64,000 nt of DNA from positions 49,036-113,035 of the forward strand of contig JAJISE010000001.1 in assembly GCA_022848865.1 (NCBI GenBank), read 5' to 3'. Made by a program: the position numbers and the translations under genes. Positions 1 through 64,000 of the stretch are shown here, piece after piece; within the stretch, counting starts at the first letter, position 1; each line of letters opens with the position of its first letter. The notes under the pieces were generated by a model. The model did no database searches. It had not been told where the DNA came from and worked only from the letters and a program-made list of their open reading frames with translations. The stretch is from Thermoplasmatota archaeon. GTDB taxonomy: Archaea > Thermoplasmatota > Thermoplasmata > RBG-16-68-12 > JAGMCJ01.

Positions 1-1740
1 ATCGCCATTGCCATTCACAACTGGACGACATCGGACGACTTTGTGAGCATCGACATTGAGGGTGAAACCTCATACCTCCCTGACTTCGGGAACACGGAGT
101 TCAATCCGTTTGATGAGGACTGGGGAGGGAAGCATCATGTATACTCAGGAGACGAAGCAATCTGGGACATATACTTCTACGAGCCTGAGGTACTTCCTGG
201 CAAGACCACGGTAAGACTCGACACGACAGTAACGCTGGGCCCGGACCCGGATGATTACTTCGAGATCCACTTCGACGCGTTCGACCCGATTGCCGACTAC
301 AAGACCCCGAACGGTCATGATCTGACATTCATTTCCTCGGCAATGATACCCGAGGATGAGGAGCCGCCAATACCGGATATCGTCATAACCCCTGAGACAA
401 TCTACGAGGGCGATCTGGTCACTCTTGACGGGTCCGGTTCGTCCGACCCTGACGGCACGATAGTCAGCTACGAATGGGACCTTGACGTGTTTGTCGACAG
501 TGATGGTGATGGCATCTATGACAATGATGTCGATGCGACTGGCCCGATCGTGACATTCATCTGGTACGATGACTACTACACCGAAGTGAAACTCACCGTG
601 ACGGATGATGATGGCCTGACAGGGACGGCCTTTGGCTACGTGGAGGTACTGAATGTGGACCCGACCCCGACGATAGAAGGGGCGTACATCGAGGTCACGC
701 TCTTCTTGAGAGTCGCTGGAGAGAAGTGGCACAACGTGGAGCTAACTCTCTACGAGAACTACGACAAGGAGACCGGCCAGTACGATGACATAGCCGCCTA
801 CATCGAGGTAGAGAGGTGGCCTGGGGACCCGTCGCTCAATCCGAGCTCTGGGGATCAGGGCATCACGATCCGCCTAGATGCGGCTGACTCCGTCAACTAC
901 ACTGCGGTGGTCACATACGATCCGTACGAGGACCTCGCCGACGCGATAATGGGCGATCAGCCCATCAACGGACAGCTGTGGGGAGCCAATCCCATCTGGA
1001 TAATCCTGGACTACGCGGAGGGTGGACAGTGCAAAATCCACCACACCTTCAACGTGCAGCAGTCCATCGAGCGGGACAGCGAGCACTTCATTCACGTGGA
1101 GCCCTGGATTGTCGACATAAACATCGGGGCACTCGTGGGTGCGCCTTTGACCTTCGTCGGGTCAGCAACGGACCCGGGTAGCGATGACCTGACATTCACG
1201 TGGGATTGGGGAGACGGCAGCAACGTCACGACCACGACCTACTACTACGATCCCTCCAGAGTGCCGCCTAACGATCCAGATCCGAGCCCGTACGAGCCCT
1301 ACTTCGGAGGAACTACTCCGCCACTCAGTGTCCAGGACACTCAGACTCATATCTACAGCTCACCTGGAACTTACGTCGTGACCCTCACTGTAACCGATGA
1401 TGATGGGGGAACGACAACCGTAACGACCACGCTTACGGTCGGGGAAGGAAATATCTGTCCCAAGGGGGGAGGAGGGGGAGGCAGAGGCGCCAACCAGGGG
1501 GAGTTGGCCCTGCTTCAGATCACAGCTTGGGAATACAACATCGACAGCGGGACTGTAGGTTCCGATGATGTTGTTACCTTCCCCGACGGCACTTCGATGA
1601 CGGCCTCGGAAGCGCTAGACCATCTGATGGACCTGTACGATAATGGCGAGTACGCGACTGCGACGGAGATAGCTGACCACCTGAACAACGAGTACGGGTA
1701 CAGCATTGGCTACTGGGGACTCGTTCCAGGGCGAAAGTAG
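1..1740 (+). CDS. Secreted/surface protein with PKD-like domains, 5'-truncated at the window edge. Its C-terminal roughly 250-aa module is paralogous to the C-terminus of 25146..27518.
   Basis: The reading frame is open from nt 1 with no upstream stop. PKD-like motifs are present (DPDGTIVSYEWD, TVTDDDGGTTTVTTTLTV). The strings GEKWHNVE, HHTFNV, DPGSDDLTFTWDWGD and GTYVVTLTVTDDDGG are shared with the 790-aa protein on the minus strand. Confidence 0.7.
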   Translation: MAIAIHNWTTSDDFVSIDIEGETSYLPDFGNTEFNPFDEDWGGKHHVYSGDEAIWDIYFYEPEVLPGKTTVRLDTTVTLGPDPDDYFEIHFDAFDPIADYKTPNGHDLTFISSAMIPEDEEPPIPDIVITPETIYEGDLVTLDGSGSSDPDGTIVSYEWDLDVFVDSDGDGIYDNDVDATGPIVTFIWYDDYYTEVKLTVTDDDGLTGTAFGYVEVLNVDPTPTIEGAYIEVTLFLRVAGEKWHNVELTLYENYDKETGQYDDIAAYIEVERWPGDPSLNPSSGDQGITIRLDAADSVNYTAVVTYDPYEDLADAIMGDQPINGQLWGANPIWIILDYAEGGQCKIHHTFNVQQSIERDSEHFIHVEPWIVDINIGALVGAPLTFVGSATDPGSDDLTFTWDWGDGSNVTTTTYYYDPSRVPPNDPDPSPYEPYFGGTTPPLSVQDTQTHIYSSPGTYVVTLTVTDDDGGTTTVTTTLTVGEGNICPKGGGGGGRGANQGELALLQITAWEYNIDSGTVGSDDVVTFPDGTSMTASEALDHLMDLYDNGEYATATEIADHLNNEYGYSIGYWGLVPGRK

Positions 1741-1775
1741 GCCTGACCTCTAGCTGTTAGTGGCCATTCAGGAAA

Positions 1776-1786
1776 CGAATATATAG
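1776..1786 (+). promoter_or_regulatory. TATA-box-like element (gaatatatag) about 28 nt upstream of the ATG at 1809; a leaderless-type archaeal promoter.
   Basis: An AT-rich TATA-like octamer sits in an otherwise GC-rich intergenic region at the spacing typical of archaeal leaderless transcripts. Confidence 0.35.
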
Positions 1787-1808
1787 TGCAATCCATGGTC
1801 TTGGTCAC

Positions 1809-3692
1809 ATGAAGAACCGCGTTGCCATCACCATCATGGCAATCCTCGTTACAAGTACGCTCGCCGGCGTGAACGTGAGAGCAGCTGTTACTGTGAACGA
1901 CGTCGTGACCGTCGTCTCAGATTATGTGAACGAATCCAAGGTCGTGGCGGGTGCGCTGCTGAACTTCACGGGATCCCCGCCAGATGCGCTCTTGGATGTG
2001 GATTTCCAGTGGTACGACCCTGGCGGTTCGCTCGTCTATACAGTGGCATCCGATCCTGACGATGGCGGACTCGCAAGAAGCAATTACACCGTTAACCAGA
2101 CGGGGACATGGTGGGTCAACGCGAGCTATACGCAACCTCCTGATGTGTTCTACCACAATGTGTCCTTCGAGGTCGTTGACGACCACTGGAACTCTTCCGC
2201 GAGGGTCATCAAGCGGGATTTGGTCGTCGGTGCTAACGCGACGCTCACCATCGATCCGGGAGCGACTATCGCGTTTGACAATGGAACCAGGCTCTCTGTT
2301 GCAGGAACCTTGGTTGCTCAGGGCTCGTGGAACCAGATGATAGCCTTCACCTCGAACTCCTCGGCGCCCCAGAAGGGGGACTGGGAAGGCGTGTACTTCG
2401 ACACGGGCAGTGAATCGTCAGCATTCAACTACGCGAGGATCGAGTACACGGAAAACGGTGCATACATCCGGAACACGAACGTTACAATCCAGAACAGCAC
2501 TTTCATGAACAACACTCACGGGATACGACTGGAAGCCTCAACTTCGCTTGTCTACAACAACACGCTGGAGAACAACACATATGGACTGCGGTCCTTTGCT
2601 TCGCAGCCCGTCCTGATCTCGAACACCGCCATCAACAACGTAGCTGGATACTACTCCTATGGCAGCGGCCTCTTGATCAGCAGGATGAATGTCGCCCGGG
2701 GAAACGAGCAGGTGGGCTTCCACCTGGATTTCACCAATGTTCAGTCCCAAGGTGATGTCTCGGAAGGCAGCATTGTTGGCCTGAGACTCGGAGTTTCGTC
2801 TGGCACCATCGAAGGTGCAAACATATCGGGTGTGGATGATGGCGTGTACGCCTACGAAGGTGACGCGACTTTCTACAACTCGACGATTAGTGGGGGGTTG
2901 AGGGACTTCTTCCTCGAGTCGGGTTCTGCTCTGGTCGTGGTCAACTCCACTTTTGGCGGGAAGGTCTCCGCGGGATCTGGTTGTCCAGTCTGTCATCTTC
3001 TCGTTAGGAACTACTTGACCGTCCACACCATCGAGCACCAGACGTCGGATCCAGTCGAGAATGTCACCGTTGAGATTACAGACAACGGTGTATCCGTTTT
3101 CTCCAACGTCACCGACGTCCAGGGATACTTGCAAGACATCACGGTTGCCCACGAGACCTACGAAGACGGTGTGAGAGTGCACAATACCACGATGGTGACG
3201 GTTACTCACCCCACTCTGTTCTTCGCGTACCACAACAGGAGCGTCGACATGAGCCTCTCACATACGGAGGTCTTTGAGGGAGATACCCTGGACACTGACG
3301 GAGACGGTGAGCCAGACTTCAGCGATCTGGATGATGACGGTGATGGGTTGTCCGATGAGATGGAGAATGGACTCGGGACGAATCCGCTGTCCAACGACAC
3401 CGATGAGGACACTATGCCCGACGGCTGGGAGCACTCGAATTCTCTTGATCCCTTGGATCCCTCCGATGCCGATGAAGATCTGGATGGGGATGGATTCTCC
3501 AACCTCGTCGAGTATCAGAACGAGACCGACCCCGACGATCCGCACAGCCATCCGCCCGTGGAAGATGAAGGAGATGACAAGTGGTTCGACTACGTCCTGT
3601 ATGCGGCGATAGCGCTCATGGTGGTTGCGGCCCTCGTGGTTGTGCTCCTGCTCGTCAGGCGCAGGAAGAAGGAAGAACCACCGGTCGAGTAG
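1809..3692 (+). CDS. Cell-surface glycoprotein with a right-handed parallel beta-helix repeat region, an Asp-rich calcium-binding-like (thrombospondin type 3-like) repeat segment and a C-terminal TM anchor followed by RRRKK.
   Basis: N-terminal signal peptide (MKNRVAITIMAILVTSTLAGVNVRA). There are many N-x-S/T sequons. Beta-helix-like repeats are present (NSTFMNNTHGIRL, NNTLENNTYGLRS, NTAINNVAGY). A D-x-D-x-D-G stretch is present (DTDGDGEPDFSDLDDDGDGLSDE...DEDLDGDGFSN). A hydrophobic C-terminal helix is followed by basic residues. Confidence 0.7.
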   Translation: MKNRVAITIMAILVTSTLAGVNVRAAVTVNDVVTVVSDYVNESKVVAGALLNFTGSPPDALLDVDFQWYDPGGSLVYTVASDPDDGGLARSNYTVNQTGTWWVNASYTQPPDVFYHNVSFEVVDDHWNSSARVIKRDLVVGANATLTIDPGATIAFDNGTRLSVAGTLVAQGSWNQMIAFTSNSSAPQKGDWEGVYFDTGSESSAFNYARIEYTENGAYIRNTNVTIQNSTFMNNTHGIRLEASTSLVYNNTLENNTYGLRSFASQPVLISNTAINNVAGYYSYGSGLLISRMNVARGNEQVGFHLDFTNVQSQGDVSEGSIVGLRLGVSSGTIEGANISGVDDGVYAYEGDATFYNSTISGGLRDFFLESGSALVVVNSTFGGKVSAGSGCPVCHLLVRNYLTVHTIEHQTSDPVENVTVEITDNGVSVFSNVTDVQGYLQDITVAHETYEDGVRVHNTTMVTVTHPTLFFAYHNRSVDMSLSHTEVFEGDTLDTDGDGEPDFSDLDDDGDGLSDEMENGLGTNPLSNDTDEDTMPDGWEHSNSLDPLDPSDADEDLDGDGFSNLVEYQNETDPDDPHSHPPVEDEGDDKWFDYVLYAAIALMVVAALVVVLLLVRRRKKEEPPVE

Positions 3693-3704
3693 TTATAGCC
3701 GGGA

Positions 3705-4208
3705 ATGCGTTGGTGGGTCGTGCTTGTCAGAGTGATCAGGCCCCACGGCGAGACATTCGATTACGAACAGGAACTGGTCGAGGACCGAGGGGACCTTGTC
3801 ATAACGCGGTTCGACTTCGTCGATTTCAGAAGGCCGTTGATCATACACGGTCAGGAAGTCGTGGCAGAGGGCTATCGTGCCCTGTTGTTCGAGTTCTTCC
3901 ACCCTCCACTTGAGATCATCGTAGTCACAGACAAGGATGGGAACCTCACGGGCTACTTCTGCAACGTGAACACTGAGCCTTCTCGCGTCGAGGGAGGGTA
4001 TGAGATCGTCGATCTGTACCTCGACGTGTTTGTCCTGCCTGACATGCGGTACGAGGTTCTTGATGAGGACGAGTTTCAAGAGGCTATCGAGAAGGGTTGG
4101 ATAACTGAGGAGCAGGTGTCGCTGGCAAGGGAGACCGTCGCCCGAGTAATCAAGGATGTCGAGACGGGGCGCTTCCCGCCAAGAATCGTGCAGGAGTTCC
4201 GGGCCTAG
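3705..4208 (+). CDS. DUF402-family protein (FomD-like nucleoside di/triphosphatase fold).
   Basis: The conserved acidic block VDLYLDVFVLPDMRYEVLDEDEFQEAIEKGWITEE is typical of DUF402. The size is about 167 aa. Confidence 0.5.
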   Translation: MRWWVVLVRVIRPHGETFDYEQELVEDRGDLVITRFDFVDFRRPLIIHGQEVVAEGYRALLFEFFHPPLEIIVVTDKDGNLTGYFCNVNTEPSRVEGGYEIVDLYLDVFVLPDMRYEVLDEDEFQEAIEKGWITEEQVSLARETVARVIKDVETGRFPPRIVQEFRA

Positions 4209-5296
4209 ATCTCGATGAAATCGCGGTCGGCCGTCGTAAGAGACTCGCAGCCACCCTTCGTTACGACGATATCGTCTTCGATCCTAACGCCACCATATCC
4301 GCGAACGTATATCCCTGGTTCGACTGTGAAGACCATGCCCTTCTCGAGCTTGAAGTCCGAGAACGGACCAAGACCCATCCCATCATGGACAGACAGCCCG
4401 ATGCTGTGACCGAGCCCGTGGGTGAACTTGCCTCTGAATCTCGTCTTGTCTATCATCCTCGCCGCTGCGTTGTGCACCGTTGACGCCTTCACACCTGGCC
4501 GTATTCTCCTCATGGCGCTTCTCTGGGTCTTCAGGACGATCTCGTACATCTCCTTCTGCTTCTTCTTCGCCTTTCCCAGGACGTAGGTCCTGGTCAGATC
4601 CGAGACGTATTTCTTGTAGCGGGCGCCGAAATCGAAGAGGACGAAGTCCCGCTTCTGAAGCGTCCTGTCCGCCGCCGTGTAGTGCGCCTCCGCCGAGTTC
4701 GGCCCCGAGGCGGGTATAGTCTCGAACGCGGGTTCAGACGCTCCCTTCTTCTGCATCAGGAAGTTTATCCTCGCCGAAAGTTCGTACTCCTTCACTCCGA
4801 CGTCTATGTAGGGAATAATCTCCTTGGCGACCTCGGATGAGATCTTGCACGCCCTCCTTATTGTCGCGATCTCCTTCCTGTCCTTCACGACCCTGGCTTT
4901 CATCACGGCTTCGGATACGTCAATGAGCTCCGCTTTGGGGGCGAGCTTCTTGAGAAGCAGGTAGTTCCGATACGTGAGCTCTGGCGGGTTCACTCCGATT
5001 CTCTTGCAGCCTCGAAGCGAGGACTTGAACATCTTCTCCCTCTCCTGGATGCTCTTGAATATCCTCACTGGGAAATCCGCCCTTCTCGCACTCTCCTGCT
5101 CAAGGAGCGATGTCACCAATCTCAGCGATTTGTCTGGATAAGTGAAAACGGCGCTGCCCTCGAAGAGGCCTGATGTGAACCCAGTAACATAGAAGAACGT
5201 CATGTCGTGCAACGGCTCGGTTCCGTTCATGAACACAATGCAGTCGATGCCCTTCCCGGCATTTCGGAATATCTTCCCCACTCTCGATTTCATCAT
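4205..5296 (-). CDS. Xaa-Pro aminopeptidase/dipeptidase, M24B family.
   Basis: M24 pita-bread metal-ligand motifs are present (HGLGHSIGLSVHD, VFTVEPGIY, GGVRIEDDIVVT). The length is 363 aa. Confidence 0.85.
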   Translation of the reverse strand: MMKSRVGKIFRNAGKGIDCIVFMNGTEPLHDMTFFYVTGFTSGLFEGSAVFTYPDKSLRLVTSLLEQESARRADFPVRIFKSIQEREKMFKSSLRGCKRIGVNPPELTYRNYLLLKKLAPKAELIDVSEAVMKARVVKDRKEIATIRRACKISSEVAKEIIPYIDVGVKEYELSARINFLMQKKGASEPAFETIPASGPNSAEAHYTAADRTLQKRDFVLFDFGARYKKYVSDLTRTYVLGKAKKKQKEMYEIVLKTQRSAMRRIRPGVKASTVHNAAARMIDKTRFRGKFTHGLGHSIGLSVHDGMGLGPFSDFKLEKGMVFTVEPGIYVRGYGGVRIEDDIVVTKGGCESLTTADRDFIEI

Positions 5297-5357
5297 AGTC
5301 GGTAATATCTCATAGCCTAAATCATATTTGCTAGTAAGTGTTCATCCCTAGCTGACG

Positions 5358-5687
5358 ATGGCAAGAAGAAGAAAGAAGGGTCTCGAGCGGAGAATCGCGC
5401 GGGAGAGGATTCTGATCCTGTTCCAGCAGGCCGAGAAGGAGTCCCTCCGGGGCAACTTGAGGAGGTCGAACAGGTACGTCCAGCTGGCCAGGCGCATCGG
5501 CATGAGGTACAACACGCCCTTCCCTTCGGCCCTGAAGAGAAGGTTCTGCCGGAAATGTGGCTCCTTCCTGCTCCCGTCCGAGAACAGCAGGGTGCGGCTC
5601 CGGAGTTCAAGGATAACGATAACGTGCGGAGAATGTGGCCATATAATGAGGATGCCCTATCTGAGAGAGAAGTCTAGTAGGCGGTAG
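5358..5687 (+). CDS. rnp4: RNase P protein component 4 (Rpp21/Rnp4), zinc-ribbon subunit.
   Basis: There is a near-identical block to archaeal Rpp21 (ITCGECGHIMRMPYLRE, compared with ITCLECGHIMRYPYLRE in Pyrococcus). The N-terminal helix IARERILILF and the CRKCGSF...CGECG zinc ribbon are also present. Confidence 0.9.
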   Translation: MARRRKKGLERRIARERILILFQQAEKESLRGNLRRSNRYVQLARRIGMRYNTPFPSALKRRFCRKCGSFLLPSENSRVRLRSSRITITCGECGHIMRMPYLREKSSRR

Positions 5688-6531
5688 TCATATCGATTTT
5701 TCCCGCCCGCCTGGCGAGGTAGTCGCCCAGTCTGAAAATGAGTATTGACAGGAAGTAGAAGAATAGGGCTGAAACCGCCAGCAGCGCAACCAGCCAGAAG
5801 TTCTCGATGCCCTGGAGCCCTGTGCCTTCCAGCTGCTGTGCGGGGAGCAGGGCCTTTCTCATCGCTTCCAGCCAGTATGTCACTGGAATGGCATATCCGA
5901 GGGATTGGCCCCACGCGGGGAGTTGAGTTATGGGGAAAACGACGCCGCAGAAGACGTAGAATAGACCCGCGATGCCTTCGTTGATTCCCCCACTGTGCTT
6001 GGCGGTCAGGAAGGTTATCCCCGCCAGAGCGATACCGATAGAGACCAAACATGCCATGCCCACAGTCAAGCAGAGGATAAGAAGGCCCCAGTCCATCGTG
6101 AACGCGTCCACGGGAATGCCCAGGACAAAGACACCGAAGAGCAGTGTGACCACGACAGCTATCGTCGCGATGAGAATCTTGCTTCCCGCTCGACCTATGA
6201 TGTAGTAGTAGAAGCTGATCGGTGAAATGTATATCAACTTCAGAGTCTGGAAGTGCTCCCTGTCCTCGTGGATGACCCAGGTCACACCGAAGAGCACCTG
6301 CCCTACATAGATGAAGAAAGCGTTGCCCAGGAATATGAAAGCGAATGCATCTCTTTGAGCAGCGACCCCGCCGAGTATGACGATGTACATGAAGACAAGG
6401 ATCAAGGCACCAGAGACAGGCTTCGCTACAGAGTAAACCAAGAACAGGAACGGATCGGTCCAGTTGGCTTCCATCTGCCAGCCGAGCCATCCGGCCCCAA
6501 GAAGGGTCCTGAGGTTCTCCTTCATTGCCAT
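5674..6531 (-). CDS. ABC-2 type transporter permease.
   Basis: Six predicted TM helices. It is in an operon with an upstream ABC ATPase and a second permease, and it overlaps its neighbour by 10 nt. Confidence 0.7.
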   Translation of the reverse strand: MAMKENLRTLLGAGWLGWQMEANWTDPFLFLVYSVAKPVSGALILVFMYIVILGGVAAQRDAFAFIFLGNAFFIYVGQVLFGVTWVIHEDREHFQTLKLIYISPISFYYYIIGRAGSKILIATIAVVVTLLFGVFVLGIPVDAFTMDWGLLILCLTVGMACLVSIGIALAGITFLTAKHSGGINEGIAGLFYVFCGVVFPITQLPAWGQSLGYAIPVTYWLEAMRKALLPAQQLEGTGLQGIENFWLVALLAVSALFFYFLSILIFRLGDYLARRAGKIDMTTAY

Positions 6532-7370
6532 CTCATCGTCAACCTCCCGGTCTTTCGGCCCAAGTTCTCCATGAAGCGGAGAGAGTGTCTAGCAAGGAAA
6601 AGGAAGAGAACGGACAGAACCGCAAGTGCGACCAGCTCCACTTCCACAGGAAGGAAGCCGTGGATGTCGGCGGTTTCGGTGAACATGAGCTGCCTGAGAG
6701 CGTCAAGCCCGAGTGTGATGGGAATGATGGATGCGGACAACGCGACAATGGATCCCAGGTACCTCACAGGGAAGTAGAACCCCGAGACGAGGTAGATGGG
6801 CTCGGTGAGAAGACTGGACATGTGCCAAGCTTCTCTTCCGTAGATCATGTAGAGCGATGCGAAGAGCATCCCCATCCCGTACAGAGCTATCAGAGTGAGG
6901 AGGAACACGAGAACCAAGTATATCGGCGGGCCGAGGGAGAAGGTCACTCCGAATATGAGCACACCTATGACTATCGTGGAGACCGCCCGCACGGTAGTGT
7001 AGAACATCCCGCCGACCGCCATGCCTCCGAGAACCGCCATCCTCGACATCGGAGCGATCATATAGAGCTGAAGGTTGCCTATCTCCTTCTCCCAGTAGAA
7101 CTGAGCTGCCATGCTCCACAGGACGTTCATCCAGTAGGCTGTCATAGCACCTCCGAGGATGACATAGCCGACGAACTGACCGATGTATTCCTTCTGTGGC
7201 CCTTGAGCAAGGCTGCCGAGATATTGATAGACGAAGACGTAAGCAGCGACGGTGAGCAGTGGCAGGATCGTATCGAAGAATATCCAGCTGAGTTCCCGGG
7301 TGCCTCCAACTACCCTTGGGTACGCTCGGCCCTTCAGGGCCCTCAGGTTGAGCAGCACGTAGTCCTTCAT
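6522..7370 (-). CDS. ABC-2 type transporter permease.
   Basis: Polytopic membrane protein. Its ATGA start/stop overlaps the ATPase gene at 7367-7370. Confidence 0.7.
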   Translation of the reverse strand: MKDYVLLNLRALKGRAYPRVVGGTRELSWIFFDTILPLLTVAAYVFVYQYLGSLAQGPQKEYIGQFVGYVILGGAMTAYWMNVLWSMAAQFYWEKEIGNLQLYMIAPMSRMAVLGGMAVGGMFYTTVRAVSTIVIGVLIFGVTFSLGPPIYLVLVFLLTLIALYGMGMLFASLYMIYGREAWHMSSLLTEPIYLVSGFYFPVRYLGSIVALSASIIPITLGLDALRQLMFTETADIHGFLPVEVELVALAVLSVLFLFLARHSLRFMENLGRKTGRLTMRWQ

Positions 7371-8407
7371 GCCAGCCCCCTGCCCACGAGAGAGACGAAA
7401 ACATCCTCGAGCGTGGGCTCTCTCTTTTCAAGCGAGTGGATTTTGGCGCCCTGTTCCACGATCCTGGAGACGATGTCGGCAACCGCGGATTCGTCCTGTA
7501 CTATGAAGGTGAGCAACGTCCTGTTCATCTGACCGTCGTGCTTGTAGGTGAAGTTCTGGATGCCTTCGATTCCTTTGAGCTTGTCAGGATCCCTAAGGTA
7601 ATCCGTCTCGAACGAGAGTGATGAGGCCTTGCTGACCGTCTTCTTCAGATTCCGAGGCGTGTCGCACGCCACTATTCCGCCCTCGTCTATGATCGCTAGC
7701 CTGTCGCAGAGCTCATCCGCCTCCATCATGTAATGGGTCGTGAGGAGAACCGTCCTTCCGCTCACCTCCCTCACCCAGTTGCTGATGAACTTCCTGATTA
7801 TCCGACTCGCGTTCACATCAAGCCCTAGAGTGGGCTCATCGAGGAAGATTATGCTCGGGTCCGTCATGAATCCCCTAATTACGTTCGCCTTCTGCCTCTC
7901 GCCCGTCGAGAGCGTCCTGACCTTCGCGTTCCTCTTGTCCCAGATCCCGAAGGCCTCCAACATCTCATCTATCCGTTTCTTGGCCTCCTTGGAGGGGATT
8001 CCGTAGAACTGGGAGAACATCCACAGGTTCTCACGGGTCGTGAGCAGTCCGTAGCCAGATGTTTCCCCGCCAGAGACCATGTTGATGATCCTTCTAATCG
8101 GATACGGGTCCTTCTCAACGTCGTTCCCGGCGACATATGCCTTTCCAGAAGTGGGAAGAAGAAGCGTGCAGAGGATCTTTATCAGTGTTGTTTTTCCTGC
8201 GCCGTTGGGACCTAGGAGACCGAAGAGCTCGCCCTCTTTGATGCGCAGGTTCACGTCCTTCAGCGCTGTGACGTCCGGCTCCGCTCCCTTGCTCCCGCTA
8301 CGCCTCCTCCTCCTCCGCTTCTTCACGCGGAAGATCCTCGTCAGATCCTTCGTCTCGACAGCGTAGTTCATCTCTCGCCACCACGTTGAGATGCCCACCT
8401 CGTTCAT
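7367..8407 (-). CDS. ABC transporter ATP-binding protein (ABC-2 subfamily) with an unusual N-terminal poly-Arg insertion.
   Basis: Walker A (GLLGPNGAGKTT), signature motif (LSTGERQKANV) and Walker B (IIFLDEPTLGLD) are present. The N-terminal insertion reads KKRRRRRRSGSKG. Confidence 0.9.
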   Translation of the reverse strand: MNEVGISTWWREMNYAVETKDLTRIFRVKKRRRRRRSGSKGAEPDVTALKDVNLRIKEGELFGLLGPNGAGKTTLIKILCTLLLPTSGKAYVAGNDVEKDPYPIRRIINMVSGGETSGYGLLTTRENLWMFSQFYGIPSKEAKKRIDEMLEAFGIWDKRNAKVRTLSTGERQKANVIRGFMTDPSIIFLDEPTLGLDVNASRIIRKFISNWVREVSGRTVLLTTHYMMEADELCDRLAIIDEGGIVACDTPRNLKKTVSKASSLSFETDYLRDPDKLKGIEGIQNFTYKHDGQMNRTLLTFIVQDESAVADIVSRIVEQGAKIHSLEKREPTLEDVFVSLVGRGLA

Positions 8408-8456
8408 ACTTCGGGGGCTATAAGCCTAACGGCAGGGGGTTGATGAAGGTAGGACG

Positions 8457-8492
8457 CTTGCCATGGGGTCTTCCCCGGCAAGCCAAAAAAAA
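8457..8492 (-). terminator. Hairpin plus oligo-T (on the minus strand) immediately downstream of rps17e.
   Basis: The arms gcttgcc and ggcaagc flank a GGGG/CCCC inner stem and are followed by an 8-nt A-run on the plus strand, which is a T8 run on the minus strand. Archaeal termination typically occurs at oligo-T. Confidence 0.45.
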
Positions 8493-8503
8493 CTTGCCAG
8501 GAA

Positions 8504-8704
8504 TCAGGCCTCGTAGTGCTTCCTGAATGTTGTGAGGTATCCCGCGATTCTGTTTCTCAATTTTAACGTGGTCACGTCCGTCAACTCCTGGACTTTCTTC
8601 TTGTTGTGCTCGAAGTCATCGGTGAACTCTTCCGGATATCTCTTGATGAGTTCCACGGCAATCCTCTTGATGTACGTCGGTCTTATGTTACCCAAGCGTT
8701 TCAC
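8504..8704 (-). CDS. rps17e: 30S ribosomal protein S17e.
   Basis: [32 protein letters not shown] matches the S17e family. The ORF-track start is GTG at 8704. A TTG at 8695 would give the canonical MGNIRPT N-terminus. Confidence 0.9.
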
Positions 8705-8918
8705 TCCAAGGTGATTTCATCTCGGCGTTCGACTTTCAATGTGGCCATCACTAATAAATGTTGCCCTGACTGTTCTGCCTTCGGTGTCACTTCCAGGAAC
8801 GTCGAGGAATCCGGGATTCTCTCTAGTTCGATCCCTCAGAGGCCATTCCATACAGGTTCTCACTGCGGAAGATTCAAATACAGAATCTGTTTACGCCACT
8901 TCTGAAAGGGGACAGAAG

Positions 8919-9086
8919 ATGGAAGAATCGCTCTGTAATGTCGAGTTCCTCAAGGACGCATCCACGTATCTGGCCCGTGTTCAAAGCGAGCTGGGAGGAG
9001 TGAGAGAGTACAGGAGTCCCACTTTCGAAGAGGTTTTGGAGCAGGTCATAATCGACTTGCAGGAAGAGTTCGAGGGCGCGGTCTAG
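8919..9086 (+). CDS. Hypothetical small acidic protein of 55 aa.
   Basis: An internal ATG is preceded by a GGGG-rich SD-like sequence. It overlaps the next gene by 4 nt. There is no recognisable family, so this is a weak call. Confidence 0.25.
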   Translation: MEESLCNVEFLKDASTYLARVQSELGGVREYRSPTFEEVLEQVIIDLQEEFEGAV

Positions 9087-10201
9087 ACGAGCTTCCCGTC
9101 CTTCATAATCGTTTCTTCAGAGTCGTCAGGATGAATCGCGGTTATCGTCGGGTACCAGACCAGCCCGTCGAGATGTGTGAAAGACTTCACGTCCTCGTCG
9201 TAGTTGGATCCGATGGCAATGTGGCACGTCCCGTAGACCTTCTCGTCCTCCAGCATGTTGCCAACGATCTCGGCCTTCTTGTTCAGCCCTATCCCGAGCT
9301 CGCCGAGACACCTGGCTCCTTTGACGTATTCCTCAGATTTCTCTTTCGTCATAGAACCCTTTTCCGCCATCTCGAGTGCGGTCTCCTTGCTTATGTTCAG
9401 CGTGTTCTCCAAGGCCGTGGCCTCGGTCCCGCCCTTGATCTTCGTGACCGAGTTGCTCTCGACCTTCACCTTGATTGGATCGCGGATTATGATCACGCCC
9501 TTGTGGGCGGATATGCTTCCGTCGTAGACGATGGTTCCTTCTGAGGACTCCAGCTCGGGTGATATGTAGACCTCGCCTGCGGGGAGGTTCCCGCCCGTGC
9601 CTGGCTTCGTGAAGTCTCCGTCATCCAAGTGGGTAGTCCTGCCCTTCAGTCCGATCCTCACGTCCGTTCCGGCCTTGGCGGTAATGTGAACGGCATCGGC
9701 CTTGTCCAGGATTCCCTTCAACTTCCGGGCGTTGCTCCTGAGCTCCCCGTAATCTATCGGAACCGTCTCGATGAACATCTTGGCTGTGATGCTAGGGGAC
9801 CAGAACGACCTCAGCTTCTTCGTCTTCCAGAGGTACGTGAAGATGTGATCGAACTCCTTCCCGCCCTCGCTGATGGGGTCCTTCAACCTGAACCTGTCCT
9901 TTCCGAGTTTGTGGCGGCTAATCGATATGAAAACGTCTGGATTCGATTCGATCGCTCTAATCACGGCGTCCTCGGCGAAATCCACCTGCGTCTTGGGCTC
10001 CTGAAAGACCAGCGACGTCTTCCCGCCAGAGTCGACCGACGCGTTGAAGACCACTTCGGATATCCTCCGAACATCGTCATCTGGATTCGAGACGATGAGA
10101 ACGTTCTCCCCCTCCTTCACAGCTATGACGTCCTCAATCGCCACTTTCGCGGCCCGCTTGAGGTCTTCGTCGTAGGCGATGGATTCCATGAATTTCGACA
10201 T
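9083..10201 (-). CDS. M29-family aminopeptidase (AmpS/PepS-like).
   Basis: Blocks NLPAGEVYISP, CLGELGIGLN and YGTCHIAIG align with the NMPTEEVFTAP, ALGECALVP and NHLAIG blocks of PepS. Confidence 0.7.
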   Translation of the reverse strand: MSKFMESIAYDEDLKRAAKVAIEDVIAVKEGENVLIVSNPDDDVRRISEVVFNASVDSGGKTSLVFQEPKTQVDFAEDAVIRAIESNPDVFISISRHKLGKDRFRLKDPISEGGKEFDHIFTYLWKTKKLRSFWSPSITAKMFIETVPIDYGELRSNARKLKGILDKADAVHITAKAGTDVRIGLKGRTTHLDDGDFTKPGTGGNLPAGEVYISPELESSEGTIVYDGSISAHKGVIIIRDPIKVKVESNSVTKIKGGTEATALENTLNISKETALEMAEKGSMTKEKSEEYVKGARCLGELGIGLNKKAEIVGNMLEDEKVYGTCHIAIGSNYDEDVKSFTHLDGLVWYPTITAIHPDDSEETIMKDGKLV

Positions 10202-10277
10202 CAGACTCCTCCCTGGTCACAGGACCTGAAAGAGAAAAGGATCCGAGAATAAGAACTTGGCGGGAGCCGCGGAAGGC

Positions 10278-11864
10278 TCAGTCTGAGACCCTGCCCTTCC
10301 GCTCGAACTGCTTCTCATAGAGATTCTTGAGCGTGGAGAACGTATCCACGTCCTCAGGAGACTTGTCCTCTCTGATGCGCTTTATCCTCGCGAAGCGGAG
10401 GGCGAATCCCGAGTTGTAGTGAGGGCTCTTCTGGATCTCGTTGTATGCTACCTCGACAACGGTCTCGGGGCGGACAAGGACCGTATGTCCCTCTTCAGAT
10501 GTCTTCAGCGAAAGGAGGCGGTCCGTCATCCACTGGAACTCCTCGTCCGTCAGCCCCTTGAACGTCTTCCCGATCATCTCGAACCCGCCCGTCTCCTCAT
10601 TCCTCACGGCGAGATGGTAGTTGCTCAGCCAGCCCTCCCTTCGTCCGTAGCCCCACTCGGCTGCAACTATGACGAGGTCGAGCATCTCCGCGGGCTTGAC
10701 CTTGAACCACCTCTTGCCCCTGTGACCAGGGCGATAGGGGCTGTCCAGGGCCTTTGCCATCAGGCCTTCATGTCCCGCCTCAAGCGCCCTTTCCAGGAAC
10801 TCGGCGGCTTCCCTGGGCTTAGATGAAACGATGCGTTCCGCAAGATAGTCTGGCGCGAGTTCGGACAGCTTACGCCACCTCGATTCATATGGCTCGTCAA
10901 TCAACATCTCCCCATCGACATACAGAACGTCGAAGAGGTAGAGCTTGAGCGGCATCTGCTTCCTCATTTCATCCACATCGTGCACCCGCCTGAACCTCCT
11001 CATCAGGTCCTGGAATGGCAGCGGCTTCCCTTCGCTGTCCACGGCGACGACCTCACCGTCCAAGAGGAACTCCTTCGCGGGGAGGTCGAGAGCGATCTCC
11101 CGCACCTCAGGGAGCGATGCCGTCACGTCCGTTAGTCGGCGGGTGAATATTCCGACCTCGTCCCCCTTGCGGTGTATCTGGATTCTTGCACCGTCGTACT
11201 TGAACTCCAGCGCGGTTCCCGCCGAATGCTCCTCGAAGACGCCCTCGAGGTTCTCCGCCAACTCACCGAGCATGGGCTTGACGGGTTTCAGGAGGCTCAG
11301 TCCGAACCTCTCGAGTCCCGAGGGGCCCGCGGTGAGCGCGACCTGAGCTACGCTACCGATGTCACCGCTCAACATATGAGCCCGCCTGACGAGGTTGACG
11401 TCCGCGCAGGATGCGTCGGCGATCGCCTCGAGCATGATGCCCTCACTCACGCCGTGCCTCATCTCTTGGAACAGCTCCCTCAGGATCATCTCCCGCTCGT
11501 CGTCACTTGCCCGACCGAGCAGGGCCTTCATCAGGTTCGTCCTTCGGCTAATGGAGTCCCTGCCAGAGACCTTGGCAATCTCATCGAACGACCTCTGGAC
11601 ATCCAGAATGCTGAGAGGCTTCTCGAAAAGTGTGGCCTGCTTCCCCGGACCGAGGGCCTTCCTGACGGTCCTCCATCCTACATGAAGGGCTTTTGACTCC
11701 GTCTCCGGAAAGATCCTGCCTATGACTAGCAGTACCGCAGGAGAGATCTCATCGGGGTTGACTCCCTGGAGGAACTGCCCCAAGACCCTCCTCTTCTCCA
11801 ACCTCTTGGTCGTGGACTCAAGAGCCTTGCACACCTGAACGAGCTCGGAGAAAGGGGTCTCCAT
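10278..11864 (-). CDS. lig: ATP-dependent DNA ligase.
   Basis: Adenylation motif I is EFKYDGARIQIH (KxDGxR). The 528-aa length and DNA-binding/adenylation/OB domain organisation fit the family. Confidence 0.9.
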   Translation of the reverse strand: METPFSELVQVCKALESTTKRLEKRRVLGQFLQGVNPDEISPAVLLVIGRIFPETESKALHVGWRTVRKALGPGKQATLFEKPLSILDVQRSFDEIAKVSGRDSISRRTNLMKALLGRASDDEREMILRELFQEMRHGVSEGIMLEAIADASCADVNLVRRAHMLSGDIGSVAQVALTAGPSGLERFGLSLLKPVKPMLGELAENLEGVFEEHSAGTALEFKYDGARIQIHRKGDEVGIFTRRLTDVTASLPEVREIALDLPAKEFLLDGEVVAVDSEGKPLPFQDLMRRFRRVHDVDEMRKQMPLKLYLFDVLYVDGEMLIDEPYESRWRKLSELAPDYLAERIVSSKPREAAEFLERALEAGHEGLMAKALDSPYRPGHRGKRWFKVKPAEMLDLVIVAAEWGYGRREGWLSNYHLAVRNEETGGFEMIGKTFKGLTDEEFQWMTDRLLSLKTSEEGHTVLVRPETVVEVAYNEIQKSPHYNSGFALRFARIKRIREDKSPEDVDTFSTLKNLYEKQFERKGRVSD

Positions 11865-11933
11865 CGGTCTTGATACGGCTTGTGGGTTTAAAAACAGTAA
11901 CCTCGAAACAGGAGGGGAATCGAGAGCGGGAAT

Positions 11934-12701
11934 CTACTTCTGGCAGAGGGGATGCTCCTCAAGAAACCTCGACATCGCTCGCGAGAAGGCCTTCTCGCTG
12001 TGGCCTAGATGAGCCGCGTGGCCCGCCCCCTCGAGAACGATGAGTTCTGATCCCTCCACCAGCTCGTGCATCTTCTCGAACTCCCAGATGCGGATGTGCT
12101 CGTCTCCGTCGCCTATCAGGAAAACGACAGGACAGCGGACCTCACCGAGCCTGTTGTCGTAGAAGTCGTCCGTCGAGCGATTGAACGCCAGCCACCGCTC
12201 AGCCCAGATCCGCAGAAGCGTCTTCCAGTACGGGTCGCCGTGCAGTCTCAAGAAAGACCTTGTCTCTCGCTCGGTCAGATCGTCCGGTCTCAGGAATCTC
12301 TCGAACAGGGCATTCGTCTCCTTGACCGGACAGTAATGCCCTGCCTCCGCCACGATGGCCGAAACGAGGTCGGGTCGCCTGAGAGCGAGGTTGAGGGCAA
12401 TGACCGTGCCATCGCTCCATCCCCAGAAGGTGGTCTTCTCGACCCCCAGCATGTCCATGAACTCGATAAGATCGTCCACCTGCTTCAGGAAGAACGGCTC
12501 GGGGAAACTCTCGACGTGTGTCGACCTTCCATAGCCGATCCTGTCCGGGAGAATGAACCTGTACCTGGCGGACATGAGCGGGATGTACTTCCTGAAGTCC
12601 CCCATGCCCGTCCCGAGACCTGCGTGCAGAGCGATCAGTGGATGGCCCTCCCCGTGCGCTGTGTAGTAGATGTCCCCGGAGCTGATTCGGATGAGAGGCA
12701 T
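11934..12701 (-). CDS. Alpha/beta hydrolase fold protein.
   Basis: Nucleophile elbow GWSDGTV with an HGxP-like N-terminal motif. It is a tandem paralog of the next gene. Confidence 0.7.
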   Translation of the reverse strand: MPLIRISSGDIYYTAHGEGHPLIALHAGLGTGMGDFRKYIPLMSARYRFILPDRIGYGRSTHVESFPEPFFLKQVDDLIEFMDMLGVEKTTFWGWSDGTVIALNLALRRPDLVSAIVAEAGHYCPVKETNALFERFLRPDDLTERETRSFLRLHGDPYWKTLLRIWAERWLAFNRSTDDFYDNRLGEVRCPVVFLIGDGDEHIRIWEFEKMHELVEGSELIVLEGAGHAAHLGHSEKAFSRAMSRFLEEHPLCQK

Positions 12702-13549
12702 CAGGTCCCCTCGAGGAAATCGACAACGCTCCGGACGAAATCGTCATTCTCCTCGATGAGGGGCCAGTGCCCGCTGTCCTCGAACACCATCAGCTTCGAT
12801 TCCGGGATCGCGTCGTCCATTACCTGGGAGAACTTAGGCGGGCAAATGGAATCGTGCCTACCCGCCAGAATCAGAACGGGACAAGATATCTTCGGGAGAT
12901 CGTCGAGGACGTCGTACTTCCGCAGGTCAACTTGCTGATGATATCTAAGGTGGTCGGGGGACATCTTGGAGGCCGAGAGGAGCTCCTCGAACTCCCCTCT
13001 GAAGGGTTCGTAGTCCTTGAAGTAAACGGAGAACATGAGGATGAGGTTCCGTCTCATCAGCTCTTCCTTCGTCATCTTCTCGTTCCCGGGGCTCGCCATC
13101 TCCTTGTGGATGCTGGCAATCCTCTTGTCCGTCCTGAGGAGGTCGTCGAACTCCGCCTCGTACCGAGTGTCCGCCGCGGTTGCGATCAGAACGAGGGCAC
13201 TGACGTTCTCCGGCCTTCTGATGGCATACTTGAGTGCGGAGAACCCGCCCGCCGAATGGCCCATGACCGCAATCTTCTCGAATCCCAGGTGCTTCCTCAG
13301 CCGTTCCATGTCCGACACGGTGGAATCCATGGAGAAGTCGGATGGTGACGTGATCTTGGATGACTCGCCGATCCCCCTTGGGTTGAGGTACACCATCGTG
13401 AGCTTCTTCTCCAGGCCCGTGAGGTAGTGGGCCCACAGCGTGTAGTCGATTCCCCAGCCGATAGGAGCGAGAAGGCACGGAGGTCCGCTGCCTCTGACCT
13501 CGTACTCGATTGCCCGATCATGAATCCTCGCCACGCTGGAACCCATCAA
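12701..13549 (-). CDS. Alpha/beta hydrolase fold protein (proline iminopeptidase-like).
   Basis: GHSAGG nucleophile elbow. It overlaps the upstream paralog by 1 nt. Confidence 0.7.
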   Translation of the reverse strand: MMGSSVARIHDRAIEYEVRGSGPPCLLAPIGWGIDYTLWAHYLTGLEKKLTMVYLNPRGIGESSKITSPSDFSMDSTVSDMERLRKHLGFEKIAVMGHSAGGFSALKYAIRRPENVSALVLIATAADTRYEAEFDDLLRTDKRIASIHKEMASPGNEKMTKEELMRRNLILMFSVYFKDYEPFRGEFEELLSASKMSPDHLRYHQQVDLRKYDVLDDLPKISCPVLILAGRHDSICPPKFSQVMDDAIPESKLMVFEDSGHWPLIEENDDFVRSVVDFLEGT

Positions 13550-13595
13550 GTCACCTTTCTAGCGGGAGGAGAGATGAACCTCCCCTGAATGAATC

Positions 13596-13605
13596 TTTTT
13601 ATATT
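13596..13605 (+). promoter_or_regulatory. TATA box (tttttatatt) about 30 nt upstream of the ATG at 13631. This is the leaderless promoter of the dCMP deaminase gene, sitting in a 40-bp divergent intergenic region.
   Basis: It is the only AT-rich element in the region. The spacing matches archaeal TATA-to-TSS geometry and puts the transcription start at or near the ATG. Confidence 0.4.
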
Positions 13606-13630
13606 CGGCATTTCTTATCTTTGTGTGCCA

Positions 13631-14077
13631 ATGTCCAGGATATCCAGGAACCACTACTACATGAACATCGCTGTGGACGTCTCCAAGAGAAGCACATGCA
13701 CGCGCCACAAGATCGGCGCGATAGTTGTGACCGGGGACGAGATAGAGAGCAGCGGGTACAACGGGAACCCGAGGGGGCTCCCACACTGTGATGAGGTCGG
13801 CTGCATAAGGGACCAGGAGAACATACCCTCTGGACAGAGGATGGAGGTCTGCACTGGCGTCCACGCGGAGATGAACGCCCTCCTTCAGGCGGGAAAGGGC
13901 GCGAAGGGCGGGACGCTGTATTCCACGATTGTCCCGTGCAATACTTGCGCCAAGATGATCATCAACGCGGGAATCAAGCGGGTCGTCTACCTGGAGGACT
14001 ACCCTGAGAGCATGGGGAGGGATTTGCTCACGCAGGCGGGAGTGGAGGTTGACAGGGTCGAGCTTCCAGATGACTAG
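13631..14077 (+). CDS. dCMP deaminase (cytidine/deoxycytidylate deaminase zinc-binding family).
   Basis: HAEMNAL (H-x-E) and PCNTCAKMII (PCxxC) zinc ligands are present. I moved the start to the internal ATG at 13631 on the basis of the family N-terminus and the TATA position. The track ORF starts at 13589. Confidence 0.85.
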   Translation: MSRISRNHYYMNIAVDVSKRSTCTRHKIGAIVVTGDEIESSGYNGNPRGLPHCDEVGCIRDQENIPSGQRMEVCTGVHAEMNALLQAGKGAKGGTLYSTIVPCNTCAKMIINAGIKRVVYLEDYPESMGRDLLTQAGVEVDRVELPDD

Positions 14078-14097
14078 CTCTGGTGGGCCTTTTTTCT
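14078..14097 (+). terminator. GC clamp (GGTGGGCC) followed by a T6 run directly after the dCMP deaminase stop codon.
   Basis: tggtgggccttttttctc lies immediately 3' of the TAG at 14075-14077. Confidence 0.45.
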
Positions 14098-14109
14098 CAT
14101 AATCAGTTA

Positions 14110-14241
14110 TGCTTAGGGAGAACGTGAGGGCCGCGATATCCAAGAGCTCCTCTTCTCGACTATGAAGTCCAGCCTGTCCACTGCAACGAGGTCACCATAT
14201 CTCCGGACAAGGCCTCTTGCTTCGACGACGTAGTCCGCCAT
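14110..14241 (-). pseudogene. Remnant of an ABC transporter ATPase gene. Only the N-terminal 43 codons are present.
   Basis: It translates to MADYVVEARGLVRRYGDLVAVDRLDFIVEK..., which is the canonical ABC ATPase N-terminus immediately before Walker A. It then diverges and stops (RSSWISRPSRSP*). No Walker A continuation exists in any frame. Confidence 0.5.
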
Positions 14242-14262
14242 CCCGCCATAAATAGGTGATTT

Positions 14263-15414
14263 CTAATTAAAGTCTAATCCATGATAGGGGAACACAGATT
14301 TCTTCACATCCCCAACGAGCGCCCGCACGTCCGCAGCGACCTCTGTCTCCTCCAGCTCATCGTGGAGTTTGTCTGAAGGAATCTCTCCGGCCAGCTTCTT
14401 GCACTGTGACTTCCAGCCTTCGGGGACCTCGTCAGGGAGCTCTATCTCGGCCATCTTACTGAAGACTATCGTCCATATCCTGGGCACTACGGCCGGGTCG
14501 TAGCCTCCACCTCCCACTCCGACCCACTTGCCATCGCAGATCTCGTGGGCGAGGTCATGGATGGTTCCCGCAATCCATTCGTACGTCCTCGTGCCAATCA
14601 TGAGATGCGTCAAGGGATCCGACTGATGGGCGTCAGTTCCCAACTGGGTGAGTATCAGATCGGGTTTGAAGGATTCCAGGAGAGGCGGGACAATCTCATT
14701 GAAGGCGAAGATGTAGGACGAGTCCCTCGTGTAGGTTGGGAGCGGGACGTTCACGGAGAACCCCTTGCCGTCGCCAGTCCCGACCTCGTTCTCGAAGCCA
14801 GTACCAGGGAAAAGGTACCTACCGCTCTCGTGGAGGGATATCGTCAGAACTTCAGGGCTATCGTAGAAGAGCGCCTGAACGCCATCACCGTGATGGGCGT
14901 CTATGTCCACGTAGGCGGCCCTCTTCACCTTGCCCTCGACGAGAAGCTTCTTAATCGCGATCGCAGGGTCGTTGAAAACGCAGAACCCGGATGCTCTCGA
15001 CCGCGAGGCGTGGTGAAGCCCACCCGCCGGCGTGAAGGCGTGATTGACCTGTCCGTTCGTGACTATGTCCGTGGCGTGTATCGCCGCACCGGTGTGCACC
15101 GCACTGGCGTAGTACATGTCCTCGAAGATCGGGTTGTCCCCGGAGCCCAGACCGAACAGAAAAGCGCCTTGCTTGGACTTCCCATCGCTGACGTTCCTGA
15201 CCATCTCAACATAGTCCTTGCTGTGGATCAGTTGGATCTGCTCTGAAGTCGCGACCTCGGGTTCCGAGACCATGACCTCTTCTCTGTCGAGTATCCCCAG
15301 CTCCTTCATCAGTTCGTAGGTGAGCTTGATCCTGATTTGGTTCATCGGATGAAAGGGTCCAAAATCGTATTTCATGAACTCCTCGGAGTACACGAATCCC
15401 GTCTTTGCAGTCAC
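14263..15414 (-). CDS. Histone deacetylase-family protein (AcuC/acetoin-utilisation/acetylpolyamine amidohydrolase-like).
   Basis: HDAC motifs DIDAHHGDGVQ, FCVFNDPAIA and GGGGY are present. The start is GTG at 15414, which gives MTAKTGFVYSEEF..., preceded by GGGGGG AAATCAA. An alternative ATG lies at 15375. The track ORF 14263..17499 runs on spuriously, antisense to the acd gene. Confidence 0.8.
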   Translation of the reverse strand: MTAKTGFVYSEEFMKYDFGPFHPMNQIRIKLTYELMKELGILDREEVMVSEPEVATSEQIQLIHSKDYVEMVRNVSDGKSKQGAFLFGLGSGDNPIFEDMYYASAVHTGAAIHATDIVTNGQVNHAFTPAGGLHHASRSRASGFCVFNDPAIAIKKLLVEGKVKRAAYVDIDAHHGDGVQALFYDSPEVLTISLHESGRYLFPGTGFENEVGTGDGKGFSVNVPLPTYTRDSSYIFAFNEIVPPLLESFKPDLILTQLGTDAHQSDPLTHLMIGTRTYEWIAGTIHDLAHEICDGKWVGVGGGGYDPAVVPRIWTIVFSKMAEIELPDEVPEGWKSQCKKLAGEIPSDKLHDELEETEVAADVRALVGDVKKSVFPYHGLDFN

Positions 15415-15522
15415 TTGATTTCCCCCCTGGAGGGTTTGGAAAGCGATTGGGTGGACGATATTTAACCATTGGCAACGCCACCGTTTTATACCGTTCCTCA
15501 CTTCTCTAGACGGAGGGGAAGA

Positions 15523-17643
15523 ATGAGACACAGACTCGATCCTGTCTTCAATCCGAGGTCCATAGCCGTCATTGGCGCGTCCAGAAACCCGAAGAAGTTG
15601 GGCGCCCAGATAACGCACAAACTGATAACATACGGATTCCGGGGCACGCTCTATCCGGTGAACAGAAAGGCCAAGGATGTCCACTCGATAAGGGCGTATC
15701 CATCGGTCCTTGAGATCCCTGACGAGGTGGACCTGGCGATTGTTGTTGTACCGTCCGAACACGTCATGAGCACGATGGAGGAGTGTGCTGAGAAGGGGAT
15801 TCGCGGGGCCGTCGTGATAACGGCGGGATTCAAGGAAGTCGGCGGGGAGGGAACCAATCGCGAGGAGGAGCTCCTGCGGTTCGTCAGAAAGCACGACATC
15901 GCGACAATAGGACCGAATTGCATGGGCATCATAAACACGAGCCCGGGGGTAATGATGGACTCGACATTCGCTCCCACCTACCCACTCAATGGAAGGACTG
16001 CCTTCATGTCCCAGAGCGGTGCTCTTGGCGTTGCGGTCCTCGGTCATGCTAGGAACATAAACATCGGTTTCTCCAAGTTTGTGAGCTTGGGCAACAAGAT
16101 GGACATCTCTGGCAACGACCTGCTTGAGTACTGGGGGAAGGACCCTGAGACGGATGTCATACTGATGTACATTGAGAGCTTCGGCAATCCGCGCAACTTC
16201 GTGAGGATAGCCAGGGAAGTGACCCCGCGGAAGCCCGTCATTGCGCTGAAATCGGGGCGGACGGAGGCGGGGAAGAGGGCTGCTGCGAGTCACACTGGCT
16301 CCTTGGCGGGATTGGACGAAGCGACAGACGCACTCTTCGAACAATGTGGCGTCCTGCGGGTTGGATCGATAGAGGAGCTCTTCGACCTCGCGACTGCATT
16401 CTCCATGCAGCCGACACCAAAAGGCCGGCAAGTTGGCATAGTGACCAACGCTGGCGGTCCCGCAATCATGGCAACGGACGCCCTGGTGAGCGTCGGTCTT
16501 GACGTCCCTCCACTCGGGCGGAGGACCCAAGAGAAACTGAGAGCCGCTCTGATGGATGAAGCGATTACGACAAACCCTGTCGATATGACCGCCCACGGCG
16601 ACCCGAAAGGATACGAAGCGGCCCTCAGGGCCGTGCTGAACGATTCGAGAGTGGATTCCGTCCTTGTGATATTCGTCCCGCCTGCAATGGTGGACGAGCT
16701 GGCGGTTGCAAACAGCATCCTGAAAGTGGCCAAGAGGCACAAGAAGAAGACCATACTGTCCTGCTTTCTCGGTAGCACGGAAGAGTCGCCGGGGTTCGTT
16801 GCGCTCACGACGAACGGCATTCCCGCCTACCTCTTCCCAGAGTCCGCCGCAAAGGCGCTGACCTCGATGTATGCCTACGGCCAATACCTCCAGAGGGACA
16901 GGGGGACCGTGAAGGAGTTCAAGGTCGACCGCAAGAGGGTGGCCAGGATATTCGATGCGTGCAGACAGAATGACCGATGCAGGCTCAACGAGGTCGAGGT
17001 CCTGCAGGTTCTCGAGGCCTACGGCTTCTCCCTGGCCAAGTATGGTGTGGCAAAGGACCTCGAAGAGACGAAGAAGCTCGCAGCGGAGATCGAGTATCCC
17101 GTTGCCCTGAAGGCAATGTCCCCTCAGATAGTCCACAAGTCGGACTTCGGCGGAATAGCCTTGGACATCGAGGACGAGAGGGACCTGGCTCGGAGGCTGA
17201 AGAAGATCACGAGAAGGATCAAGCGGTCTGGATTCTCGATCTCGGGCTATCTCGTACAGGAGTTCGTCACAGACGGGAAGGAGGTCATCCTCGGGATGAA
17301 GAACGACCCTAAGTTCGGGCCTCTGATCATGTTCGGTCTGGGGGGGATCTACGTCGAGATACTGAAGGACGTGGCGTTCAGGCTGACCCCTCTCACGGAC
17401 TCGGAGGCTGACAGGATGATCAAGTCGATAAGGGGATATCCGCTCCTCACGGGCGTCAGGGGGGAGAAGGCCTCCGATGTCAACATCATCGTGGACCATC
17501 TCCAGCGGATCTCACAGCTGGTGAACGACTTCTACCGGATCGAGGAGCTCGACATCAATCCGATGATGGTCTTCGGCAAGAAGAAGGGCGCGAAGATAGT
17601 CGATGCGAGGATGACGATCGGGGAGAAGGTCAGACCTAAATGA
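15523..17643 (+). CDS. acd: Acetyl-CoA synthetase (ADP-forming), fused alpha/beta (NDP-forming acyl-CoA synthetase).
   Basis: CoA-binding N-terminus (LDPVFNPRSIAVIGASRNPKKLG), succinyl-CoA-synthetase-like domains and a C-terminal ATP-grasp are present. The start is ATG at 15523, preceded by GGAGGGGAAGA. The track ORF begins 18 codons earlier. Confidence 0.9.
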   Translation: MRHRLDPVFNPRSIAVIGASRNPKKLGAQITHKLITYGFRGTLYPVNRKAKDVHSIRAYPSVLEIPDEVDLAIVVVPSEHVMSTMEECAEKGIRGAVVITAGFKEVGGEGTNREEELLRFVRKHDIATIGPNCMGIINTSPGVMMDSTFAPTYPLNGRTAFMSQSGALGVAVLGHARNINIGFSKFVSLGNKMDISGNDLLEYWGKDPETDVILMYIESFGNPRNFVRIAREVTPRKPVIALKSGRTEAGKRAAASHTGSLAGLDEATDALFEQCGVLRVGSIEELFDLATAFSMQPTPKGRQVGIVTNAGGPAIMATDALVSVGLDVPPLGRRTQEKLRAALMDEAITTNPVDMTAHGDPKGYEAALRAVLNDSRVDSVLVIFVPPAMVDELAVANSILKVAKRHKKKTILSCFLGSTEESPGFVALTTNGIPAYLFPESAAKALTSMYAYGQYLQRDRGTVKEFKVDRKRVARIFDACRQNDRCRLNEVEVLQVLEAYGFSLAKYGVAKDLEETKKLAAEIEYPVALKAMSPQIVHKSDFGGIALDIEDERDLARRLKKITRRIKRSGFSISGYLVQEFVTDGKEVILGMKNDPKFGPLIMFGLGGIYVEILKDVAFRLTPLTDSEADRMIKSIRGYPLLTGVRGEKASDVNIIVDHLQRISQLVNDFYRIEELDINPMMVFGKKKGAKIVDARMTIGEKVRPK

Positions 17644-19405
17644 TGTGGCTTGTGAAGTAGTAGTATATCAGATAGACGCCCACGGCTATGAGCACGACCG
17701 CGCTCACCTTCTTTATGAGGTCCGTGTACTGGCTGAGCTTCCTCACGCTTTCCTGACCAAAGGCGGAGAGCATGAACGTGATGGCGACCATCAGGAGCAC
17801 GATCACGAGGGAGAACACGAGGAGGATGAACAGGCTCTCGGTCGGACCCCCTGTTATGGATGACTGCGCGAGCACGGCTATGAAGAGAGGGGCGGTGCAG
17901 GCTGACGCCGCGGCCCCGTACCCGACGCCGTAGCCGAAGAGCTTCGGGTAGTAACCTCCGGTCTCCTTGCTCTTTCCCTTCGTTATCGCCTCTTTGAGTC
18001 GAGTGAACGGCCTCAGCAGAGCGTGGTACTGGAGGTTCGTGAACATCAGCAATCCTAGGGCAATCAGGACTGCCCCGACGATGGGTCCCAGAATAGGCGT
18101 GTACTCCTCCACGTTGGCAGCCGTTCCCGCCGCTATCCAGACGAACCCTATGACAAGGAAGACGAGGATGATTCCTATGCCGGCGACGAGCCCGCTGCCG
18201 AGCACTTTGAGTGTGCTCTTCTTCTCCTGCTCCGCTTCTGCGGACAGGTAATACGCCACGAACCCCGGGAGCATCGGGAAAGAGCATGGCGAGAAGAAGG
18301 TGGCGAATCCCGCGAAGACTGCGAGGAGGATACCGCCCACCGCCTGGATTCCTATGGCTTGCGATCTCCCCGCCAGAGCACTGTCGATCATGCCACGAAT
18401 GCTGCTCGCGGAGGCGTAGGCATCCGTGACCACGTTGACCGCGTACCCCTCCCTGTCGATTACCACCAGCTTCGGAATGGAACTCACGGCGTAGTCGTTC
18501 ACGAGACCGCCAGGATCCATGGCCATCCGCCAAGGATATCCCTTGTCCTCTTTGAATGCCCTAAGAGAATCGAGATCATCGAGCACATCTATCGATATCA
18601 CCTCGAGCTCTGATTCGTCGAAATGGGGGTAGACGTCATCGATAATCGTCCCGGCGATGATTTCACAGCCCCCGCAGCTGATGGACATAAAATCGAGGAT
18701 CACGACCTCCCCGCGGAAGTCGGAGAGGTTGAAGGTGTAACCGTCCGTATCGACGGCCTGGAAATCCTTGGCAAGCTCCACCTCAGTGGGCCGAGTGAGG
18801 ATGGTCACGGCTCCGTAGACTACGGCCAGGATGATGAGGATGACTACCCCCATGGCGGCCACCTTGCTCGTCTCCAGGCCATTCATCTTCCTCCATGCCA
18901 AGATGCCTAGCAGGGCCACTGTGATGCCTATGAGAAGGGCTTCGACAAGCACGAGTTCGAGAGTGATCAGCGGTGGTGCGGGTTTCGCTGGAGGGGAGGG
19001 GCCCACGTAAGTGATGTTGACGTACTTGGTCGCCTCTGGGTAATAGTCCCTGTGCCCCGTCGTGTTCTCAACTGTGACGTTGTATCCGATCACGGTACCA
19101 TTGATGATGTTCTCTTCTCCACCGATACCCCTCCAATAGGTGTCGTTCCCTCCGTAGTACATATCGTTCGGATAACATGATCCCGAATCGAAATTGCACC
19201 AGAAGATCTGCACGAAGGAGATGTTCGAAGGATCAGCCACTCTCACTGTCACATTGACCATCACACCAGGAAGCGGAACCTCTGGCGAGTGCGATACGTC
19301 GAGTATGAGTTCCGCCTTTGCAGGAAGAGAGGAGAATATCAGGGCCCCGATCAGGAGCAACGATATCCCTGCAAGATGACGACTACATCTGTGTATCAAT
19401 ACCAC
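17636..19405 (-). CDS. Membrane thiol-disulfide oxidoreductase. A glycosylated extracytoplasmic N-terminal domain is fused to a TlpA/ResA-like thioredoxin domain (CGGC) and a CcdA/DsbD-type transmembrane electron-transfer domain.
   Basis: Signal/anchor at the N-terminus. Thioredoxin active site FMSISCGGCEI. CcdA conserved cysteines in TM segments (FFSPCSFP, AAASACTAP). At least 8 TM helices. Confidence 0.7.
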   Translation of the reverse strand: MVLIHRCSRHLAGISLLLIGALIFSSLPAKAELILDVSHSPEVPLPGVMVNVTVRVADPSNISFVQIFWCNFDSGSCYPNDMYYGGNDTYWRGIGGEENIINGTVIGYNVTVENTTGHRDYYPEATKYVNITYVGPSPPAKPAPPLITLELVLVEALLIGITVALLGILAWRKMNGLETSKVAAMGVVILIILAVVYGAVTILTRPTEVELAKDFQAVDTDGYTFNLSDFRGEVVILDFMSISCGGCEIIAGTIIDDVYPHFDESELEVISIDVLDDLDSLRAFKEDKGYPWRMAMDPGGLVNDYAVSSIPKLVVIDREGYAVNVVTDAYASASSIRGMIDSALAGRSQAIGIQAVGGILLAVFAGFATFFSPCSFPMLPGFVAYYLSAEAEQEKKSTLKVLGSGLVAGIGIILVFLVIGFVWIAAGTAANVEEYTPILGPIVGAVLIALGLLMFTNLQYHALLRPFTRLKEAITKGKSKETGGYYPKLFGYGVGYGAAASACTAPLFIAVLAQSSITGGPTESLFILLVFSLVIVLLMVAITFMLSAFGQESVRKLSQYTDLIKKVSAVVLIAVGVYLIYYYFTSHII

Positions 19406-19484
19406 CGTCCTGCTGGCTTACATTGATAGACGTTCACCATTTATACATTTTTGGCTTCGGGAGGCTGGCGGAAGCAAATCCCTT

Positions 19485-19973
19485 ATGTATGGCCCTGCAT
19501 TGACATTGATGATGAAGACGAAACTGTTCTTCACTTCCAATGGTTGCCTACAAATCTTCGAGAGCGATGACCGCCTCTACGAGATACTGCTTGATGGAGA
19601 TCCTCTAGCCGAGGGAGACAACTCGGAGCTGCTGGAGGAGACCAAGGGACTTCTCAAGGATTACTTCAACGGCAATCCCGTCGATTTCGGCAGGCTGAAG
19701 CTGGATCTTTCCGGTTACACCGAGTTCCAAAGAGACGTGCTCGAGGCCGTGGCGGGCATCCCTTCGGGTGAAGTGAGAAGCTACAAACAGGTGGCTGAGA
19801 TGGTGGGCAGACCGAGAGCATACAGAGCCGTCGGGAACGCGGTCGGGAACAACCGCACGCCGATCGTCATCCCCTGCCACAGGGTGATCAGGAGCGACGG
19901 TTCGATCGGCCACTTCGGCGGTGGAGCGAGGTTGAAGAGGTTCCTCCTCAGGCTGGAGGGCGCCCTGGATTGA
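19485..19973 (+). CDS. ogt: Methylated-DNA--protein-cysteine methyltransferase (Ogt/MGMT).
   Basis: The active site PCHRVIRSDG, together with the HTH and NxxGxNxxPIxIPCHRV context, identifies the family. Confidence 0.9.
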   Translation: MYGPALTLMMKTKLFFTSNGCLQIFESDDRLYEILLDGDPLAEGDNSELLEETKGLLKDYFNGNPVDFGRLKLDLSGYTEFQRDVLEAVAGIPSGEVRSYKQVAEMVGRPRAYRAVGNAVGNNRTPIVIPCHRVIRSDGSIGHFGGGARLKRFLLRLEGALD

Positions 19974-20020
19974 TTCACTAGGTTTTTCTATCGCCATCCC
20001 ATTCGAGTCCGCGGGATACT

Positions 20021-21163
20021 ATGTCAGGCAATTCCACGGTTTGTGTGCACGCGGGGGAGAGGAAGGACGCGACTGGGTCTCTCGTCACGCCGATATACCA
20101 GACGTCCACGTTCTATTACCCCGAATGGCAGAAGGAATACGTCTACACGAGGCTGTCCAACCCCACGATAGAGGCCGCGGAGAGCAAGCTCGCCGCGCTC
20201 GAGGGCGGGGACGGATGTCTCGTCTTTTCATCGGGCATGGCGGCCATAACCGCCACGCTTCTCTCCGTTCTCGAAAAGGGAGACCACCTCGTCTCGATCC
20301 CGGACCTGTATGGAGGGACCCGTGTCCTCTTGGACAAGGAGCTTCCCCGCCACGGGATCGGGGTGAGCCTTGTGGATTGCGAGGATTCTTCCGCCATTGA
20401 AAACGCTCTCACACAGGAGACGAGGGCCATCCTAATCGAGACTCCGACGAATCCGCTACTGAGAGTCCTCGACATGAAGAAGATCGCCGAGGTGGCTCAT
20501 CGGAACTCTGCCATACTTGTTGTGGATAACACCTTCGCCACGCCGATCAATCAGAGACCCCTGGAACTGGGCGCCGATGTTGTCGTTCACAGCGCATCCA
20601 AGTACCTCAATGGACACAGTGACGTCGTCGCGGGATTCGCCGTGTCCTCGGAGGAATGGATCGAGAGCATCGAGCAGAGACGGAGGCTCTTCGGCGGGTC
20701 AACCGATCCGCTTGCCGCCTTCCTCATTGCGAGAGGGATGAAGACCTTGGACCTCAGGATGAGGGTCCACAATGAGAACGGGATGGCCGTGGCGGACGCC
20801 CTGGAAGACATGAAACAAGTCGGAAAGGTCCACTATCCTGGCCTCAGGTCATTCGGGCAACATGCGCTGGCAAAGAGACAGATGGCGGGCTTTGGCGGGA
20901 TGGTCAGCTTTGAGGTGGGGCGGGCAGCGAAAGACGCAAGGCAGGTTTCCAGGAGGTTCGATCTGGTAAAACTGGCCTCGAGCTTGGGAGGAGTGGAGAG
21001 CCTCGCATCCCTTCCACTGGAAACCTCACACAAGTACATCAGCGCGAAGGAGAGAAGGGAATCCGGAATCCCTGACAACCTGATCCGCCTGTCGATCGGT
21101 ATCGAGAACTCCGAGGACATAATCGAGGATCTTGAGCGGGCGATTTCTGGCGGCAACCGCTAG
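20021..21163 (+). CDS. Cys/Met-metabolism PLP-dependent enzyme (cystathionine gamma-synthase/beta-lyase/methionine gamma-lyase family).
   Basis: The PLP-lysine region VVHSASKYLNGHSDVVAG is present. The length is 380 aa and the fold is type I. Confidence 0.85.
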   Translation: MSGNSTVCVHAGERKDATGSLVTPIYQTSTFYYPEWQKEYVYTRLSNPTIEAAESKLAALEGGDGCLVFSSGMAAITATLLSVLEKGDHLVSIPDLYGGTRVLLDKELPRHGIGVSLVDCEDSSAIENALTQETRAILIETPTNPLLRVLDMKKIAEVAHRNSAILVVDNTFATPINQRPLELGADVVVHSASKYLNGHSDVVAGFAVSSEEWIESIEQRRRLFGGSTDPLAAFLIARGMKTLDLRMRVHNENGMAVADALEDMKQVGKVHYPGLRSFGQHALAKRQMAGFGGMVSFEVGRAAKDARQVSRRFDLVKLASSLGGVESLASLPLETSHKYISAKERRESGIPDNLIRLSIGIENSEDIIEDLERAISGGNR

Positions 21164-22332
21164 TCCGTCCAGCCCTCGGGGACCATCGGGGAGATTGCCC
21201 TGAGTTCCTTCACTATCTGCGGGAGCGTCTCGATCACGTAGTCGATGTCATCCCCCTTCGTCCATCTGCCCAGAGTGAACGCAATCGACCCGTGCGCGTG
21301 TTCTGGCGGAATTCCCATCGCGGTGAGTACATGTGACGGCTCGAGCGTCTCGGACGTGCACGCGGAGCCCGTTGCGGCCTGGATTCCTTTCATGTCCAGG
21401 TTCAGAACGATTGATTCCCCTTCTATGTAGCTGAGCCGGAGGTTCGCGTTGTTCGGAAGCCTCTTCTCGAGCCTGCCATTTAGGTGGCACTCCTTCACGG
21501 TCGAGGTCAGGCCCTTGACCAGCTGGTCTCTCATCTTGCTCAACCTTTCTGATTCGACGCCCATCTCCTGCGCCGCGATCTCGGCGGCCCTTCCCATGCC
21601 CACGATGAGCGGGACGCTCTCGGTTCCTGGACGGAGCTTCCTCTCTTGACGCCCACCATGGAGGAGGGGCACGATCGACGTTCCCTTTCTCACGTACAGA
21701 GCCGCGACGCCCTTTGGGCCATACAGGTCCTGTGACGATAACGATAGCAGGTCGATATTGTCCTTGGTCACGTCTATCGGTATCTTCCCCGCTGCAGCGA
21801 CCGCATCTGTGTGGAACGGAATCCCCTTCTCCCTTGCGATGTCCCCGATCTCTCTGACCGGCTGGATGGCGCCGACCTCGTTGTTCGCGGACATCACCGA
21901 GATGAGTATCGTCTTGCCCGTTATCGCATCCCTTACCTTGTCTGCATCCACGATTGCGCTGTCATCAACGGGCAGACGAGAGACCGAGAATCCGACCCTC
22001 TCGAGCTCATCGACCGCTGAGAGGGCAGCGGGGTGCTCGATGCTTGAGGTGACCACATGACCCCCTTCGCTCTTCCTCTTCTGGGCCATGCCCTTGAGCG
22101 CTAGGTTGATCGACTCTGTGCCAGTGGAGGTGAATATGATCTCCCTCGCTTCCGCCCCGATGAGGTTCGCCACCCTCTCACGGGCCTCCTCGACCGCCGA
22201 GTTCGCTTCGAAACCCAGTGAATAGACGCTCGAAGGGTTGCCGTATTTCTCAGTGAAGTAAGGCAGCATCTCCTCCATCACGCGAGGATCGACGGGAGAC
22301 GCGGCAGCATAATCCAGATAGACTCGCCTCAT
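21160..22332 (-). CDS. IscS/NifS-like class V aminotransferase-fold protein in which the PLP-binding Lys is replaced (SSQD in place of SGHK). The catalytic-loop Cys is retained.
   Basis: It aligns along its full length with E. coli IscS (HTDAVAAAGKIPID, LYGPKGVAALYVRKG, ATGSACTSETLEPSHVL). At the Schiff-base position, HK is replaced by QD. Confidence 0.8.
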   Translation of the reverse strand: MRRVYLDYAAASPVDPRVMEEMLPYFTEKYGNPSSVYSLGFEANSAVEEARERVANLIGAEAREIIFTSTGTESINLALKGMAQKRKSEGGHVVTSSIEHPAALSAVDELERVGFSVSRLPVDDSAIVDADKVRDAITGKTILISVMSANNEVGAIQPVREIGDIAREKGIPFHTDAVAAAGKIPIDVTKDNIDLLSLSSQDLYGPKGVAALYVRKGTSIVPLLHGGRQERKLRPGTESVPLIVGMGRAAEIAAQEMGVESERLSKMRDQLVKGLTSTVKECHLNGRLEKRLPNNANLRLSYIEGESIVLNLDMKGIQAATGSACTSETLEPSHVLTAMGIPPEHAHGSIAFTLGRWTKGDDIDYVIETLPQIVKELRAISPMVPEGWTD

Positions 22333-22376
22333 TCAACACCTCCGCCAAGGTTCAGGAACGACCGCTGGCATATTTA

Positions 22377-23285
22377 TCACTTGGGAAAGCTCTTTCCCAG
22401 AATCCTTGCCGTGTGATAGCCAGCGTCCATGATCATGATCACGTCCTCATCAGAAACACTGCTCAGAATCCTCTCGCGAGCACGCGTGAGCTTCTCGAGG
22501 TTCTCGTGCTCGGATTCGAAGAAGGTCGTGAGACATTCGGAGACGAACTCGGGAATGCCCGTGAGGGTCTCGTGGCCATTCTTCCCGCTCAGGTCGATGA
22601 GCGCCTCCAGGCCAGTGAGCATGTTAAGAGCTACCCCATGGAGGAGGAAGCCCAAGCCCGCATGAAAGCCGTTGTCGGTCTCGATGATGAAGGATGTTGC
22701 CAGCCGTCCAGCCTCGACGCAGTGCGCCCTGACCTCGTTCTCCAGCCTCGCCAGACCCTCCTTCCCACGGGAGAGCATTTCGGTGAGCTCTGCCAGCTTC
22801 TCCCCCGCCTGTCTGAGATTGTGAGCGGCGGAGCGGTACGTGTCGCCGTGTTCCAGCGATTGGGCGAAGTCCAGAACCTCCCATCCCTTGAGCCGTCCTT
22901 CTGACTCCCTGCCTTCCATTGGCGGTTCGAGCTGACACCCGCACACATCATCCAGGCAGTCATCGCACGCACCAGAGAGACAATGGACCATCGCATGCTC
23001 GCAATCGCACTTCACGGACCCCCACATAACGCGCGCGAGCGCTCTGAGGATCCGTCGAGCGTCCGCCTCATCCTCTGCTCTGCGCACGATTATCTTCCCG
23101 CCTTGAAAGGCGTGAATGCGTCTGCCGCCGGATTCCCCGTAGGCATAGCCCATCTCATCTGAGCACCTGAAGCGGTCGAAGAACTCGATGGTACGCATCA
23201 GATAGCACATCTGTTTCGGGTCGATGTACTCGCCGAATGTGCATCCTGATATCTTGCTCAGGTCGAATCTAGCTTCGAGAGTCAC
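22377..23285 (-). CDS. Hypothetical protein with a dense Cys cluster (CDCEHAMVHCLSGACDDCLDDVCGC). It lies 44 bp upstream of, and in the same orientation as, the IscS-like gene.
   Basis: The ORF is 302 aa with 8 Cys in 26 residues. I recognise no family. Confidence 0.5.
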   Translation of the reverse strand: MTLEARFDLSKISGCTFGEYIDPKQMCYLMRTIEFFDRFRCSDEMGYAYGESGGRRIHAFQGGKIIVRRAEDEADARRILRALARVMWGSVKCDCEHAMVHCLSGACDDCLDDVCGCQLEPPMEGRESEGRLKGWEVLDFAQSLEHGDTYRSAAHNLRQAGEKLAELTEMLSRGKEGLARLENEVRAHCVEAGRLATSFIIETDNGFHAGLGFLLHGVALNMLTGLEALIDLSGKNGHETLTGIPEFVSECLTTFFESEHENLEKLTRARERILSSVSDEDVIMIMDAGYHTARILGKSFPK

Positions 23286-23528
23286 GAATCCGTCTTCGGT
23301 GCAGGGGTTGATTTCGACTATGTCCTCGGGCGTTCCTCTCCCTCGACCGAGCGATTGCCCGGTCGTTATATAAGGGCATTCATGGAGGGGGCAAGGACAG
23401 TGAGAGGCTCAGCAGGCGACTCAAGGAGATACATATTAAATCGGCGTGTTCCATCTGCATCGTGGTTCCCCGAACGAAGGGATGATGCGAATCGATGGGT
23501 CAGTCGCCCACGTGATGGAGAGGAATCT

Positions 23529-24305
23529 GTGGACTTGGAACTGGAGACAATCGTTCTCATAATCATACTGGCGTTCGTATTCCAGTACACGGATGCCTCT
23601 CTCGGCATGGGCTACGGGACCAGCCTCACTCCGCTCCTGTTGGTCATTGGCTTCGGCCTGTTCGAGATAGTCCCCGCTCTCCTGCTCAGCCAATTCATAA
23701 CTGGGATGGTGGGGGGGCTGTTCCATCACTACTTCGGGAACGTGGACCTTAGCGTCGGTTCAAGAGATTTGAGGATTACAGGCGTCCTCACCTTGTTCAG
23801 CATCATCGGTGTGGCAATCTCAGTGGTCGCCTTCGTCAGCGTTCCCGAGGTGTACATCCAGCTCTACATCGGAATCCTTGTTCTCTGTATCGGCGCCGTC
23901 ATTCTCCTCACATTCGAGAGGACGTTCGTCCTGACCATGAAGAAAATCATGGGGCTCGGCCTTTTCGCGGCTTTCAACAAGGGTCTGAGCGGCGGTGGCT
24001 ACGGTCCGATCGCGACCGGTGGGCAGATCCTGTCGGGTGTGCACAGCAAAAGCGCGATTGGCATAGCCTCCGTGGCGGAGGGGCTGACCTCTGCTGTCGG
24101 GGCGGTTCTCTTCTTCTTCTTTGTACCTACTGCACAATGGGGACTGGTACCATGGCTCCTTCTTGGTGGATTGGTCTCCGTACCCGCAGCCGCATTCACT
24201 GTGAAGAAGATCCACGCAAGGAATCTGAGGGTCATGGTTGGCATTGCCATCTGCGCCCTGGGAATCGTGACGCTCGTAAAGGTGGCATTTGGATGGGTAG
24301 GGTGA
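23529..24305 (+). CDS. TauE/SafE (DUF81) family membrane exporter.
   Basis: Polytopic protein with the family Gly-rich motifs (GMGYGTSLTPLL, FNKGLSGGGYGPI). The start is GTG at 23529 after GGAGAGGA. The first roughly 58 codons of the track ORF, from 23355, look non-protein-like. Confidence 0.6.
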   Translation: MDLELETIVLIIILAFVFQYTDASLGMGYGTSLTPLLLVIGFGLFEIVPALLLSQFITGMVGGLFHHYFGNVDLSVGSRDLRITGVLTLFSIIGVAISVVAFVSVPEVYIQLYIGILVLCIGAVILLTFERTFVLTMKKIMGLGLFAAFNKGLSGGGYGPIATGGQILSGVHSKSAIGIASVAEGLTSAVGAVLFFFFVPTAQWGLVPWLLLGGLVSVPAAAFTVKKIHARNLRVMVGIAICALGIVTLVKVAFGWVG

Positions 24306-24309
24306 AGAA

Positions 24310-25137
24310 ATGACAGGTGATATCGAGAGAATGTTGGTGGCTGTTGACGAGAACATAGAAGGGAACATCGCGCTCCATTATGGGATCAACCTCGCACGCG
24401 TCCTAGGGGCGAAGGTCGAGGTCATCCATGTTGTGGAGGACGCCCTTGTCTACGCGGGCTGGGGCGCCATAGTCACCAAGACCAAGAAAGAGGTCGACAG
24501 ACAATTGCATAGAATGGACACGGAGATCTCGAAGTACCGAGAGAAATGGAAGATGGACATCGGTGTCAAGATCTGTGAGGGGACGTCCGCCTCGGCAGAG
24601 ATACTCAGAGAACTCCACGAGGAGGAGTTCGACCTCCTCGTTGTCGGCTCCCACGGCGCTTCGGCGGTGATGGAGTTCCTGCTCGGAGGCATCTCATCGC
24701 AGATAGTCCATCATACGAAGAAGCCCATCGTCGTCGTCAAGAAGATGAGAGATGTCGCCAACATTCTAATGTGCACGGCAGGGTCGAAATGCTCGTTCAG
24801 GGCCATCAGGTACGCGGCGAGCATAGCGAAGGCGGCAGGAGCGGAAGTGACCGTACTCTCCATCTCGCCGTGGAAGTCGAGCGAAGCCGTGAATCAAGCC
24901 TGGGAGTTCGCGCATGCGGGTGTCGAGATACTCAAGGAACACGGGGTGACCGCTGGAGAAACGGTCAGAATCGGCAAGCCCGCCGAAGAGATACTGGCCG
25001 AGGCGAGGAAGCAGGACTTCGATCTGATCGTGATGGGCTACCGGGGGACGTCGGCGGTTGCAGACATGCTTCTAGGAGAGGTGGCCTCCAAGGTGATGCA
25101 TCACTCGCTCAGGCCCACGCTGATTTTCCGGAAGTGA
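24310..25137 (+). CDS. Universal stress protein with tandem UspA domains.
   Basis: There are two USP ATP-binding signatures (VGSHGASAVMEFLLGGISSQIVHHTKKPIVVV and MGYRGTSAVADMLLGEVASKVMHHSLRPTLIF). Confidence 0.85.
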   Translation: MTGDIERMLVAVDENIEGNIALHYGINLARVLGAKVEVIHVVEDALVYAGWGAIVTKTKKEVDRQLHRMDTEISKYREKWKMDIGVKICEGTSASAEILRELHEEEFDLLVVGSHGASAVMEFLLGGISSQIVHHTKKPIVVVKKMRDVANILMCTAGSKCSFRAIRYAASIAKAAGAEVTVLSISPWKSSEAVNQAWEFAHAGVEILKEHGVTAGETVRIGKPAEEILAEARKQDFDLIVMGYRGTSAVADMLLGEVASKVMHHSLRPTLIFRK

Positions 25138-25145
25138 TCGCCACA

Positions 25146-27518
25146 TCAGATGCTAACAGTGAATGTGATGATAGTGGAGCCACCATCATCGTCGGTCACG
25201 GTGAGAGTGACTACATACGTGCCTCCGCCCGGGAATGAGTGAGTCGCGACATCATCTACTGAGATCGGATTCACGTCCGGGGACGGATATGGGTCAGGAC
25301 CAATTCCGTTGTTGAAGTAGGTTCGCGCCTCTGTGCTGTTGTCGCCCCAGTCCCACATGAAGGTGAGGTCATCGCTTCCTGGGTCATACGCGGATGCGTG
25401 GAACGTGAGGTTGTGACCCCCGAAGTACTCGTTCAGCCTCTCTATCTCCCATGTCCAAGTCCCGTTGTGCCTGACGTTGAACGTGTGATGTATCCTCGTG
25501 TCGTTACCGTCATCGAAGTCCAGGATTACCCAGGCGGGAGTGGAGCCCCATATCTGTCCGTTTATGGGATCGTCCATGGGCTTGTATAGTGCGAGGACGG
25601 AGTACTCGCTGGATAGGGATATGTTGAGACCGGACAAGGTGACGGCCTGATCGTCCGGACTACCTGGATAACGCACAATCTGCGCGTATGCGACCTCGGT
25701 TCCGTCCTCGTAGAGGAAGAACTCGACGTCGTGCCACTTCTCCCCTGCGATCCGGAAGGTGATTCCGGTAAGGATGCGCAGGTCGAGGTAGCCCAGCACA
25801 GACGGGGCGACGTTCGCTATCGTCACATCCGCCAACGCCTCCACCTCATACGTGCCATCAGTTACCCTCAATCTCACTGTCCCAGTGTAGTCATCGCCGA
25901 ATACATGGCTGTATGTCGGGCTGCTCGAGTAGTTGGTCTCGAAAACCCCATCGTCATCGATGTCCCACATGTATTGCAGGGGATCTCCGTCTAAATCATA
26001 CGAGCCGCTAGCGTCGAATGCCACCGTATCGCCCTCGTCCGCAAGGTAGGGACCTCCTGCATGCGGATCAGGCGGTTGATTTATCCTTATCTCATCGCCG
26101 GCTGAGTCCTGAACAGCCCATTCTATTCTAGAAGACGCCGTAAGTGAGATCGCATCGGTGGTTCCCGGCGGACCCCCAGGAACGTCCACGGCGACTAGGA
26201 CGTAGTAGGTTCCGTTTGTGTCCAAATCTGGTGTTATGTCGACCTCGGGCTCACCTGCGTCGTAGACGCCATTTGCGTTGGAATCTTCATATATCCCAGC
26301 AAACCATCCGAGAGTAGATTCACCAGTGAGGTCGTAGGCCTGAGTGACCCCCCTGTTAGTAACTGTGTGCGAGTAATGGTAGGTTGCGCCTCCAGGCACG
26401 TCTTCGTCGTGGTCTGGCTCTACCTCAGGTGGAGGATTCACAGGAAGTGGAGGCGTTGAACCGCATACGAAGACCTCGTATGTCGTTTCCAGGAAATTGG
26501 CGTTGTGAGCATCCATCCCTTTGACCTCATACTTCCAGAGGCCAGGAGACAAAGAGTAGTTGACAGTGTAGTCATCGTCAGCGAGATCTCCTATGCTGAA
26601 AATCTCCCATTCCTGGTTGCCGGAGGGGTTGGAGTTCAAGTAAGTGTTACCGTCTGGATCTGTGACAACAACGTGAATGTTCGGACTGATTCGATACTTT
26701 GAATCTGGATTGTCGTCCTTAGGCTCCCCCCAATTCTGCCCTTCATCATAAGGGGGAGTGTTGGGAGTGTTGGGATCGTCGGTATCGTAAATGTGGTCAG
26801 CGTCACCGTCGAGGAAGAAAACTCTGGATTTCGCTATTGGAACGTAAAAGTTGTAGCACCATTCGCCGTCGTAGGTGTTGTCCGGTGTTCCAAAATTCGG
26901 ATCGATACCAGCCTGAGGACCCCCAGCAAATCCGAACTCGTGACCAGCTGCAAGGCTAATCTGACCGGTCGTCCTGACCTTGAAGTCGTTCAGCCCAATT
27001 GAAGGGGTCCCGCCTTCCCACTCAGCAACGAACCTGTAGAAGTAGTTCCCGCTGGGAGCCTGAGCGTCGGGAGAGACCGAGAAAGACTCGGTGAACCAAT
27101 CATCATCTGGCAGAACACCGCTACTGCTACTCCAACTCTCGACGAATAAGGCGGTCGTTCCATTCTTCAACGGGTCCATGTAAAGGGTGAAGGTTGTTGG
27201 CAAGTCACCAACATAATCCCAATGTTGCCCAACATCGCCGTCGAATATACCCACCTCGAACGTCGACTCGTTCGCGGGAACGCCTATATAGGCCACGACC
27301 TTTGACTCTATTGTTTTATGTCCGGCTGACGCTATCAAGACAAACTTCCCATCGTTAGGATCGACTGATGGAATGCCTTCGTAGCTGCCCGACTGGATGA
27401 TGATTCCATCATCCGCGCTATCATCGGCGATGTTTCCCACACAAGCAAGCAGACTCCCTGTCAGTAACAAAGCCCCTATTGCTGTAACGAAGATCTTCTC
27501 ATACAAAGGAATACGCAC
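25146..27518 (-). CDS. Surface lipoprotein candidate with PKD-like domains. It is a paralog of the 5'-truncated gene at 1..1740.
   Basis: The signal peptide has a lipobox-like LLAC. PKD-like motifs are present. The C-terminal roughly 250 aa share IAGEKWHDVEFFLYE, HHTFNV, YDPGSDDLTFMWDWGD and GTYVVTLTVTDDDGG with the other paralog. Confidence 0.75.
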   Translation of the reverse strand: MRIPLYEKIFVTAIGALLLTGSLLACVGNIADDSADDGIIIQSGSYEGIPSVDPNDGKFVLIASAGHKTIESKVVAYIGVPANESTFEVGIFDGDVGQHWDYVGDLPTTFTLYMDPLKNGTTALFVESWSSSSGVLPDDDWFTESFSVSPDAQAPSGNYFYRFVAEWEGGTPSIGLNDFKVRTTGQISLAAGHEFGFAGGPQAGIDPNFGTPDNTYDGEWCYNFYVPIAKSRVFFLDGDADHIYDTDDPNTPNTPPYDEGQNWGEPKDDNPDSKYRISPNIHVVVTDPDGNTYLNSNPSGNQEWEIFSIGDLADDDYTVNYSLSPGLWKYEVKGMDAHNANFLETTYEVFVCGSTPPLPVNPPPEVEPDHDEDVPGGATYHYSHTVTNRGVTQAYDLTGESTLGWFAGIYEDSNANGVYDAGEPEVDITPDLDTNGTYYVLVAVDVPGGPPGTTDAISLTASSRIEWAVQDSAGDEIRINQPPDPHAGGPYLADEGDTVAFDASGSYDLDGDPLQYMWDIDDDGVFETNYSSSPTYSHVFGDDYTGTVRLRVTDGTYEVEALADVTIANVAPSVLGYLDLRILTGITFRIAGEKWHDVEFFLYEDGTEVAYAQIVRYPGSPDDQAVTLSGLNISLSSEYSVLALYKPMDDPINGQIWGSTPAWVILDFDDGNDTRIHHTFNVRHNGTWTWEIERLNEYFGGHNLTFHASAYDPGSDDLTFMWDWGDNSTEARTYFNNGIGPDPYPSPDVNPISVDDVATHSFPGGGTYVVTLTVTDDDGGSTIITFTVSI

Positions 27519-27607
27519 GTTCCCCTCCCCCTCCTTTCTAACTATATGAGCCTGGCTAAGTATTAATGTTTTCCCCTGGACCGTTGTGGACTTCGTAATC
27601 CAGATCG

Positions 27608-27639
27608 AAAAAAGGGGAAAGGTGGGGACTTGCGTCCCC
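27608..27639 (-). terminator. Perfect hairpin (GGGGAC-GCAA-GTCCCC on the minus strand) followed by a CCTTTCCCCTTTTTT run, downstream of the small Q/N-rich protein gene.
   Basis: The inverted repeat lies at 27624-27639 and the A6 run on the plus strand (T6 on minus) at 27608-27613. Confidence 0.45.
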
Positions 27640-27666
27640 TTCTAGAGTGGGTGAGCTTGCGTTGTT

Positions 27667-28083
27667 CTACGGTCCGTCAGGTCCTGGCCCTGGCCTCTCG
27701 TGATCCTGATCGCGGTGCCTAAACCTATCCTGACTCTGGTCGCAGTCCGGATCGTTGGGATTCTCCCCCTCGTTCTTGTACTGATGCTTGAACTGGTTTC
27801 CGTCGTTGTCGCAGGTCTCGTTGTACTTGTACTGGTACTGGAACCTGTTCTGGCTCATGTCCTGGTTCTGCGACTCTTGGGCACCGTCCTCGTTGTGCTG
27901 GTACTGCGGTTTGTATTGGTGTTTCCACTCGTTACCGTTCGCGCAGTTGTTCTGCTCCCCCAGGTCTGATATCTGGTCGTCTGCGTTGCTCCCCGTGACC
28001 GAGGCGGAATCGAGCGCAAAGGCCGTCCCTACTGTTCCCAACAGGGCGATTGCCGCAAAGGCCGCTATTATTTTTGCCTTCAT
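27667..28083 (-). CDS. Small secreted low-complexity protein, Q/N/D/Y-rich, with a reiterated QYK/HQYK motif and a C-terminal PGPGPDGP.
   Basis: The signal peptide is MKAKIIAAFAAIALLGTVGTAFA. A textbook SD (AGGAGGTGA, 6 nt before the ATG) precedes it. The repeats are KHQYKPQYQHNEDG, RFQYQYKYNE and QFKHQYKNEGE. Confidence 0.55.
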   Translation of the reverse strand: MKAKIIAAFAAIALLGTVGTAFALDSASVTGSNADDQISDLGEQNNCANGNEWKHQYKPQYQHNEDGAQESQNQDMSQNRFQYQYKYNETCDNDGNQFKHQYKNEGENPNDPDCDQSQDRFRHRDQDHERPGPGPDGP

Positions 28084-28204
28084 TCTTTCACCTCCTGGTT
28101 GGAGGTCCTCCTCGCAACCATTGTCCTCTTCATCGGCTGAAACGACCTATCATACCTTCGTGGAACCGGTTTCAAAAAGTGAAAAGCTCGTGAAATCGGG
28201 CAGA

Positions 28205-28777
28205 TTACTGCGTCTTAGCGAGCGTGATCTTGTTGGTGTAGCCGTGCCTTACTTTCGAGATGAGCCCCCTTTCCTCCAACTTGTCGATGATCCTCGAGAC
28301 CTTGGCCTTGGAGAACGGCACCGCTGAGACGATGTCCTTCTGAAGGATTTCCCCTCCACCATCAACGACCTTGCGATATACTCTCCTTTCATCCCCCTCG
28401 AGTAACCTCAAGGCCATCTGCTCAAAGGACACGGAAGGCTCCTCGTCGGGGGGGGAAGGGATTTCTGGCGGGATGTCGCTCCTGAGAGCTTCCTTTCCCT
28501 TGATGCTTATGACCGCAAGATCCGGGTAGAGCTTGGTCACGCTCCTCTTCTCCGGTGCCCTGGTGGGCATGACAAGATAGACAAGAGAGAGGACGATAAG
28601 TATGACTCCGACCGTGATCGTAACCCATCCGACGCTCGTGAGAGAATCCTCCCCGGTCATCCAATGACCGCGGCCGCTACCGGTCTCGGTCACGAAATAC
28701 GTGAGGGCTATCAAGATGAGGACTATGCCGACAACTATTCCAATCCCGGAGACGGCCAACTTCCTCTTGAGAGCCAT
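28205..28777 (-). CDS. Membrane-anchored winged-helix (MarR/ArsR-like) transcriptional regulator.
   Basis: Two N-terminal TM helices are followed by a C-terminal wHTH (ILQKDIVSAVPFSKAKVSRIIDKLEERGLISKVRHGYTNKI). Confidence 0.55.
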   Translation of the reverse strand: MALKRKLAVSGIGIVVGIVLILIALTYFVTETGSGRGHWMTGEDSLTSVGWVTITVGVILIVLSLVYLVMPTRAPEKRSVTKLYPDLAVISIKGKEALRSDIPPEIPSPPDEEPSVSFEQMALRLLEGDERRVYRKVVDGGGEILQKDIVSAVPFSKAKVSRIIDKLEERGLISKVRHGYTNKITLAKTQ

Positions 28778-28956
28778 GTCACTTCGTTAATATCTCTGGG
28801 ACGTATATCAAACTTCCCGGCCTTGTGTGTTCGAGAGAGCCGACAACGATGGGTTTCCGGTGCCAAGAAAAGGTATTTGTAGGGACTCGGCAATACCTTG
28901 TCTCCCTTCTCGCATCCGGCGCGGAAGGGCGTTTTCGCATTCTCAGGGGGAGAGGC

Positions 28957-30189
28957 ATGGAAGACAGCATATTCGAGCCGTACCTGGCAACGAAGGCCAT
29001 CTTCAAGAAGGACAGGGACATCCTTAGACCTTCCTATATCCCAGAGAAACTGCCTCATAGGGAGAGACAAATCAAGCAGCTGGCTTCCATTCTTGTAATG
29101 GCCTTGAGGGGCGAGAGACCTTCTAACGTCCTGATTTTTGGGAAGACAGGAACGGGAAAGACCGCGACGGTGAAGTACCTGCAGAAGGAGGTGGAGAAGG
29201 CGAAGAAGTGGTCGCGCGTCGACTACCTCTACATGAACTGCGAGGTGACCGACACACGGTACAGTGTTCTCCAGAACCTGGGAAACAGGTTCATCGAGGA
29301 CTTCGACGAGAGGATCCCCTTCACGGGTTGGTCGACGGAGAGGGTCTACAACATCCTGAGGGAGAAGCTCGATGAGGAGAGGCGCGTGGTGGTCGTCGTG
29401 CTCGATGAGATCGACAAGCTCATCTACAAGAGCGGGGACGACGTGCTCTATCACCTGACGCAGATAAACGAGGACCTGAAGAAGGCTAAGGTCAGCATCC
29501 TCGGCATATCCAACGATCTCAAGTTCACGGAGTTCCTCGATCCCAGGGTCAGAAGCAGACTGAGCGATGAGAAGATGGTCTTCCCTCCGTACAACGCCGA
29601 GGAGCTGAAGGACATACTCAGCCAGAGAGCGGATCTGGCCTTTGACGACGGTGTCATCGATGAAAGCGTCACGTCGCTGTGCGCGGCCCTCGCGGCGCAA
29701 GAGCACGGGGACGCGCGGAGAGCCCTTGATCTTCTCAGGGTCGCGGCCGAGATCGCCGAGAGGAACAATGAGGACAAGATCACGGACGAGCACGTGCTTC
29801 GGGCGAAGAACCAGCTCGAGCTGGACTGCGTCATCGAGGCCGTCAAGTCGCTTCCCACACAGTCGAAGCTCATCCTTCTCGGGATAATCATGAACGAGGA
29901 GATGGGGGCCACGAGGATGACGACCGGTGATGTGTACAACATGTACAAGCAGCTCTGCCGGAGGACCGGCATGAGCGTTCTGACGCAGAGACGCATAACG
30001 GACCTCATATCCGAGCTCGATATGCTCGGGCTCGTGAGTGCCCGTGTGAAATCCTTTGGGAGGGGAGGTAGGACGAAGGAGATCCAGTCGAGTGTCCCTG
30101 CGCTCGAGACGAGGCGGGTGTTGGAAAGGGATGAGCTCCTCTCGAATGTCAGGAACTTCCGATTGAAGTTCCAGACGACCCTTGTATGA
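28957..30189 (+). CDS. cdc6: Orc1/Cdc6 replication initiator.
   Basis: AAA+ Walker A (IFGKTGTGKTA), Walker B (VVVLDEID), sensor motifs and a C-terminal winged helix are present. The start is the ATG at 28957 after GGGGGAGAGG. The track ORF starts 44 codons earlier. Confidence 0.9.
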   Translation: MEDSIFEPYLATKAIFKKDRDILRPSYIPEKLPHRERQIKQLASILVMALRGERPSNVLIFGKTGTGKTATVKYLQKEVEKAKKWSRVDYLYMNCEVTDTRYSVLQNLGNRFIEDFDERIPFTGWSTERVYNILREKLDEERRVVVVVLDEIDKLIYKSGDDVLYHLTQINEDLKKAKVSILGISNDLKFTEFLDPRVRSRLSDEKMVFPPYNAEELKDILSQRADLAFDDGVIDESVTSLCAALAAQEHGDARRALDLLRVAAEIAERNNEDKITDEHVLRAKNQLELDCVIEAVKSLPTQSKLILLGIIMNEEMGATRMTTGDVYNMYKQLCRRTGMSVLTQRRITDLISELDMLGLVSARVKSFGRGGRTKEIQSSVPALETRRVLERDELLSNVRNFRLKFQTTLV

Positions 30190-30192
30190 GGT

Positions 30193-31335
30193 CTACTCGG
30201 GTTCCCTCTCGTCCGTTTCGGACTCCTGAGCGCTGCGAGAACCTTCCATCTGTTCCTCGAGTTCTTCGATGTCCGCATCGAGATCTTCGAGTTCGTCGAG
30301 CGTCTCCGCCTCTTCTTCCAGCGGCGTTTCGCGCTCGGTCACTTCCGGCTCAGTGGTCTCATCTGTTATCTCAGGGGGCGCTTCTTCCGCCTCCTCCTTG
30401 CGTTTCCTACGGAAATCCAGAGCGTAGCTGATTCCGAAATCCAGGGCAATCGGAACAGCGATTATCAGTACTATCGCAATCAGAAGCGCATCCCAGCTGT
30501 TCCGCGGGGCAGCAGAATCGTATATCTCGCTGCAGCACGGAGCTCCTGAGTCTCGGAAAAGAGTGAGCTTCAGCAACCCGAACCAGGGGATCTCGCCCCT
30601 TGCCCTTCCCTCAATCCACTCCTGCCTGATTATGTCGAGATCGGTGCGGCCTCCGTTGTTGTCTCCCAAGGCAACAAACGCACTCCCACTGGGGTCGCCG
30701 CTTCGGTTGAACTGGGAGATGTAACCACTGATTGAAAGGGTGACGGTCACATCGGCAAAGCCAACATGGTTGAGGGTTATCGTGCCGTCAAGTCCATAGG
30801 GCGATGTGACGGTCTCACCGCCCGACATCTTCCCGGACCAGTCCGCGCCGAGCTCCAATCTGTCCAGATCGGGGATGTCGATTGTCCCGCTCGATTCATT
30901 CCAATCCAAGCGGATTAGTGCACGATGTATGATGCTCTTGGCTTCGTAGTTCCCGCCCTGTTTGTATATGATGACATCGCCGAACTCGCCGTACGTGCCG
31001 TATCCCGTGGCTCGACCCTCCACGTAGGTGATTATGTCCGACTTCGAAGGCGCATTCTGGACAAGGACAAGGTCGCCGGTATCTATGACTCCAACGAAGC
31101 TCTCCGTGTGGCTGTGCTGCATGCTCTTGCTCTCGACGACGACCATTGGAGGCCAGTTACCCGTGTAAAGAAACAGAGAGAGAAGGATAATCCCCACGAT
31201 AAGGGCAGCGACGCCCAGGTCCCGGAGCAGGAAGAGGATGGAACGGATCCATTTTCTCTTCCGGTCCTTCTTCTCCTTGTCCTCGGGTTCTGACTCCATG
31301 CGCACCTTCAGCGGATAAGATACCAGGGATTTCAC
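30193..31335 (-). CDS. Signal peptidase I (archaeal/ER Sec11 type, S26B) with a long acidic C-terminal tail.
   Basis: TM anchor. Box B-like ESKSMQH, GDLVLV, box D IIHRAL (the catalytic His) and box E GDNN are present. The tail EEAEEAPPEITDETTEPEV...ESETDEREPE is unusually long. Confidence 0.7.
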   Translation of the reverse strand: MKSLVSYPLKVRMESEPEDKEKKDRKRKWIRSILFLLRDLGVAALIVGIILLSLFLYTGNWPPMVVVESKSMQHSHTESFVGVIDTGDLVLVQNAPSKSDIITYVEGRATGYGTYGEFGDVIIYKQGGNYEAKSIIHRALIRLDWNESSGTIDIPDLDRLELGADWSGKMSGGETVTSPYGLDGTITLNHVGFADVTVTLSISGYISQFNRSGDPSGSAFVALGDNNGGRTDLDIIRQEWIEGRARGEIPWFGLLKLTLFRDSGAPCCSEIYDSAAPRNSWDALLIAIVLIIAVPIALDFGISYALDFRRKRKEEAEEAPPEITDETTEPEVTERETPLEEEAETLDELEDLDADIEELEEQMEGSRSAQESETDEREPE

Positions 31336-31573
31336 TTAAACCTTTCTCGCAGCGCTCTCTGGAAGGACGTCTGAGCATCAGTCTCAACGACGGTGACCTG
31401 CCTGACGAGCGGGACGGGAAGAGTGTGAGGTATCACATGCGCAAGCGGGGGAAAGACTGCTAGGTTGATGTGCGTGAGTGCGCCAGGTCGATGTGCTTCC
31501 AGGTCTGCGCTCCCTTGGTGAGGACGAGCCCGTCCTTGCTCTTCCGTTGTTGGGGATTTCGGGACAACACGGC

Positions 31574-33085
31574 CTAGAACTCTAGCATCGTGTACGCGCC
31601 GCTCTCGAGATTGACTATCGGAACGCGGCAGACAATGGGGTTCATGTTGTGCATCCTCTGAAATGCCGTCTGTGACTGCCAGGTCGAGCAGTTGATCATC
31701 ACAACTCCCTTGTATTCCTCGATACCCGCCCAGTGGACGTGTCCCGTGGCAAAGACGTCAGGAACCCTGGCGATCGCCAGATAGTCCTCTCTCTCGGGGG
31801 CAATCGGGGTCTTCCCGCCGTATATGGGTGCGAGGTGACGCCGGATGAGCATCTCCCTCATCCCCGTCAGCGGTTTCTCGTACGAGACCTCGGGGAAAGC
31901 TCCGACGAAGTCATCGAGGCTCCTGCCGTGATAGGACAGAATCTCGACGCCATGAAGGCTGAGCAGGCACGGGTTTCCGACGAAGGTCACGTTGTCCTGA
32001 AAGACCTTCCTCACATCGGAGGGAAGAGCTGGCTGAGGCTCTGCGGGTCGGACGGCGTCGTGGTTCCCGGGTTGGAGGATTATCTCCACGTGATCGGGAA
32101 GCTGGGAGAGAAGGCCCGCAAGGCTCTCGTACTGCCCGTATATGTCATCGATCTCAAGGTCCTTGTCCTGGCCGGGATAGATCCCTATTCCGTCGACCGC
32201 GTCGCCCGGAACGACGACATACTTCACCCTTCTCGCCAGGTCGTCCGAGTTCCCAAGCCACTCCACGAGCTTCGCCCAGCGGTCGGGAAGGAATGTCTTG
32301 CTTCCCACATGGATGTCACCGAGGAAGGCCACGGACACGGGAACGTCGGCCTCGTTGAACCGCTTGCCTGGCGGCACGTCGGGCCTGAACACCCTCTTAG
32401 CGATCATCAAATCGTTCTTGCCTGTCTTTCCCATGATCCCGAGGACCTCGTCCGCGATGAAGTTATCCGAGTGCATCTCGGGGGGTATCAGAACCGACAC
32501 GGTGTCTGTCTCGTCCTCCACATCAAGGATGAGATGGCCCGAGCGGGTCCTGTTCACCTTGCGAACCATGCAGACAAAACTGATCTCCCTCATCAGCCGC
32601 TTTGCCTTCGAGATGTCCTCGCATCCCCTCAGCTCTCTCCTTTGCTTGAGCATCTCAGAGAGCTGGTGAAACCTGTTCTTGAAATGGCAGTGGAAGTCAT
32701 CTATCGAGCCCTGGCATGTCGATTCTCCCGTGATGTCCTTCAGAATGCGGATGTCGCTCTCACAGTCCTTGGCGGAAGATCCCACGTCGCGGGTCCTCGG
32801 TCTCGGAGGTTTCGATGCCGCCATTGGTTTCCTCTTTACCTTGTCTGCCGCAAGGATGGCGATGCCCTCCGCCTTGGCGATCTCTTCCATCGTAATCATG
32901 AAGGGCTTGTCCTGGAAACGAGTGAACAGGTCCTCGACATAGGATATCGGGTCCTCCTTCTCCAGGATATAGCTGGCAGCCTCGGGCTCAAGCAGGGTTC
33001 CCTTGTCGAGAAGTAGGCTCAAAAGCTTGCTCCGCATTCCACGGCTTATTGTCCTTACAAATCTAAATATGTTTCCACCGCGCAA
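31574..33085 (-). CDS. DNA polymerase II (PolD) small subunit DP1, 3'-5' exonuclease.
   Basis: Calcineurin/Mre11-like phosphoesterase motifs are present (VVPGDAVDGIGIYPGQ, GNHD, GHVHWAG), with an N-terminal PolD DP1-type region. Confidence 0.8.
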   Translation of the reverse strand: MRGGNIFRFVRTISRGMRSKLLSLLLDKGTLLEPEAASYILEKEDPISYVEDLFTRFQDKPFMITMEEIAKAEGIAILAADKVKRKPMAASKPPRPRTRDVGSSAKDCESDIRILKDITGESTCQGSIDDFHCHFKNRFHQLSEMLKQRRELRGCEDISKAKRLMREISFVCMVRKVNRTRSGHLILDVEDETDTVSVLIPPEMHSDNFIADEVLGIMGKTGKNDLMIAKRVFRPDVPPGKRFNEADVPVSVAFLGDIHVGSKTFLPDRWAKLVEWLGNSDDLARRVKYVVVPGDAVDGIGIYPGQDKDLEIDDIYGQYESLAGLLSQLPDHVEIILQPGNHDAVRPAEPQPALPSDVRKVFQDNVTFVGNPCLLSLHGVEILSYHGRSLDDFVGAFPEVSYEKPLTGMREMLIRRHLAPIYGGKTPIAPEREDYLAIARVPDVFATGHVHWAGIEEYKGVVMINCSTWQSQTAFQRMHNMNPIVCRVPIVNLESGAYTMLEF

Positions 33086-33117
33086 CTCTTATCTCGATGT
33101 TCGCGTTCTTCCGGGCG

Positions 33118-33492
33118 ATGAGGATTGACGTGAGGACTCCCTGTAATCCGACAGAGAACGCGCGGAAGGTCGAGCGGGCGATGAAGAATGTCTTTCCGGA
33201 CCTGGATATCAAGAAGGAGGCGGTGTACCTCGTCGGGACAGGATCCTCTACGGAGAGGTTAGGTGACCTTCTCAAGAACCAGAGGATCAGGTCCGCGGCA
33301 AGGGGGGTCTTCCTCTCCTCCTGCTCGGACAACGAGGTCTCCTTCGCCCTCAACAAGCAGGTCGCGTTCATCGGCAAGGTGAGCTTTGGGTCAGGCTCCC
33401 CGCTGGGAGACATCGAAGTGAAGATCACTGACGACAACATCGAAGCCCTCATAGATTCCATAGCACCCAGGATAGGAGATGTCAACGAGTGA
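33118..33492 (+). CDS. UPF0201-family protein (small archaeal RNA-binding-like protein).
   Basis: The N-terminal block RIDVRTPCNPTENARKVERAMKNVFPD matches the PTED-x-EKV signature of UPF0201. The antisense ORF 33063..33485 is rejected. An alternative start lies at 33097. Confidence 0.5.
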   Translation: MRIDVRTPCNPTENARKVERAMKNVFPDLDIKKEAVYLVGTGSSTERLGDLLKNQRIRSAARGVFLSSCSDNEVSFALNKQVAFIGKVSFGSGSPLGDIEVKITDDNIEALIDSIAPRIGDVNE

Positions 33493-34253
33493 TCTCGATA
33501 AGTTGTCCCCCGCTATCCCTGCTTCCCCTTGAGGAAGCCCTGCGGATGGTGGAAGGGAAGTTCGACGGTTGGGAGATAGTGGCGGAGGGGAGGCACCTCC
33601 TCCCTGCGATCGAGGGCGATCTGGAAGAGATCGTATCCAGCCATCCCATGAAGTTCACGGTGCACGCCCCCCTCAGCGACATCAATATAGGCACCCTCAA
33701 CCCGGGGATCAAGAGGGAAGCGATCAATCAGCTGGTCGAGGTGGTGGAGATAGCGCATCGTCTTGGGATAGGGAGAGTGACGATGCATCCGGGATTCCTC
33801 TCGCCCATAACGTTCGGCAGGAGGAGGCTCGCCGAAGAGGCGGTCCGGGACTCGGTGGAGGAGATTGAGCGAAGAACGGATGGGACGGATGTGGTCAAGT
33901 GCATCGAGAACATGCCGCGTCTGTTCATCACACTCTTCTCGGAGCCCGAAGAGATGCTCGAACTCATCGAAGGAACTTCTTTCGAGCTCTGCCTCGACGT
34001 GGGGCATGCGAATACGACGGGCAATCTGTCTGCATTCCTTGAGCACTGGGAGAGGTTCGGTACCGTACACGTGCATGACAATATAGGGAAGTTCGACGAG
34101 CACCTTCCGCTGGGCGAGGGAGAGATAGACTTCGAGATGGTGTTCGGTATGCTGCGGGACTATAGAGGCGACTTCGTGGTGGAGTCGAGAAGCGTGGAGG
34201 AGGGTTTGGCGGGAAAGCGGTTCATCGAGTCATTGCAGATAGCCGCACCTTAG
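33489..34253 (+). CDS. Sugar phosphate isomerase/epimerase (xylose isomerase-like TIM barrel, AP endonuclease family 2 fold).
   Basis: Metal-ligand blocks are present (TMHPGF, CIENMP, CLDVGHAN, VHVHDN). Confidence 0.6.
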   Translation: MISISCPPLSLLPLEEALRMVEGKFDGWEIVAEGRHLLPAIEGDLEEIVSSHPMKFTVHAPLSDINIGTLNPGIKREAINQLVEVVEIAHRLGIGRVTMHPGFLSPITFGRRRLAEEAVRDSVEEIERRTDGTDVVKCIENMPRLFITLFSEPEEMLELIEGTSFELCLDVGHANTTGNLSAFLEHWERFGTVHVHDNIGKFDEHLPLGEGEIDFEMVFGMLRDYRGDFVVESRSVEEGLAGKRFIESLQIAAP

Positions 34254-35648
34254 GCACTGGAACCTCCCCTCGAAGTATCTGGCCTCTTGGAAGCCGCACT
34301 GGGAGCACACAAAGCCGAACTGCTGCGGTCCCGCTGTCTGCAGCGGCACTTCCCCTGCCATCTGGACGCCTCCGGCGGGAACTGGAACAGGCTTCTGTAA
34401 GCGGAAGAACGCCCCCAGAGCGTCCAGGGCCTTCTTGGAGTAGTAGATGAAGAAGAGAAAGCCAGCGATTAGGAAGACGATGAGCACCAAGCCAAGGAAC
34501 ACCTCCATGCCCGTGTTGCCGCTTGCAATTGCGACGAGCACGGAAGCAGCGAAGTAGTCCACGACGAAGTGAAAGAGAATGGAGGCCCAGATGCCCTTCT
34601 TCACATACACATACCCGAGGATGAGGCCTGCGAACAGGGTTGGAGCCAGCTTGTATACATCCCAGGAAGGGATGTGGGCGATTCCGAATATCGTCGCAGA
34701 GGCGATTATCAAACCCCAGGTGTATGACTTCATCCTCCCGCTCCCGCCAAAGAGCTCCTTGAGAAGCGGTCTGCCACGGACACCGGATCCCAGCGCGATT
34801 AGGAACAAGGGGACGCCAAGGAAGACCAGGCGGGTGGCAATCTCCTCGTATACGGACGCGTTCAGCAGCTCGAACAGCAGGAACCATTGTGGATAGCTTT
34901 GAGTCGAGGGTGAGGCCGTCTCCACTCCGAGCATCCACAAGAAGAGGAGGTATGCTGTACTGAAGAATAGGTAGGTGCAAAACAGCTGAGCGATCATCGC
35001 CCAGGAGGTGTTAGTGGACAGCCTGAGCCTCCCGTCCCTCACCGAGGAGACCATGTCAGAAATGAGCTTCTTGCCGTCAAGACCAACGGCCAGCGATATG
35101 GAAACGACGACGGCGACCACCAAGCCGAGATAGTAGAGGAGGAACCAGCCGGGATCGCTGAAACTGAATAGGCCGATGGGGATCGGAGCCAACACGTAGA
35201 TTACGACACCGCACTCTGTGCACTCCTGACCCGTTATGCCGGGAATGACCTCGCTCATCCCCCAGAACAAGTATCCAGAGATGACGACAAGAAGAACGAG
35301 GAACACGATCATGACCCCAATCCAGACGAAGGACCCGAGGATGTGAATCGTCCTCATCATGGACTCGTGAATGGACACTTCCCGATACGACGGATAGTAG
35401 GTGGGCGCTCGATCGCAGACGGGGCAGTAGTTCCCTTGGAAGGGAGTCCCGCAGTAGATGCACTGCATGACGGCAGGAGCCATCTGAGGCGCCCCTGCCC
35501 CGCAATATGGACAGAAACTCCCGGAGAAGGACTGACCGCAGAAGAGACACGCAATGGGTCCTCGGGGCGCAGGTTCCGCGCCGACGTCAAGACCGCACCG
35601 AGGACAGAACCGCAGTGGGATTCCTGCTCCACATCTGGGACAGTTCAC
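34230..35648 (-). CDS. Membrane protein with four N-terminal zinc ribbons fused to a CPBP (CAAX protease/Abi) intramembrane metalloprotease domain.
   Basis: Four CPxCG-type pairs occur (CPRCG..CPRCG, CLFCG..CPYCG, CIYCG..CPVCD). CPBP motifs are EEIATRLVF (EExxxR), FGIAHIPSW (FxxxH) and HFVVDYF (HxxxD/N). Confidence 0.65.
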   Translation of the reverse strand: MNCPRCGAGIPLRFCPRCGLDVGAEPAPRGPIACLFCGQSFSGSFCPYCGAGAPQMAPAVMQCIYCGTPFQGNYCPVCDRAPTYYPSYREVSIHESMMRTIHILGSFVWIGVMIVFLVLLVVISGYLFWGMSEVIPGITGQECTECGVVIYVLAPIPIGLFSFSDPGWFLLYYLGLVVAVVVSISLAVGLDGKKLISDMVSSVRDGRLRLSTNTSWAMIAQLFCTYLFFSTAYLLFLWMLGVETASPSTQSYPQWFLLFELLNASVYEEIATRLVFLGVPLFLIALGSGVRGRPLLKELFGGSGRMKSYTWGLIIASATIFGIAHIPSWDVYKLAPTLFAGLILGYVYVKKGIWASILFHFVVDYFAASVLVAIASGNTGMEVFLGLVLIVFLIAGFLFFIYYSKKALDALGAFFRLQKPVPVPAGGVQMAGEVPLQTAGPQQFGFVCSQCGFQEARYFEGRFQCLRCGYLQ

Positions 35649-35817
35649 ATCCGTGCTACGAGAATCTGTCTATTTAAGGGATACGGTGAGGGTTTGGCAC
35701 ATCAACTTAAATACCCCCAATGCTTTCGTGTGTTTCGCCCTGAACCTCCAAGCCAGAAGGCCAAGGGAACAGTTGTGCGGAGGTCGCAGCCATCGCACGA
35801 ACACCGGAGGAAAAACG

Positions 35818-36069
35818 ATGGAGAACCAAAGGAGATCGAAGGTGCATTTCGAAACGCTAGACTCTGAGAAGATCGGTTTTGGAAAAAGCAATTTCCTCGA
35901 GGTCGCCCGAAAGAAGGCGACGACAGAGGAGGGAGAGGAGAACGAGTTCATCTCCCTTTCGAGAGGGTACTACCTTGACGACGGAACGGCGAGATTCAAG
36001 AAATCCCTCACCATTCCGGACGATCCCGAGATAAGGGAATTCGTGGCTGAGAAGATAAGGACGCTGTAG
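35818..36069 (+). CDS. Hypothetical small protein of 83 aa.
   Basis: An internal ATG is preceded by GGAGG 8 nt upstream. The upstream 88 codons of the track ORF, from 35554, look spurious. Confidence 0.35.
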   Translation: MENQRRSKVHFETLDSEKIGFGKSNFLEVARKKATTEEGEENEFISLSRGYYLDDGTARFKKSLTIPDDPEIREFVAEKIRTL

Positions 36070-36176
36070 TGGCCTTTTCGGGAGGCGAGACGCCGCCTGA
36101 GAATCTGCTATCATTCTTGATAACGAGTCCGTAGAATGAGGATCGGCCCGTGTGCCGAAGAAATCCAGATCACCAG

Positions 36177-36470
36177 TTATCCGAAAAGGAAGCCGACCCC
36201 GTTGGCGACTGTGTCCTCTTCCGCCTTGAACTTGTCGTAGGCCGATTCCGCCTCGTCGTCCTGCAGTGCCTTCCCGAGTTCCTCGAAAATCTCCTTGGCC
36301 CTCCCTATAGCTTCTTCGGTGCCCTCGACAAGCAGGAGCGTTCCCTCCATGTCCTCCCCGAGCACCTTCGCTTCCCTAATCACAATGCTCTGCCTGCTTA
36401 CTAGATCGTCCTTCAGAGCCTCGTTCATCTTTCCCGTTTTTTCCTTGTCGATGCTGAAGATGACATACAT
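36177..36470 (-). CDS. Hypothetical small acidic protein of 97 aa.
   Basis: Compact ORF with protein-like composition. I recognise no family. Confidence 0.35.
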   Translation of the reverse strand: MYVIFSIDKEKTGKMNEALKDDLVSRQSIVIREAKVLGEDMEGTLLLVEGTEEAIGRAKEIFEELGKALQDDEAESAYDKFKAEEDTVANGVGFLFG

Positions 36471-36808
36471 GATGAATCACTGGGTCATGATTAGGCTCAG
36501 GATATAAAAAGACTCGCAGTTTCCGTCAGGTCCACTTGTCTGGATTCGCGTAGTAGTTGAACGTCTCGGACAAAATGCGGCTCGCCAACTCTGGTCTGTG
36601 GGGCAACGAGACCCACCTCCTTCGCCAGGCGAACCGCTTGCGACGCTTTCTCCACGGTGATTCGCTTCTTCATGTTCCTGAGGACAACGGGATTCGCGGA
36701 TTCCATGCCTGAGCCTATTCTCGTGCACCCGCTTTCTTTCATCGGATTCATCTATCATCTCGGGGGCATTAGTTCTTAAATAGCCATGACATTTTCGCTT
36801 CGAGGCAA

Positions 36809-37819
36809 GTGATAATAAGGCCCCCCGAGCCAGAGGACAACGACGAGCTCATCCAACTCGACAGGGTGGCTCCTGAGGAGGGTCTGATTTCGTACTACGT
36901 GGACAGGAGGCCGAAGTACATCCACGAGCCAGATGCGAAAGGGTTCTTTCCATACATAGCGGAGGTGAACGGCAAGATCGTAGGCGTTGTCTTCAGTTCC
37001 ATCGACGAACTCTACGTGAATGGCGAGCCCAAGGCCTGCGACTATGTCTCCAGCCTGCGCGTACACCCCGAGTACCGAAGAAGAGGGATTGGGCGTGCCT
37101 TGATAGATCGCGCCGTTGAGAAGGGCAGGGAAGAGAGGGCGGACATATTCTGGGCGGTCATCATGGGAAAGAACTTGGCCTCTTCCAGGACGTTCGAAAA
37201 ATGCGGCTTCGACAGAGTTGGCGGGCATGGATTCAGGGTCATCATCTCGAAAGGGAGGAGGAGGTTCTCTGATGCGTCGCTGAGAGAGGCCACCGAGGAG
37301 GATTTCGACGATATGGCCACTCTGTTCTCGTCGTTCTACAAGAGCCACAACTTCAGGCCGAAGGACACACGGAAGTGGCTGACGAGCCGTTGCAGAGTCA
37401 AGGGGACGAGGCTCGGTGTGGTTTGCGTCGCGGAAAGGGACGGGAGAGTCGTCGCAACGGTCAGGGCTGTGAGGCAATGGCTAACGACCAAGATGGTCAT
37501 CACGAAGCTACCTTTGAGCATGAGATTTCTGAGCTCGCTCCTTCGACTGGGAATAGAAGAAGGCTCCCTGCTCAAGATGATTGACGTCGGTGCCATATCC
37601 TTTTCCCAAGGAGAAGAGATGGCCGCCACCGATCTGATCAACTTCGCGAGGAGGAGGTTGAGGGATGAGTGCAGGATCGCCTTCATCCAATACGTGCGGG
37701 GGGGAGAAGAGGAGAAGTTCATGACCAAGGCCAGGGGCTTTTCCGGGTACTCCGACGTGTTGGCGATGAGCCCTGATCGTAAGCTGGAGGAGCTGGACCC
37801 CATATTCCCGTCGAGATAG
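36809..37819 (+). CDS. GNAT-family N-acetyltransferase with a C-terminal extension.
   Basis: The acetyl-CoA-binding motif RRRGIGRALIDRAVEKGRE is present. The antisense ORF 36776..37477 is rejected. Confidence 0.7.
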   Translation: MIIRPPEPEDNDELIQLDRVAPEEGLISYYVDRRPKYIHEPDAKGFFPYIAEVNGKIVGVVFSSIDELYVNGEPKACDYVSSLRVHPEYRRRGIGRALIDRAVEKGREERADIFWAVIMGKNLASSRTFEKCGFDRVGGHGFRVIISKGRRRFSDASLREATEEDFDDMATLFSSFYKSHNFRPKDTRKWLTSRCRVKGTRLGVVCVAERDGRVVATVRAVRQWLTTKMVITKLPLSMRFLSSLLRLGIEEGSLLKMIDVGAISFSQGEEMAATDLINFARRRLRDECRIAFIQYVRGGEEEKFMTKARGFSGYSDVLAMSPDRKLEELDPIFPSR

Positions 37820-37864
37820 TGTCCGGGACGAACGAAACAGGTTAAATAGAGACACACGGATTGG

Positions 37865-38395
37865 ATGCACGTGAGTGACCTCGGGTTGATACAGGTCTAC
37901 ACTGGGACGGGGAAGGGCAAGACAACTGCGGCCCTCGGTCTGGCGATGAGGGCATGCGGCCACGGTCTGAGAGCCTATATGGTCCAGTTCATGAAGGGAA
38001 GGATAGATTACGGGGAGCTGAAGGTCGCCGAGAAGATTGAGGGTCTTACGATTGAGCAGTTCGGGAGACCGGATTTCGTGGACAAGGACAATCCCGCCGA
38101 GGAGGACATCGAGCTGGCAAGAGAGGCGCTCGCGAAATCAAAGGAGGTCGTTCTGAGCGGGGAATACGATCTGGTCATCCTCGACGAGATCAACGTCGCC
38201 ATAGAATGGAACCTGATCGACGTCGGCGAGGTCGTGGATCTCCTAGAGATGAAACCGAAGGATGTCGAGGTCGTTCTTACGGGAAGATACGCCAGGCAGG
38301 AAATAATCGACCTAGCGGATCTGGTCAGCGAGGTAAAGGAGGTCAAGCATCCATTCACGCGGGGAATGCATTCGCGGGTCGGAGTGGACTACTAG
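37865..38395 (+). CDS. cobO: Cob(I)yrinic acid a,c-diamide adenosyltransferase (CobA/CobO/BtuR).
   Basis: The P-loop GTGKGKTTAALG, the QFMKG block and the size of about 176 aa identify the family. Confidence 0.85.
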   Translation: MHVSDLGLIQVYTGTGKGKTTAALGLAMRACGHGLRAYMVQFMKGRIDYGELKVAEKIEGLTIEQFGRPDFVDKDNPAEEDIELAREALAKSKEVVLSGEYDLVILDEINVAIEWNLIDVGEVVDLLEMKPKDVEVVLTGRYARQEIIDLADLVSEVKEVKHPFTRGMHSRVGVDY

Positions 38396-39543
38396 CCTTC
38401 CACCGTCTTGGAGAACATCAAGAGTTGGATCTCTGGCGTTGTGAACCTAGACCTCTTCTTGAGCTCCTCGGCATTCCCTTCCCGCATTAGGGTCAGGAAA
38501 AGCGGATTCCCCTTTGTCAGGAGGTATATCCGCCGCATCGCCTCGTCCTCGATTCTCGGGTTTCCCAACACGAGCTTGGAGCCCTCCTGGCTGAGGCCCT
38601 TGAGATGCATCTCATCGACGACTCCGCCCTCGGTCATCTTCCTGTCGTAGAAGCGGCAGTAGGCGGGGGTCGCCTCCTGCGCGACCACGATCATCTTCGC
38701 CTTCTCGATCCCGGATAGCAGATGCGCGAGGGCATTGAATGCATCCACGAGATCCTCGCCCACGATGCTGTAGTTGTCAAAGACGAGTAGGGAACCGGAG
38801 TCGCGGAGTTCTTCTCCGAGCGCGGTCATCGTGCCATCGAAGTTTCCCTCTTCGAGCAGCTTTCTCACGCTGCTGCCACGTTTCCCAGTCGCGAAGTGCA
38901 CGAGCGGCTTGAGCACGTCCGTGGCATCGTCGTCCTCGGAAAGGTCCTTCCAGAACACTCGCCAGCCCTCGGCCCCATCCAGCAAGGTCCTGACGAGGGA
39001 TGACTTCCCATAACCGACGTGTCCGTACAAGGCCAGAACGGGCGCCTTGCCCGCCAACCACTCCCGCATGTGAAGGAGCTCCGCCTGTCTGTTCACGAGC
39101 TCCCTCTTCCCAGTCGCGGGCTTGGGCGGCATCTGGATAGTGTCAAGGACATCCTCTGGACCCAGGTTCTTGAGGATCTCAGTGTAACTCATCTCGTAGA
39201 GCCCGGACGCCTCCGAGACCGGGAGCTCGGTCTCGCCCGAGCTGGAGCGGACCGTGATCTTTCTCCTTCCAATCTGCTTCCTGATGTTGGCGGCCCGCCT
39301 GTATCCCTTCTCGGTCAGGAAGTACATCTTGAGACGCCTTCCGGCCCCATGGACGCGCTCCCTCCTCTCCTCGATCGCCCCCTCCTCCATGAGCGTCTTC
39401 ATGGATCGCGGGATGTGGCTCCTTCGGATGCCAACGGAGGTCGCGATCCCGGCCTGCGTGATGTCGGGCGGGAGGTCGTTCTGGACATTCCTGTAGTCAA
39501 AAAGGTGAACCAGCATCCTGTCGTTGACAGTTAGACTCGCCAC
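38392..39543 (-). CDS. Winged-helix plus AAA ATPase-domain regulator (archaeal ATPase family).
   Basis: An N-terminal wHTH is followed by Walker A (ALYGHVGYGKSSLV) and Walker B-like (LLVFDNY) motifs. It is divergent from the giant pilin-like gene. Confidence 0.55.
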   Translation of the reverse strand: MASLTVNDRMLVHLFDYRNVQNDLPPDITQAGIATSVGIRRSHIPRSMKTLMEEGAIEERRERVHGAGRRLKMYFLTEKGYRRAANIRKQIGRRKITVRSSSGETELPVSEASGLYEMSYTEILKNLGPEDVLDTIQMPPKPATGKRELVNRQAELLHMREWLAGKAPVLALYGHVGYGKSSLVRTLLDGAEGWRVFWKDLSEDDDATDVLKPLVHFATGKRGSSVRKLLEEGNFDGTMTALGEELRDSGSLLVFDNYSIVGEDLVDAFNALAHLLSGIEKAKMIVVAQEATPAYCRFYDRKMTEGGVVDEMHLKGLSQEGSKLVLGNPRIEDEAMRRIYLLTKGNPLFLTLMREGNAEELKKRSRFTTPEIQLLMFSKTVEG

Positions 39544-39559
39544 GCGATATCATCAGGCA

Positions 39560-39618
39560 GTGGTTATTTAACCATGACGGTAGCGCACTCGCGTGGTGCA
39601 AACCATGGTAACTACCAC
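39560..39618. promoter_or_regulatory. Operator-like palindrome (GTGGTGCAAACCATGGTAACTACCAC at 39594-39618) plus a related upstream half-site (GTGGTTATTTAACCATG at 39560-39576), located in the divergent regulator / giant-gene intergenic region.
   Basis: Dyad symmetry centred on CCATGG with GTGGT...ACCAC flanks. It lies immediately upstream of the TATA box at 39625. Confidence 0.35.
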
Positions 39619-39624
39619 ACAAGG

Positions 39625-39634
39625 CTTATATAAA
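39625..39634 (+). promoter_or_regulatory. TATA box (cttatataaa) for the 1284-aa gene. A strong SD (GGAGGACGAAGG) precedes the ATG at 39672.
   Basis: The AT-rich element lies about 42 nt upstream of the ATG, with the SD sequence in between. Confidence 0.4.
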
Positions 39635-39671
39635 CTCAGGCTCTTCTTTCAGAACCACAGGAGGACGAAGG

Positions 39672-42600
39672 ATGTCACTCTATAGGAAGCGTTTCTCCAG
39701 AGACAATAATGGCGTGGCCGAGGTCGTTGGAACGATATTGATATTGCTCATCACAGTGGTCATCTTCTCGACCATATTCATATGGGTGTACTCTATCCCA
39801 ACGCCAGAGGCTTCAACGAAGCTCCAGATGGAAGGAGCACTGGACCCGATTTATGATACTGGTGTGTGGGACGGGGCGATAATAAACATCACCCACCAGG
39901 GCGGGGAGAATCTGTATGGCTGGAGAACGCAGGTTTACATTCGAGTGAACAATGAGTTCGAGATACTTGAGACCCAGGGAACGATCTCGTACGGACCCAA
40001 CTCTGGGGACCCATACGGACTGAGAGAGGATGGTGACTGGTTCATCGGCGAGGTCTGGAGCATTCTGAACCACACGATTCAGCCTGATGACAGGGTCGAG
40101 GTCGGTGTGGTCGAATCCATAAAGGGCGAGGTGATCTGGAGCTCTTTGCTCTTGGGAGCCGCGGGCGAGCATCCCCCGCTCTTCGTCCAGAAGTGGTATG
40201 ACGGCAATCTGGATACGATTGCGAGGGAGGATCTGAGAGGGAACGAGTCGTTCGCGATCTACGTCCAGATAGTGGACAATGACGGGGATTTCGATTCGGG
40301 CAACCCTGTTTACGCCAACGTGACCGTGCTCTACGCTGACTACGGCGCCTTCAAGATGTACGACAACGGCTCCATGGGAGATGCTCTGGCAGATGATGGC
40401 ATCTGGACTGCGAACTATACGGCGTTCGAAGCGGACGAATCCATGGACGGCTCGCTGGTGATTATCACGGCCGAGGATGATGCTGGTCACAACACGACCG
40501 CCAGGCTAATCCTCAAGCTTCGAGAGACGACGACGATCTACATCCCAACGCCACCGCCGGATTACAATATCACCACACCGAGGTTTGGCCCTGAACTGCT
40601 TCCTGGAAGCGGCCTCCAGCACTATCAGATATTCAACGAGACAGAGTGGGATAAGTTGAGATGGGTAGGCAACGCGTCACGGACGTTCGTGAAGGGTGAG
40701 AGGATCGTCATAGTCATCGCCAGCCATTTCCTTCCTGACACGAATCTGGACAACAAGTTTTGGCTGTTCAAGGCAGAGTCTGGTCTTGGACCACAGCCCG
40801 TAGTCTATGGCGGGGGATCGCTGGGTCCGAATTCTATTCCGTCCTCAACAGAGGCGTTCGAACTCGTTGACTACGTGGGCAAGTTCTACGTCTGGGAGTG
40901 CAGGTGGAACACCTCGAGCGAGGGTCACGGCTTCAGCGACGGACTGCTGGATTACGGCCACTACTCTCTAAGGATAAAACTGAGATCCAGCTACTATCCT
41001 CCACCCGACAATCTCTTCGAGGTCATGGACTTCATCACGGTCACAGATGAGGACGGCAATTTCCCGGACTATCCGATGGTCCAGACCTTCCTTGATGCCA
41101 ACCACGAGCAACCCTCTGATACGTTCAACTACACAGACATTATGTACGTCAAGGTTGTCGTCCAGGATACTGACGGCTCGTTCGAGTTCGGGAACGTCAA
41201 GATACAGGACTTCGGGGCTGGTATCCAAATCTGGGCCAAGCCAGGCAATCCTCCCGTTAGTGCCGCCTCGGTGAACAACTCCGTGAGTTATAAGTTCAAC
41301 ATAGACCTGACCAAGCCGAATTTCGATCCATGGCTCTTCGGAGAGAATGCCTACACGTTGAGGGTTCTGTATCTCAAGGACATCAATGAGGAATACAAGG
41401 TCTCGCTCAGTCGTCTTGTGACGATCAGGGGACCCCGATGGTACTTGGACATTGCCCATTCAATCGAGGGTTACGACCACCCGACCCATGACGACAGGGT
41501 TTACGCTGTGTTCCTCGAGAACCTTGTCTTCAGATGGGAAGATTACTGGATTGAGTCCTACAACGGTCCTCCAAACCAGAGGGACCCACCGTGGGGAGGC
41601 GGTGCTTTCCTCTCCATCGTCTTCGGAGACCTCGATGATGATACCGACTTGGATGTTGTCACGGGTCTCGAAGTGGGCAGATTGTTCATGTACAGGAACC
41701 AAGGCGGGAATGGTCACTTCTGGCAACAAAGAGAAGTCGACAACCTGGGGATGCCAGTCACAGCTGTCGATGTCGGCCATGTCGACAAGGACGGTCTCCT
41801 CGATATCGTCGCTGGAACAGAGGACGGTCATATCTGGTGGTATGCGAGCGACAACCAATGGACGCCGACACTCATCGTGGATACGGGTTTGGAGATTCAC
41901 GAGTTGGTGATGGCAGACATGGATGATGACGATGACGATGACTTGGTCGTCGCGACTGGGAACGATCTTCGTGTCTATGAGAACAGCGATGGCGTCTTCG
42001 GGACGATCACGACACTGGAATACTTCGCAGAGGCGGACATTGGAGGCAATGGAACCGTCGTGCCATCACCACTTGGCTTCGAGAAAACCAAAATGTCCGA
42101 TGACGACTATGAGTCCATAACTGAAGTAAGCGGAATCGCGTATAACGTCAGCACATACACTGCACAGGGAGAGGTCGATGCCCAGTACGAAGACCCAAAG
42201 AGCGGGGACTACACCAACACAAAGACCGAGGATGGGTCCTACGAGGTCCTCAGAGAGAAGAATTCATACCCACTCAAACTCAATGGGAAGTATCGTTACC
42301 TCATTCGCAATTGGACTGGCAATCTAGCAACGCATGGGCACGCCTTCCTGTTTGGAGATGTGCCGAATGGGGATCTCATTAAGCTCTACATCAACAGCTA
42401 CATAAGCAACGGAACAACCAACGAGCCATTCAATATGGGCTGGTCCAACGATTGGACAGCGAACCCGACTTACATCTCAGATATCTCAAGGACGACAATA
42501 GGGACAGATGAATTCAATCTGAAGGCTGCAGGGTTCACTGGCGGACCGCTCATCATCTGGATATGGGATGATGATCACAGCGAGAAAGACATCACTTCCC

Positions 42601-43526
42601 TTGATGAGGCACTGAGTTGGCTATCCATCGACTACATGGGTGTGAAGGTCTTTACGGCAAACGGAACGACGAGCACTCTGGACCACATCTGGAGAACCGA
42701 TTCCATCCAGGCCAATGGGCACGCATACAAGTTCTTCTTAGAGGCCTATCACGATGACAACGCTGAGAATGACCACTTCACGTTCCAGTACTCCCAGAAC
42801 CAAGGAGGTCCCTGGACGGACATGGTGACCATAGTACGCACATCGGATCCTAACGACTATACTGGGGCCACGCTTCCCACAACGGTCGCAGGAAACGCAT
42901 ACATAAAAGTTATCGACACCGACGGCACGAACGGTAGACTCAACAACGACACTGTGTATGTGGACCATATGTTCATCAGGAGATACTATGTCTCGACAAC
43001 CCCACTCTACTCCATCGACCTCGGTAGCACCGTGAATAGTATCGCCGTCGGTGATGTGGACGGTGATGGTGATAATGACGTTGCTGCGGCGACTTCCAGT
43101 GGGAACATCTATGTGAGGTACAATGATGGCCTGGGTGACCTGGGTTTGGTGGACGTGCTTGCGGCAACTGGCTCAGTTCTACAAGTGGATCTTGCCTATA
43201 TTGATGGCGACGACGCCCTCGATGTCGTCGCGGGAACGGACGACAACAAAGTCTACTGGTTCGAGAATGCCCTTCCACAAACCTCATGGGATAGGGAAAA
43301 GATTGCGGACACCGATGGTGACGTCACGGCCCTGAGGGCCGGAGATGTCAATGGTGATTACTGGGACGATATCGTGATAGGAACAGATACAGGGAAGATC
43401 GTCTGGTACAAGAATGAGCGTCCTGGCTGGAAGACAGAGATCGTGGATAGCCGCAATTCACCCATCTACGATCTGGACATCGGCGACGTTGACCGAGGAG
43501 TGACGATCGAGCTAGAGAGGGACTAG
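39672..43526 (+). CDS. Giant (1284 aa) surface protein. It has an archaeal type IV pilin-like (class III) N-terminal signal/anchor and multiple FG-GAP/VCBS-like beta-propeller repeats.
   Basis: The N-terminus RDNNGVAEVVGTILILLITVVIFSTIF matches the archaeal pilin N-terminal domain consensus. Repeated D-x-D-x-DG-x-x-D-hydrophobic-hydrophobic-x-G blocks are present (DLDDDTDLDVVTG, DKDGLLDIVAGTEDGHIWWY, DDDDDDDLVVATG, DVDGDGDNDVAAATSSGNIYV, DGDDALDVVAGTDDNKVYWF, NGDYWDDIVIGTDTGKIVWY). Confidence 0.75.
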   Translation: MSLYRKRFSRDNNGVAEVVGTILILLITVVIFSTIFIWVYSIPTPEASTKLQMEGALDPIYDTGVWDGAIINITHQGGENLYGWRTQVYIRVNNEFEILETQGTISYGPNSGDPYGLREDGDWFIGEVWSILNHTIQPDDRVEVGVVESIKGEVIWSSLLLGAAGEHPPLFVQKWYDGNLDTIAREDLRGNESFAIYVQIVDNDGDFDSGNPVYANVTVLYADYGAFKMYDNGSMGDALADDGIWTANYTAFEADESMDGSLVIITAEDDAGHNTTARLILKLRETTTIYIPTPPPDYNITTPRFGPELLPGSGLQHYQIFNETEWDKLRWVGNASRTFVKGERIVIVIASHFLPDTNLDNKFWLFKAESGLGPQPVVYGGGSLGPNSIPSSTEAFELVDYVGKFYVWECRWNTSSEGHGFSDGLLDYGHYSLRIKLRSSYYPPPDNLFEVMDFITVTDEDGNFPDYPMVQTFLDANHEQPSDTFNYTDIMYVKVVVQDTDGSFEFGNVKIQDFGAGIQIWAKPGNPPVSAASVNNSVSYKFNIDLTKPNFDPWLFGENAYTLRVLYLKDINEEYKVSLSRLVTIRGPRWYLDIAHSIEGYDHPTHDDRVYAVFLENLVFRWEDYWIESYNGPPNQRDPPWGGGAFLSIVFGDLDDDTDLDVVTGLEVGRLFMYRNQGGNGHFWQQREVDNLGMPVTAVDVGHVDKDGLLDIVAGTEDGHIWWYASDNQWTPTLIVDTGLEIHELVMADMDDDDDDDLVVATGNDLRVYENSDGVFGTITTLEYFAEADIGGNGTVVPSPLGFEKTKMSDDDYESITEVSGIAYNVSTYTAQGEVDAQYEDPKSGDYTNTKTEDGSYEVLREKNSYPLKLNGKYRYLIRNWTGNLATHGHAFLFGDVPNGDLIKLYINSYISNGTTNEPFNMGWSNDWTANPTYISDISRTTIGTDEFNLKAAGFTGGPLIIWIWDDDHSEKDITSLDEALSWLSIDYMGVKVFTANGTTSTLDHIWRTDSIQANGHAYKFFLEAYHDDNAENDHFTFQYSQNQGGPWTDMVTIVRTSDPNDYTGATLPTTVAGNAYIKVIDTDGTNGRLNNDTVYVDHMFIRRYYVSTTPLYSIDLGSTVNSIAVGDVDGDGDNDVAAATSSGNIYVRYNDGLGDLGLVDVLAATGSVLQVDLAYIDGDDALDVVAGTDDNKVYWFENALPQTSWDREKIADTDGDVTALRAGDVNGDYWDDIVIGTDTGKIVWYKNERPGWKTEIVDSRNSPIYDLDIGDVDRGVTIELERD

Positions 43527-44135
43527 TCGCTCCAGGTGCTTGAGGACGCCATCCGCCCTTTCCACCTCAATCAGGGAAAGGACCCTTGACCATTTGCCCG
43601 CCATCTTCGACAGTCTCAGAGCGATATATCGCTCCCTTTCCTGTTCAAGCCGCTCAAAACCATTATGCCTGTTGACGTACGCGTCGAACTCCAGCACGAA
43701 GTCCCCCGGTGACTGGGCCTTGAACTTCTTCCCAACGAGTGCGCGAGAATCCCTGGTCTGCTTCATCACGTCGACGACGGAGACAAAATTGCAGTACGCC
43801 TCGGTGTACAGGTGTTCATTCATGTCCACGGCCATGCACGGGACCCGCAGGCGTCTCGCAACCGCGATACACTCGGAGTAGCAGGGTGGGGGCTTCCTCA
43901 CGTCTCCGAACTTCTGCAATCCCTTCATGTAGGCCTCCTCGTGAGCGCTTGACGGCTCTGCCTCTTGATTCCCCAGGGTGCCCAGCGTCCTGAGCTCCTC
44001 CTTTGAGATGCAGATGCCCAGTGCGTCCGGTTTGGTCTCTTCAATCGCCCGCTCGACCTCCTCCGCCTCGCTGACGAGGCCCCTGATCACGGGTAACACG
44101 AAAATCCTGGAGCCGCCCCTCCCAATGGAATCCAT
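43512..44135 (-). CDS. TraB/GumN-family protein (tentative).
   Basis: The N-terminal block SRIFVLPVIRGLVSEAEEVERAIEETKPDALGICISKEEL resembles the TraB-family GTAHVS...PD-V-VEL region. Confidence 0.4.
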   Translation of the reverse strand: MDSIGRGGSRIFVLPVIRGLVSEAEEVERAIEETKPDALGICISKEELRTLGTLGNQEAEPSSAHEEAYMKGLQKFGDVRKPPPCYSECIAVARRLRVPCMAVDMNEHLYTEAYCNFVSVVDVMKQTRDSRALVGKKFKAQSPGDFVLEFDAYVNRHNGFERLEQERERYIALRLSKMAGKWSRVLSLIEVERADGVLKHLERLVPL

Positions 44136-44139
44136 CGAA

Positions 44140-45081
44140 TCACTTCTTCCTTTCCAAAATCAGGTCCAGCATCCCTTCCCTGTCCTTGACCTTCTTGAGC
44201 TCCTTCTCGAGGATGATCGGCGTCCCTTCTATGTTCCGCTTCACAGTGAGCTGCCTGACGAAAATCACAGAGTCCTTCTCGACAACGCTGGAGATGTTCG
44301 CTACAATCTTCGCCTTGGTCGAGAGATCCGATTGTCTCCTTTCCAGACCCGTGAGCAGAATCACCTTCCTGTCCCTTGTCACGGCATCGAACGGGCATCT
44401 GATGGTCGGCACGATGCTGTACCCAAGCATGGACAGATGACCGAAGACATCCCTCTCGAACTGGTCGAGCTGATTCCACGACGTCATGATCTCATCGGCA
44501 TCCGGTTTCAGGTGGAAGGGGTCCACGGCCTGGACGATAGGCTCCCCCAGGAACTCCTCGAGCCTCAAGGCGACATCTACGGTGGCGCCCATCCCGTCCT
44601 CGTACATCTGGATCGTCCGCCTGGACACGCCCGCGATCTCCGCCAGTGCTCCCAAGGAGATGCTCTTCTTCTCCCTTGCACGGCGTATGATCGTCCCGTC
44701 GAGCTTCACGTACAGGCCGCCCGGTGCGGAGAACATGAACGGTGGCACGCCCTCGACGAAGATGTCCGTGAAGGTTCCAAGAGAAAGGATCGGGATCCCG
44801 AACCGGGAGTATATCGCCCCGTCCTCCAGTTTTCCAGCCCCGCTCTTCCCCGCCAGTATGAGAGGCGTCCCCTCGAGGCAAGATGCAATCATCTTCAGCT
44901 CCTGCGAGCGCTTCCTGCCCAGCGAATCGATGTTCAGAAGCACTTTCGTGACCAGCAGCGTGTCGTCCCGCCTGGCGACGAAATCGAAACTAATCCTCCT
45001 TGTGTCCAGTCTCTGGGACAGATAGAATCCAGTCTTCGCTAGGATTTCCCGAGATGTATCGATTATCTGCTGGCGGTTCAC
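44140..45081 (-). CDS. Putative HTH-type transcriptional regulator (archaeal approximately 315-aa family with a central cro/C1-type HTH).
   Basis: The central XRE HTH is SLGALAEIAGVSRRTIQMYEDG. The size and architecture match the archaeal putative HTH-type regulator family. Confidence 0.6.
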   Translation of the reverse strand: MNRQQIIDTSREILAKTGFYLSQRLDTRRISFDFVARRDDTLLVTKVLLNIDSLGRKRSQELKMIASCLEGTPLILAGKSGAGKLEDGAIYSRFGIPILSLGTFTDIFVEGVPPFMFSAPGGLYVKLDGTIIRRAREKKSISLGALAEIAGVSRRTIQMYEDGMGATVDVALRLEEFLGEPIVQAVDPFHLKPDADEIMTSWNQLDQFERDVFGHLSMLGYSIVPTIRCPFDAVTRDRKVILLTGLERRQSDLSTKAKIVANISSVVEKDSVIFVRQLTVKRNIEGTPIILEKELKKVKDREGMLDLILERKK

Positions 45082-45193
45082 AATTTCAATAACGTGGACT
45101 CTTCTATATAAAGATAATCAGCTGCCTGGGGTCGGTCTTCTTCTCTTTGGACCCTGCCAGTTCACGCGACATCGGCCGTGGCGTTCCGGGAAG

Positions 45194-45203
45194 GTTTATA
45201 GAG
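45194..45203 (+). promoter_or_regulatory. TATA-like element (ggtttataga) about 27 nt upstream of the endA ATG, suggesting a leaderless transcript.
   Basis: It is an isolated AT-rich element in a GC-rich spacer. Confidence 0.3.
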
Positions 45204-45225
45204 GACTGACACTATCGAGACCAGG

Positions 45226-46278
45226 ATGAGCGCCGTTCTCAAGGACGGGGAGATAGAAATCCTTGACGAGTCGGAGGCCAGCCAGATATATAGCAAAGGT
45301 TATTTCGGCAAGCCCCAGTCCGGAGGTTCCCTAAGGATGGACCTGATCGAGGGGCTCTACCTGGTTGAGAGTGGAAGGCTAGAGGTGGAGATGGACGGGA
45401 AGAACGTGAACGCCAACACCCTCATCCGCCTCGGTCACAAGAGGGAGGGGAATTTCGAAATCAGATACCTTGTTTACAGAGATATGAGGAAGAGAGGATA
45501 TGTTGTCAAGTCAGGCGTTGGCCCTCTGGATTTCCGCGTCTATCCGAGAGGAGGAGGACCTCCGACTGCGGCCTCGAAATACTGGGTCATCGCGCTCTCC
45601 GAGAGAGCGGTATTCGATCTTAAGGGGTTGATCGGACTGGTGGACAGGGCCGTGGCGGCCCGGAAATCGCTACTCGCGGCGGTGGTGGACGAGGAGGGCG
45701 ACCTGACATACTACAAGGTCTCCCAAGTCAGTCCGAAGGGGCGAGGGAAGAGAAGGAAAGCCAAACACCCCGCTGAAGCGATCTTCTTCGGCGACAGGGT
45801 GATGATACTGGACCCCGAGGATGCCAGGAGAATCCACGAGAGCGAGTTCTTTGGACGACTGATCGGAAGCAGGCTCCAACTCTCGCTCATCGAGACAGCG
45901 TTCCTGTTGAAGAGGGGCGACATCGGGGTCGTGAACGGCAGAACGGGGAGAAGGATCTCCGGGACCACGTTCCTCAAGGAAGCTGTGAATGTGCAGGCGG
46001 ATTTCCGAATGAGGCTCAGGGTCTACGAGGACCTGAAGGGGAGGGGGATCGTCGTCAAGACGGGGTTCAAGTACGGCTCGCACTTCCGTGCATACAAGGG
46101 GGATCCGGCTACCGGCCACGCGAAGTACTTGGTCCATTCGTTCCCGGCGAGCTACAAGGGCATGTGGCCAGAGGTGAGCAGAGCCGTTAGGTTGGCTCAC
46201 GGGGTCAAAAAGGACATCCTGTTCGGTCGGGTCGGAAGGGAAATCGACTACATCCGACTGTACAGGATCAGACCCTAG
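45226..46278 (+). CDS. endA: tRNA-splicing endonuclease, two-repeat (homodimeric alpha-prime-2 type) form.
   Basis: Repeat 1 reads [27 protein letters not shown]. Repeat 2 reads [26 protein letters not shown]...GHAKYLVH. The catalytic Tyr/His/Lys context sits in the C-terminal repeat. Confidence 0.85.
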
Positions 46279-47216
46279 AGCTCGATCTCGATACCCAGCT
46301 TGTCGGTCAGCTCCTTGTATCTGTTCCTGATGGTGACTTCTGTCACGCCCGCGACGTCCGCGACCTCTCTCTGCGTCCTTCTCTCGTTGGCCAGTATCGA
46401 TGATATGTAGATGGCCGCCGCCGCGACACCTGTGGGTCCCCGGCCAGACGTAAGCTCTCTGTCCGATGCGTCCTTCAGGATCTCGATCGCCTTCGACTGG
46501 ACCTCACCGCTCAGTCTCAACTCGCTGCAGAACCTCGAGACGTAGTCCTGAGGCTTGGTCGGCAAGAGCTTCAGCTTGAGCTGACGCGTCATGAAGCGGT
46601 ATGTCCTTCCGATCTCCTTCCTTCCCACTCTCGATGACCCAGCGATCTCGTCGAGCGTCCTAGGGACGTTGCACTGCCGGCACGCCGCGTACAGAGAGGC
46701 CGCCACCACGCCCTCAATGCTCCTCCCGCGAATCAGGTTCTTATGCACAGCCTTCCTGTATATCATCGCGGCGGTCTCCCGCACGTTTCTGGGGAGTCCC
46801 ATCCCGCTTGCCATGCGGTCGAGCTCGCTCAGGGCGAACGCGAGGTTCCTCTCCGTGGCGTTTGAGACCCGTATCCTCCTCTGCCACTTCCTCAGCCTGT
46901 ACAGCTGAGCTCTGTTCCTGGTTGGTATGCTCTTACCATACGAGTCCTTGTTCTTCCACCCGATGGTGGTTGAGAGTCCCTTGTCGTGCATCGTGTACGT
47001 CATGGGAGCGCCTGTCCGGGCGCGCTTCTCGCCTTGTTCGACGTCAAATGCCCGCCACTCAGGTCCTTGGTCTATCATCTGATCGTCAAGAACAAGACCG
47101 CATTCCTCACAGACGAGCTCTCCCTTCTTGTAGTCCCTTGTGATATGAGAGCTCCCACACTCTGGACACCTTGTGACTTCAACCGTTGTCTCGACTTTCT
47201 TCTTTTTCTTTGGCAT
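46275..47216 (-). CDS. tfb: Transcription initiation factor IIB (TFB).
   Basis: An N-terminal zinc ribbon (CPECGS...CEECGLV), a B-finger and two cyclin-fold repeats are present. Confidence 0.9.
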
Positions 47217-47228
47217 GTCACGCCCCCA

Positions 47229-47456
47229 TTATTCTAGGTGCAGTTCCTTACCAATCACTCCCAATAGTCTCCGTTTTCCCGATGTCGGTTTCACGGTAAC
47301 GTAGGGGCGGGAGACTGGGCCGAACACCCTTTCGACCCGACCGATCTGCTGTCCATCACCGGTGAATACCTTATCTCCCAGGCTCGGAGCGGCTTCGGCA
47401 CGTGTTACCAGCGTTCCTCGATATGAGACGTCCACCACAATTCCCAAACGTTTCAT
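47229..47456 (-). CDS. gar1: H/ACA ribonucleoprotein complex subunit Gar1.
   Basis: MKRLG...VFGPVSRPYVTVKP matches archaeal Gar1. The conserved gar1-tfb adjacency is present. Confidence 0.85.
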   Translation of the reverse strand: MKRLGIVVDVSYRGTLVTRAEAAPSLGDKVFTGDGQQIGRVERVFGPVSRPYVTVKPTSGKRRLLGVIGKELHLE

Positions 47457-47597
47457 CTACTCTCCAACGTGAGAAACCTGACTGGTCTCGTTGCAATACC
47501 CAGTACTGTATTTAAGGCTTTCGCAAATCTTTATTGGTAGAAGACGGACTGCGGACCTGTAAGCTCTCTCGACCCAAGACAATCCTTTTAATATGGT

Positions 47598-47819
47598 TTG
47601 ATGATTGAGCGGGCGATGGTCGAAAGACTGGTTCAGCACAAGCACTGCAGGCAATGCGGGCTGGCAACTCCCGCGAAGGACGTCTTCTGTTCGGAGGACT
47701 GCGAGAGCGATCACAAGAGGATGTTGAGGAAGAAGAAGAACCAGCTCCTCTTGCTGTATGTGAGCAGCATCGTCGTACTCATACTCATTCTCCTCCTGAG
47801 CTGGGGGTTGCCCTTCTGA
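47598..47819 (+). CDS. Small zinc-ribbon plus single-TM protein (tentative). It could alternatively start at 47616, which would be leaderless relative to the TATA ttttaata at about 47582.
   Basis: CRQCG...CSEDCE zinc ribbon. A basic patch (RKKKN) precedes a hydrophobic helix, following the positive-inside rule. It overlaps the 5' part of the downstream PPAT-fusion ORF in another frame. Confidence 0.35.
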   Translation: MMIERAMVERLVQHKHCRQCGLATPAKDVFCSEDCESDHKRMLRKKKNQLLLLYVSSIVVLILILLLSWGLPF

Positions 47820-48787
47820 AGGTCTGCCTGGGCGGGACCTTCGACAGGATTCACAAGGGACACAAGGCTCTGCTCGCGGAGGCGTTCGAGATCGGCGACG
47901 AGGTTGTCATAGGCCTCACCTCGGACGAGATGGCGCGGTCTGAGAAGAGCTCCTCGGTGTCCCCATACGATGCAAGAAAGGCAGCGCTCAACAACTACCT
48001 CGCGGCCAGCGGACACTCCAACTTCGAGATCGTGAGCATCGATGACAGGTTCGGACCGGCGAAGACAGAGCCGATCGACGCGATAGTGGTCTCGAAGGAG
48101 ACGAAGGGGACCGCAGAGGAGCTCAATGCGGAGAGGATGAAGTCTGGACTCAGCCCCCTGAAGATCGTCGAGATAGGCATGGTCCTTGCCGACGACTGCG
48201 CTCCCGTGTCCTCGAGCAGGATAAGGCTCGGAGAGATGGACGAGGGCGGCAAGATGGTTCGGCCGCTAATCGTCAACGTCGGGTCGAAGAACAGGACGAA
48301 GATATGGGCGGTCAGGGATGTCTTCCTGAAGCTCTTCGGCAAGGTGGAGGTTCATGGTGTTCCCGTGTCCTCCGATGTACCCAAGCAGCCCGTTGACGAG
48401 GAGGCTATCCGGGGCGCCGTGAACCGCGCCCAGGCAAGCCTCGGGGATGCGGATTTCGGCGTCGGGATAGAATCGGGAGTCGTCTGGAACGAGGAGGCGG
48501 GTTCGCATCTCTGCGTCCAGTTCTGCGCGGTCGTGGACAAGCTTGGAGAGGTAACATTGGGGCACAGTGCGGGATTCACGCTGCCTGCCGAAGTTGCGGA
48601 GAAGATTCGGGCGGGAAGCGATCTCGCGGAGGCCCTGTCGGGTGTGGAAGGTGTCCGAACGGAGGAGAGCAAAGGTGCTGTTGGGTTCCTGTCCGGTAAT
48701 CTCATTTCCCGATCGAGTCTCACTGAGTCCGCAGTTCTGATGGCGATGATCCCGCGAATCCGCAGAGACCTCTACTTCCCAGTCTGA
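47654..48787 (+). CDS. Fusion ORF. The N-terminal part is phosphopantetheine adenylyltransferase (archaeal PPAT, cytidylyltransferase fold) and the C-terminal part is a YjjX/DUF84-type non-canonical purine NTP phosphatase.
   Basis: PPAT HxGH motif (GGTFDRIHKGH) and ...SSRIRLGE end. Without an intervening stop it runs into MVRPLIVNVGSKNRTKIWAVRDVFLKLFG...VHGVPVSSDVPKQPVDEEAIRGAV, which aligns with the E. coli YjjX N-terminus. The internal ATG at 48254 has an SD-like sequence. The true 5' start is uncertain because there is no canonical start near the PPAT N-terminus at about 47810. Confidence 0.65.
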   Translation: MRAGNSREGRLLFGGLRERSQEDVEEEEEPAPLAVCEQHRRTHTHSPPELGVALLKVCLGGTFDRIHKGHKALLAEAFEIGDEVVIGLTSDEMARSEKSSSVSPYDARKAALNNYLAASGHSNFEIVSIDDRFGPAKTEPIDAIVVSKETKGTAEELNAERMKSGLSPLKIVEIGMVLADDCAPVSSSRIRLGEMDEGGKMVRPLIVNVGSKNRTKIWAVRDVFLKLFGKVEVHGVPVSSDVPKQPVDEEAIRGAVNRAQASLGDADFGVGIESGVVWNEEAGSHLCVQFCAVVDKLGEVTLGHSAGFTLPAEVAEKIRAGSDLAEALSGVEGVRTEESKGAVGFLSGNLISRSSLTESAVLMAMIPRIRRDLYFPV

Positions 48788-48925
48788 GCGATCCTCGGAA
48801 TCTCCGACTTCTATTCTCTCTGCCCTTCGCGAGGGAGCGTTCTCCTTCCGAGGCAAACATGCGGGCGGGAGTTACTGCCCTGCTCAAGCACTCCGACGGA
48901 CTACTGAAGGAATCGACGCAGCAGA

Positions 48926-49123
48926 GCATAGGATTCCTATGGCTCGCGTATAGGATTCGTATAGGATCCCTATGGAAACTGTATAGGATTCATATGGGAT
49001 TTGTATGGAATTTGTATGCAATCGGTATGAGTATCTCCTGAGCATCCCCTGAGCATCCTATGGTCATCTCCTGCGAAAGGTATAGAAGAGCTATGGGAAG
49101 AGTATGGGGAGAATATGGAAGTG
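48926..49123. repeat. Eighteen tandem units of an 11-bp degenerate repeat, about 80 bp upstream of the gap start codon. The unit consensus is roughly G/C-TATAGGATTC or G/C-TATGG-RA-NN. Examples are gtataggattc repeated three times, ctatggaaact, atatgggattt and gtatggaattt.
   Basis: I laid the sequence out by hand. Consecutive 11-mers from 48926 to 49123 share a TATGG/TATAGG core at a fixed phase. The array also contains a direct duplicate (tcctgagcatc then ccctgagcatc). The period is not a multiple of 3 and no frame is conserved, so the array is noncoding. Confidence 0.8.
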
Positions 49124-49203
49124 GAGAGGAAGAACTTGACCGTTCAGGGCAGTCCTTCGCAAACCTTTATACTCTTTCCATCGATTGCGGAGCGGGGGTT
49201 ATA

Positions 49204-50214
49204 TTGAGCGTCAAAGTGGCGATCAATGGCTATGGGACGATAGGTAAGAGGATAGCCGACGCGGTAGCTTCGCAGGATGATATGGAAGTGATCGGTGTAA
49301 CGAAGACCAGACCGACCTACGAGGCGAAGATGGCAATCTTGCGGGGATACCCGTTCTACGCAGCATCCGAGGAATCTGTAGGACGCTTCAAGGACAAGGG
49401 AATTGAGGTCCAGGGGACCCTTGACGACCTGCTCGAACAGGCTGACATAGTCGTGGACGGGACCCCCAAGAACATGGGATACAAGGAGACCTACGAGAAG
49501 GCGGGCGTGAAGGCCATATGGCAGGGAGGCGAGAAGCACGAGTTGACCGGGCTTTCGTTCAACGCCCAGGCGAACTACGACGAGGCGCTCGGCGCCGACT
49601 ACGTCAGAGTCGTTTCATGCAACACGACCGGACTCATAAGGACGCTGTACCCCCTTCACAAGGAGTTCGGAGTGGAGTATGTCATGGCCGTGATGATCAG
49701 GCGGGGAGCAGATCCCTGGGATACGAAGAGGGGCCCCATAAATGCGGTGGAGCCCGTGCTCAAGGTTCCGTCACACCACGGTCCCGATGTGCAGACGGTC
49801 ATGCCCTACCTGAACATCCAGACGACCGCGGTGAAGGTCCCGACGACCATAATGCATCTCCATTCCCTCATGGTCAGGCTGAAGCGGGAGGTCAGCAGAG
49901 ATGATGTCCTCAAAGTGTGGGAGAACTCCCCGAGGATCCTCTTCGTTGAGGGGGAGGAGGGAATCAAATCCACGGCCCAGATCATGGAGATGGCCAAGGA
50001 CATGTGCAGGAACAGGGCGGACCTGTACGAGATAGCCGTGTGGCGGGACGGCACCCATGTGGTGGGCGATTCGCTCTACTACTACCAGGCGATCCATCAG
50101 GAGTCCGATGTCGTGCCCGAGAACGTGGACGCGATCAGGGCCATGATGGAAATCGAGAAGGACAACATGAAGAGCATGAAGAAGACGGACCTCGCATTGG
50201 GCATAGAGTGCTAG
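49204..50214 (+). CDS. gap: Glyceraldehyde-3-phosphate dehydrogenase, archaeal type.
   Basis: [19 protein letters not shown] is the archaeal GAPDH N-terminus and the active-site SCNTTGL is present. The start is TTG at 49204, giving [11 protein letters not shown], 5 nt after GGGGG. The track ORF start at 49060 lies inside the repeat array and is spurious. Confidence 0.9.
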
Positions 50215-50367
50215 ATTCGATGAGCCAGATGGTGAGGTTCAAAACCTTACATTGTCAGAAACTTGACAGAAGCCCCGCAGGGAAGCGCCGCGAAAATGGG
50301 GGTAGCGAGAACGGAGCGCCACCGATTTTGAGGGTAGAGGCGAAGCCGAGCACCGCGAGTTTCGAGG

Positions 50368-51438
50368 TCAGTTGGAGCGCCGTACGGCTTCGAGGATTTC
50401 CGAGATACGATCTGCGATATCATCCTCTACACCAGACTGCAAGAGTGAATACATCGCTTCTCGTATCTTTCCGTCAAGCCCATAGTACTTGACGTTGCCC
50501 AGCGAAGCATGCGGCTGAAGAGCTAGATATGTTTCATGGTCACTCTCAAGAACCCAGAAGACAAGGAGTTCCACGGCGTCTGGATGTCCTGCGCCTACGA
50601 GGACGTTGAACGCCCTCTTCGCAATCTGGCGCGAAGGCATCGACTTCCCGATTTCCCTGATCTTCTCCATCCATCGAGACACCACATTCTTCTCAATGGT
50701 TCTCCCTCTGTAACCAAGAATACGGAGGAATTCAAGAGCGCCCTCGATTTCCTTCTCGGATTTGGAGTCCAACGTTTTCCTCACCAGTTCCGGGATTTCC
50801 TCGTGCTCGAATATGATGTACGTGTGCACCATGGACTCGAGGTCCATCAACGCCTCAAGACGAAGCGACGGATTCTCGCTCTTGAGCATCTTCACAATCA
50901 AAGAGGCTTCTGAATCCGGGATTTGCTTCCTTGGAGGCTCTCTCTGTGCCGGCGTTATTTCTGGCCTTTCTCCATGGAGCAATCCCTTCATTCTCAGACG
51001 CATGATTACACCAGCGCTATCAAGGTAGTCTGTCTTATCACCGATACGTATGGGGAACCGGAACTTGTCATCGCAGTGTGGCACGGTGCCCTCCGGTACT
51101 TCGAGAACAAGGAACTCCTTGTTTCCCCATGAAATCCGCTTGCTGTTGATAGCAACAGGTGGGCGGCAGTTCCCTGCCTGCTGAGAGATTCTGCTAGGGT
51201 CTCTCTCATCTATCTGGCATCCAATAGGATTCTTCTCATCGGTAAAACCGAAGACAATGTGACCTCCTTCGTGATTGGCCAAGGCGGCTATGTCCGTCGA
51301 CAATCCCCTAATCACCTCATCCGAAATCTCCCTCTTGAGTTCCACGTGAGAACTCTCGGCATCACGAACTAGCTCCTCAAGATCATCCAGCGTCTTAACC
51401 ATGTCATGTCCCTCCACATAGAACTTCCATCTACCCAA
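50368..51438 (-). CDS. AlbA_2 (Schlafen-like, putative DNA-binding) domain protein with C-terminal HEAT/PBS-lyase-like repeats.
   Basis: AlbA_2 consensus blocks are present (HVELKREISDEV, IAALANHEGGHIVFGFTDEKNPIG). The C-terminal helical repeats include GHPDAVELLVFWVLESDHETYLALQ. It lies within the lower-GC island. Confidence 0.55.
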   Translation of the reverse strand: MGRWKFYVEGHDMVKTLDDLEELVRDAESSHVELKREISDEVIRGLSTDIAALANHEGGHIVFGFTDEKNPIGCQIDERDPSRISQQAGNCRPPVAINSKRISWGNKEFLVLEVPEGTVPHCDDKFRFPIRIGDKTDYLDSAGVIMRLRMKGLLHGERPEITPAQREPPRKQIPDSEASLIVKMLKSENPSLRLEALMDLESMVHTYIIFEHEEIPELVRKTLDSKSEKEIEGALEFLRILGYRGRTIEKNVVSRWMEKIREIGKSMPSRQIAKRAFNVLVGAGHPDAVELLVFWVLESDHETYLALQPHASLGNVKYYGLDGKIREAMYSLLQSGVEDDIADRISEILEAVRRSN

Positions 51439-51679
51439 AGAAATCGGATAGCTCCCTTTCTATCCTTTTCCAAACAGGAATACTACAGTCAATTGTCACG
51501 TGCACGGTGTTCTCACGGACTTCATAAGTCCCTGATAGAAGACCAGTTGGATGAGAGAAATTCCCCCTCCGAGCGTTGCCAGACAGTGACCATCCATTCT
51601 CTTCGGCTCGCTGGTTCACGATTCTGAATAGGTCTTCTGGAGTGTATTTCAAGTCAATATCGTATGTTCTTCTCGCCAT
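51431..51679 (-). CDS. Hypothetical 82-aa protein that overlaps the start of the AlbA_2 gene by 8 nt (same operon).
   Basis: Compact ORF with ATG/stop overlap coupling. I recognise no family. Confidence 0.35.
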   Translation of the reverse strand: MARRTYDIDLKYTPEDLFRIVNQRAEENGWSLSGNARRGNFSHPTGLLSGTYEVRENTVHVTIDCSIPVWKRIERELSDFFG

Positions 51680-52450
51680 TGTCAGAGATATGGCATTGGT
51701 TCCTTATCTATGTGTCCCACGACGTGCGACGACGACTATCCAGCGTGTCCGTTGTACCGGACCAGGAGGCTGTAATCTGGAAAGGGAATCTCCCCGTAGG
51801 TGAACGGCTGGAATCGTCCACTGCCTTCAATGATCCCCTCTCCTACGTTGAGGGCGTCGATGGTTGGCTGATACACTCTGGACCATCGGGGCCTGCGAGC
51901 TGCGGGCAGGTAGGTGAAATACTGGAGCTTCTCGACCAGTCGGTTGTCAATGTCGCTGATGTTGTGGGTCGTTACACAGACGGAGATTGAGCGCCTTCCG
52001 ATAGTTTTCTTATTTGACTCCGAGCTCTATCATCTTCTTGACCAGAAGTCTCTGAACATCTTCATCTTGGAGTATCGTTGAGAGCTTTCCATCCAGGCTC
52101 TCCATTTCGTCCTGCAGTGCTGCCGCAGTCTGAATATCGAGTATGGCCCCACACCCAGTGCAGAACCTACCTGTAGCTTTGGACAAGGCTCAACACGAAC
52201 TCAGGGAGGACCTCCAACCCATACCTCTCACAAACGAGCATAGAAGAATACTTCCCCTGAAGAAGGGATCATCGTACTGCGTAGCTGTATCACAAAGTCG
52301 TCTTACGGTCGCTAGGGATGAGGAATGAATACAGCATTTGGTGTCATATGGAAATGCGTACAGGTTTCTGATCTTGGGAATGATTGTGCAGATGGTGGCG
52401 GAGTCTGCTACCCAGGAGAGGTTTCCCACTTCGAGCTTTCCGGAAGGTCC

Positions 52451-53968
52451 TCAGGGTCCCGCTTCATCTGGCCCTTTCCTTCTATTCACAATCAGCAGTG
52501 CAAGCATCACCACGACAATCCCAACTGGAAGACCTACTGCGATCCACATCCAATCTTGAGAACCCTCCTTCGGCAGAGGACCTCTTTCGAGCACTATCTC
52601 TCCAATATCAATCGTCGGTGTGCCTTCCGATACAGAGAATATCATTGTCTCATGGCCCACATATCCCTCTCTGGATACAAGCACCGTGTAGCTGCCGAAA
52701 GGAACATCGAAAAACTCAAAAACACCATTTGGATCGGCGGTCTCAGCATCCACTATGTTGCCAGTGCCCACATCCTTCAGTTGGACGACTGCGCCTTCCA
52801 ACGGATTCCCTTCCTTGTCCTGAACCGTCCCTGCTATCGTGCCTGTTGTCGTTAGTTCGGCTTCCGTCGTCCAGGTCCATGCATAAGGAGTAGTTGCCAA
52901 TGGATTGCCGTTCACATCGTCGGCTCCTGACACAGTGAATGTGTATGTGATGGAGAATGCAAAGTCATCGCGCGTCCCTGTTATCTTGGTGTCTCCAGCA
53001 TTCCATGTCCACGTCCAACCTCCGACATATGGGTCGATTGTGAAGTCGAAGCTTGTAGTATCCATCGCCTCGCTGAACCTAACAACGACATCTTGGGTGA
53101 TTTGCACATTTGAATCGGAGCTTGCTGGTGTCGTGGAAAGAATCGATGGTGGCGTGACATCGCCCGACGGAGCAGCAACAGCAATTGTATGCAAGACATC
53201 TGCTAACGTGTTAGCAGCTCTATTCAAAGATGCACCCGCACTGTCTTTGAACGCAGGATCTAACCAGTCATAACTACTGTCCATCCAAGTGCAGCTTTTG
53301 ATATCGGCACCATCCCCGAATGTTGTACTATAGGCAACATCAAGTGCGGCATCGTAAGCATCTATCGAAAAAAGAGCCCCATCGAAAGCAAGATAGGGAT
53401 CGAACATGCTCGACATATAGCTCGTCGTCCGATCTCTAACGTAGTTCTCATAATCGCTATGGTGCGTCTCCGCACCCCAATCAGTGCTCGAGCCCATAAC
53501 GTGCCCGAAAACAGCTAGGTCGACTATGTAGTGGCTCATAACACCTGCGTATTTGGCTGCCAGGGCATCGTTCCCACTATTGAGATGGTCGATGACATCC
53601 TCGTATGCTTGCTGGGCTCTTGTTGCAGAAATACCATCCTGCAGATTACCGGACGAATAGTAGTAGACATGGTGGTTGAAAGAGTCACCGATGCCGTCGG
53701 GCGCTCCACCGTTGTCCGGTAGCTCAGTACCGTAGAGATAGTCTTGGAGGTTGCTAAGGATGTATTGCTTCTCATTGCTCGGAAGCCAGTCCAAAGCATG
53801 CTCAGCTATCCAGTCGTGTGTGCCGTAATCAGGATTCGAGGGGTCGGCGCTGTATCCGCCATTGGACCACGCGACGGTTTGTGATGCTGCGAGCAATATT
53901 GGGAGCATGCCTGCAAGCATGATTGCTGTTATGATGTAGACCTTAGTCCTCCTGAGATTCTCCTCCAT
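52451..53968 (-). CDS. Secreted, membrane-anchored protein with a zinc-dependent phospholipase C-like domain, followed by an Ig-like domain, a carboxypeptidase-regulatory-like domain and a C-terminal TM anchor.
   Basis: The signal peptide begins at the internal ATG 53968 (MEENLRRTKVYIITAIMLAGMLPILLAA). PLC-like blocks HDWIAEHAL and SHYIVDLAVFGHV compare with Bacillus cereus PLC HLWIVNRAI and LHYLGDVNQPMHA. The CarboxypepD_reg block is GTIAGTVQDKEGNPLEGAVVQLKD...GSYTVLVSREGY. A TM segment plus NRRKG closes the protein. Confidence 0.6.
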   Translation of the reverse strand: MEENLRRTKVYIITAIMLAGMLPILLAASQTVAWSNGGYSADPSNPDYGTHDWIAEHALDWLPSNEKQYILSNLQDYLYGTELPDNGGAPDGIGDSFNHHVYYYSSGNLQDGISATRAQQAYEDVIDHLNSGNDALAAKYAGVMSHYIVDLAVFGHVMGSSTDWGAETHHSDYENYVRDRTTSYMSSMFDPYLAFDGALFSIDAYDAALDVAYSTTFGDGADIKSCTWMDSSYDWLDPAFKDSAGASLNRAANTLADVLHTIAVAAPSGDVTPPSILSTTPASSDSNVQITQDVVVRFSEAMDTTSFDFTIDPYVGGWTWTWNAGDTKITGTRDDFAFSITYTFTVSGADDVNGNPLATTPYAWTWTTEAELTTTGTIAGTVQDKEGNPLEGAVVQLKDVGTGNIVDAETADPNGVFEFFDVPFGSYTVLVSREGYVGHETMIFSVSEGTPTIDIGEIVLERGPLPKEGSQDWMWIAVGLPVGIVVVMLALLIVNRRKGPDEAGP

Positions 53969-54428
53969 TCCGCCGTTTCCCCCGAATGGCTGAGTGTTGA
54001 ATCCGTTGCGCCGATAAAAGTGTTTCCCAGAAGGCATTTCAGAATCACTTCTCGGGAGCCATTTCAGAGGGAACAGTTTGCCATCGTAACGTCGCTGTTC
54101 ATATCGAAGGAAATCACTTCTCGTCTGAAGGTAGGCTCTTGGAGGCTTTCTCGTGGATTCTGAGCCACTTTCACTTTGGGATGAGCGGAAGCTGTCAAAA
54201 GAGAACCACTGCCAGAGAGCAGTCTGTCTGCCTCTGTGTGCATTTCCTGACTCTCCTTCGCTAGAGTGCATTGGGACGGTCCTCTCAAACCGTTTCCCAT
54301 CCCGAGAGGGATATGCAAATAGGATGATATGATTATTTTCTGAGCATATGTGATGGAAAGTGTCTAATAGCAGGTATGATATAAAGCTCAGCAAAGCATA
54401 TAGTCTGATAATCCATGCTTAGCATATC

Positions 54429-54656
54429 TTGGTATCAGACAAGTCTGCTTTCGGGGATGATGAAGTGGAAAAGAAGATTCTGGAGGCAATTCGCAATAGT
54501 CCAAGGGGAACCTATATCGAAGAGCTGGCGAGGGAACTCAAGTTGAATAGAGCGACTATCAAGGATCGGGTAATCAGATTGGAAGCTCAGGGAAAGATAG
54601 AGGCCGAGAAGAAAGGAGCTACCAAGATGCTCTACTACAAAGAGGACGGGAACTGA
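54429..54656 (+). CDS. Small winged-helix DNA-binding protein, a possible controller for the adjacent R-M genes.
   Basis: The 75-aa protein has wHTH-like ILEAIRNSPRGTYIEELARELKLNRATIKDRVIRLEAQGKI. It lies immediately upstream of the methyltransferase. Confidence 0.45.
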   Translation: MVSDKSAFGDDEVEKKILEAIRNSPRGTYIEELARELKLNRATIKDRVIRLEAQGKIEAEKKGATKMLYYKEDGN

Positions 54657-54689
54657 GTTCCAGTGGAAATGACGGGGACGGTGTCTTAG

Positions 54690-55490
54690 TTGGCCGGCGA
54701 AGTGATTTTGGGCGATGCCCTGGAAGGCATGGAGAGACTGGACAAAGAGACCTTCGACTGCGTCTATGCAGATCCAGACTACAATGTGGGAGTGAACTAC
54801 AATGGCAAGAGGTACAAGAGATCTTTTGAGGAATACATCGAATGGTGCTCTGAGTGGTCAAGGGAAGCCCACAGGCTACTCAAACCCACCGGTAATTTCT
54901 TTGTGGTGAACTACCCAAGGAACAATGCCTATCTTTGGGCAAGCACTCTGGACGAATTGTACCACGATGTGCAGGAATATGTGTGGGTCTATAACACCAA
55001 TGTGGGGCATTCACCGAAGAGATTCACTACAGCTCATAGGTCAGTTCTCCACTGTCGAAAGACCAATGACAACAACTGGTTCAAGGATCAAGTGGCTCAA
55101 CCGTACAAGAATCCCACGGACAAACGCATAAGAAGGAACATCGCCAACGGATCTAAGGGAAGAATGCCGTATTCTTGGCTCTATTACAACCTCGTGAAGA
55201 ATGTCTCAAGGGAAAAGACAAATCACGTATGTCAAATCCCACAGAAGCTTTCGGAACTGCTATTCAAGGCCTCCATGAAAAAGGGTGACAAGGTCCTGGT
55301 GATGTTCGGGGGCTCGGGTAGTGAAGTCTTGGTGGCAACTCGTCTTGGGCTGGAATACACGACCTTCGAAATAGACCCCAAGTATCACAAGCTCATTCTC
55401 AAGCGAATCAAGAGAGTAGAGACGGCGGTCAGAGAGGGAGAGTTGAAGCCCCTAACATATTATACTGAACCGCTCTCACAAACTCAATAG
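54690..55490 (+). CDS. DNA methyltransferase (beta-class N4-cytosine/N6-adenine).
   Basis: Motif IV variant DPDY (VYADPDYNVGVNY) sits near the N-terminus and motif I FGGSGS near the C-terminus. This is the beta-class order. Confidence 0.75.
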   Translation: MAGEVILGDALEGMERLDKETFDCVYADPDYNVGVNYNGKRYKRSFEEYIEWCSEWSREAHRLLKPTGNFFVVNYPRNNAYLWASTLDELYHDVQEYVWVYNTNVGHSPKRFTTAHRSVLHCRKTNDNNWFKDQVAQPYKNPTDKRIRRNIANGSKGRMPYSWLYYNLVKNVSREKTNHVCQIPQKLSELLFKASMKKGDKVLVMFGGSGSEVLVATRLGLEYTTFEIDPKYHKLILKRIKRVETAVREGELKPLTYYTEPLSQTQ

Positions 55491-56247
55491 AATTGAAGTC
55501 CAGAGAGTTCTTGAACCTATACTCATGAAGCCTTACATAGCTCTGCTTCTTCGACTTAACCATGTTAGCGTAGATGTATCTGAGGCTGAACTTCGGTGGG
55601 ATGACTTTCTCCCTCTGGAACTTCTCGAAATACTTCATCGCTGTGAATAGCTGTCTGATCTCGAAGTTCGTCCTTGTCCCTCTCTTCACTTCTATTGGAG
55701 CGATAACGTCTTTGCCCTCCACAAATCCATCGATCTCCAATTGAAGTTGGTCTGGGTAGAAATCGTACTTGCCTATCTTGAAGTGAAATGAGAACTTCGA
55801 GCGTCTGGAATTGTGGATACGCAAGTCAGCGTCTCTCCGTCCGCATAGGAAATCGTGGAGTATCCTCTCGTTGTAGAGTGTCGAGAATGCCGAAGCCTCA
55901 CTCGCTCCAATCTCGTCCAACATGCTACCCCTCAACTTCCAGGGTTTGACTTCGTCCACATCCTCCAAGTAGTGATAACCGGTACCGCTGACGAAGGCAT
56001 GGTTTCCCCTTCCGAGATGGATGATAAAATAGCCCTCATCTTTCAAGGCTTCGGGCAACCTCTCATAGGTGTCAAACTTCGTCGCATCGAACTGATTGAC
56101 AAAGGCATACTTGACACAAATCTCCCTCACTTGGGGCGTGTTGAAATTGATGACATCGAGTCTTTCATCTTCGGGTTTCAGTCTTGTGAATAGCTCCGTA
56201 ATGATTCGCCGTTTCTTACCCTCTTTCTTTGCCATCTTTTCAGACAA
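55429..56247 (-). CDS. Putative type II restriction endonuclease, convergent with the methyltransferase and overlapping it by about 60 bp.
   Basis: A PD-(D/E)xK-like block is present (IDGFVEGKDVIAPIEVKRG). The call rests on R-M gene context. There is no family-level similarity that I can verify. Confidence 0.4.
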   Translation of the reverse strand: MSEKMAKKEGKKRRIITELFTRLKPEDERLDVINFNTPQVREICVKYAFVNQFDATKFDTYERLPEALKDEGYFIIHLGRGNHAFVSGTGYHYLEDVDEVKPWKLRGSMLDEIGASEASAFSTLYNERILHDFLCGRRDADLRIHNSRRSKFSFHFKIGKYDFYPDQLQLEIDGFVEGKDVIAPIEVKRGTRTNFEIRQLFTAMKYFEKFQREKVIPPKFSLRYIYANMVKSKKQSYVRLHEYRFKNSLDFNSIEFVRAVQYNMLGASTLPL

Positions 56248-56474
56248 AGAGGCAGTGGACTATTAACCTTTGGTGAGTGAGTCAATGTCCGACAGCTGCC
56301 ATCCAGTATTCCGAGGAATATCCTAACTAACGGGAAGGGACCCCGTCCGACTTCTGTCAGCCAGCATTTCGAAGGAGTGTATCACTTAACGGCACGGAAT
56401 CTCTGAACCGAAACCAGCAAGTATGTCTAGTAGGTTAGGAAGGTCGATTCCTGCGAAAGGAAGGAGTGTAGACC

Positions 56475-56865
56475 ATGCCTCGGAATCACCTGGAGCAACT
56501 GGTTCATGAATGGTATGAGTACAATGGATACTCTGTGCGGAGTAACGTCAAAGTGGGCCCACGTCCCCATGGCGGGTACGAAGGCGAATTGGACATTGTT
56601 GCTTTCAACCCAGAGTCAGGAGAGATTGTCCACGTTTGAATCTTCTAACGACGCTCTTTCTTGGATCAAGAGAGAGATGCGGTATGAGAGAAAGTTCAGC
56701 CTTGGAAAGAGATTCATTCCTGGACTATTTCCAAAGAGCCAGTCAAGACTAGATCAGATAGCTCTCCTCGTCTATGCAAGCAAGGATGCCCAAGGAAAGG
56801 AGTTGGGTGGAGGGTATGCACCATCGGTGGTTTTCTGGATGAGATATGTGCCAAACTCCTTGTGA
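56475..56865 (+). pseudogene. Frameshifted small PD-(D/E)xK nuclease-fold gene.
   Basis: A 54-codon ORF follows the strong SD AAGGAG and reads ...GELDIVAFNPESGEIVHV before a stop at 56637-56639. The protein continues in the adjacent frame (ESSNDALSWIKREMRYERKF...) to 56865. A 1-nt indel near 56636 is implied. Confidence 0.45.
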
Positions 56866-57242
56866 AGCCCCCCCGAAGTGAGGCAGTTCCTGAGAACTAC
56901 CCGTTGTTGAGGACCATTCAGTTTGTGTTGCACTTCACAGAGTTGGGAAGATCTAATCCTGATCGAAGCCTGAAAAATGAGAACCAAGTCGAAAAGCCCC
57001 GTTTCGAACCCATTTGGGCCCGAATCCCCGTGAGCCCGTACCTCTCTTGCTGGCTGAAAATCAATTCGCGGTTTCTTCAATCTTGCTATCTGATCCTACG
57101 GACTTCTTCTCGACAACATCCCTTACCCTCTCCCCAAGGGATGCCTTCGCGTTGGCTACTGCGGGCGAAAGGATTATAGAACCCGAGCCATATGTGAAGC
57201 TCCAGAGGGGAGGAATGTGAAAGTGTCCTGGAGGGCTCAATC

Positions 57243-57773
57243 ATGGTGAAGTGCAAGAAGTGCAACAGAGAGATTCCGGTCGCGTCGAACTTCTGTCCAC
57301 GCTGCGGGTCCAAGCTCGGATTGGAGGCGAGGATCAAGAAGTGGAACCCGACGCAGAGGAAGGCGACGAACCTTGCGAAGACGCTCCAAGGACTGCGCCT
57401 GCAGAGGAAGGGAATCAAGAACGAGGCGGATGTCGAGAAGCAGATCATCTCGCTCCTTGCCGATGAGAGGGGCTTCCGGCACCGGTGGGGAGAGAGATCC
57501 GACGTCAAGCCCGTGTACGCCCTGGGATTCAAGCACGGTCCGGACGCTGAGGTCAGGGGGATAGCCCTCGAGGTGAAGTACGCCACGGGCTCGAGACACA
57601 TCCAGCAGGCGATCGGACAGGGGTTCCTGTACCACACCCAATATCCCTACGTCATGCTGTTCCTAGTCGATGGGACGAAGTCGAAGAAGATCAAGAAGAG
57701 CCTGGATTCCAAGGACGCCCAGCGGTTCGTGAGGAAGCTCAAGGAGATGGGGCTGTATCTGATCGTGAAGTGA
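57243..57773 (+). CDS. Zinc-ribbon plus PD-(D/E)xK (Hjc-like) nuclease-fold protein.
   Basis: The N-terminal ribbon is CKKCNREIPVASNFCPRCG. The C-terminal block is GFKHGPDAEVRGIALEVKYA (PD...EVK). Confidence 0.45.
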   Translation: MVKCKKCNREIPVASNFCPRCGSKLGLEARIKKWNPTQRKATNLAKTLQGLRLQRKGIKNEADVEKQIISLLADERGFRHRWGERSDVKPVYALGFKHGPDAEVRGIALEVKYATGSRHIQQAIGQGFLYHTQYPYVMLFLVDGTKSKKIKKSLDSKDAQRFVRKLKEMGLYLIVK

Positions 57774-58192
57774 GGGAGATGAAGAAGAAGGTTCTACTGG
57801 CGGCCAGCATCACCGTGGCACTCATCGCCGGTGGTGCTGGGGCATACTACGTGAGCGAGCTACTCGCAGACGAGACCTCGACAATCATCTTCGAGTATGA
57901 CGGAACGGTAGGTGGATCTGGAACGTTTCTGGGCGAGTTTCAGGCATACAGGGATATGGAGATATCCTGGAATTCGACGCCGCACATAGAGGTCCGAGTC
58001 CGATGGGTCTCAGATGGTGAGACAGTCTGGTGGGGAAGCGGAAGAGACAACACGGATCCCCGTGCAGCCAACAATACCATTCAGATAAACCACGCGGATG
58101 AAGGACGCCTTCTCGAGGTCTGGACGCGTCAATATGGTCTTGAAGAGGGAGAACGGTTTAGCGTGCATCTCGTAGTCCGGGCCATCGGATGA
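57770..58192 (+). CDS. Hypothetical membrane-anchored/secreted protein coupled to the previous gene by an ATGA overlap.
   Basis: The N-terminal hydrophobic anchor is KKKVLLAASITVALIAGGAGAYYV. No family is recognised. Confidence 0.35.
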   Translation: MREMKKKVLLAASITVALIAGGAGAYYVSELLADETSTIIFEYDGTVGGSGTFLGEFQAYRDMEISWNSTPHIEVRVRWVSDGETVWWGSGRDNTDPRAANNTIQINHADEGRLLEVWTRQYGLEEGERFSVHLVVRAIG

Positions 58193-58492
58193 GCTGGAAG
58201 TGATTATAAGATTCCCCAAGGCTGAATGTCAACTGCTCAGAACCTCGCTCAGCAGCTTGTTGCTAGAGGCGAGTGTCAGTTTTGTGTTGCACGTTGCCGG
58301 AGAGAAGGCGAACTCGACCTCCGTGATCGTGTAGTCCCCTGAGAGGCCATACTGGGCGTTGTCGAGACTCACGAACTCGCCCACGGTGAATATGCCCCGG
58401 GGGATTCCGGATCGCCACAGCCACGGCGAAAACGGGCCCTCGGTGCAACGCCACGTATGTCTGGGCCCGCCTGAGCAGGACGTCCCTGTTCG

Positions 58493-58924
58493 TTGTCGGG
58501 AGCGAACACTGGCGACCTCTGCGACAACTGCAACAAGAAGGTCGTGGAGCTCTGCGAGATGCTGAGGGGGGGAATTTTCTGCCGTTCCGAGAAGCGAATA
58601 TGGGTCATCGCCAACGAAGTGATGCTGGACGCTGTCCCCGTGGTCCGAGAGAAGGTTGCTGAGGGTGCGGATTTCAAGCTCGTAATCGACCAGACCTTCA
58701 AGGCTCCTCCGTCGTTCGAGCCCTCCTTACCTGAGCTTTGGCGGCAGGTGCCAAGAATCCCCGTTGCCACGGCGGTTACGGAGAAGGAAGGGATGGTCTG
58801 CTTCCTCGATCGCGAGCTAATGGTGGATTACACCGTCGCGTTCACGTCTGATGAGCCACCGTTCTTGAAGCGGTGCGAGAACCTCGTTGACAACCTTTGG
58901 AAAGAAGGCGTCCCGCTTCAATGA
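58493..58924 (+). CDS. Hypothetical protein.
   Basis: A 143-aa ORF in the island. I recognise no family. Confidence 0.3.
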   Translation: MSGANTGDLCDNCNKKVVELCEMLRGGIFCRSEKRIWVIANEVMLDAVPVVREKVAEGADFKLVIDQTFKAPPSFEPSLPELWRQVPRIPVATAVTEKEGMVCFLDRELMVDYTVAFTSDEPPFLKRCENLVDNLWKEGVPLQ

Positions 58925-59054
58925 TAGTACTCTCGAAACCGCTCGGCTAGAGGTCACGGGCGAACATGAATCCTTCATTCATAGGAGTGATGTTCCCCTG
59001 CAGAAGCGGGGAATAGTAAGGCATTATTAGGCAGATACGCAGATAGCCCAAGAG

Positions 59055-59534
59055 GTGCAGTCCATGAACGAAGAGAAATCCACGGAGGAAGAGGGCCACA
59101 GGAAGTTCGCGGTTGACGCTTTCAACCTGGTCTGGGATCTTCTCGACAAGGAAGAGAGAACGGAGGGAGAGGATGACAAGATGGTTCATGCAGTTCATAC
59201 GTCTCGCTTCCACTGGGGCGAGATAGGAACGCCTCTGGAGTTCGAGAGAGGCGAGTGGCAGATCTCCCGGGTCTACTCGGTTCTGAACAAGCCAGAGTCA
59301 GCACTTCACCACGCAAAGAAGTGCTTGAGCATCTGCAAGGAGAGCGACATCGGAGACTTCGACATCGCCTTCGCGTATGAAGCCACGGCGAGAGCCAACG
59401 CCGTTGCGGGTGAGCAGGCCGAGGCTGAGAAGTACATCAAGTTGGGGAAGGAGGCTGGAGAGCAGATCGCCGAGAAGGGCAACAAGGACTACTTCTTCAG
59501 CGAACTGAAGACGATCCCTGGCTATCAGGAATGA
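59055..59534 (+). CDS. Hypothetical protein.
   Basis: A 159-aa ORF with protein-like composition. I recognise no family. Confidence 0.35.
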   Translation: MQSMNEEKSTEEEGHRKFAVDAFNLVWDLLDKEERTEGEDDKMVHAVHTSRFHWGEIGTPLEFERGEWQISRVYSVLNKPESALHHAKKCLSICKESDIGDFDIAFAYEATARANAVAGEQAEAEKYIKLGKEAGEQIAEKGNKDYFFSELKTIPGYQE

Positions 59535-59566
59535 CGCTCGTCAGGGAATCATCGGCAAGGGCCGCA

Positions 59567-59959
59567 CTACCTGGGCAACTCGAATAGCTGTATCCAGTTG
59601 CCATCAGGATCCTCGATGTATGCCCAGTTTGCGTCTGGCTCCTCGGCCACGTCCGAGACAGGCTCATGACCCTTCTTCTTGAGGTACTTGAGCGCCTTGT
59701 CCAGATTTCGGACTTCGAAGGTGAGATAGTCCAGCTCGTCCCCCTTCTTGAACGGCCCAGCCACCGGACTTCTGTCCGAATACCAATTGAGCGTCAGGAC
59801 ATGCCCGGTGCTTTCGCTCTGCAGGCCAGCGGTCTCGCCCTTGGTGAACGGAATCTCCGAGCGGCCCAAGAACTTCATACCCAGGACCTCCGTGTAGAAA
59901 CGGATCGAACGGTCGAGGTCCTGAACGCGAATTCCCGTGAACGAGAACATGAACTTCAT
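59567..59959 (-). CDS. VOC-family protein (glyoxalase/bleomycin resistance/dioxygenase fold).
   Basis: A betaalphabetabetabeta module with GIRVQDLDRSIRFYTEVLGM and an acidic C-terminal metal site (YIEDPDGNWIQL). Confidence 0.75.
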   Translation of the reverse strand: MKFMFSFTGIRVQDLDRSIRFYTEVLGMKFLGRSEIPFTKGETAGLQSESTGHVLTLNWYSDRSPVAGPFKKGDELDYLTFEVRNLDKALKYLKKKGHEPVSDVAEEPDANWAYIEDPDGNWIQLFELPR

Positions 59960-60117
59960 GGCCGACCGAATGGCTATGGATGATTAAGTCCTAACGATGG
60001 AACGGGAACCTTGTCCCGCCTCGCGATTGGCGATAATCGTCATTCCCATGCTTCAATCGGCCGTCTTTCTCAAATAACCTTTTAATAAGGTCACGGATTC
60101 ACACACGGGGGTAGGAC

Positions 60118-61296
60118 ATGGAAGAAGTTGTACTGGCAAGTGCAGTTCGGACAGCCGTCGGTAAGTTCGGCGGGACGCTGAAGGATATCAATGCGCCTCA
60201 ACTTGGCGGGTATGCAATCGCAGAGTCCATCAAGCGGGCAGGAATCGAGGGCAAGGACATCCAGGAAGTGATAATGGGCAACGTGGTCTCCGCGGGTCTC
60301 GGTCAGAATCCAGCAAGGAGGGCTATGATATTTGCGGGCCTTCCGTACGAGATTGGCGCCTTCACGATCAACAAGGTCTGCGGCTCGGGACTCAAGGCGG
60401 TGATGATCGCGGCGGACGCGATCAAGTCGGGGAGCTATGGCATCATCGTGGCCGGCGGAATGGAGAACATGAATCAATGCCCGTATCTGCTGACAAAAGC
60501 GAGGTACGGTTATCGCCTTTTCCACGGAGAGCTCGTCGACGCGATGGTCCACGACGGACTCTGGGACATCCACAACGACTTCCACATGGGATTGACAGGC
60601 GAGATAGTGGCCGAGAGGTTCAACATCACGCGCGAAGAAATGGACACGCTCGCATATGAGAGTCACTTGAAGGCCGCCAAAGCAACCGAGGAGGGCAGAT
60701 TCAAGGACGAGATTCTCCCGCTTGAGATTCCACAGAGGAAGGGGGACCCGATCACATTCGATAAGGACGAGGGCGTTCGTCCCAATACAACACGTGAGAG
60801 GCTCGCCAAGCTCAAGCCAGCGTTCAAGAAAGATGGGATGATTACGGCAGGAAACGCATCACAGATCAGCGACGGCGCATCAGCCCTTGTCGTCATGGCG
60901 AAGAGCGAGGCTGAGAAGAGAGGCGTCGAGCCTCTCGCGAAAGTTGTCGCATACAACACGAGCGGCGTGGAACCAAAGCATGTCATGTCCGCACCGATTC
61001 CCTCTGTGAAGGCACTGCTCAAGGACAATGGCTTCATAATTGATGACATCGACATCTTCGAGCACAATGAGGCATTCGCGTCCGCGAGCGTGGCCGTGAG
61101 GAGGGAGATAGGAGTTCCTGACGAGAAGTTCAATGTCAATGGCGGTGCCGTCGCTCTCGGACATCCGATCGGGTGCAGTGGTGCGCGGGTCCTCACGACA
61201 CTTCTCTACGCGATGAAGGACAGAAATGCGGGAAGGGGACTGGCCACCCTGTGCCTCGGAGGCGGGAACGCGGTCAGCATGATTGTGGAGATGTGA
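60118..61296 (+). CDS. Acetyl-CoA C-acetyltransferase (thiolase II, bacterial type).
   Basis: Thiolase signatures are present ([11 protein letters not shown] and [20 protein letters not shown]). The length is 392 aa. Confidence 0.9.
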
Positions 61297-61298
61297 TC

Positions 61299-62147
61299 AT
61301 GGAAATCAAGCGGATTGGCGTCCTCGGTGCCGGCACCATGGGGAACGGAATCGCCCAAGTAGCCGCGCAGAGCGGCCACGAGGTTGTCATGCGGGACATC
61401 GAGCAGAGGTTCATCGACGGCGGGATGGAGAGCATCAGGAAGAACCTCTCTAGGGGTGTGAAGAAGGGCAGAATCACCGAAGAGCAGATGGAGACAACTC
61501 TGTCCAGAATCAAGCCGACGTTGGATATGGGGGACCTGAGCGGGTCAGACCTGGTCATCGAGGCGGTCATCGAAGACGCGGAACTGAAGAAGAGCGCGTT
61601 CAGGGAGATTGACGAACTCTGTGGGGATCATGTCATCATCGCAACGAACACCTCGAGCATATCAATCACTGATCTCGCATCGGCGATGGAGAGGCCTGAG
61701 AAGTTCATCGGAATGCACTTCATGAACCCTGTGCCTCTTATGAAGCTCGTGGAGGTCATAAGGGGGCTCCAGACAAGCGATGAGACAACGAGTGTGATAT
61801 TGGACCTTGCGGAGAAGATGGGAAAGACGCCCGTGGAAGTGAACGACTACCCAGGTTTCATCTCGAACAGGCTGCTCATGCCGATGATAAACGAGGCCGC
61901 CTTCTGTTTGATGGAGGGAGTGGCGACGAGGGAGAGCATAGACACAGTGATGAAGCTGGGCATGAATCACCCAATGGGGCCGCTCGAACTCGCTGATTTG
62001 ATCGGCTTGGATGTGTGTCTCTTCATCATGGAAGTCCTGTACAACGACTTCAACGACTCGAAGTACAGGCCCTGCCCGCTCCTGAAGAAGATGGTGAGGG
62101 CTGGATATCTGGGCAGAAAAACGAAGAGAGGCTTCTACGATTACTGA
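61299..62147 (+). CDS. hbd: 3-hydroxyacyl-CoA (3-hydroxybutyryl-CoA) dehydrogenase.
   Basis: The NAD-binding motif is [16 protein letters not shown]. The catalytic [15 protein letters not shown] block is also present. The start is the ATG at 61299, 2 nt after the thiolase stop. The track ORF starts 42 codons earlier. Confidence 0.85.
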
Positions 62148-64000
62148 TCCGGTATGCGGTCCTCTTCGGCGTCGATATCATCCGGCTCTGAGATTTCTGG
62201 CGGCGGCTCTGGCGGCGGCTCCACATAGGCAAAGTCCGCAGCGCCAGGCCACGTCTGGGCTCTCCTCTTTCTCCACCAGAGGAGCATGACGAGGACCACG
62301 ACGAGAATCACAATCAGGAGGATCATCCACCATAGGTCGAAGAGGGTCAGAGTGTGCGTCAAGGTCACGTTCAGCTCTCTTACCTGATTGGGCTCCAGAT
62401 CCACCGTTCTCGTCGCACCGTTGAGTCCTTCCTTCGAGAACCTGACGGTGTAGCTTCCCGCAGGTATGTCCTCGAAGATGTACGAGCCATTGGAGGACGT
62501 ATGGACACTCATATCCAATGCCTGGATAGTGATGACTACGTCACGGAGGTCGACCCCGTTCTCGTCCCTCACCGTTCCGCGTATGGTGCCCGAACCGACA
62601 TCGGTTGTGAAGCTCCAGCTGTGGTCGCTCGTCATATGATTGCTGGACCGGTCCATAGCGGACTGCGTTATGGTGACAGTGTAGTTCGCCCCGTAGCGAA
62701 GGTCGGAGTCGGGAATGAACGTCACCTCCTCGCCATTCCAGACGAAGATGCCGTCCCCCTCCTGCCATACCGTTGTCCCGTCGGTGAAGTGGAAGGCGCT
62801 CTGCACGGAGCTCTCGTCCATAAGCTCGCTGAACCCGATGACTATGTTCTCCGTCACTGGAACGCTGGACCCTGTGGGAGACTCGTCCACCACGGTCGGA
62901 GGAATGTTGTCAGGAATAATCTCCGTTGTGAAGCTCAGGCTGTAGTCATCGCCCCCGACGCCGTTACGGTCACCGTCGAGCGAGATTCCAGAGGCGTCGG
63001 TTGCCACCGATGCATCGAGCGTGACAGTGTACGTTCTTCCGTAGTAGAGGCTCATCGTGGGTTTGAACGTGAACTTGTCCTTTCCCATGTTCCACGTGAC
63101 GTTGCCATCGGACTTGTCCCACGTTGTGGTGGAGTCCGTGTAGCTGAACGAATTGTTGACGGAATCCATATCCATGTTCTCGTTGAACCTCATCTCGATT
63201 TCCGTATTGATATCCACATCGGTCTGCCCAGATTGCGGGATGTTCCCGATGACCTGTGGCGGGTCGTCGTCCACGGGCTCCGTCGTGAAGTTCCAGATGA
63301 AGTCCACGCCGCCCGAGAGATACGAGCCACAGTTGTCTTTGGCCACCGTACCGTTGATCGTGACGTTGTAGTCCGTGCTCGTGTTGAAGTTATCGAACGG
63401 ATTGAAAATCATCGTGTCGGAGATGTGATTGGTTGAATTCCACACGATTTCACCGTGGGACCTGTTCCAGATGTCGATTCCGTCCGTGTAGGAGAACGCG
63501 GTGGCGACCGAACTCTTGTCCATCGGTCTGTCGAATGTCACGATGATGTTGGAGGAGACAGAGACAAACGGCTCCCCGTCTGAGGGGCGCGTGTGGTTGA
63601 CGACAGGTGGTGGCCCTAGCTCGGTCGTGAAGTTCCACAGGAAATCTGGCCCGCTATTCCCGTCGTTGTCCCCGTCGAGGTACTGCCCAGTCTCGTCCTT
63701 CGCGGTCGAGGAAAGTAGCGTCACGTTGTACTGCGTGCAGCAGGCATACGGCTCATCAGGCGTGAAGACGAACGAGACGTTCGTGGGCCAGGTGAAACTC
63801 CCGTGCATCGAGTCTCTCTTGATTTTCCCATCCTTGTAGCTCAGCGACTCCTCAACCGATGTCGTATTCATCAGTTTGCTGAACGTGACGTCAATGGCGG
63901 TGCCCACCGGTATGCCGCCGCCTTCCGGGCTCCAGGCAGTGACAATCGGCGGCTCGGACGGACCCATCGCGATGAACGTCTCAGTGTGCGACGAGTCCAT
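62141..64000 (-). CDS. Large surface protein with Ig-like domains, a carboxypeptidase-regulatory-like domain and a C-terminal TM anchor. Its N-terminus lies beyond the window.
   Basis: The CarboxypepD_reg block is [23 protein letters not shown]...[15 protein letters not shown] helix plus WWRKRRAQ follows, with an acidic tail. The ORF is open to the window edge. Confidence 0.65.

What the first reader, a model, noticed from the sequence alone, without database searches (positions are those of the whole stretch)
50215..59566. Lower-GC island carrying an R-M system, an AlbA_2/Schlafen-like protein, a Zn-PLC-like surface protein and PD-(D/E)xK nuclease genes, one of them frameshifted
Between gap (which ends at 50214) and the VOC/thiolase genes the base composition drops visibly. 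Long stretches are 40-50% GC, against roughly 58-60% in the flanks. Gene content switches from core housekeeping functions to defence-like and accessory functions. These are an AlbA_2 domain protein with HEAT repeats plus a coupled small ORF, a membrane-anchored zinc phospholipase C-like protein, a compact wHTH-MTase-REase module, a frameshifted small nuclease, and a Zn-ribbon/PD-(D/E)xK protein translationally coupled (ATGA overlap) to a membrane protein. This looks like a horizontally acquired defence/accessory island. The AlbA_2-HEAT pair and the Zn-ribbon-nuclease/membrane pair are candidate uncharacterised defence modules. I found no integrase or flanking tRNA.
Basis: partly seen in the sequence, partly recalled or inferred. 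Interest (0 to 1): 0.6.

Follow-up and report, generated by a model that had tools for sequence, protein, structure and literature searches.

The report
Strain-variable archaeal defence island
Just after the gap gene of an uncultured Thermoplasmata archaeon lies a 9-kb patchwork of swappable defence and accessory genes and broken mobile-element genes; it is a typical, decaying defence island and not a new kind of system.

Summary
GC falls from 56.1 ± 1.6% to 47–51% and tetranucleotide usage shifts (z up to 5.6), but only over about 50.4–57.2 kb. The 57.2–59.6 kb part has host-like composition.

- an AlbA_2/Schlafen domain with a C-terminal α-solenoid
- a Zn-PLC-like surface protein
- a wHTH–MTase–REase type II R-M module
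- a small nuclease-like gene broken by +1 and −4 indels (intact in another strain)
- a Zn-ribbon protein with invariant E…PD…ExK…QxxxY motifs

New findings:
- A 58-aa integrase tail and a P-loop ATPase remnant lie upstream of the AlbA_2 gene.
- An ArsR/FilR1-like regulator is 5′-truncated.
- Five related lineages carry gap–SpoU-like–truA instead, with homology ending at the gap stop codon.
- Close strains with the same flanks carry other cassettes: a TIR-like gene, a BrxP-like gene, an EcoRII-C R-M and an ABC transporter.

The two proposed two-gene modules are not conserved. The AlbA_2 protein keeps the Ex4ExK motif and fits the recently described single-gene prokaryotic Schlafen defences.

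Verdict: a real, mosaic, strain-variable defence/accessory island, and a new member of a known kind.

The parts
50215..50269 (.). Left junction. These are the 55 bp after the gap stop codon, shared only with strain L058. Synteny with L001, L002, L003 and L024 ends at 50212/50213.
   Evidence: blastn; sequence
50368..51402 (-). 344-aa prokaryotic Schlafen (AlbA_2) protein. It has an intact Ex4ExK motif (E16, E21, K23) and D55, and is fused to a C-terminal armadillo/HEAT-like α-solenoid.
   Evidence: Pfam. Nine-member family with invariant residues. AF2 pLDDT 85.5. Foldseek hits to 3lmm, SLFN12 and designed armadillo/alphaRep proteins. Profile hits to SLFN14, Slfn13 and CbCash.
51431..51679 (-). 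82-aa ORF upstream of AlbA_2. It is doubtful as a gene and is not a conserved partner.
   Evidence: No family hit. GC3 is 0.47. Absent beside AlbA_2 homologues. No gene is called there in L181 and this exact sequence is not in the protein collection.
51739..52026 (-). Start-less open frame that is a remnant of the C-terminal part of a roughly 309-aa protein with a P-loop (Walker A) motif. Part of it (51720-51865) is shared with L058 and L094.
   Evidence: tblastx. BLASTP 39% over 75 aa, E 7e-15. DNA alignment.
52013..52186 (-). Integrase remnant. Its 58 aa are 69% identical to the C-terminal tail (aa 275-332) of a Phage_integrase-family recombinase that sits directly upstream of the AlbA_2 homologue in L094. 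The catalytic domain is missing.
   Evidence: also present in L190
52451..53971 (-). 506-aa surface protein with an N-terminal signal/anchor, a Zn-dependent phospholipase C-like domain, Big_5 and CarboxypepD_reg domains, and a C-terminal TM anchor.
   Evidence: Pfam. A related copy in L190 (527-aa gene call, about 95% nt identity).
54096..54310 (.). Conserved, apparently non-coding segment on the left side of the R-M cassette slot. It is shared with L083 (85%) and L190.
54429..54656 (+). 75-aa winged-helix protein, the putative R-M controller.
   Evidence: Pfam HTH_24 6e-7; annotated as wHTH regulator in cluster members
54690..55490 (+). 266-aa β-class N6A/N4C DNA methyltransferase.
   Evidence: Pfam 3e-34 and PADLOC MTase_II 1e-106; PDB relatives M.RsrI, M.MboIIA and CcrM
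55429..56247 (-). 272-aa type II restriction endonuclease candidate (DUF6996 + DUF6997). It is convergent with the MTase, with a 62-nt overlap at the 3' ends.
   Evidence: Pfam and PADLOC REase_II 1e-10; no PDB sequence relative
56475..56966 (+). Pseudogene of a 164-aa nuclease-like protein with an ELD...EPS motif. It carries a +1 at about 56635, a -4 at about 56808, and has lost its stop codon.
   Evidence: Intact copy at L083 12320-12814. The same broken 119-aa ORF is called in the independent assembly L181. The family has at least 201 clusters.
57243..57773 (+). 176-aa protein with an N-terminal Zn ribbon and a PD-(D/E)xK, RecB/Cas4-like motif set: E61, P100-D101, E110-x-K112, Q126-xxx-Y130.
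   Evidence: Pfam Zn ribbon. Invariant residues in the 4-sequence and 34-sequence alignments. Exhaustive search found 85 relatives.
57770..58192 (+). 140-aa ORF with an N-terminal membrane anchor. It has no family and is not a conserved partner of the Zn-ribbon gene.
   Evidence: the contigs of two other assemblies break inside it
58493..58924 (+). 5'-truncated ArsR/FilR1-like regulator. Homology to the full-length genes begins at 58574-58587, so the wHTH domain has been lost.
   Evidence: L088 225-aa and L190 241-aa full-length versions
59055..59534 (+). 159-aa TPR-like protein. It is present in most strains (L083, L086, L087, L088, L190) but absent in L089 and L090, whose homology to the window ends at 59554-59562.

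Best explanation
Window 50215-59566 is a strain-variable genomic island in an uncultured Thermoplasmata archaeon. It was built by repeated cassette gain, replacement and decay at a synteny breakpoint just after gap.

The left 7 kb is compositionally foreign and holds three units:
(a) The decayed end of an integrative element: an integrase tail, an ATPase remnant and a cargo gene. The cargo encodes a prokaryotic Schlafen (AlbA_2) RNase fused to an armadillo/HEAT-like domain.
(b) A membrane-anchored Zn-PLC-like exoenzyme.
(c) A compact type II R-M cassette (small DNA-binding protein, β-class MTase, convergent REase) followed by an inactivated nuclease-like gene.

The right 2.4 kb has host-like composition. 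There, a 1.5-kb segment carrying a Zn-ribbon PD-(D/E)xK nuclease gene takes the place that a GNAT/ABC-transporter block occupies in L190, and the neighbouring regulator is truncated.

Inferred mechanisms:
- The R-M system methylates host DNA and cuts unmodified invading DNA.
- By analogy with characterised pSlfn proteins, the Schlafen protein is a single-gene sensor-effector. Its α-solenoid would sense a viral cue and release tRNA cleavage by the Ex4ExK site.
- The Zn-ribbon nuclease acts on nucleic acid, but its role is unknown.

Shown here: composition, gene identities, motifs, pseudogenisation and allele diversity. Inferred: all enzymatic activities and any anti-viral effect.
For: Composition: GC z down to -5.4 and tetranucleotide z up to 5.6 over about 50.5-57.5 kb.

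Left border: L001, L002, L003 and L024 (gap protein 98-86% identical) lose homology at 50212/50213. Like L101, they carry a SpoU-like methyltransferase next to gap. The four longer loci continue with truA and a protein of more than 2000 aa. None of these genes is in the 64-kb window.

The junction is real: the independent assembly L181 spans gap to the Zn-ribbon gene at 99.94% identity, and L058 shares 55 bp past gap.

Right border: eleven contigs encode an identical VOC protein. In the nine strain-distinct loci compared, homology to the window ends at 59554-59562, 59000 or 58587, or at the end of a short contig.

Alternative alleles:
- L058 replaces the AlbA_2 cassette with other genes and carries a TIR_2/ThsB-like gene further on.
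- L190 has a BrxP-like PAPS reductase (1e-51) left of the integrase tail, and a GNAT + ABC transporter block where the window has the Zn-ribbon gene.
- L083 has a different small-protein-MTase-EcoRII-C R-M system between the same conserved flanks.

Mobile-element remnants. Pseudogene. Truncated regulator.

Schlafen protein: the Ex4ExK residues are invariant. The profile aligns them to SLFN14 E206/E211/K213 and D55 to the GVDD aspartate. The motif is defined as catalytic in PMC13056530 and PMC13462974. Homologues sit beside MTases, Mrr and integrases.
Against: Apart from the R-M genes, no island protein hits a PADLOC model, so the 'defence' label for the other genes rests on context and homology. 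The Zn-PLC-like protein and the regulator are accessory genes, not defence genes. There are no att-like direct repeats, no tRNA target and no intact integrase, so the integration mechanism cannot be reconstructed. The SpoU-like/truA block of this genome was not located, so a larger rearrangement cannot be told apart from an insertion. The link across 57943-57967 is supported only by the window's own contig. The AF2 model of the Zn-ribbon protein is poor (pLDDT 47).
Confidence: 0.8

Rival explanations
1. The region is an assembly or binning artefact: a chimeric MAG contig that joins a core-genome segment ending at gap to unrelated DNA.
For: Synteny with four relatives ends exactly at the gap stop codon. 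Two other assemblies break their contigs at 57942/57968, next to a palindrome. In the L001 genome the VOC-thiolase block lies on a different contig from gap.
Against: L181, from another assembly, covers 40368-57942 at 99.94% and includes the gap-island junction. L058, a different strain, shares the first 55 bp after gap and the 51720-51865 segment. L081 and L082 cover 57968-64000. ORF 57770-58192 stays in frame across the only link that lacks independent support.
Confidence: 0.04
2. The region is one intact, currently mobile integrative element or provirus that inserted between gap and VOC.
For: There is an integrase-related sequence and an ATPase-related sequence next to cargo genes. The composition is foreign. 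AlbA_2 and Zn-ribbon homologues lie in integrase-containing loci in L094 and L097.
Against: Only the last 58 aa of the integrase remain and the catalytic domain is absent. No terminal direct repeats or tRNA were found. Sub-segments are exchanged independently in L058, L083 and L190. Relatives do not have gap next to VOC. AlbA_2 and Zn-ribbon relatives were not found on IMG/VR viral contigs.
Confidence: 0.08
3. The region is an ancestral, vertically inherited part of this lineage, and its lower GC merely reflects its gene functions (surface and regulatory proteins).
For: Another surface-protein gene with Big_5 and CarboxypepD_reg domains lies nearby in all strains (62141 to beyond 64000). Mildly lower GC also occurs at 41-42.5 kb. 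The right 2.4 kb has host composition.
Against: The content differs between strains that share 93-100% identical flanks. Five related lineages have a different gene next to gap. The region holds R-M genes, an integrase remnant and pseudogenes. No window outside the island falls below GC 0.517, against 0.474 inside.
Confidence: 0.05

Closest known systems
Defence islands / variable-region hotspots of prokaryotic genomes (Makarova et al. 2011, cited in PMC13056530)
   Same: Defence genes cluster with mobile-element remnants: R-M and Schlafen genes here, and TIR-like, BrxP-like and EcoRII-C genes in the alternative alleles. The composition is foreign. Strains sharing the same flanks carry different cassettes.
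   Different: The island is in an uncultured Thermoplasmata archaeon. It is mixed with non-defence cargo (a Zn-PLC-like exoenzyme, a regulator, and an ABC transporter in other strains). It sits at a synteny breakpoint, not between two genes that are adjacent elsewhere.
Prokaryotic Schlafen (pSlfn) single-gene defence proteins, e.g. RorSlfn5 (PMC13056530) and CRISPR-associated Cash (PMC13462974)
   Same: It has a PF04326 domain at the N-terminus, an invariant Ex4ExK motif, fusion to a variable C-terminal domain, and a neighbourhood of R-M genes. [quoted passage not shown]
   Different: The C-terminal domain is predicted to be an armadillo/HEAT-like α-solenoid. It is not among the frequent compositions that paper names (HisKinase, HisKinase-HTH, HTH, DUF5929, Ig-like, DUF262 or TBP-like), nor the Csx15 of Cash (PMC13462974). 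Only 9 clusters were found among 5.8 billion proteins. The host is archaeal and no activity has been tested.
Type II restriction-modification systems with a controller gene
   Same: A small DNA-binding protein gene precedes a β-class N6_N4 MTase, with a convergent REase gene. The whole cassette is exchangeable (L083 carries an EcoRII-C system in the same slot).
   Different: The small protein is a winged helix (HTH_24/AsnC-like), not the usual Xre-type C protein. The REase belongs to DUF6996/DUF6997 and has no solved relative by sequence. MTase motif IV reads DPDY, not DPPY (sequence).
RecB/Cas4-type PD-(D/E)xK nucleases
   Same: It has the ordered motif set E...PD...ExK...QxxxY, invariant over 34 sequences at about 25% identity.
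   Different: No Pfam, NCBIfam, PADLOC or PDB sequence match was found for the domain. It has an N-terminal Zn ribbon, and no Fe-S cysteine cluster is evident. The fold is not confirmed.
Zinc-dependent phospholipase C (PF00882; fold class shared with S1/P1 nucleases, from my own knowledge)
   Same: The Pfam domain scores above its cut-off (35.8 against 26.8 bits). His/Asp-rich segments are present. A Trp follows a likely signal cleavage site (TVA|WSNGG).
   Different: It is fused to Big_5 and CarboxypepD_reg domains and a C-terminal TM anchor. Its substrate, lipid or nucleic acid, is unknown.

Membership tests
Type II restriction-modification system | DNA methyltransferase with N6A/N4C catalytic domain | tested here: met
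   PF01555 at 3e-34; PADLOC MTase_II PDLC03337 at 1e-106; PDB relatives M.RsrI, M.MboIIA and CcrM
Type II restriction-modification system | Adjacent restriction endonuclease gene | tested here: met
   Convergent 272-aa gene with DUF6996/DUF6997 and PADLOC REase_II at 1e-10. The same trio is found in L181 and L190.
Type II restriction-modification system | Sequence-specific cleavage blocked by the cognate methylation | not testable with these tools
   Needs enzyme assays or methylome data.
Prokaryotic Schlafen (pSlfn) defence proteins | Slfn/AlbA_2 domain (PF04326) | tested here: met
   3.3e-17, 63.5 bits against a cut-off of 25.3. Profile hits to SLFN14, Slfn13, SLFN5, SLFN12 and CbCash.
Prokaryotic Schlafen (pSlfn) defence proteins | Catalytic Ex4(E/D)xK motif | tested here: met
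   E16-SSHV-E21-L-K23 is invariant in 9 of 9 family members and aligns to SLFN14 TESTHVEFK. The motif is defined in PMC13056530.
Prokaryotic Schlafen (pSlfn) defence proteins | Fusion to a separate putative sensor domain | tested here: met
   The AF2 model (pLDDT 85.5) shows residues 163-343 as all-α repeats. Foldseek matches designed armadillo and alphaRep proteins at E about 1e-4.
Prokaryotic Schlafen (pSlfn) defence proteins | Virus-triggered tRNA cleavage and protection | not testable with these tools
PD-(D/E)xK nuclease superfamily (Zn-ribbon protein 57243-57773) | Conserved (P)D...(D/E)xK catalytic motif | tested here: met
   D101, E110 and K112 are invariant, and H98 and P100 are at least 90% conserved, across 34 sequences. 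E61 (at least 90%), Q126 and Y130 are also conserved.
PD-(D/E)xK nuclease superfamily (Zn-ribbon protein 57243-57773) | αβββαβ restriction-endonuclease-like fold | tested here: inconclusive
   The AF2 model has pLDDT 46.8. There are no PDB profile hits. Single members give only weak hits to RE_NgoPII and DpnII-MboI.
Integrative mobile element / genomic island | Intact integrase | tested here: not met
   Only a 58-aa C-terminal tail remains. Two integrases taken from related loci (L094, L097) give no other match in the window (tblastn).
Integrative mobile element / genomic island | Flanking direct repeats (att) or a tRNA target | tested here: not met
   Only short repeats at chance level; no tRNA.
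Integrative mobile element / genomic island | Atypical composition and variable presence among close relatives | tested here: met
Known multi-gene defence systems in PADLOC (for AlbA_2, the Zn-ribbon protein, the 164-aa family, the 82-aa and 140-aa ORFs) | Match to a PADLOC model | tested here: not met
   No hits at E <= 0.01 (window proteins) or E <= 0.001 (164-aa family). Only the distantly related 421-aa AlbA_2 protein of L097 hits candidate PDC-S50.
Zinc-dependent phospholipase C | PF00882 domain above the gathering score | tested here: met
   35.8 bits against 26.8, residues 192-326 of the long ORF.
Zinc-dependent phospholipase C | Complete set of Zn ligands and lipid substrate | not tested
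   His/Asp-rich motifs were seen by eye only. No structure was modelled.

The most novel reading that the evidence does not exclude
The island and its alleles hold three unannotated nuclease-type genes that could each be a stand-alone immune gene not in current defence catalogues:
- An archaeal Schlafen RNase with an armadillo/HEAT-like sensor.
- A Zn-ribbon RecB-like nuclease. It recurs next to AlbA_2 genes and integrases: in L097 and in the window.
- A 164-aa 'ELD...EPS' protein family. It has at least 201 clusters, is 50-59% identical between this archaeon and diverse bacteria, has no Pfam model, and sits directly after type I R-M or near AbiEi genes. It is inactivated in the window.
Probability: 0.3. 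Interest if true: 0.55.

Novelty: new member of a known kind. Interest (0 to 1): 0.35.

Why it matters
It documents, allele by allele, how a defence hotspot turns over in an uncultured Thermoplasmata population. Cassettes are swapped between conserved anchor segments, and gene stubs are left behind. It places a Schlafen-type effector with an intact catalytic motif and an unusual α-solenoid domain in archaea. It also flags two conserved nuclease-like families that have no curated model as candidates for testing. None of this changes current concepts; its value is as a catalogue entry and a source of candidates.

Tried and rejected
- GNAT remnant. I first read window 56775-57050 (minus strand) as the 3' remnant of the 408-aa acetyltransferase of L083. 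This is rejected. The 164-aa gene lies on the other strand there. In L190 the GNAT gene is 317 aa and lies wholly beyond the homology break. The 408-aa call is therefore an over-extension, and the window has no GNAT sequence.
- Direct repeat CATTGTCAGA at 50250 and 51677, flanking the AlbA_2 cassette. A 10-nt seed is expected by chance in 12 kb, so it is not used as evidence.
- Structure of the Zn-ribbon protein. The AF2 model has pLDDT 46.8 and is unusable for fold search.
- PDB sequence/profile searches for the REase, the Zn-ribbon family and the 164-aa family found nothing meaningful.
- Viral-contig scans for AlbA_2 and Zn-ribbon relatives found none.
- The metagenome-contig scan with gap found no close relative; the best was 73%.
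- An exact look-up of the gap protein with a TTG→M start was not on record.
- The afdb50 fold library was unavailable.
- No supplementary tables are held for PMC13056530, so I could not check whether an α-solenoid fusion is among pSlfn1-55.

Full report
**Source and flanks.** The window comes from an uncultured Thermoplasmata archaeon. The gap product is an archaeal-type GAPDH. Its closest relatives are Thermoplasmata MAGs at 98%, 87%, 86% and 86% protein identity (L001, L002, L003, L024). Cluster look-ups give protein accessions MCJ25555xx on a 119,445-bp contig.

**Observation: composition.**
- In 2-kb windows outside the finding, GC is 0.561 ± 0.016, with a minimum of 0.517.
- Inside, it drops to 0.474-0.508 (z -3.3 to -5.4).
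- The tetranucleotide distance to the rest of the window rises to z 5.6 (raw profiles).
- The anomaly spans about 50.4-57.2 kb.
The Zn-ribbon gene has GC3 0.85, like gap at 0.80, whereas the AlbA_2, PLC, R-M and pseudogene ORFs have GC3 0.47-0.61.

**Observation: genes.** Every domain call was reproduced:
- AlbA_2 (PF04326)
- Zn_dep_PLPC + Big_5 + CarboxypepD_reg, with N- and C-terminal hydrophobic segments
- a 75-aa winged helix
- an N6_N4 MTase (PADLOC MTase_II, 1e-106)
- a convergent DUF6996/DUF6997 protein that hits a PADLOC type II REase model (1e-10)
- a Zn-ribbon protein

No tRNA or Rfam family is present in the window.

**Frameshifted gene.** Strain L083 encodes an intact 164-aa protein at the homologous place. 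The window copy is split over three frames. A three-way DNA alignment shows a +1 T at about 56635, a 4-nt deletion (GGAG) at about 56808 and a lost stop codon. L190 carries a different -1 in a C-run. The same 119-aa broken ORF is called in the independent assembly L181, so the lesions are reproducible.

The family is large and strikingly conserved:
- It has at least 201 clusters, and the listed members are 48-59% identical to the archaeal protein.
- Members occur in Sedimentisphaerales, Nitrospirae, Kangiella, Methylococcaceae, Chloroflexota and Burkholderiales.
- All are annotated as hypothetical and none has a Pfam domain.
- The invariant residues include E6, E11, W12, E14, E37-L-D39 and E54-P-S56. 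This is PD-(D/E)xK-like but non-canonical.
- Two contexts were examined. One lies directly after a type I R-M operon, inside an element with AlpA, DnaB-like and integrase genes. The other lies near AbiEi_2.

**Left border.**
- blastn homology to L001, L002, L003 and L024 runs for 2-9 kb upstream (limited by locus or contig ends) and stops at 50212/50213, the gap stop codon.
- All four loci continue with a minus-strand SpoU-like methyltransferase, then truA, then a protein of more than 2000 aa.
- A fifth, more distant lineage (L101) also has the SpoU-like gene next to gap.
- None of these genes occurs anywhere in the 64-kb window.
- The junction is not an artefact. L181 covers 40368-57942 at 99.94% identity.
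- L058 is 97.6% identical over gap. It shares the first 55 bp after gap, then carries a different 1.8-kb cassette, and then re-joins the window for 146 bp at 51720-51865. A TIR_2/ThsB-like gene follows.

**Right border.** Eleven contigs encode a VOC protein identical to the window's. Homology to the window ends at different points in different contigs:
- 59554-59562, the VOC 3' end, in L089 and L090. L089 continues with an ABC ATPase.
- 59000 in L083, L086 and L087.
- 58587 in L088.

However, gap is not adjacent to VOC in any relative. In the L001 genome the two blocks lie on different contigs. The locus is thus a synteny breakpoint that also holds variable cargo. An insertion longer than the window cannot be told apart from a rearrangement with the data at hand.

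**Mosaic structure.**
- L190 is colinear with the window at about 95% identity over 51994-57077 (integrase tail, PLC, R-M, nuclease-like gene) and over 58574-61365.
- Between these two blocks L190 carries 5.6 kb: a GNAT gene, two ABC-transporter genes, a 405-aa membrane protein and the 5' half of an ArsR/FilR1-like regulator.
- The window has 1.5 kb there instead, with the Zn-ribbon gene and a 140-aa ORF.
- The window's 143-aa ORF (58493-58924) is therefore a 5'-truncated regulator. The full-length forms are the partial ≥225-aa ORF in L088 (contig end) and the 241-aa gene in L190.
- Left of the integrase tail, L190 has a BrxP-like PAPS reductase (PADLOC 1e-51) and a 256-aa gene, not AlbA_2.
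- L083 keeps two anchor segments (window 54096-54305 and 56345-57049). Between them it carries a different trio: a 75-aa small protein that looks ribbon-helix-helix-like by eye, an MTase, and an EcoRII-C REase.
- At least four sub-regions therefore turn over independently.

**Mobile-element remnants.**
- The 58-aa ORF at 52013-52186 (minus strand) is 69% identical (E 1e-28) to the C-terminal tail of a Phage_integrase-family protein. In L094 that protein lies directly upstream of an AlbA_2 homologue.
- The catalytic domain is absent from the window copy.
- Immediately downstream, a start-less open frame (51739-52026) is 39% identical over 75 aa to the C-terminal part of a 309-aa protein with a Walker-A motif. 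That protein is encoded in L095, another locus that carries an AlbA_2 gene.
- L094 itself contains a second copy of the integrase tail fused to the same remnant, just before its AlbA_2 gene.
- This points to AlbA_2 having arrived as cargo of an integrase-bearing element that has since decayed.
- No att-like repeats were found.

**AlbA_2 protein.**
- Only nine clusters were found among 5.8 billion proteins, all 343-350 aa and 40-54% identical.
- In the four neighbourhoods examined, the neighbours are DNA methyltransferases, a fused MTase-NmeDI_C protein, Mrr and an integrase. The 82-aa ORF is never present.
- The AF2 model (pLDDT 85.5) has an N-terminal α/β domain and a C-terminal helical repeat.
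- Foldseek returns 3lmm and SLFN12 for the first domain, and designed armadillo and alphaRep (HEAT-like) proteins for the second.
- The family profile hits SLFN14 (2.7e-6), rat Slfn13 (entry 5yd0), SLFN5, SLFN12 and CbCash. It aligns E16-x4-E21-x-K23 to TESTHVEFK, and D55 to the GVDD aspartate.
- E16, E21 and K23 are invariant in the family.
- Ex4(E/D)xK is the catalytic motif of pSlfn defence proteins. 97% of these are fused to putative sensor domains and 70% lie within 10 kb of defence genes (PMC13056530).
- A separate study describes a cluster with unknown C-terminal domains that is associated with R-M systems (PMC13462974).
- The protein is therefore best filed as a pSlfn with an α-solenoid C-terminal domain. 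Its activity is inferred, not shown.

**Zn-ribbon protein.**
- Word-based search found four clusters. Exhaustive HMMER found 85 relatives at E ≤ 1e-3.
- In a 34-sequence alignment at about 25% identity, L72, D101, E110, K112, Q126 and Y130 are invariant, and M1, E61, H98, P100, A108, G125 and Y134 are at least 90% conserved.
- This is the E...PD...ExK...QxxxY pattern of RecB/Cas4-type nucleases. That assignment rests on my own knowledge of those families.
- No curated model or solved structure matches, and the AF2 model is poor.
- The downstream 140-aa ORF is not conserved. L097 and L098 lack it, and the neighbour in L099 is unrelated.
- In L097 the Zn-ribbon gene lies 340 bp from a 421-aa AlbA_2 gene, in an integrase-bearing locus next to purF.

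**Overall.** The finding is a real, ordinary defence/accessory island seen in an advanced state of turnover. It contains one recognisable system (type II R-M), one member of the newly characterised pSlfn class, two uncurated nuclease-like families (one of them inactivated here), an accessory exoenzyme, and several gene stubs.

Noticed in passing
window 48788-49160: A 373-bp intergenic insert lies just upstream of the gap promoter (AAACCTTTATA). It is present in the window and in L002 (about 92% identical, against about 86% overall for the surrounding aligned region). It is absent from L001, L003 and L024. It contains about 20 phased 11-nt tandem repeats (units ATAGGATTCGT, TGAGCATCCCC, GAAGAGTATGG).
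   Followed up: partly
window 54096-54310: A 215-bp segment with no credible ORF and no 3-periodic substitution pattern is conserved at 85% with L083 and about 95% with L190. It lies on the left side of the R-M cassette slot. It could be a recombination anchor, a regulatory region or a gene remnant.
   Followed up: partly
window 57942-57968: Two other assemblies (GCA_044240345.1 and GCA_036478905.1) end or start contigs here, inside ORF 57770-58192 and beside the palindrome GGATATGGAGATATCC. The 25-bp link is supported only by the window's own contig.
   Followed up: partly
L083 12320-12814; window 56475-56966: The 164-aa family behind the pseudogene is unusually well conserved. The listed members are 48-59% identical between this archaeon and many bacterial phyla, and the family has at least 201 clusters. 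It has no Pfam, NCBIfam or PADLOC model. In L182 it directly follows hsdMSR plus a YgjP-like gene, inside an integrase-bearing element.
   Followed up: partly
L097 3239-8531: In another Thermoplasmata MAG, a locus next to two purF-like genes reads integrase, 350-aa gene, 421-aa AlbA_2 protein (which hits PADLOC candidate PDC-S50), then a Zn-ribbon nuclease homologue. This is the same pair of gene families as in the window, brought close together.
   Followed up: partly
L094 1228-1537: Downstream of its intact integrase, L094 carries a second, partial copy of the integrase tail fused to the ATPase-remnant segment, just before AlbA_2. This looks like the scar of tandem or successive integrations.
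   Followed up: no
window about 41000-42500: This is a second, milder composition dip (GC 0.50-0.53, the highest tetranucleotide distance outside the island). It coincides with a stretch of about 350-530 bp (about 42030-42480) where alignments to L001, L002 and L003 are interrupted.
   Followed up: no
L001 10663-17229, L002 10688-17497, L003 12640-20922: Relatives encode a fast-evolving protein of more than 2000 aa (about 30-50% identity between lineages whose gap proteins are 85-98% identical) downstream of gap-SpoU-like-truA. This block is missing from the window.
   Followed up: no
window 54690-55490: Motif IV of the MTase reads DPDY, not the usual (D/N/S)PP(Y/F).
   Followed up: no
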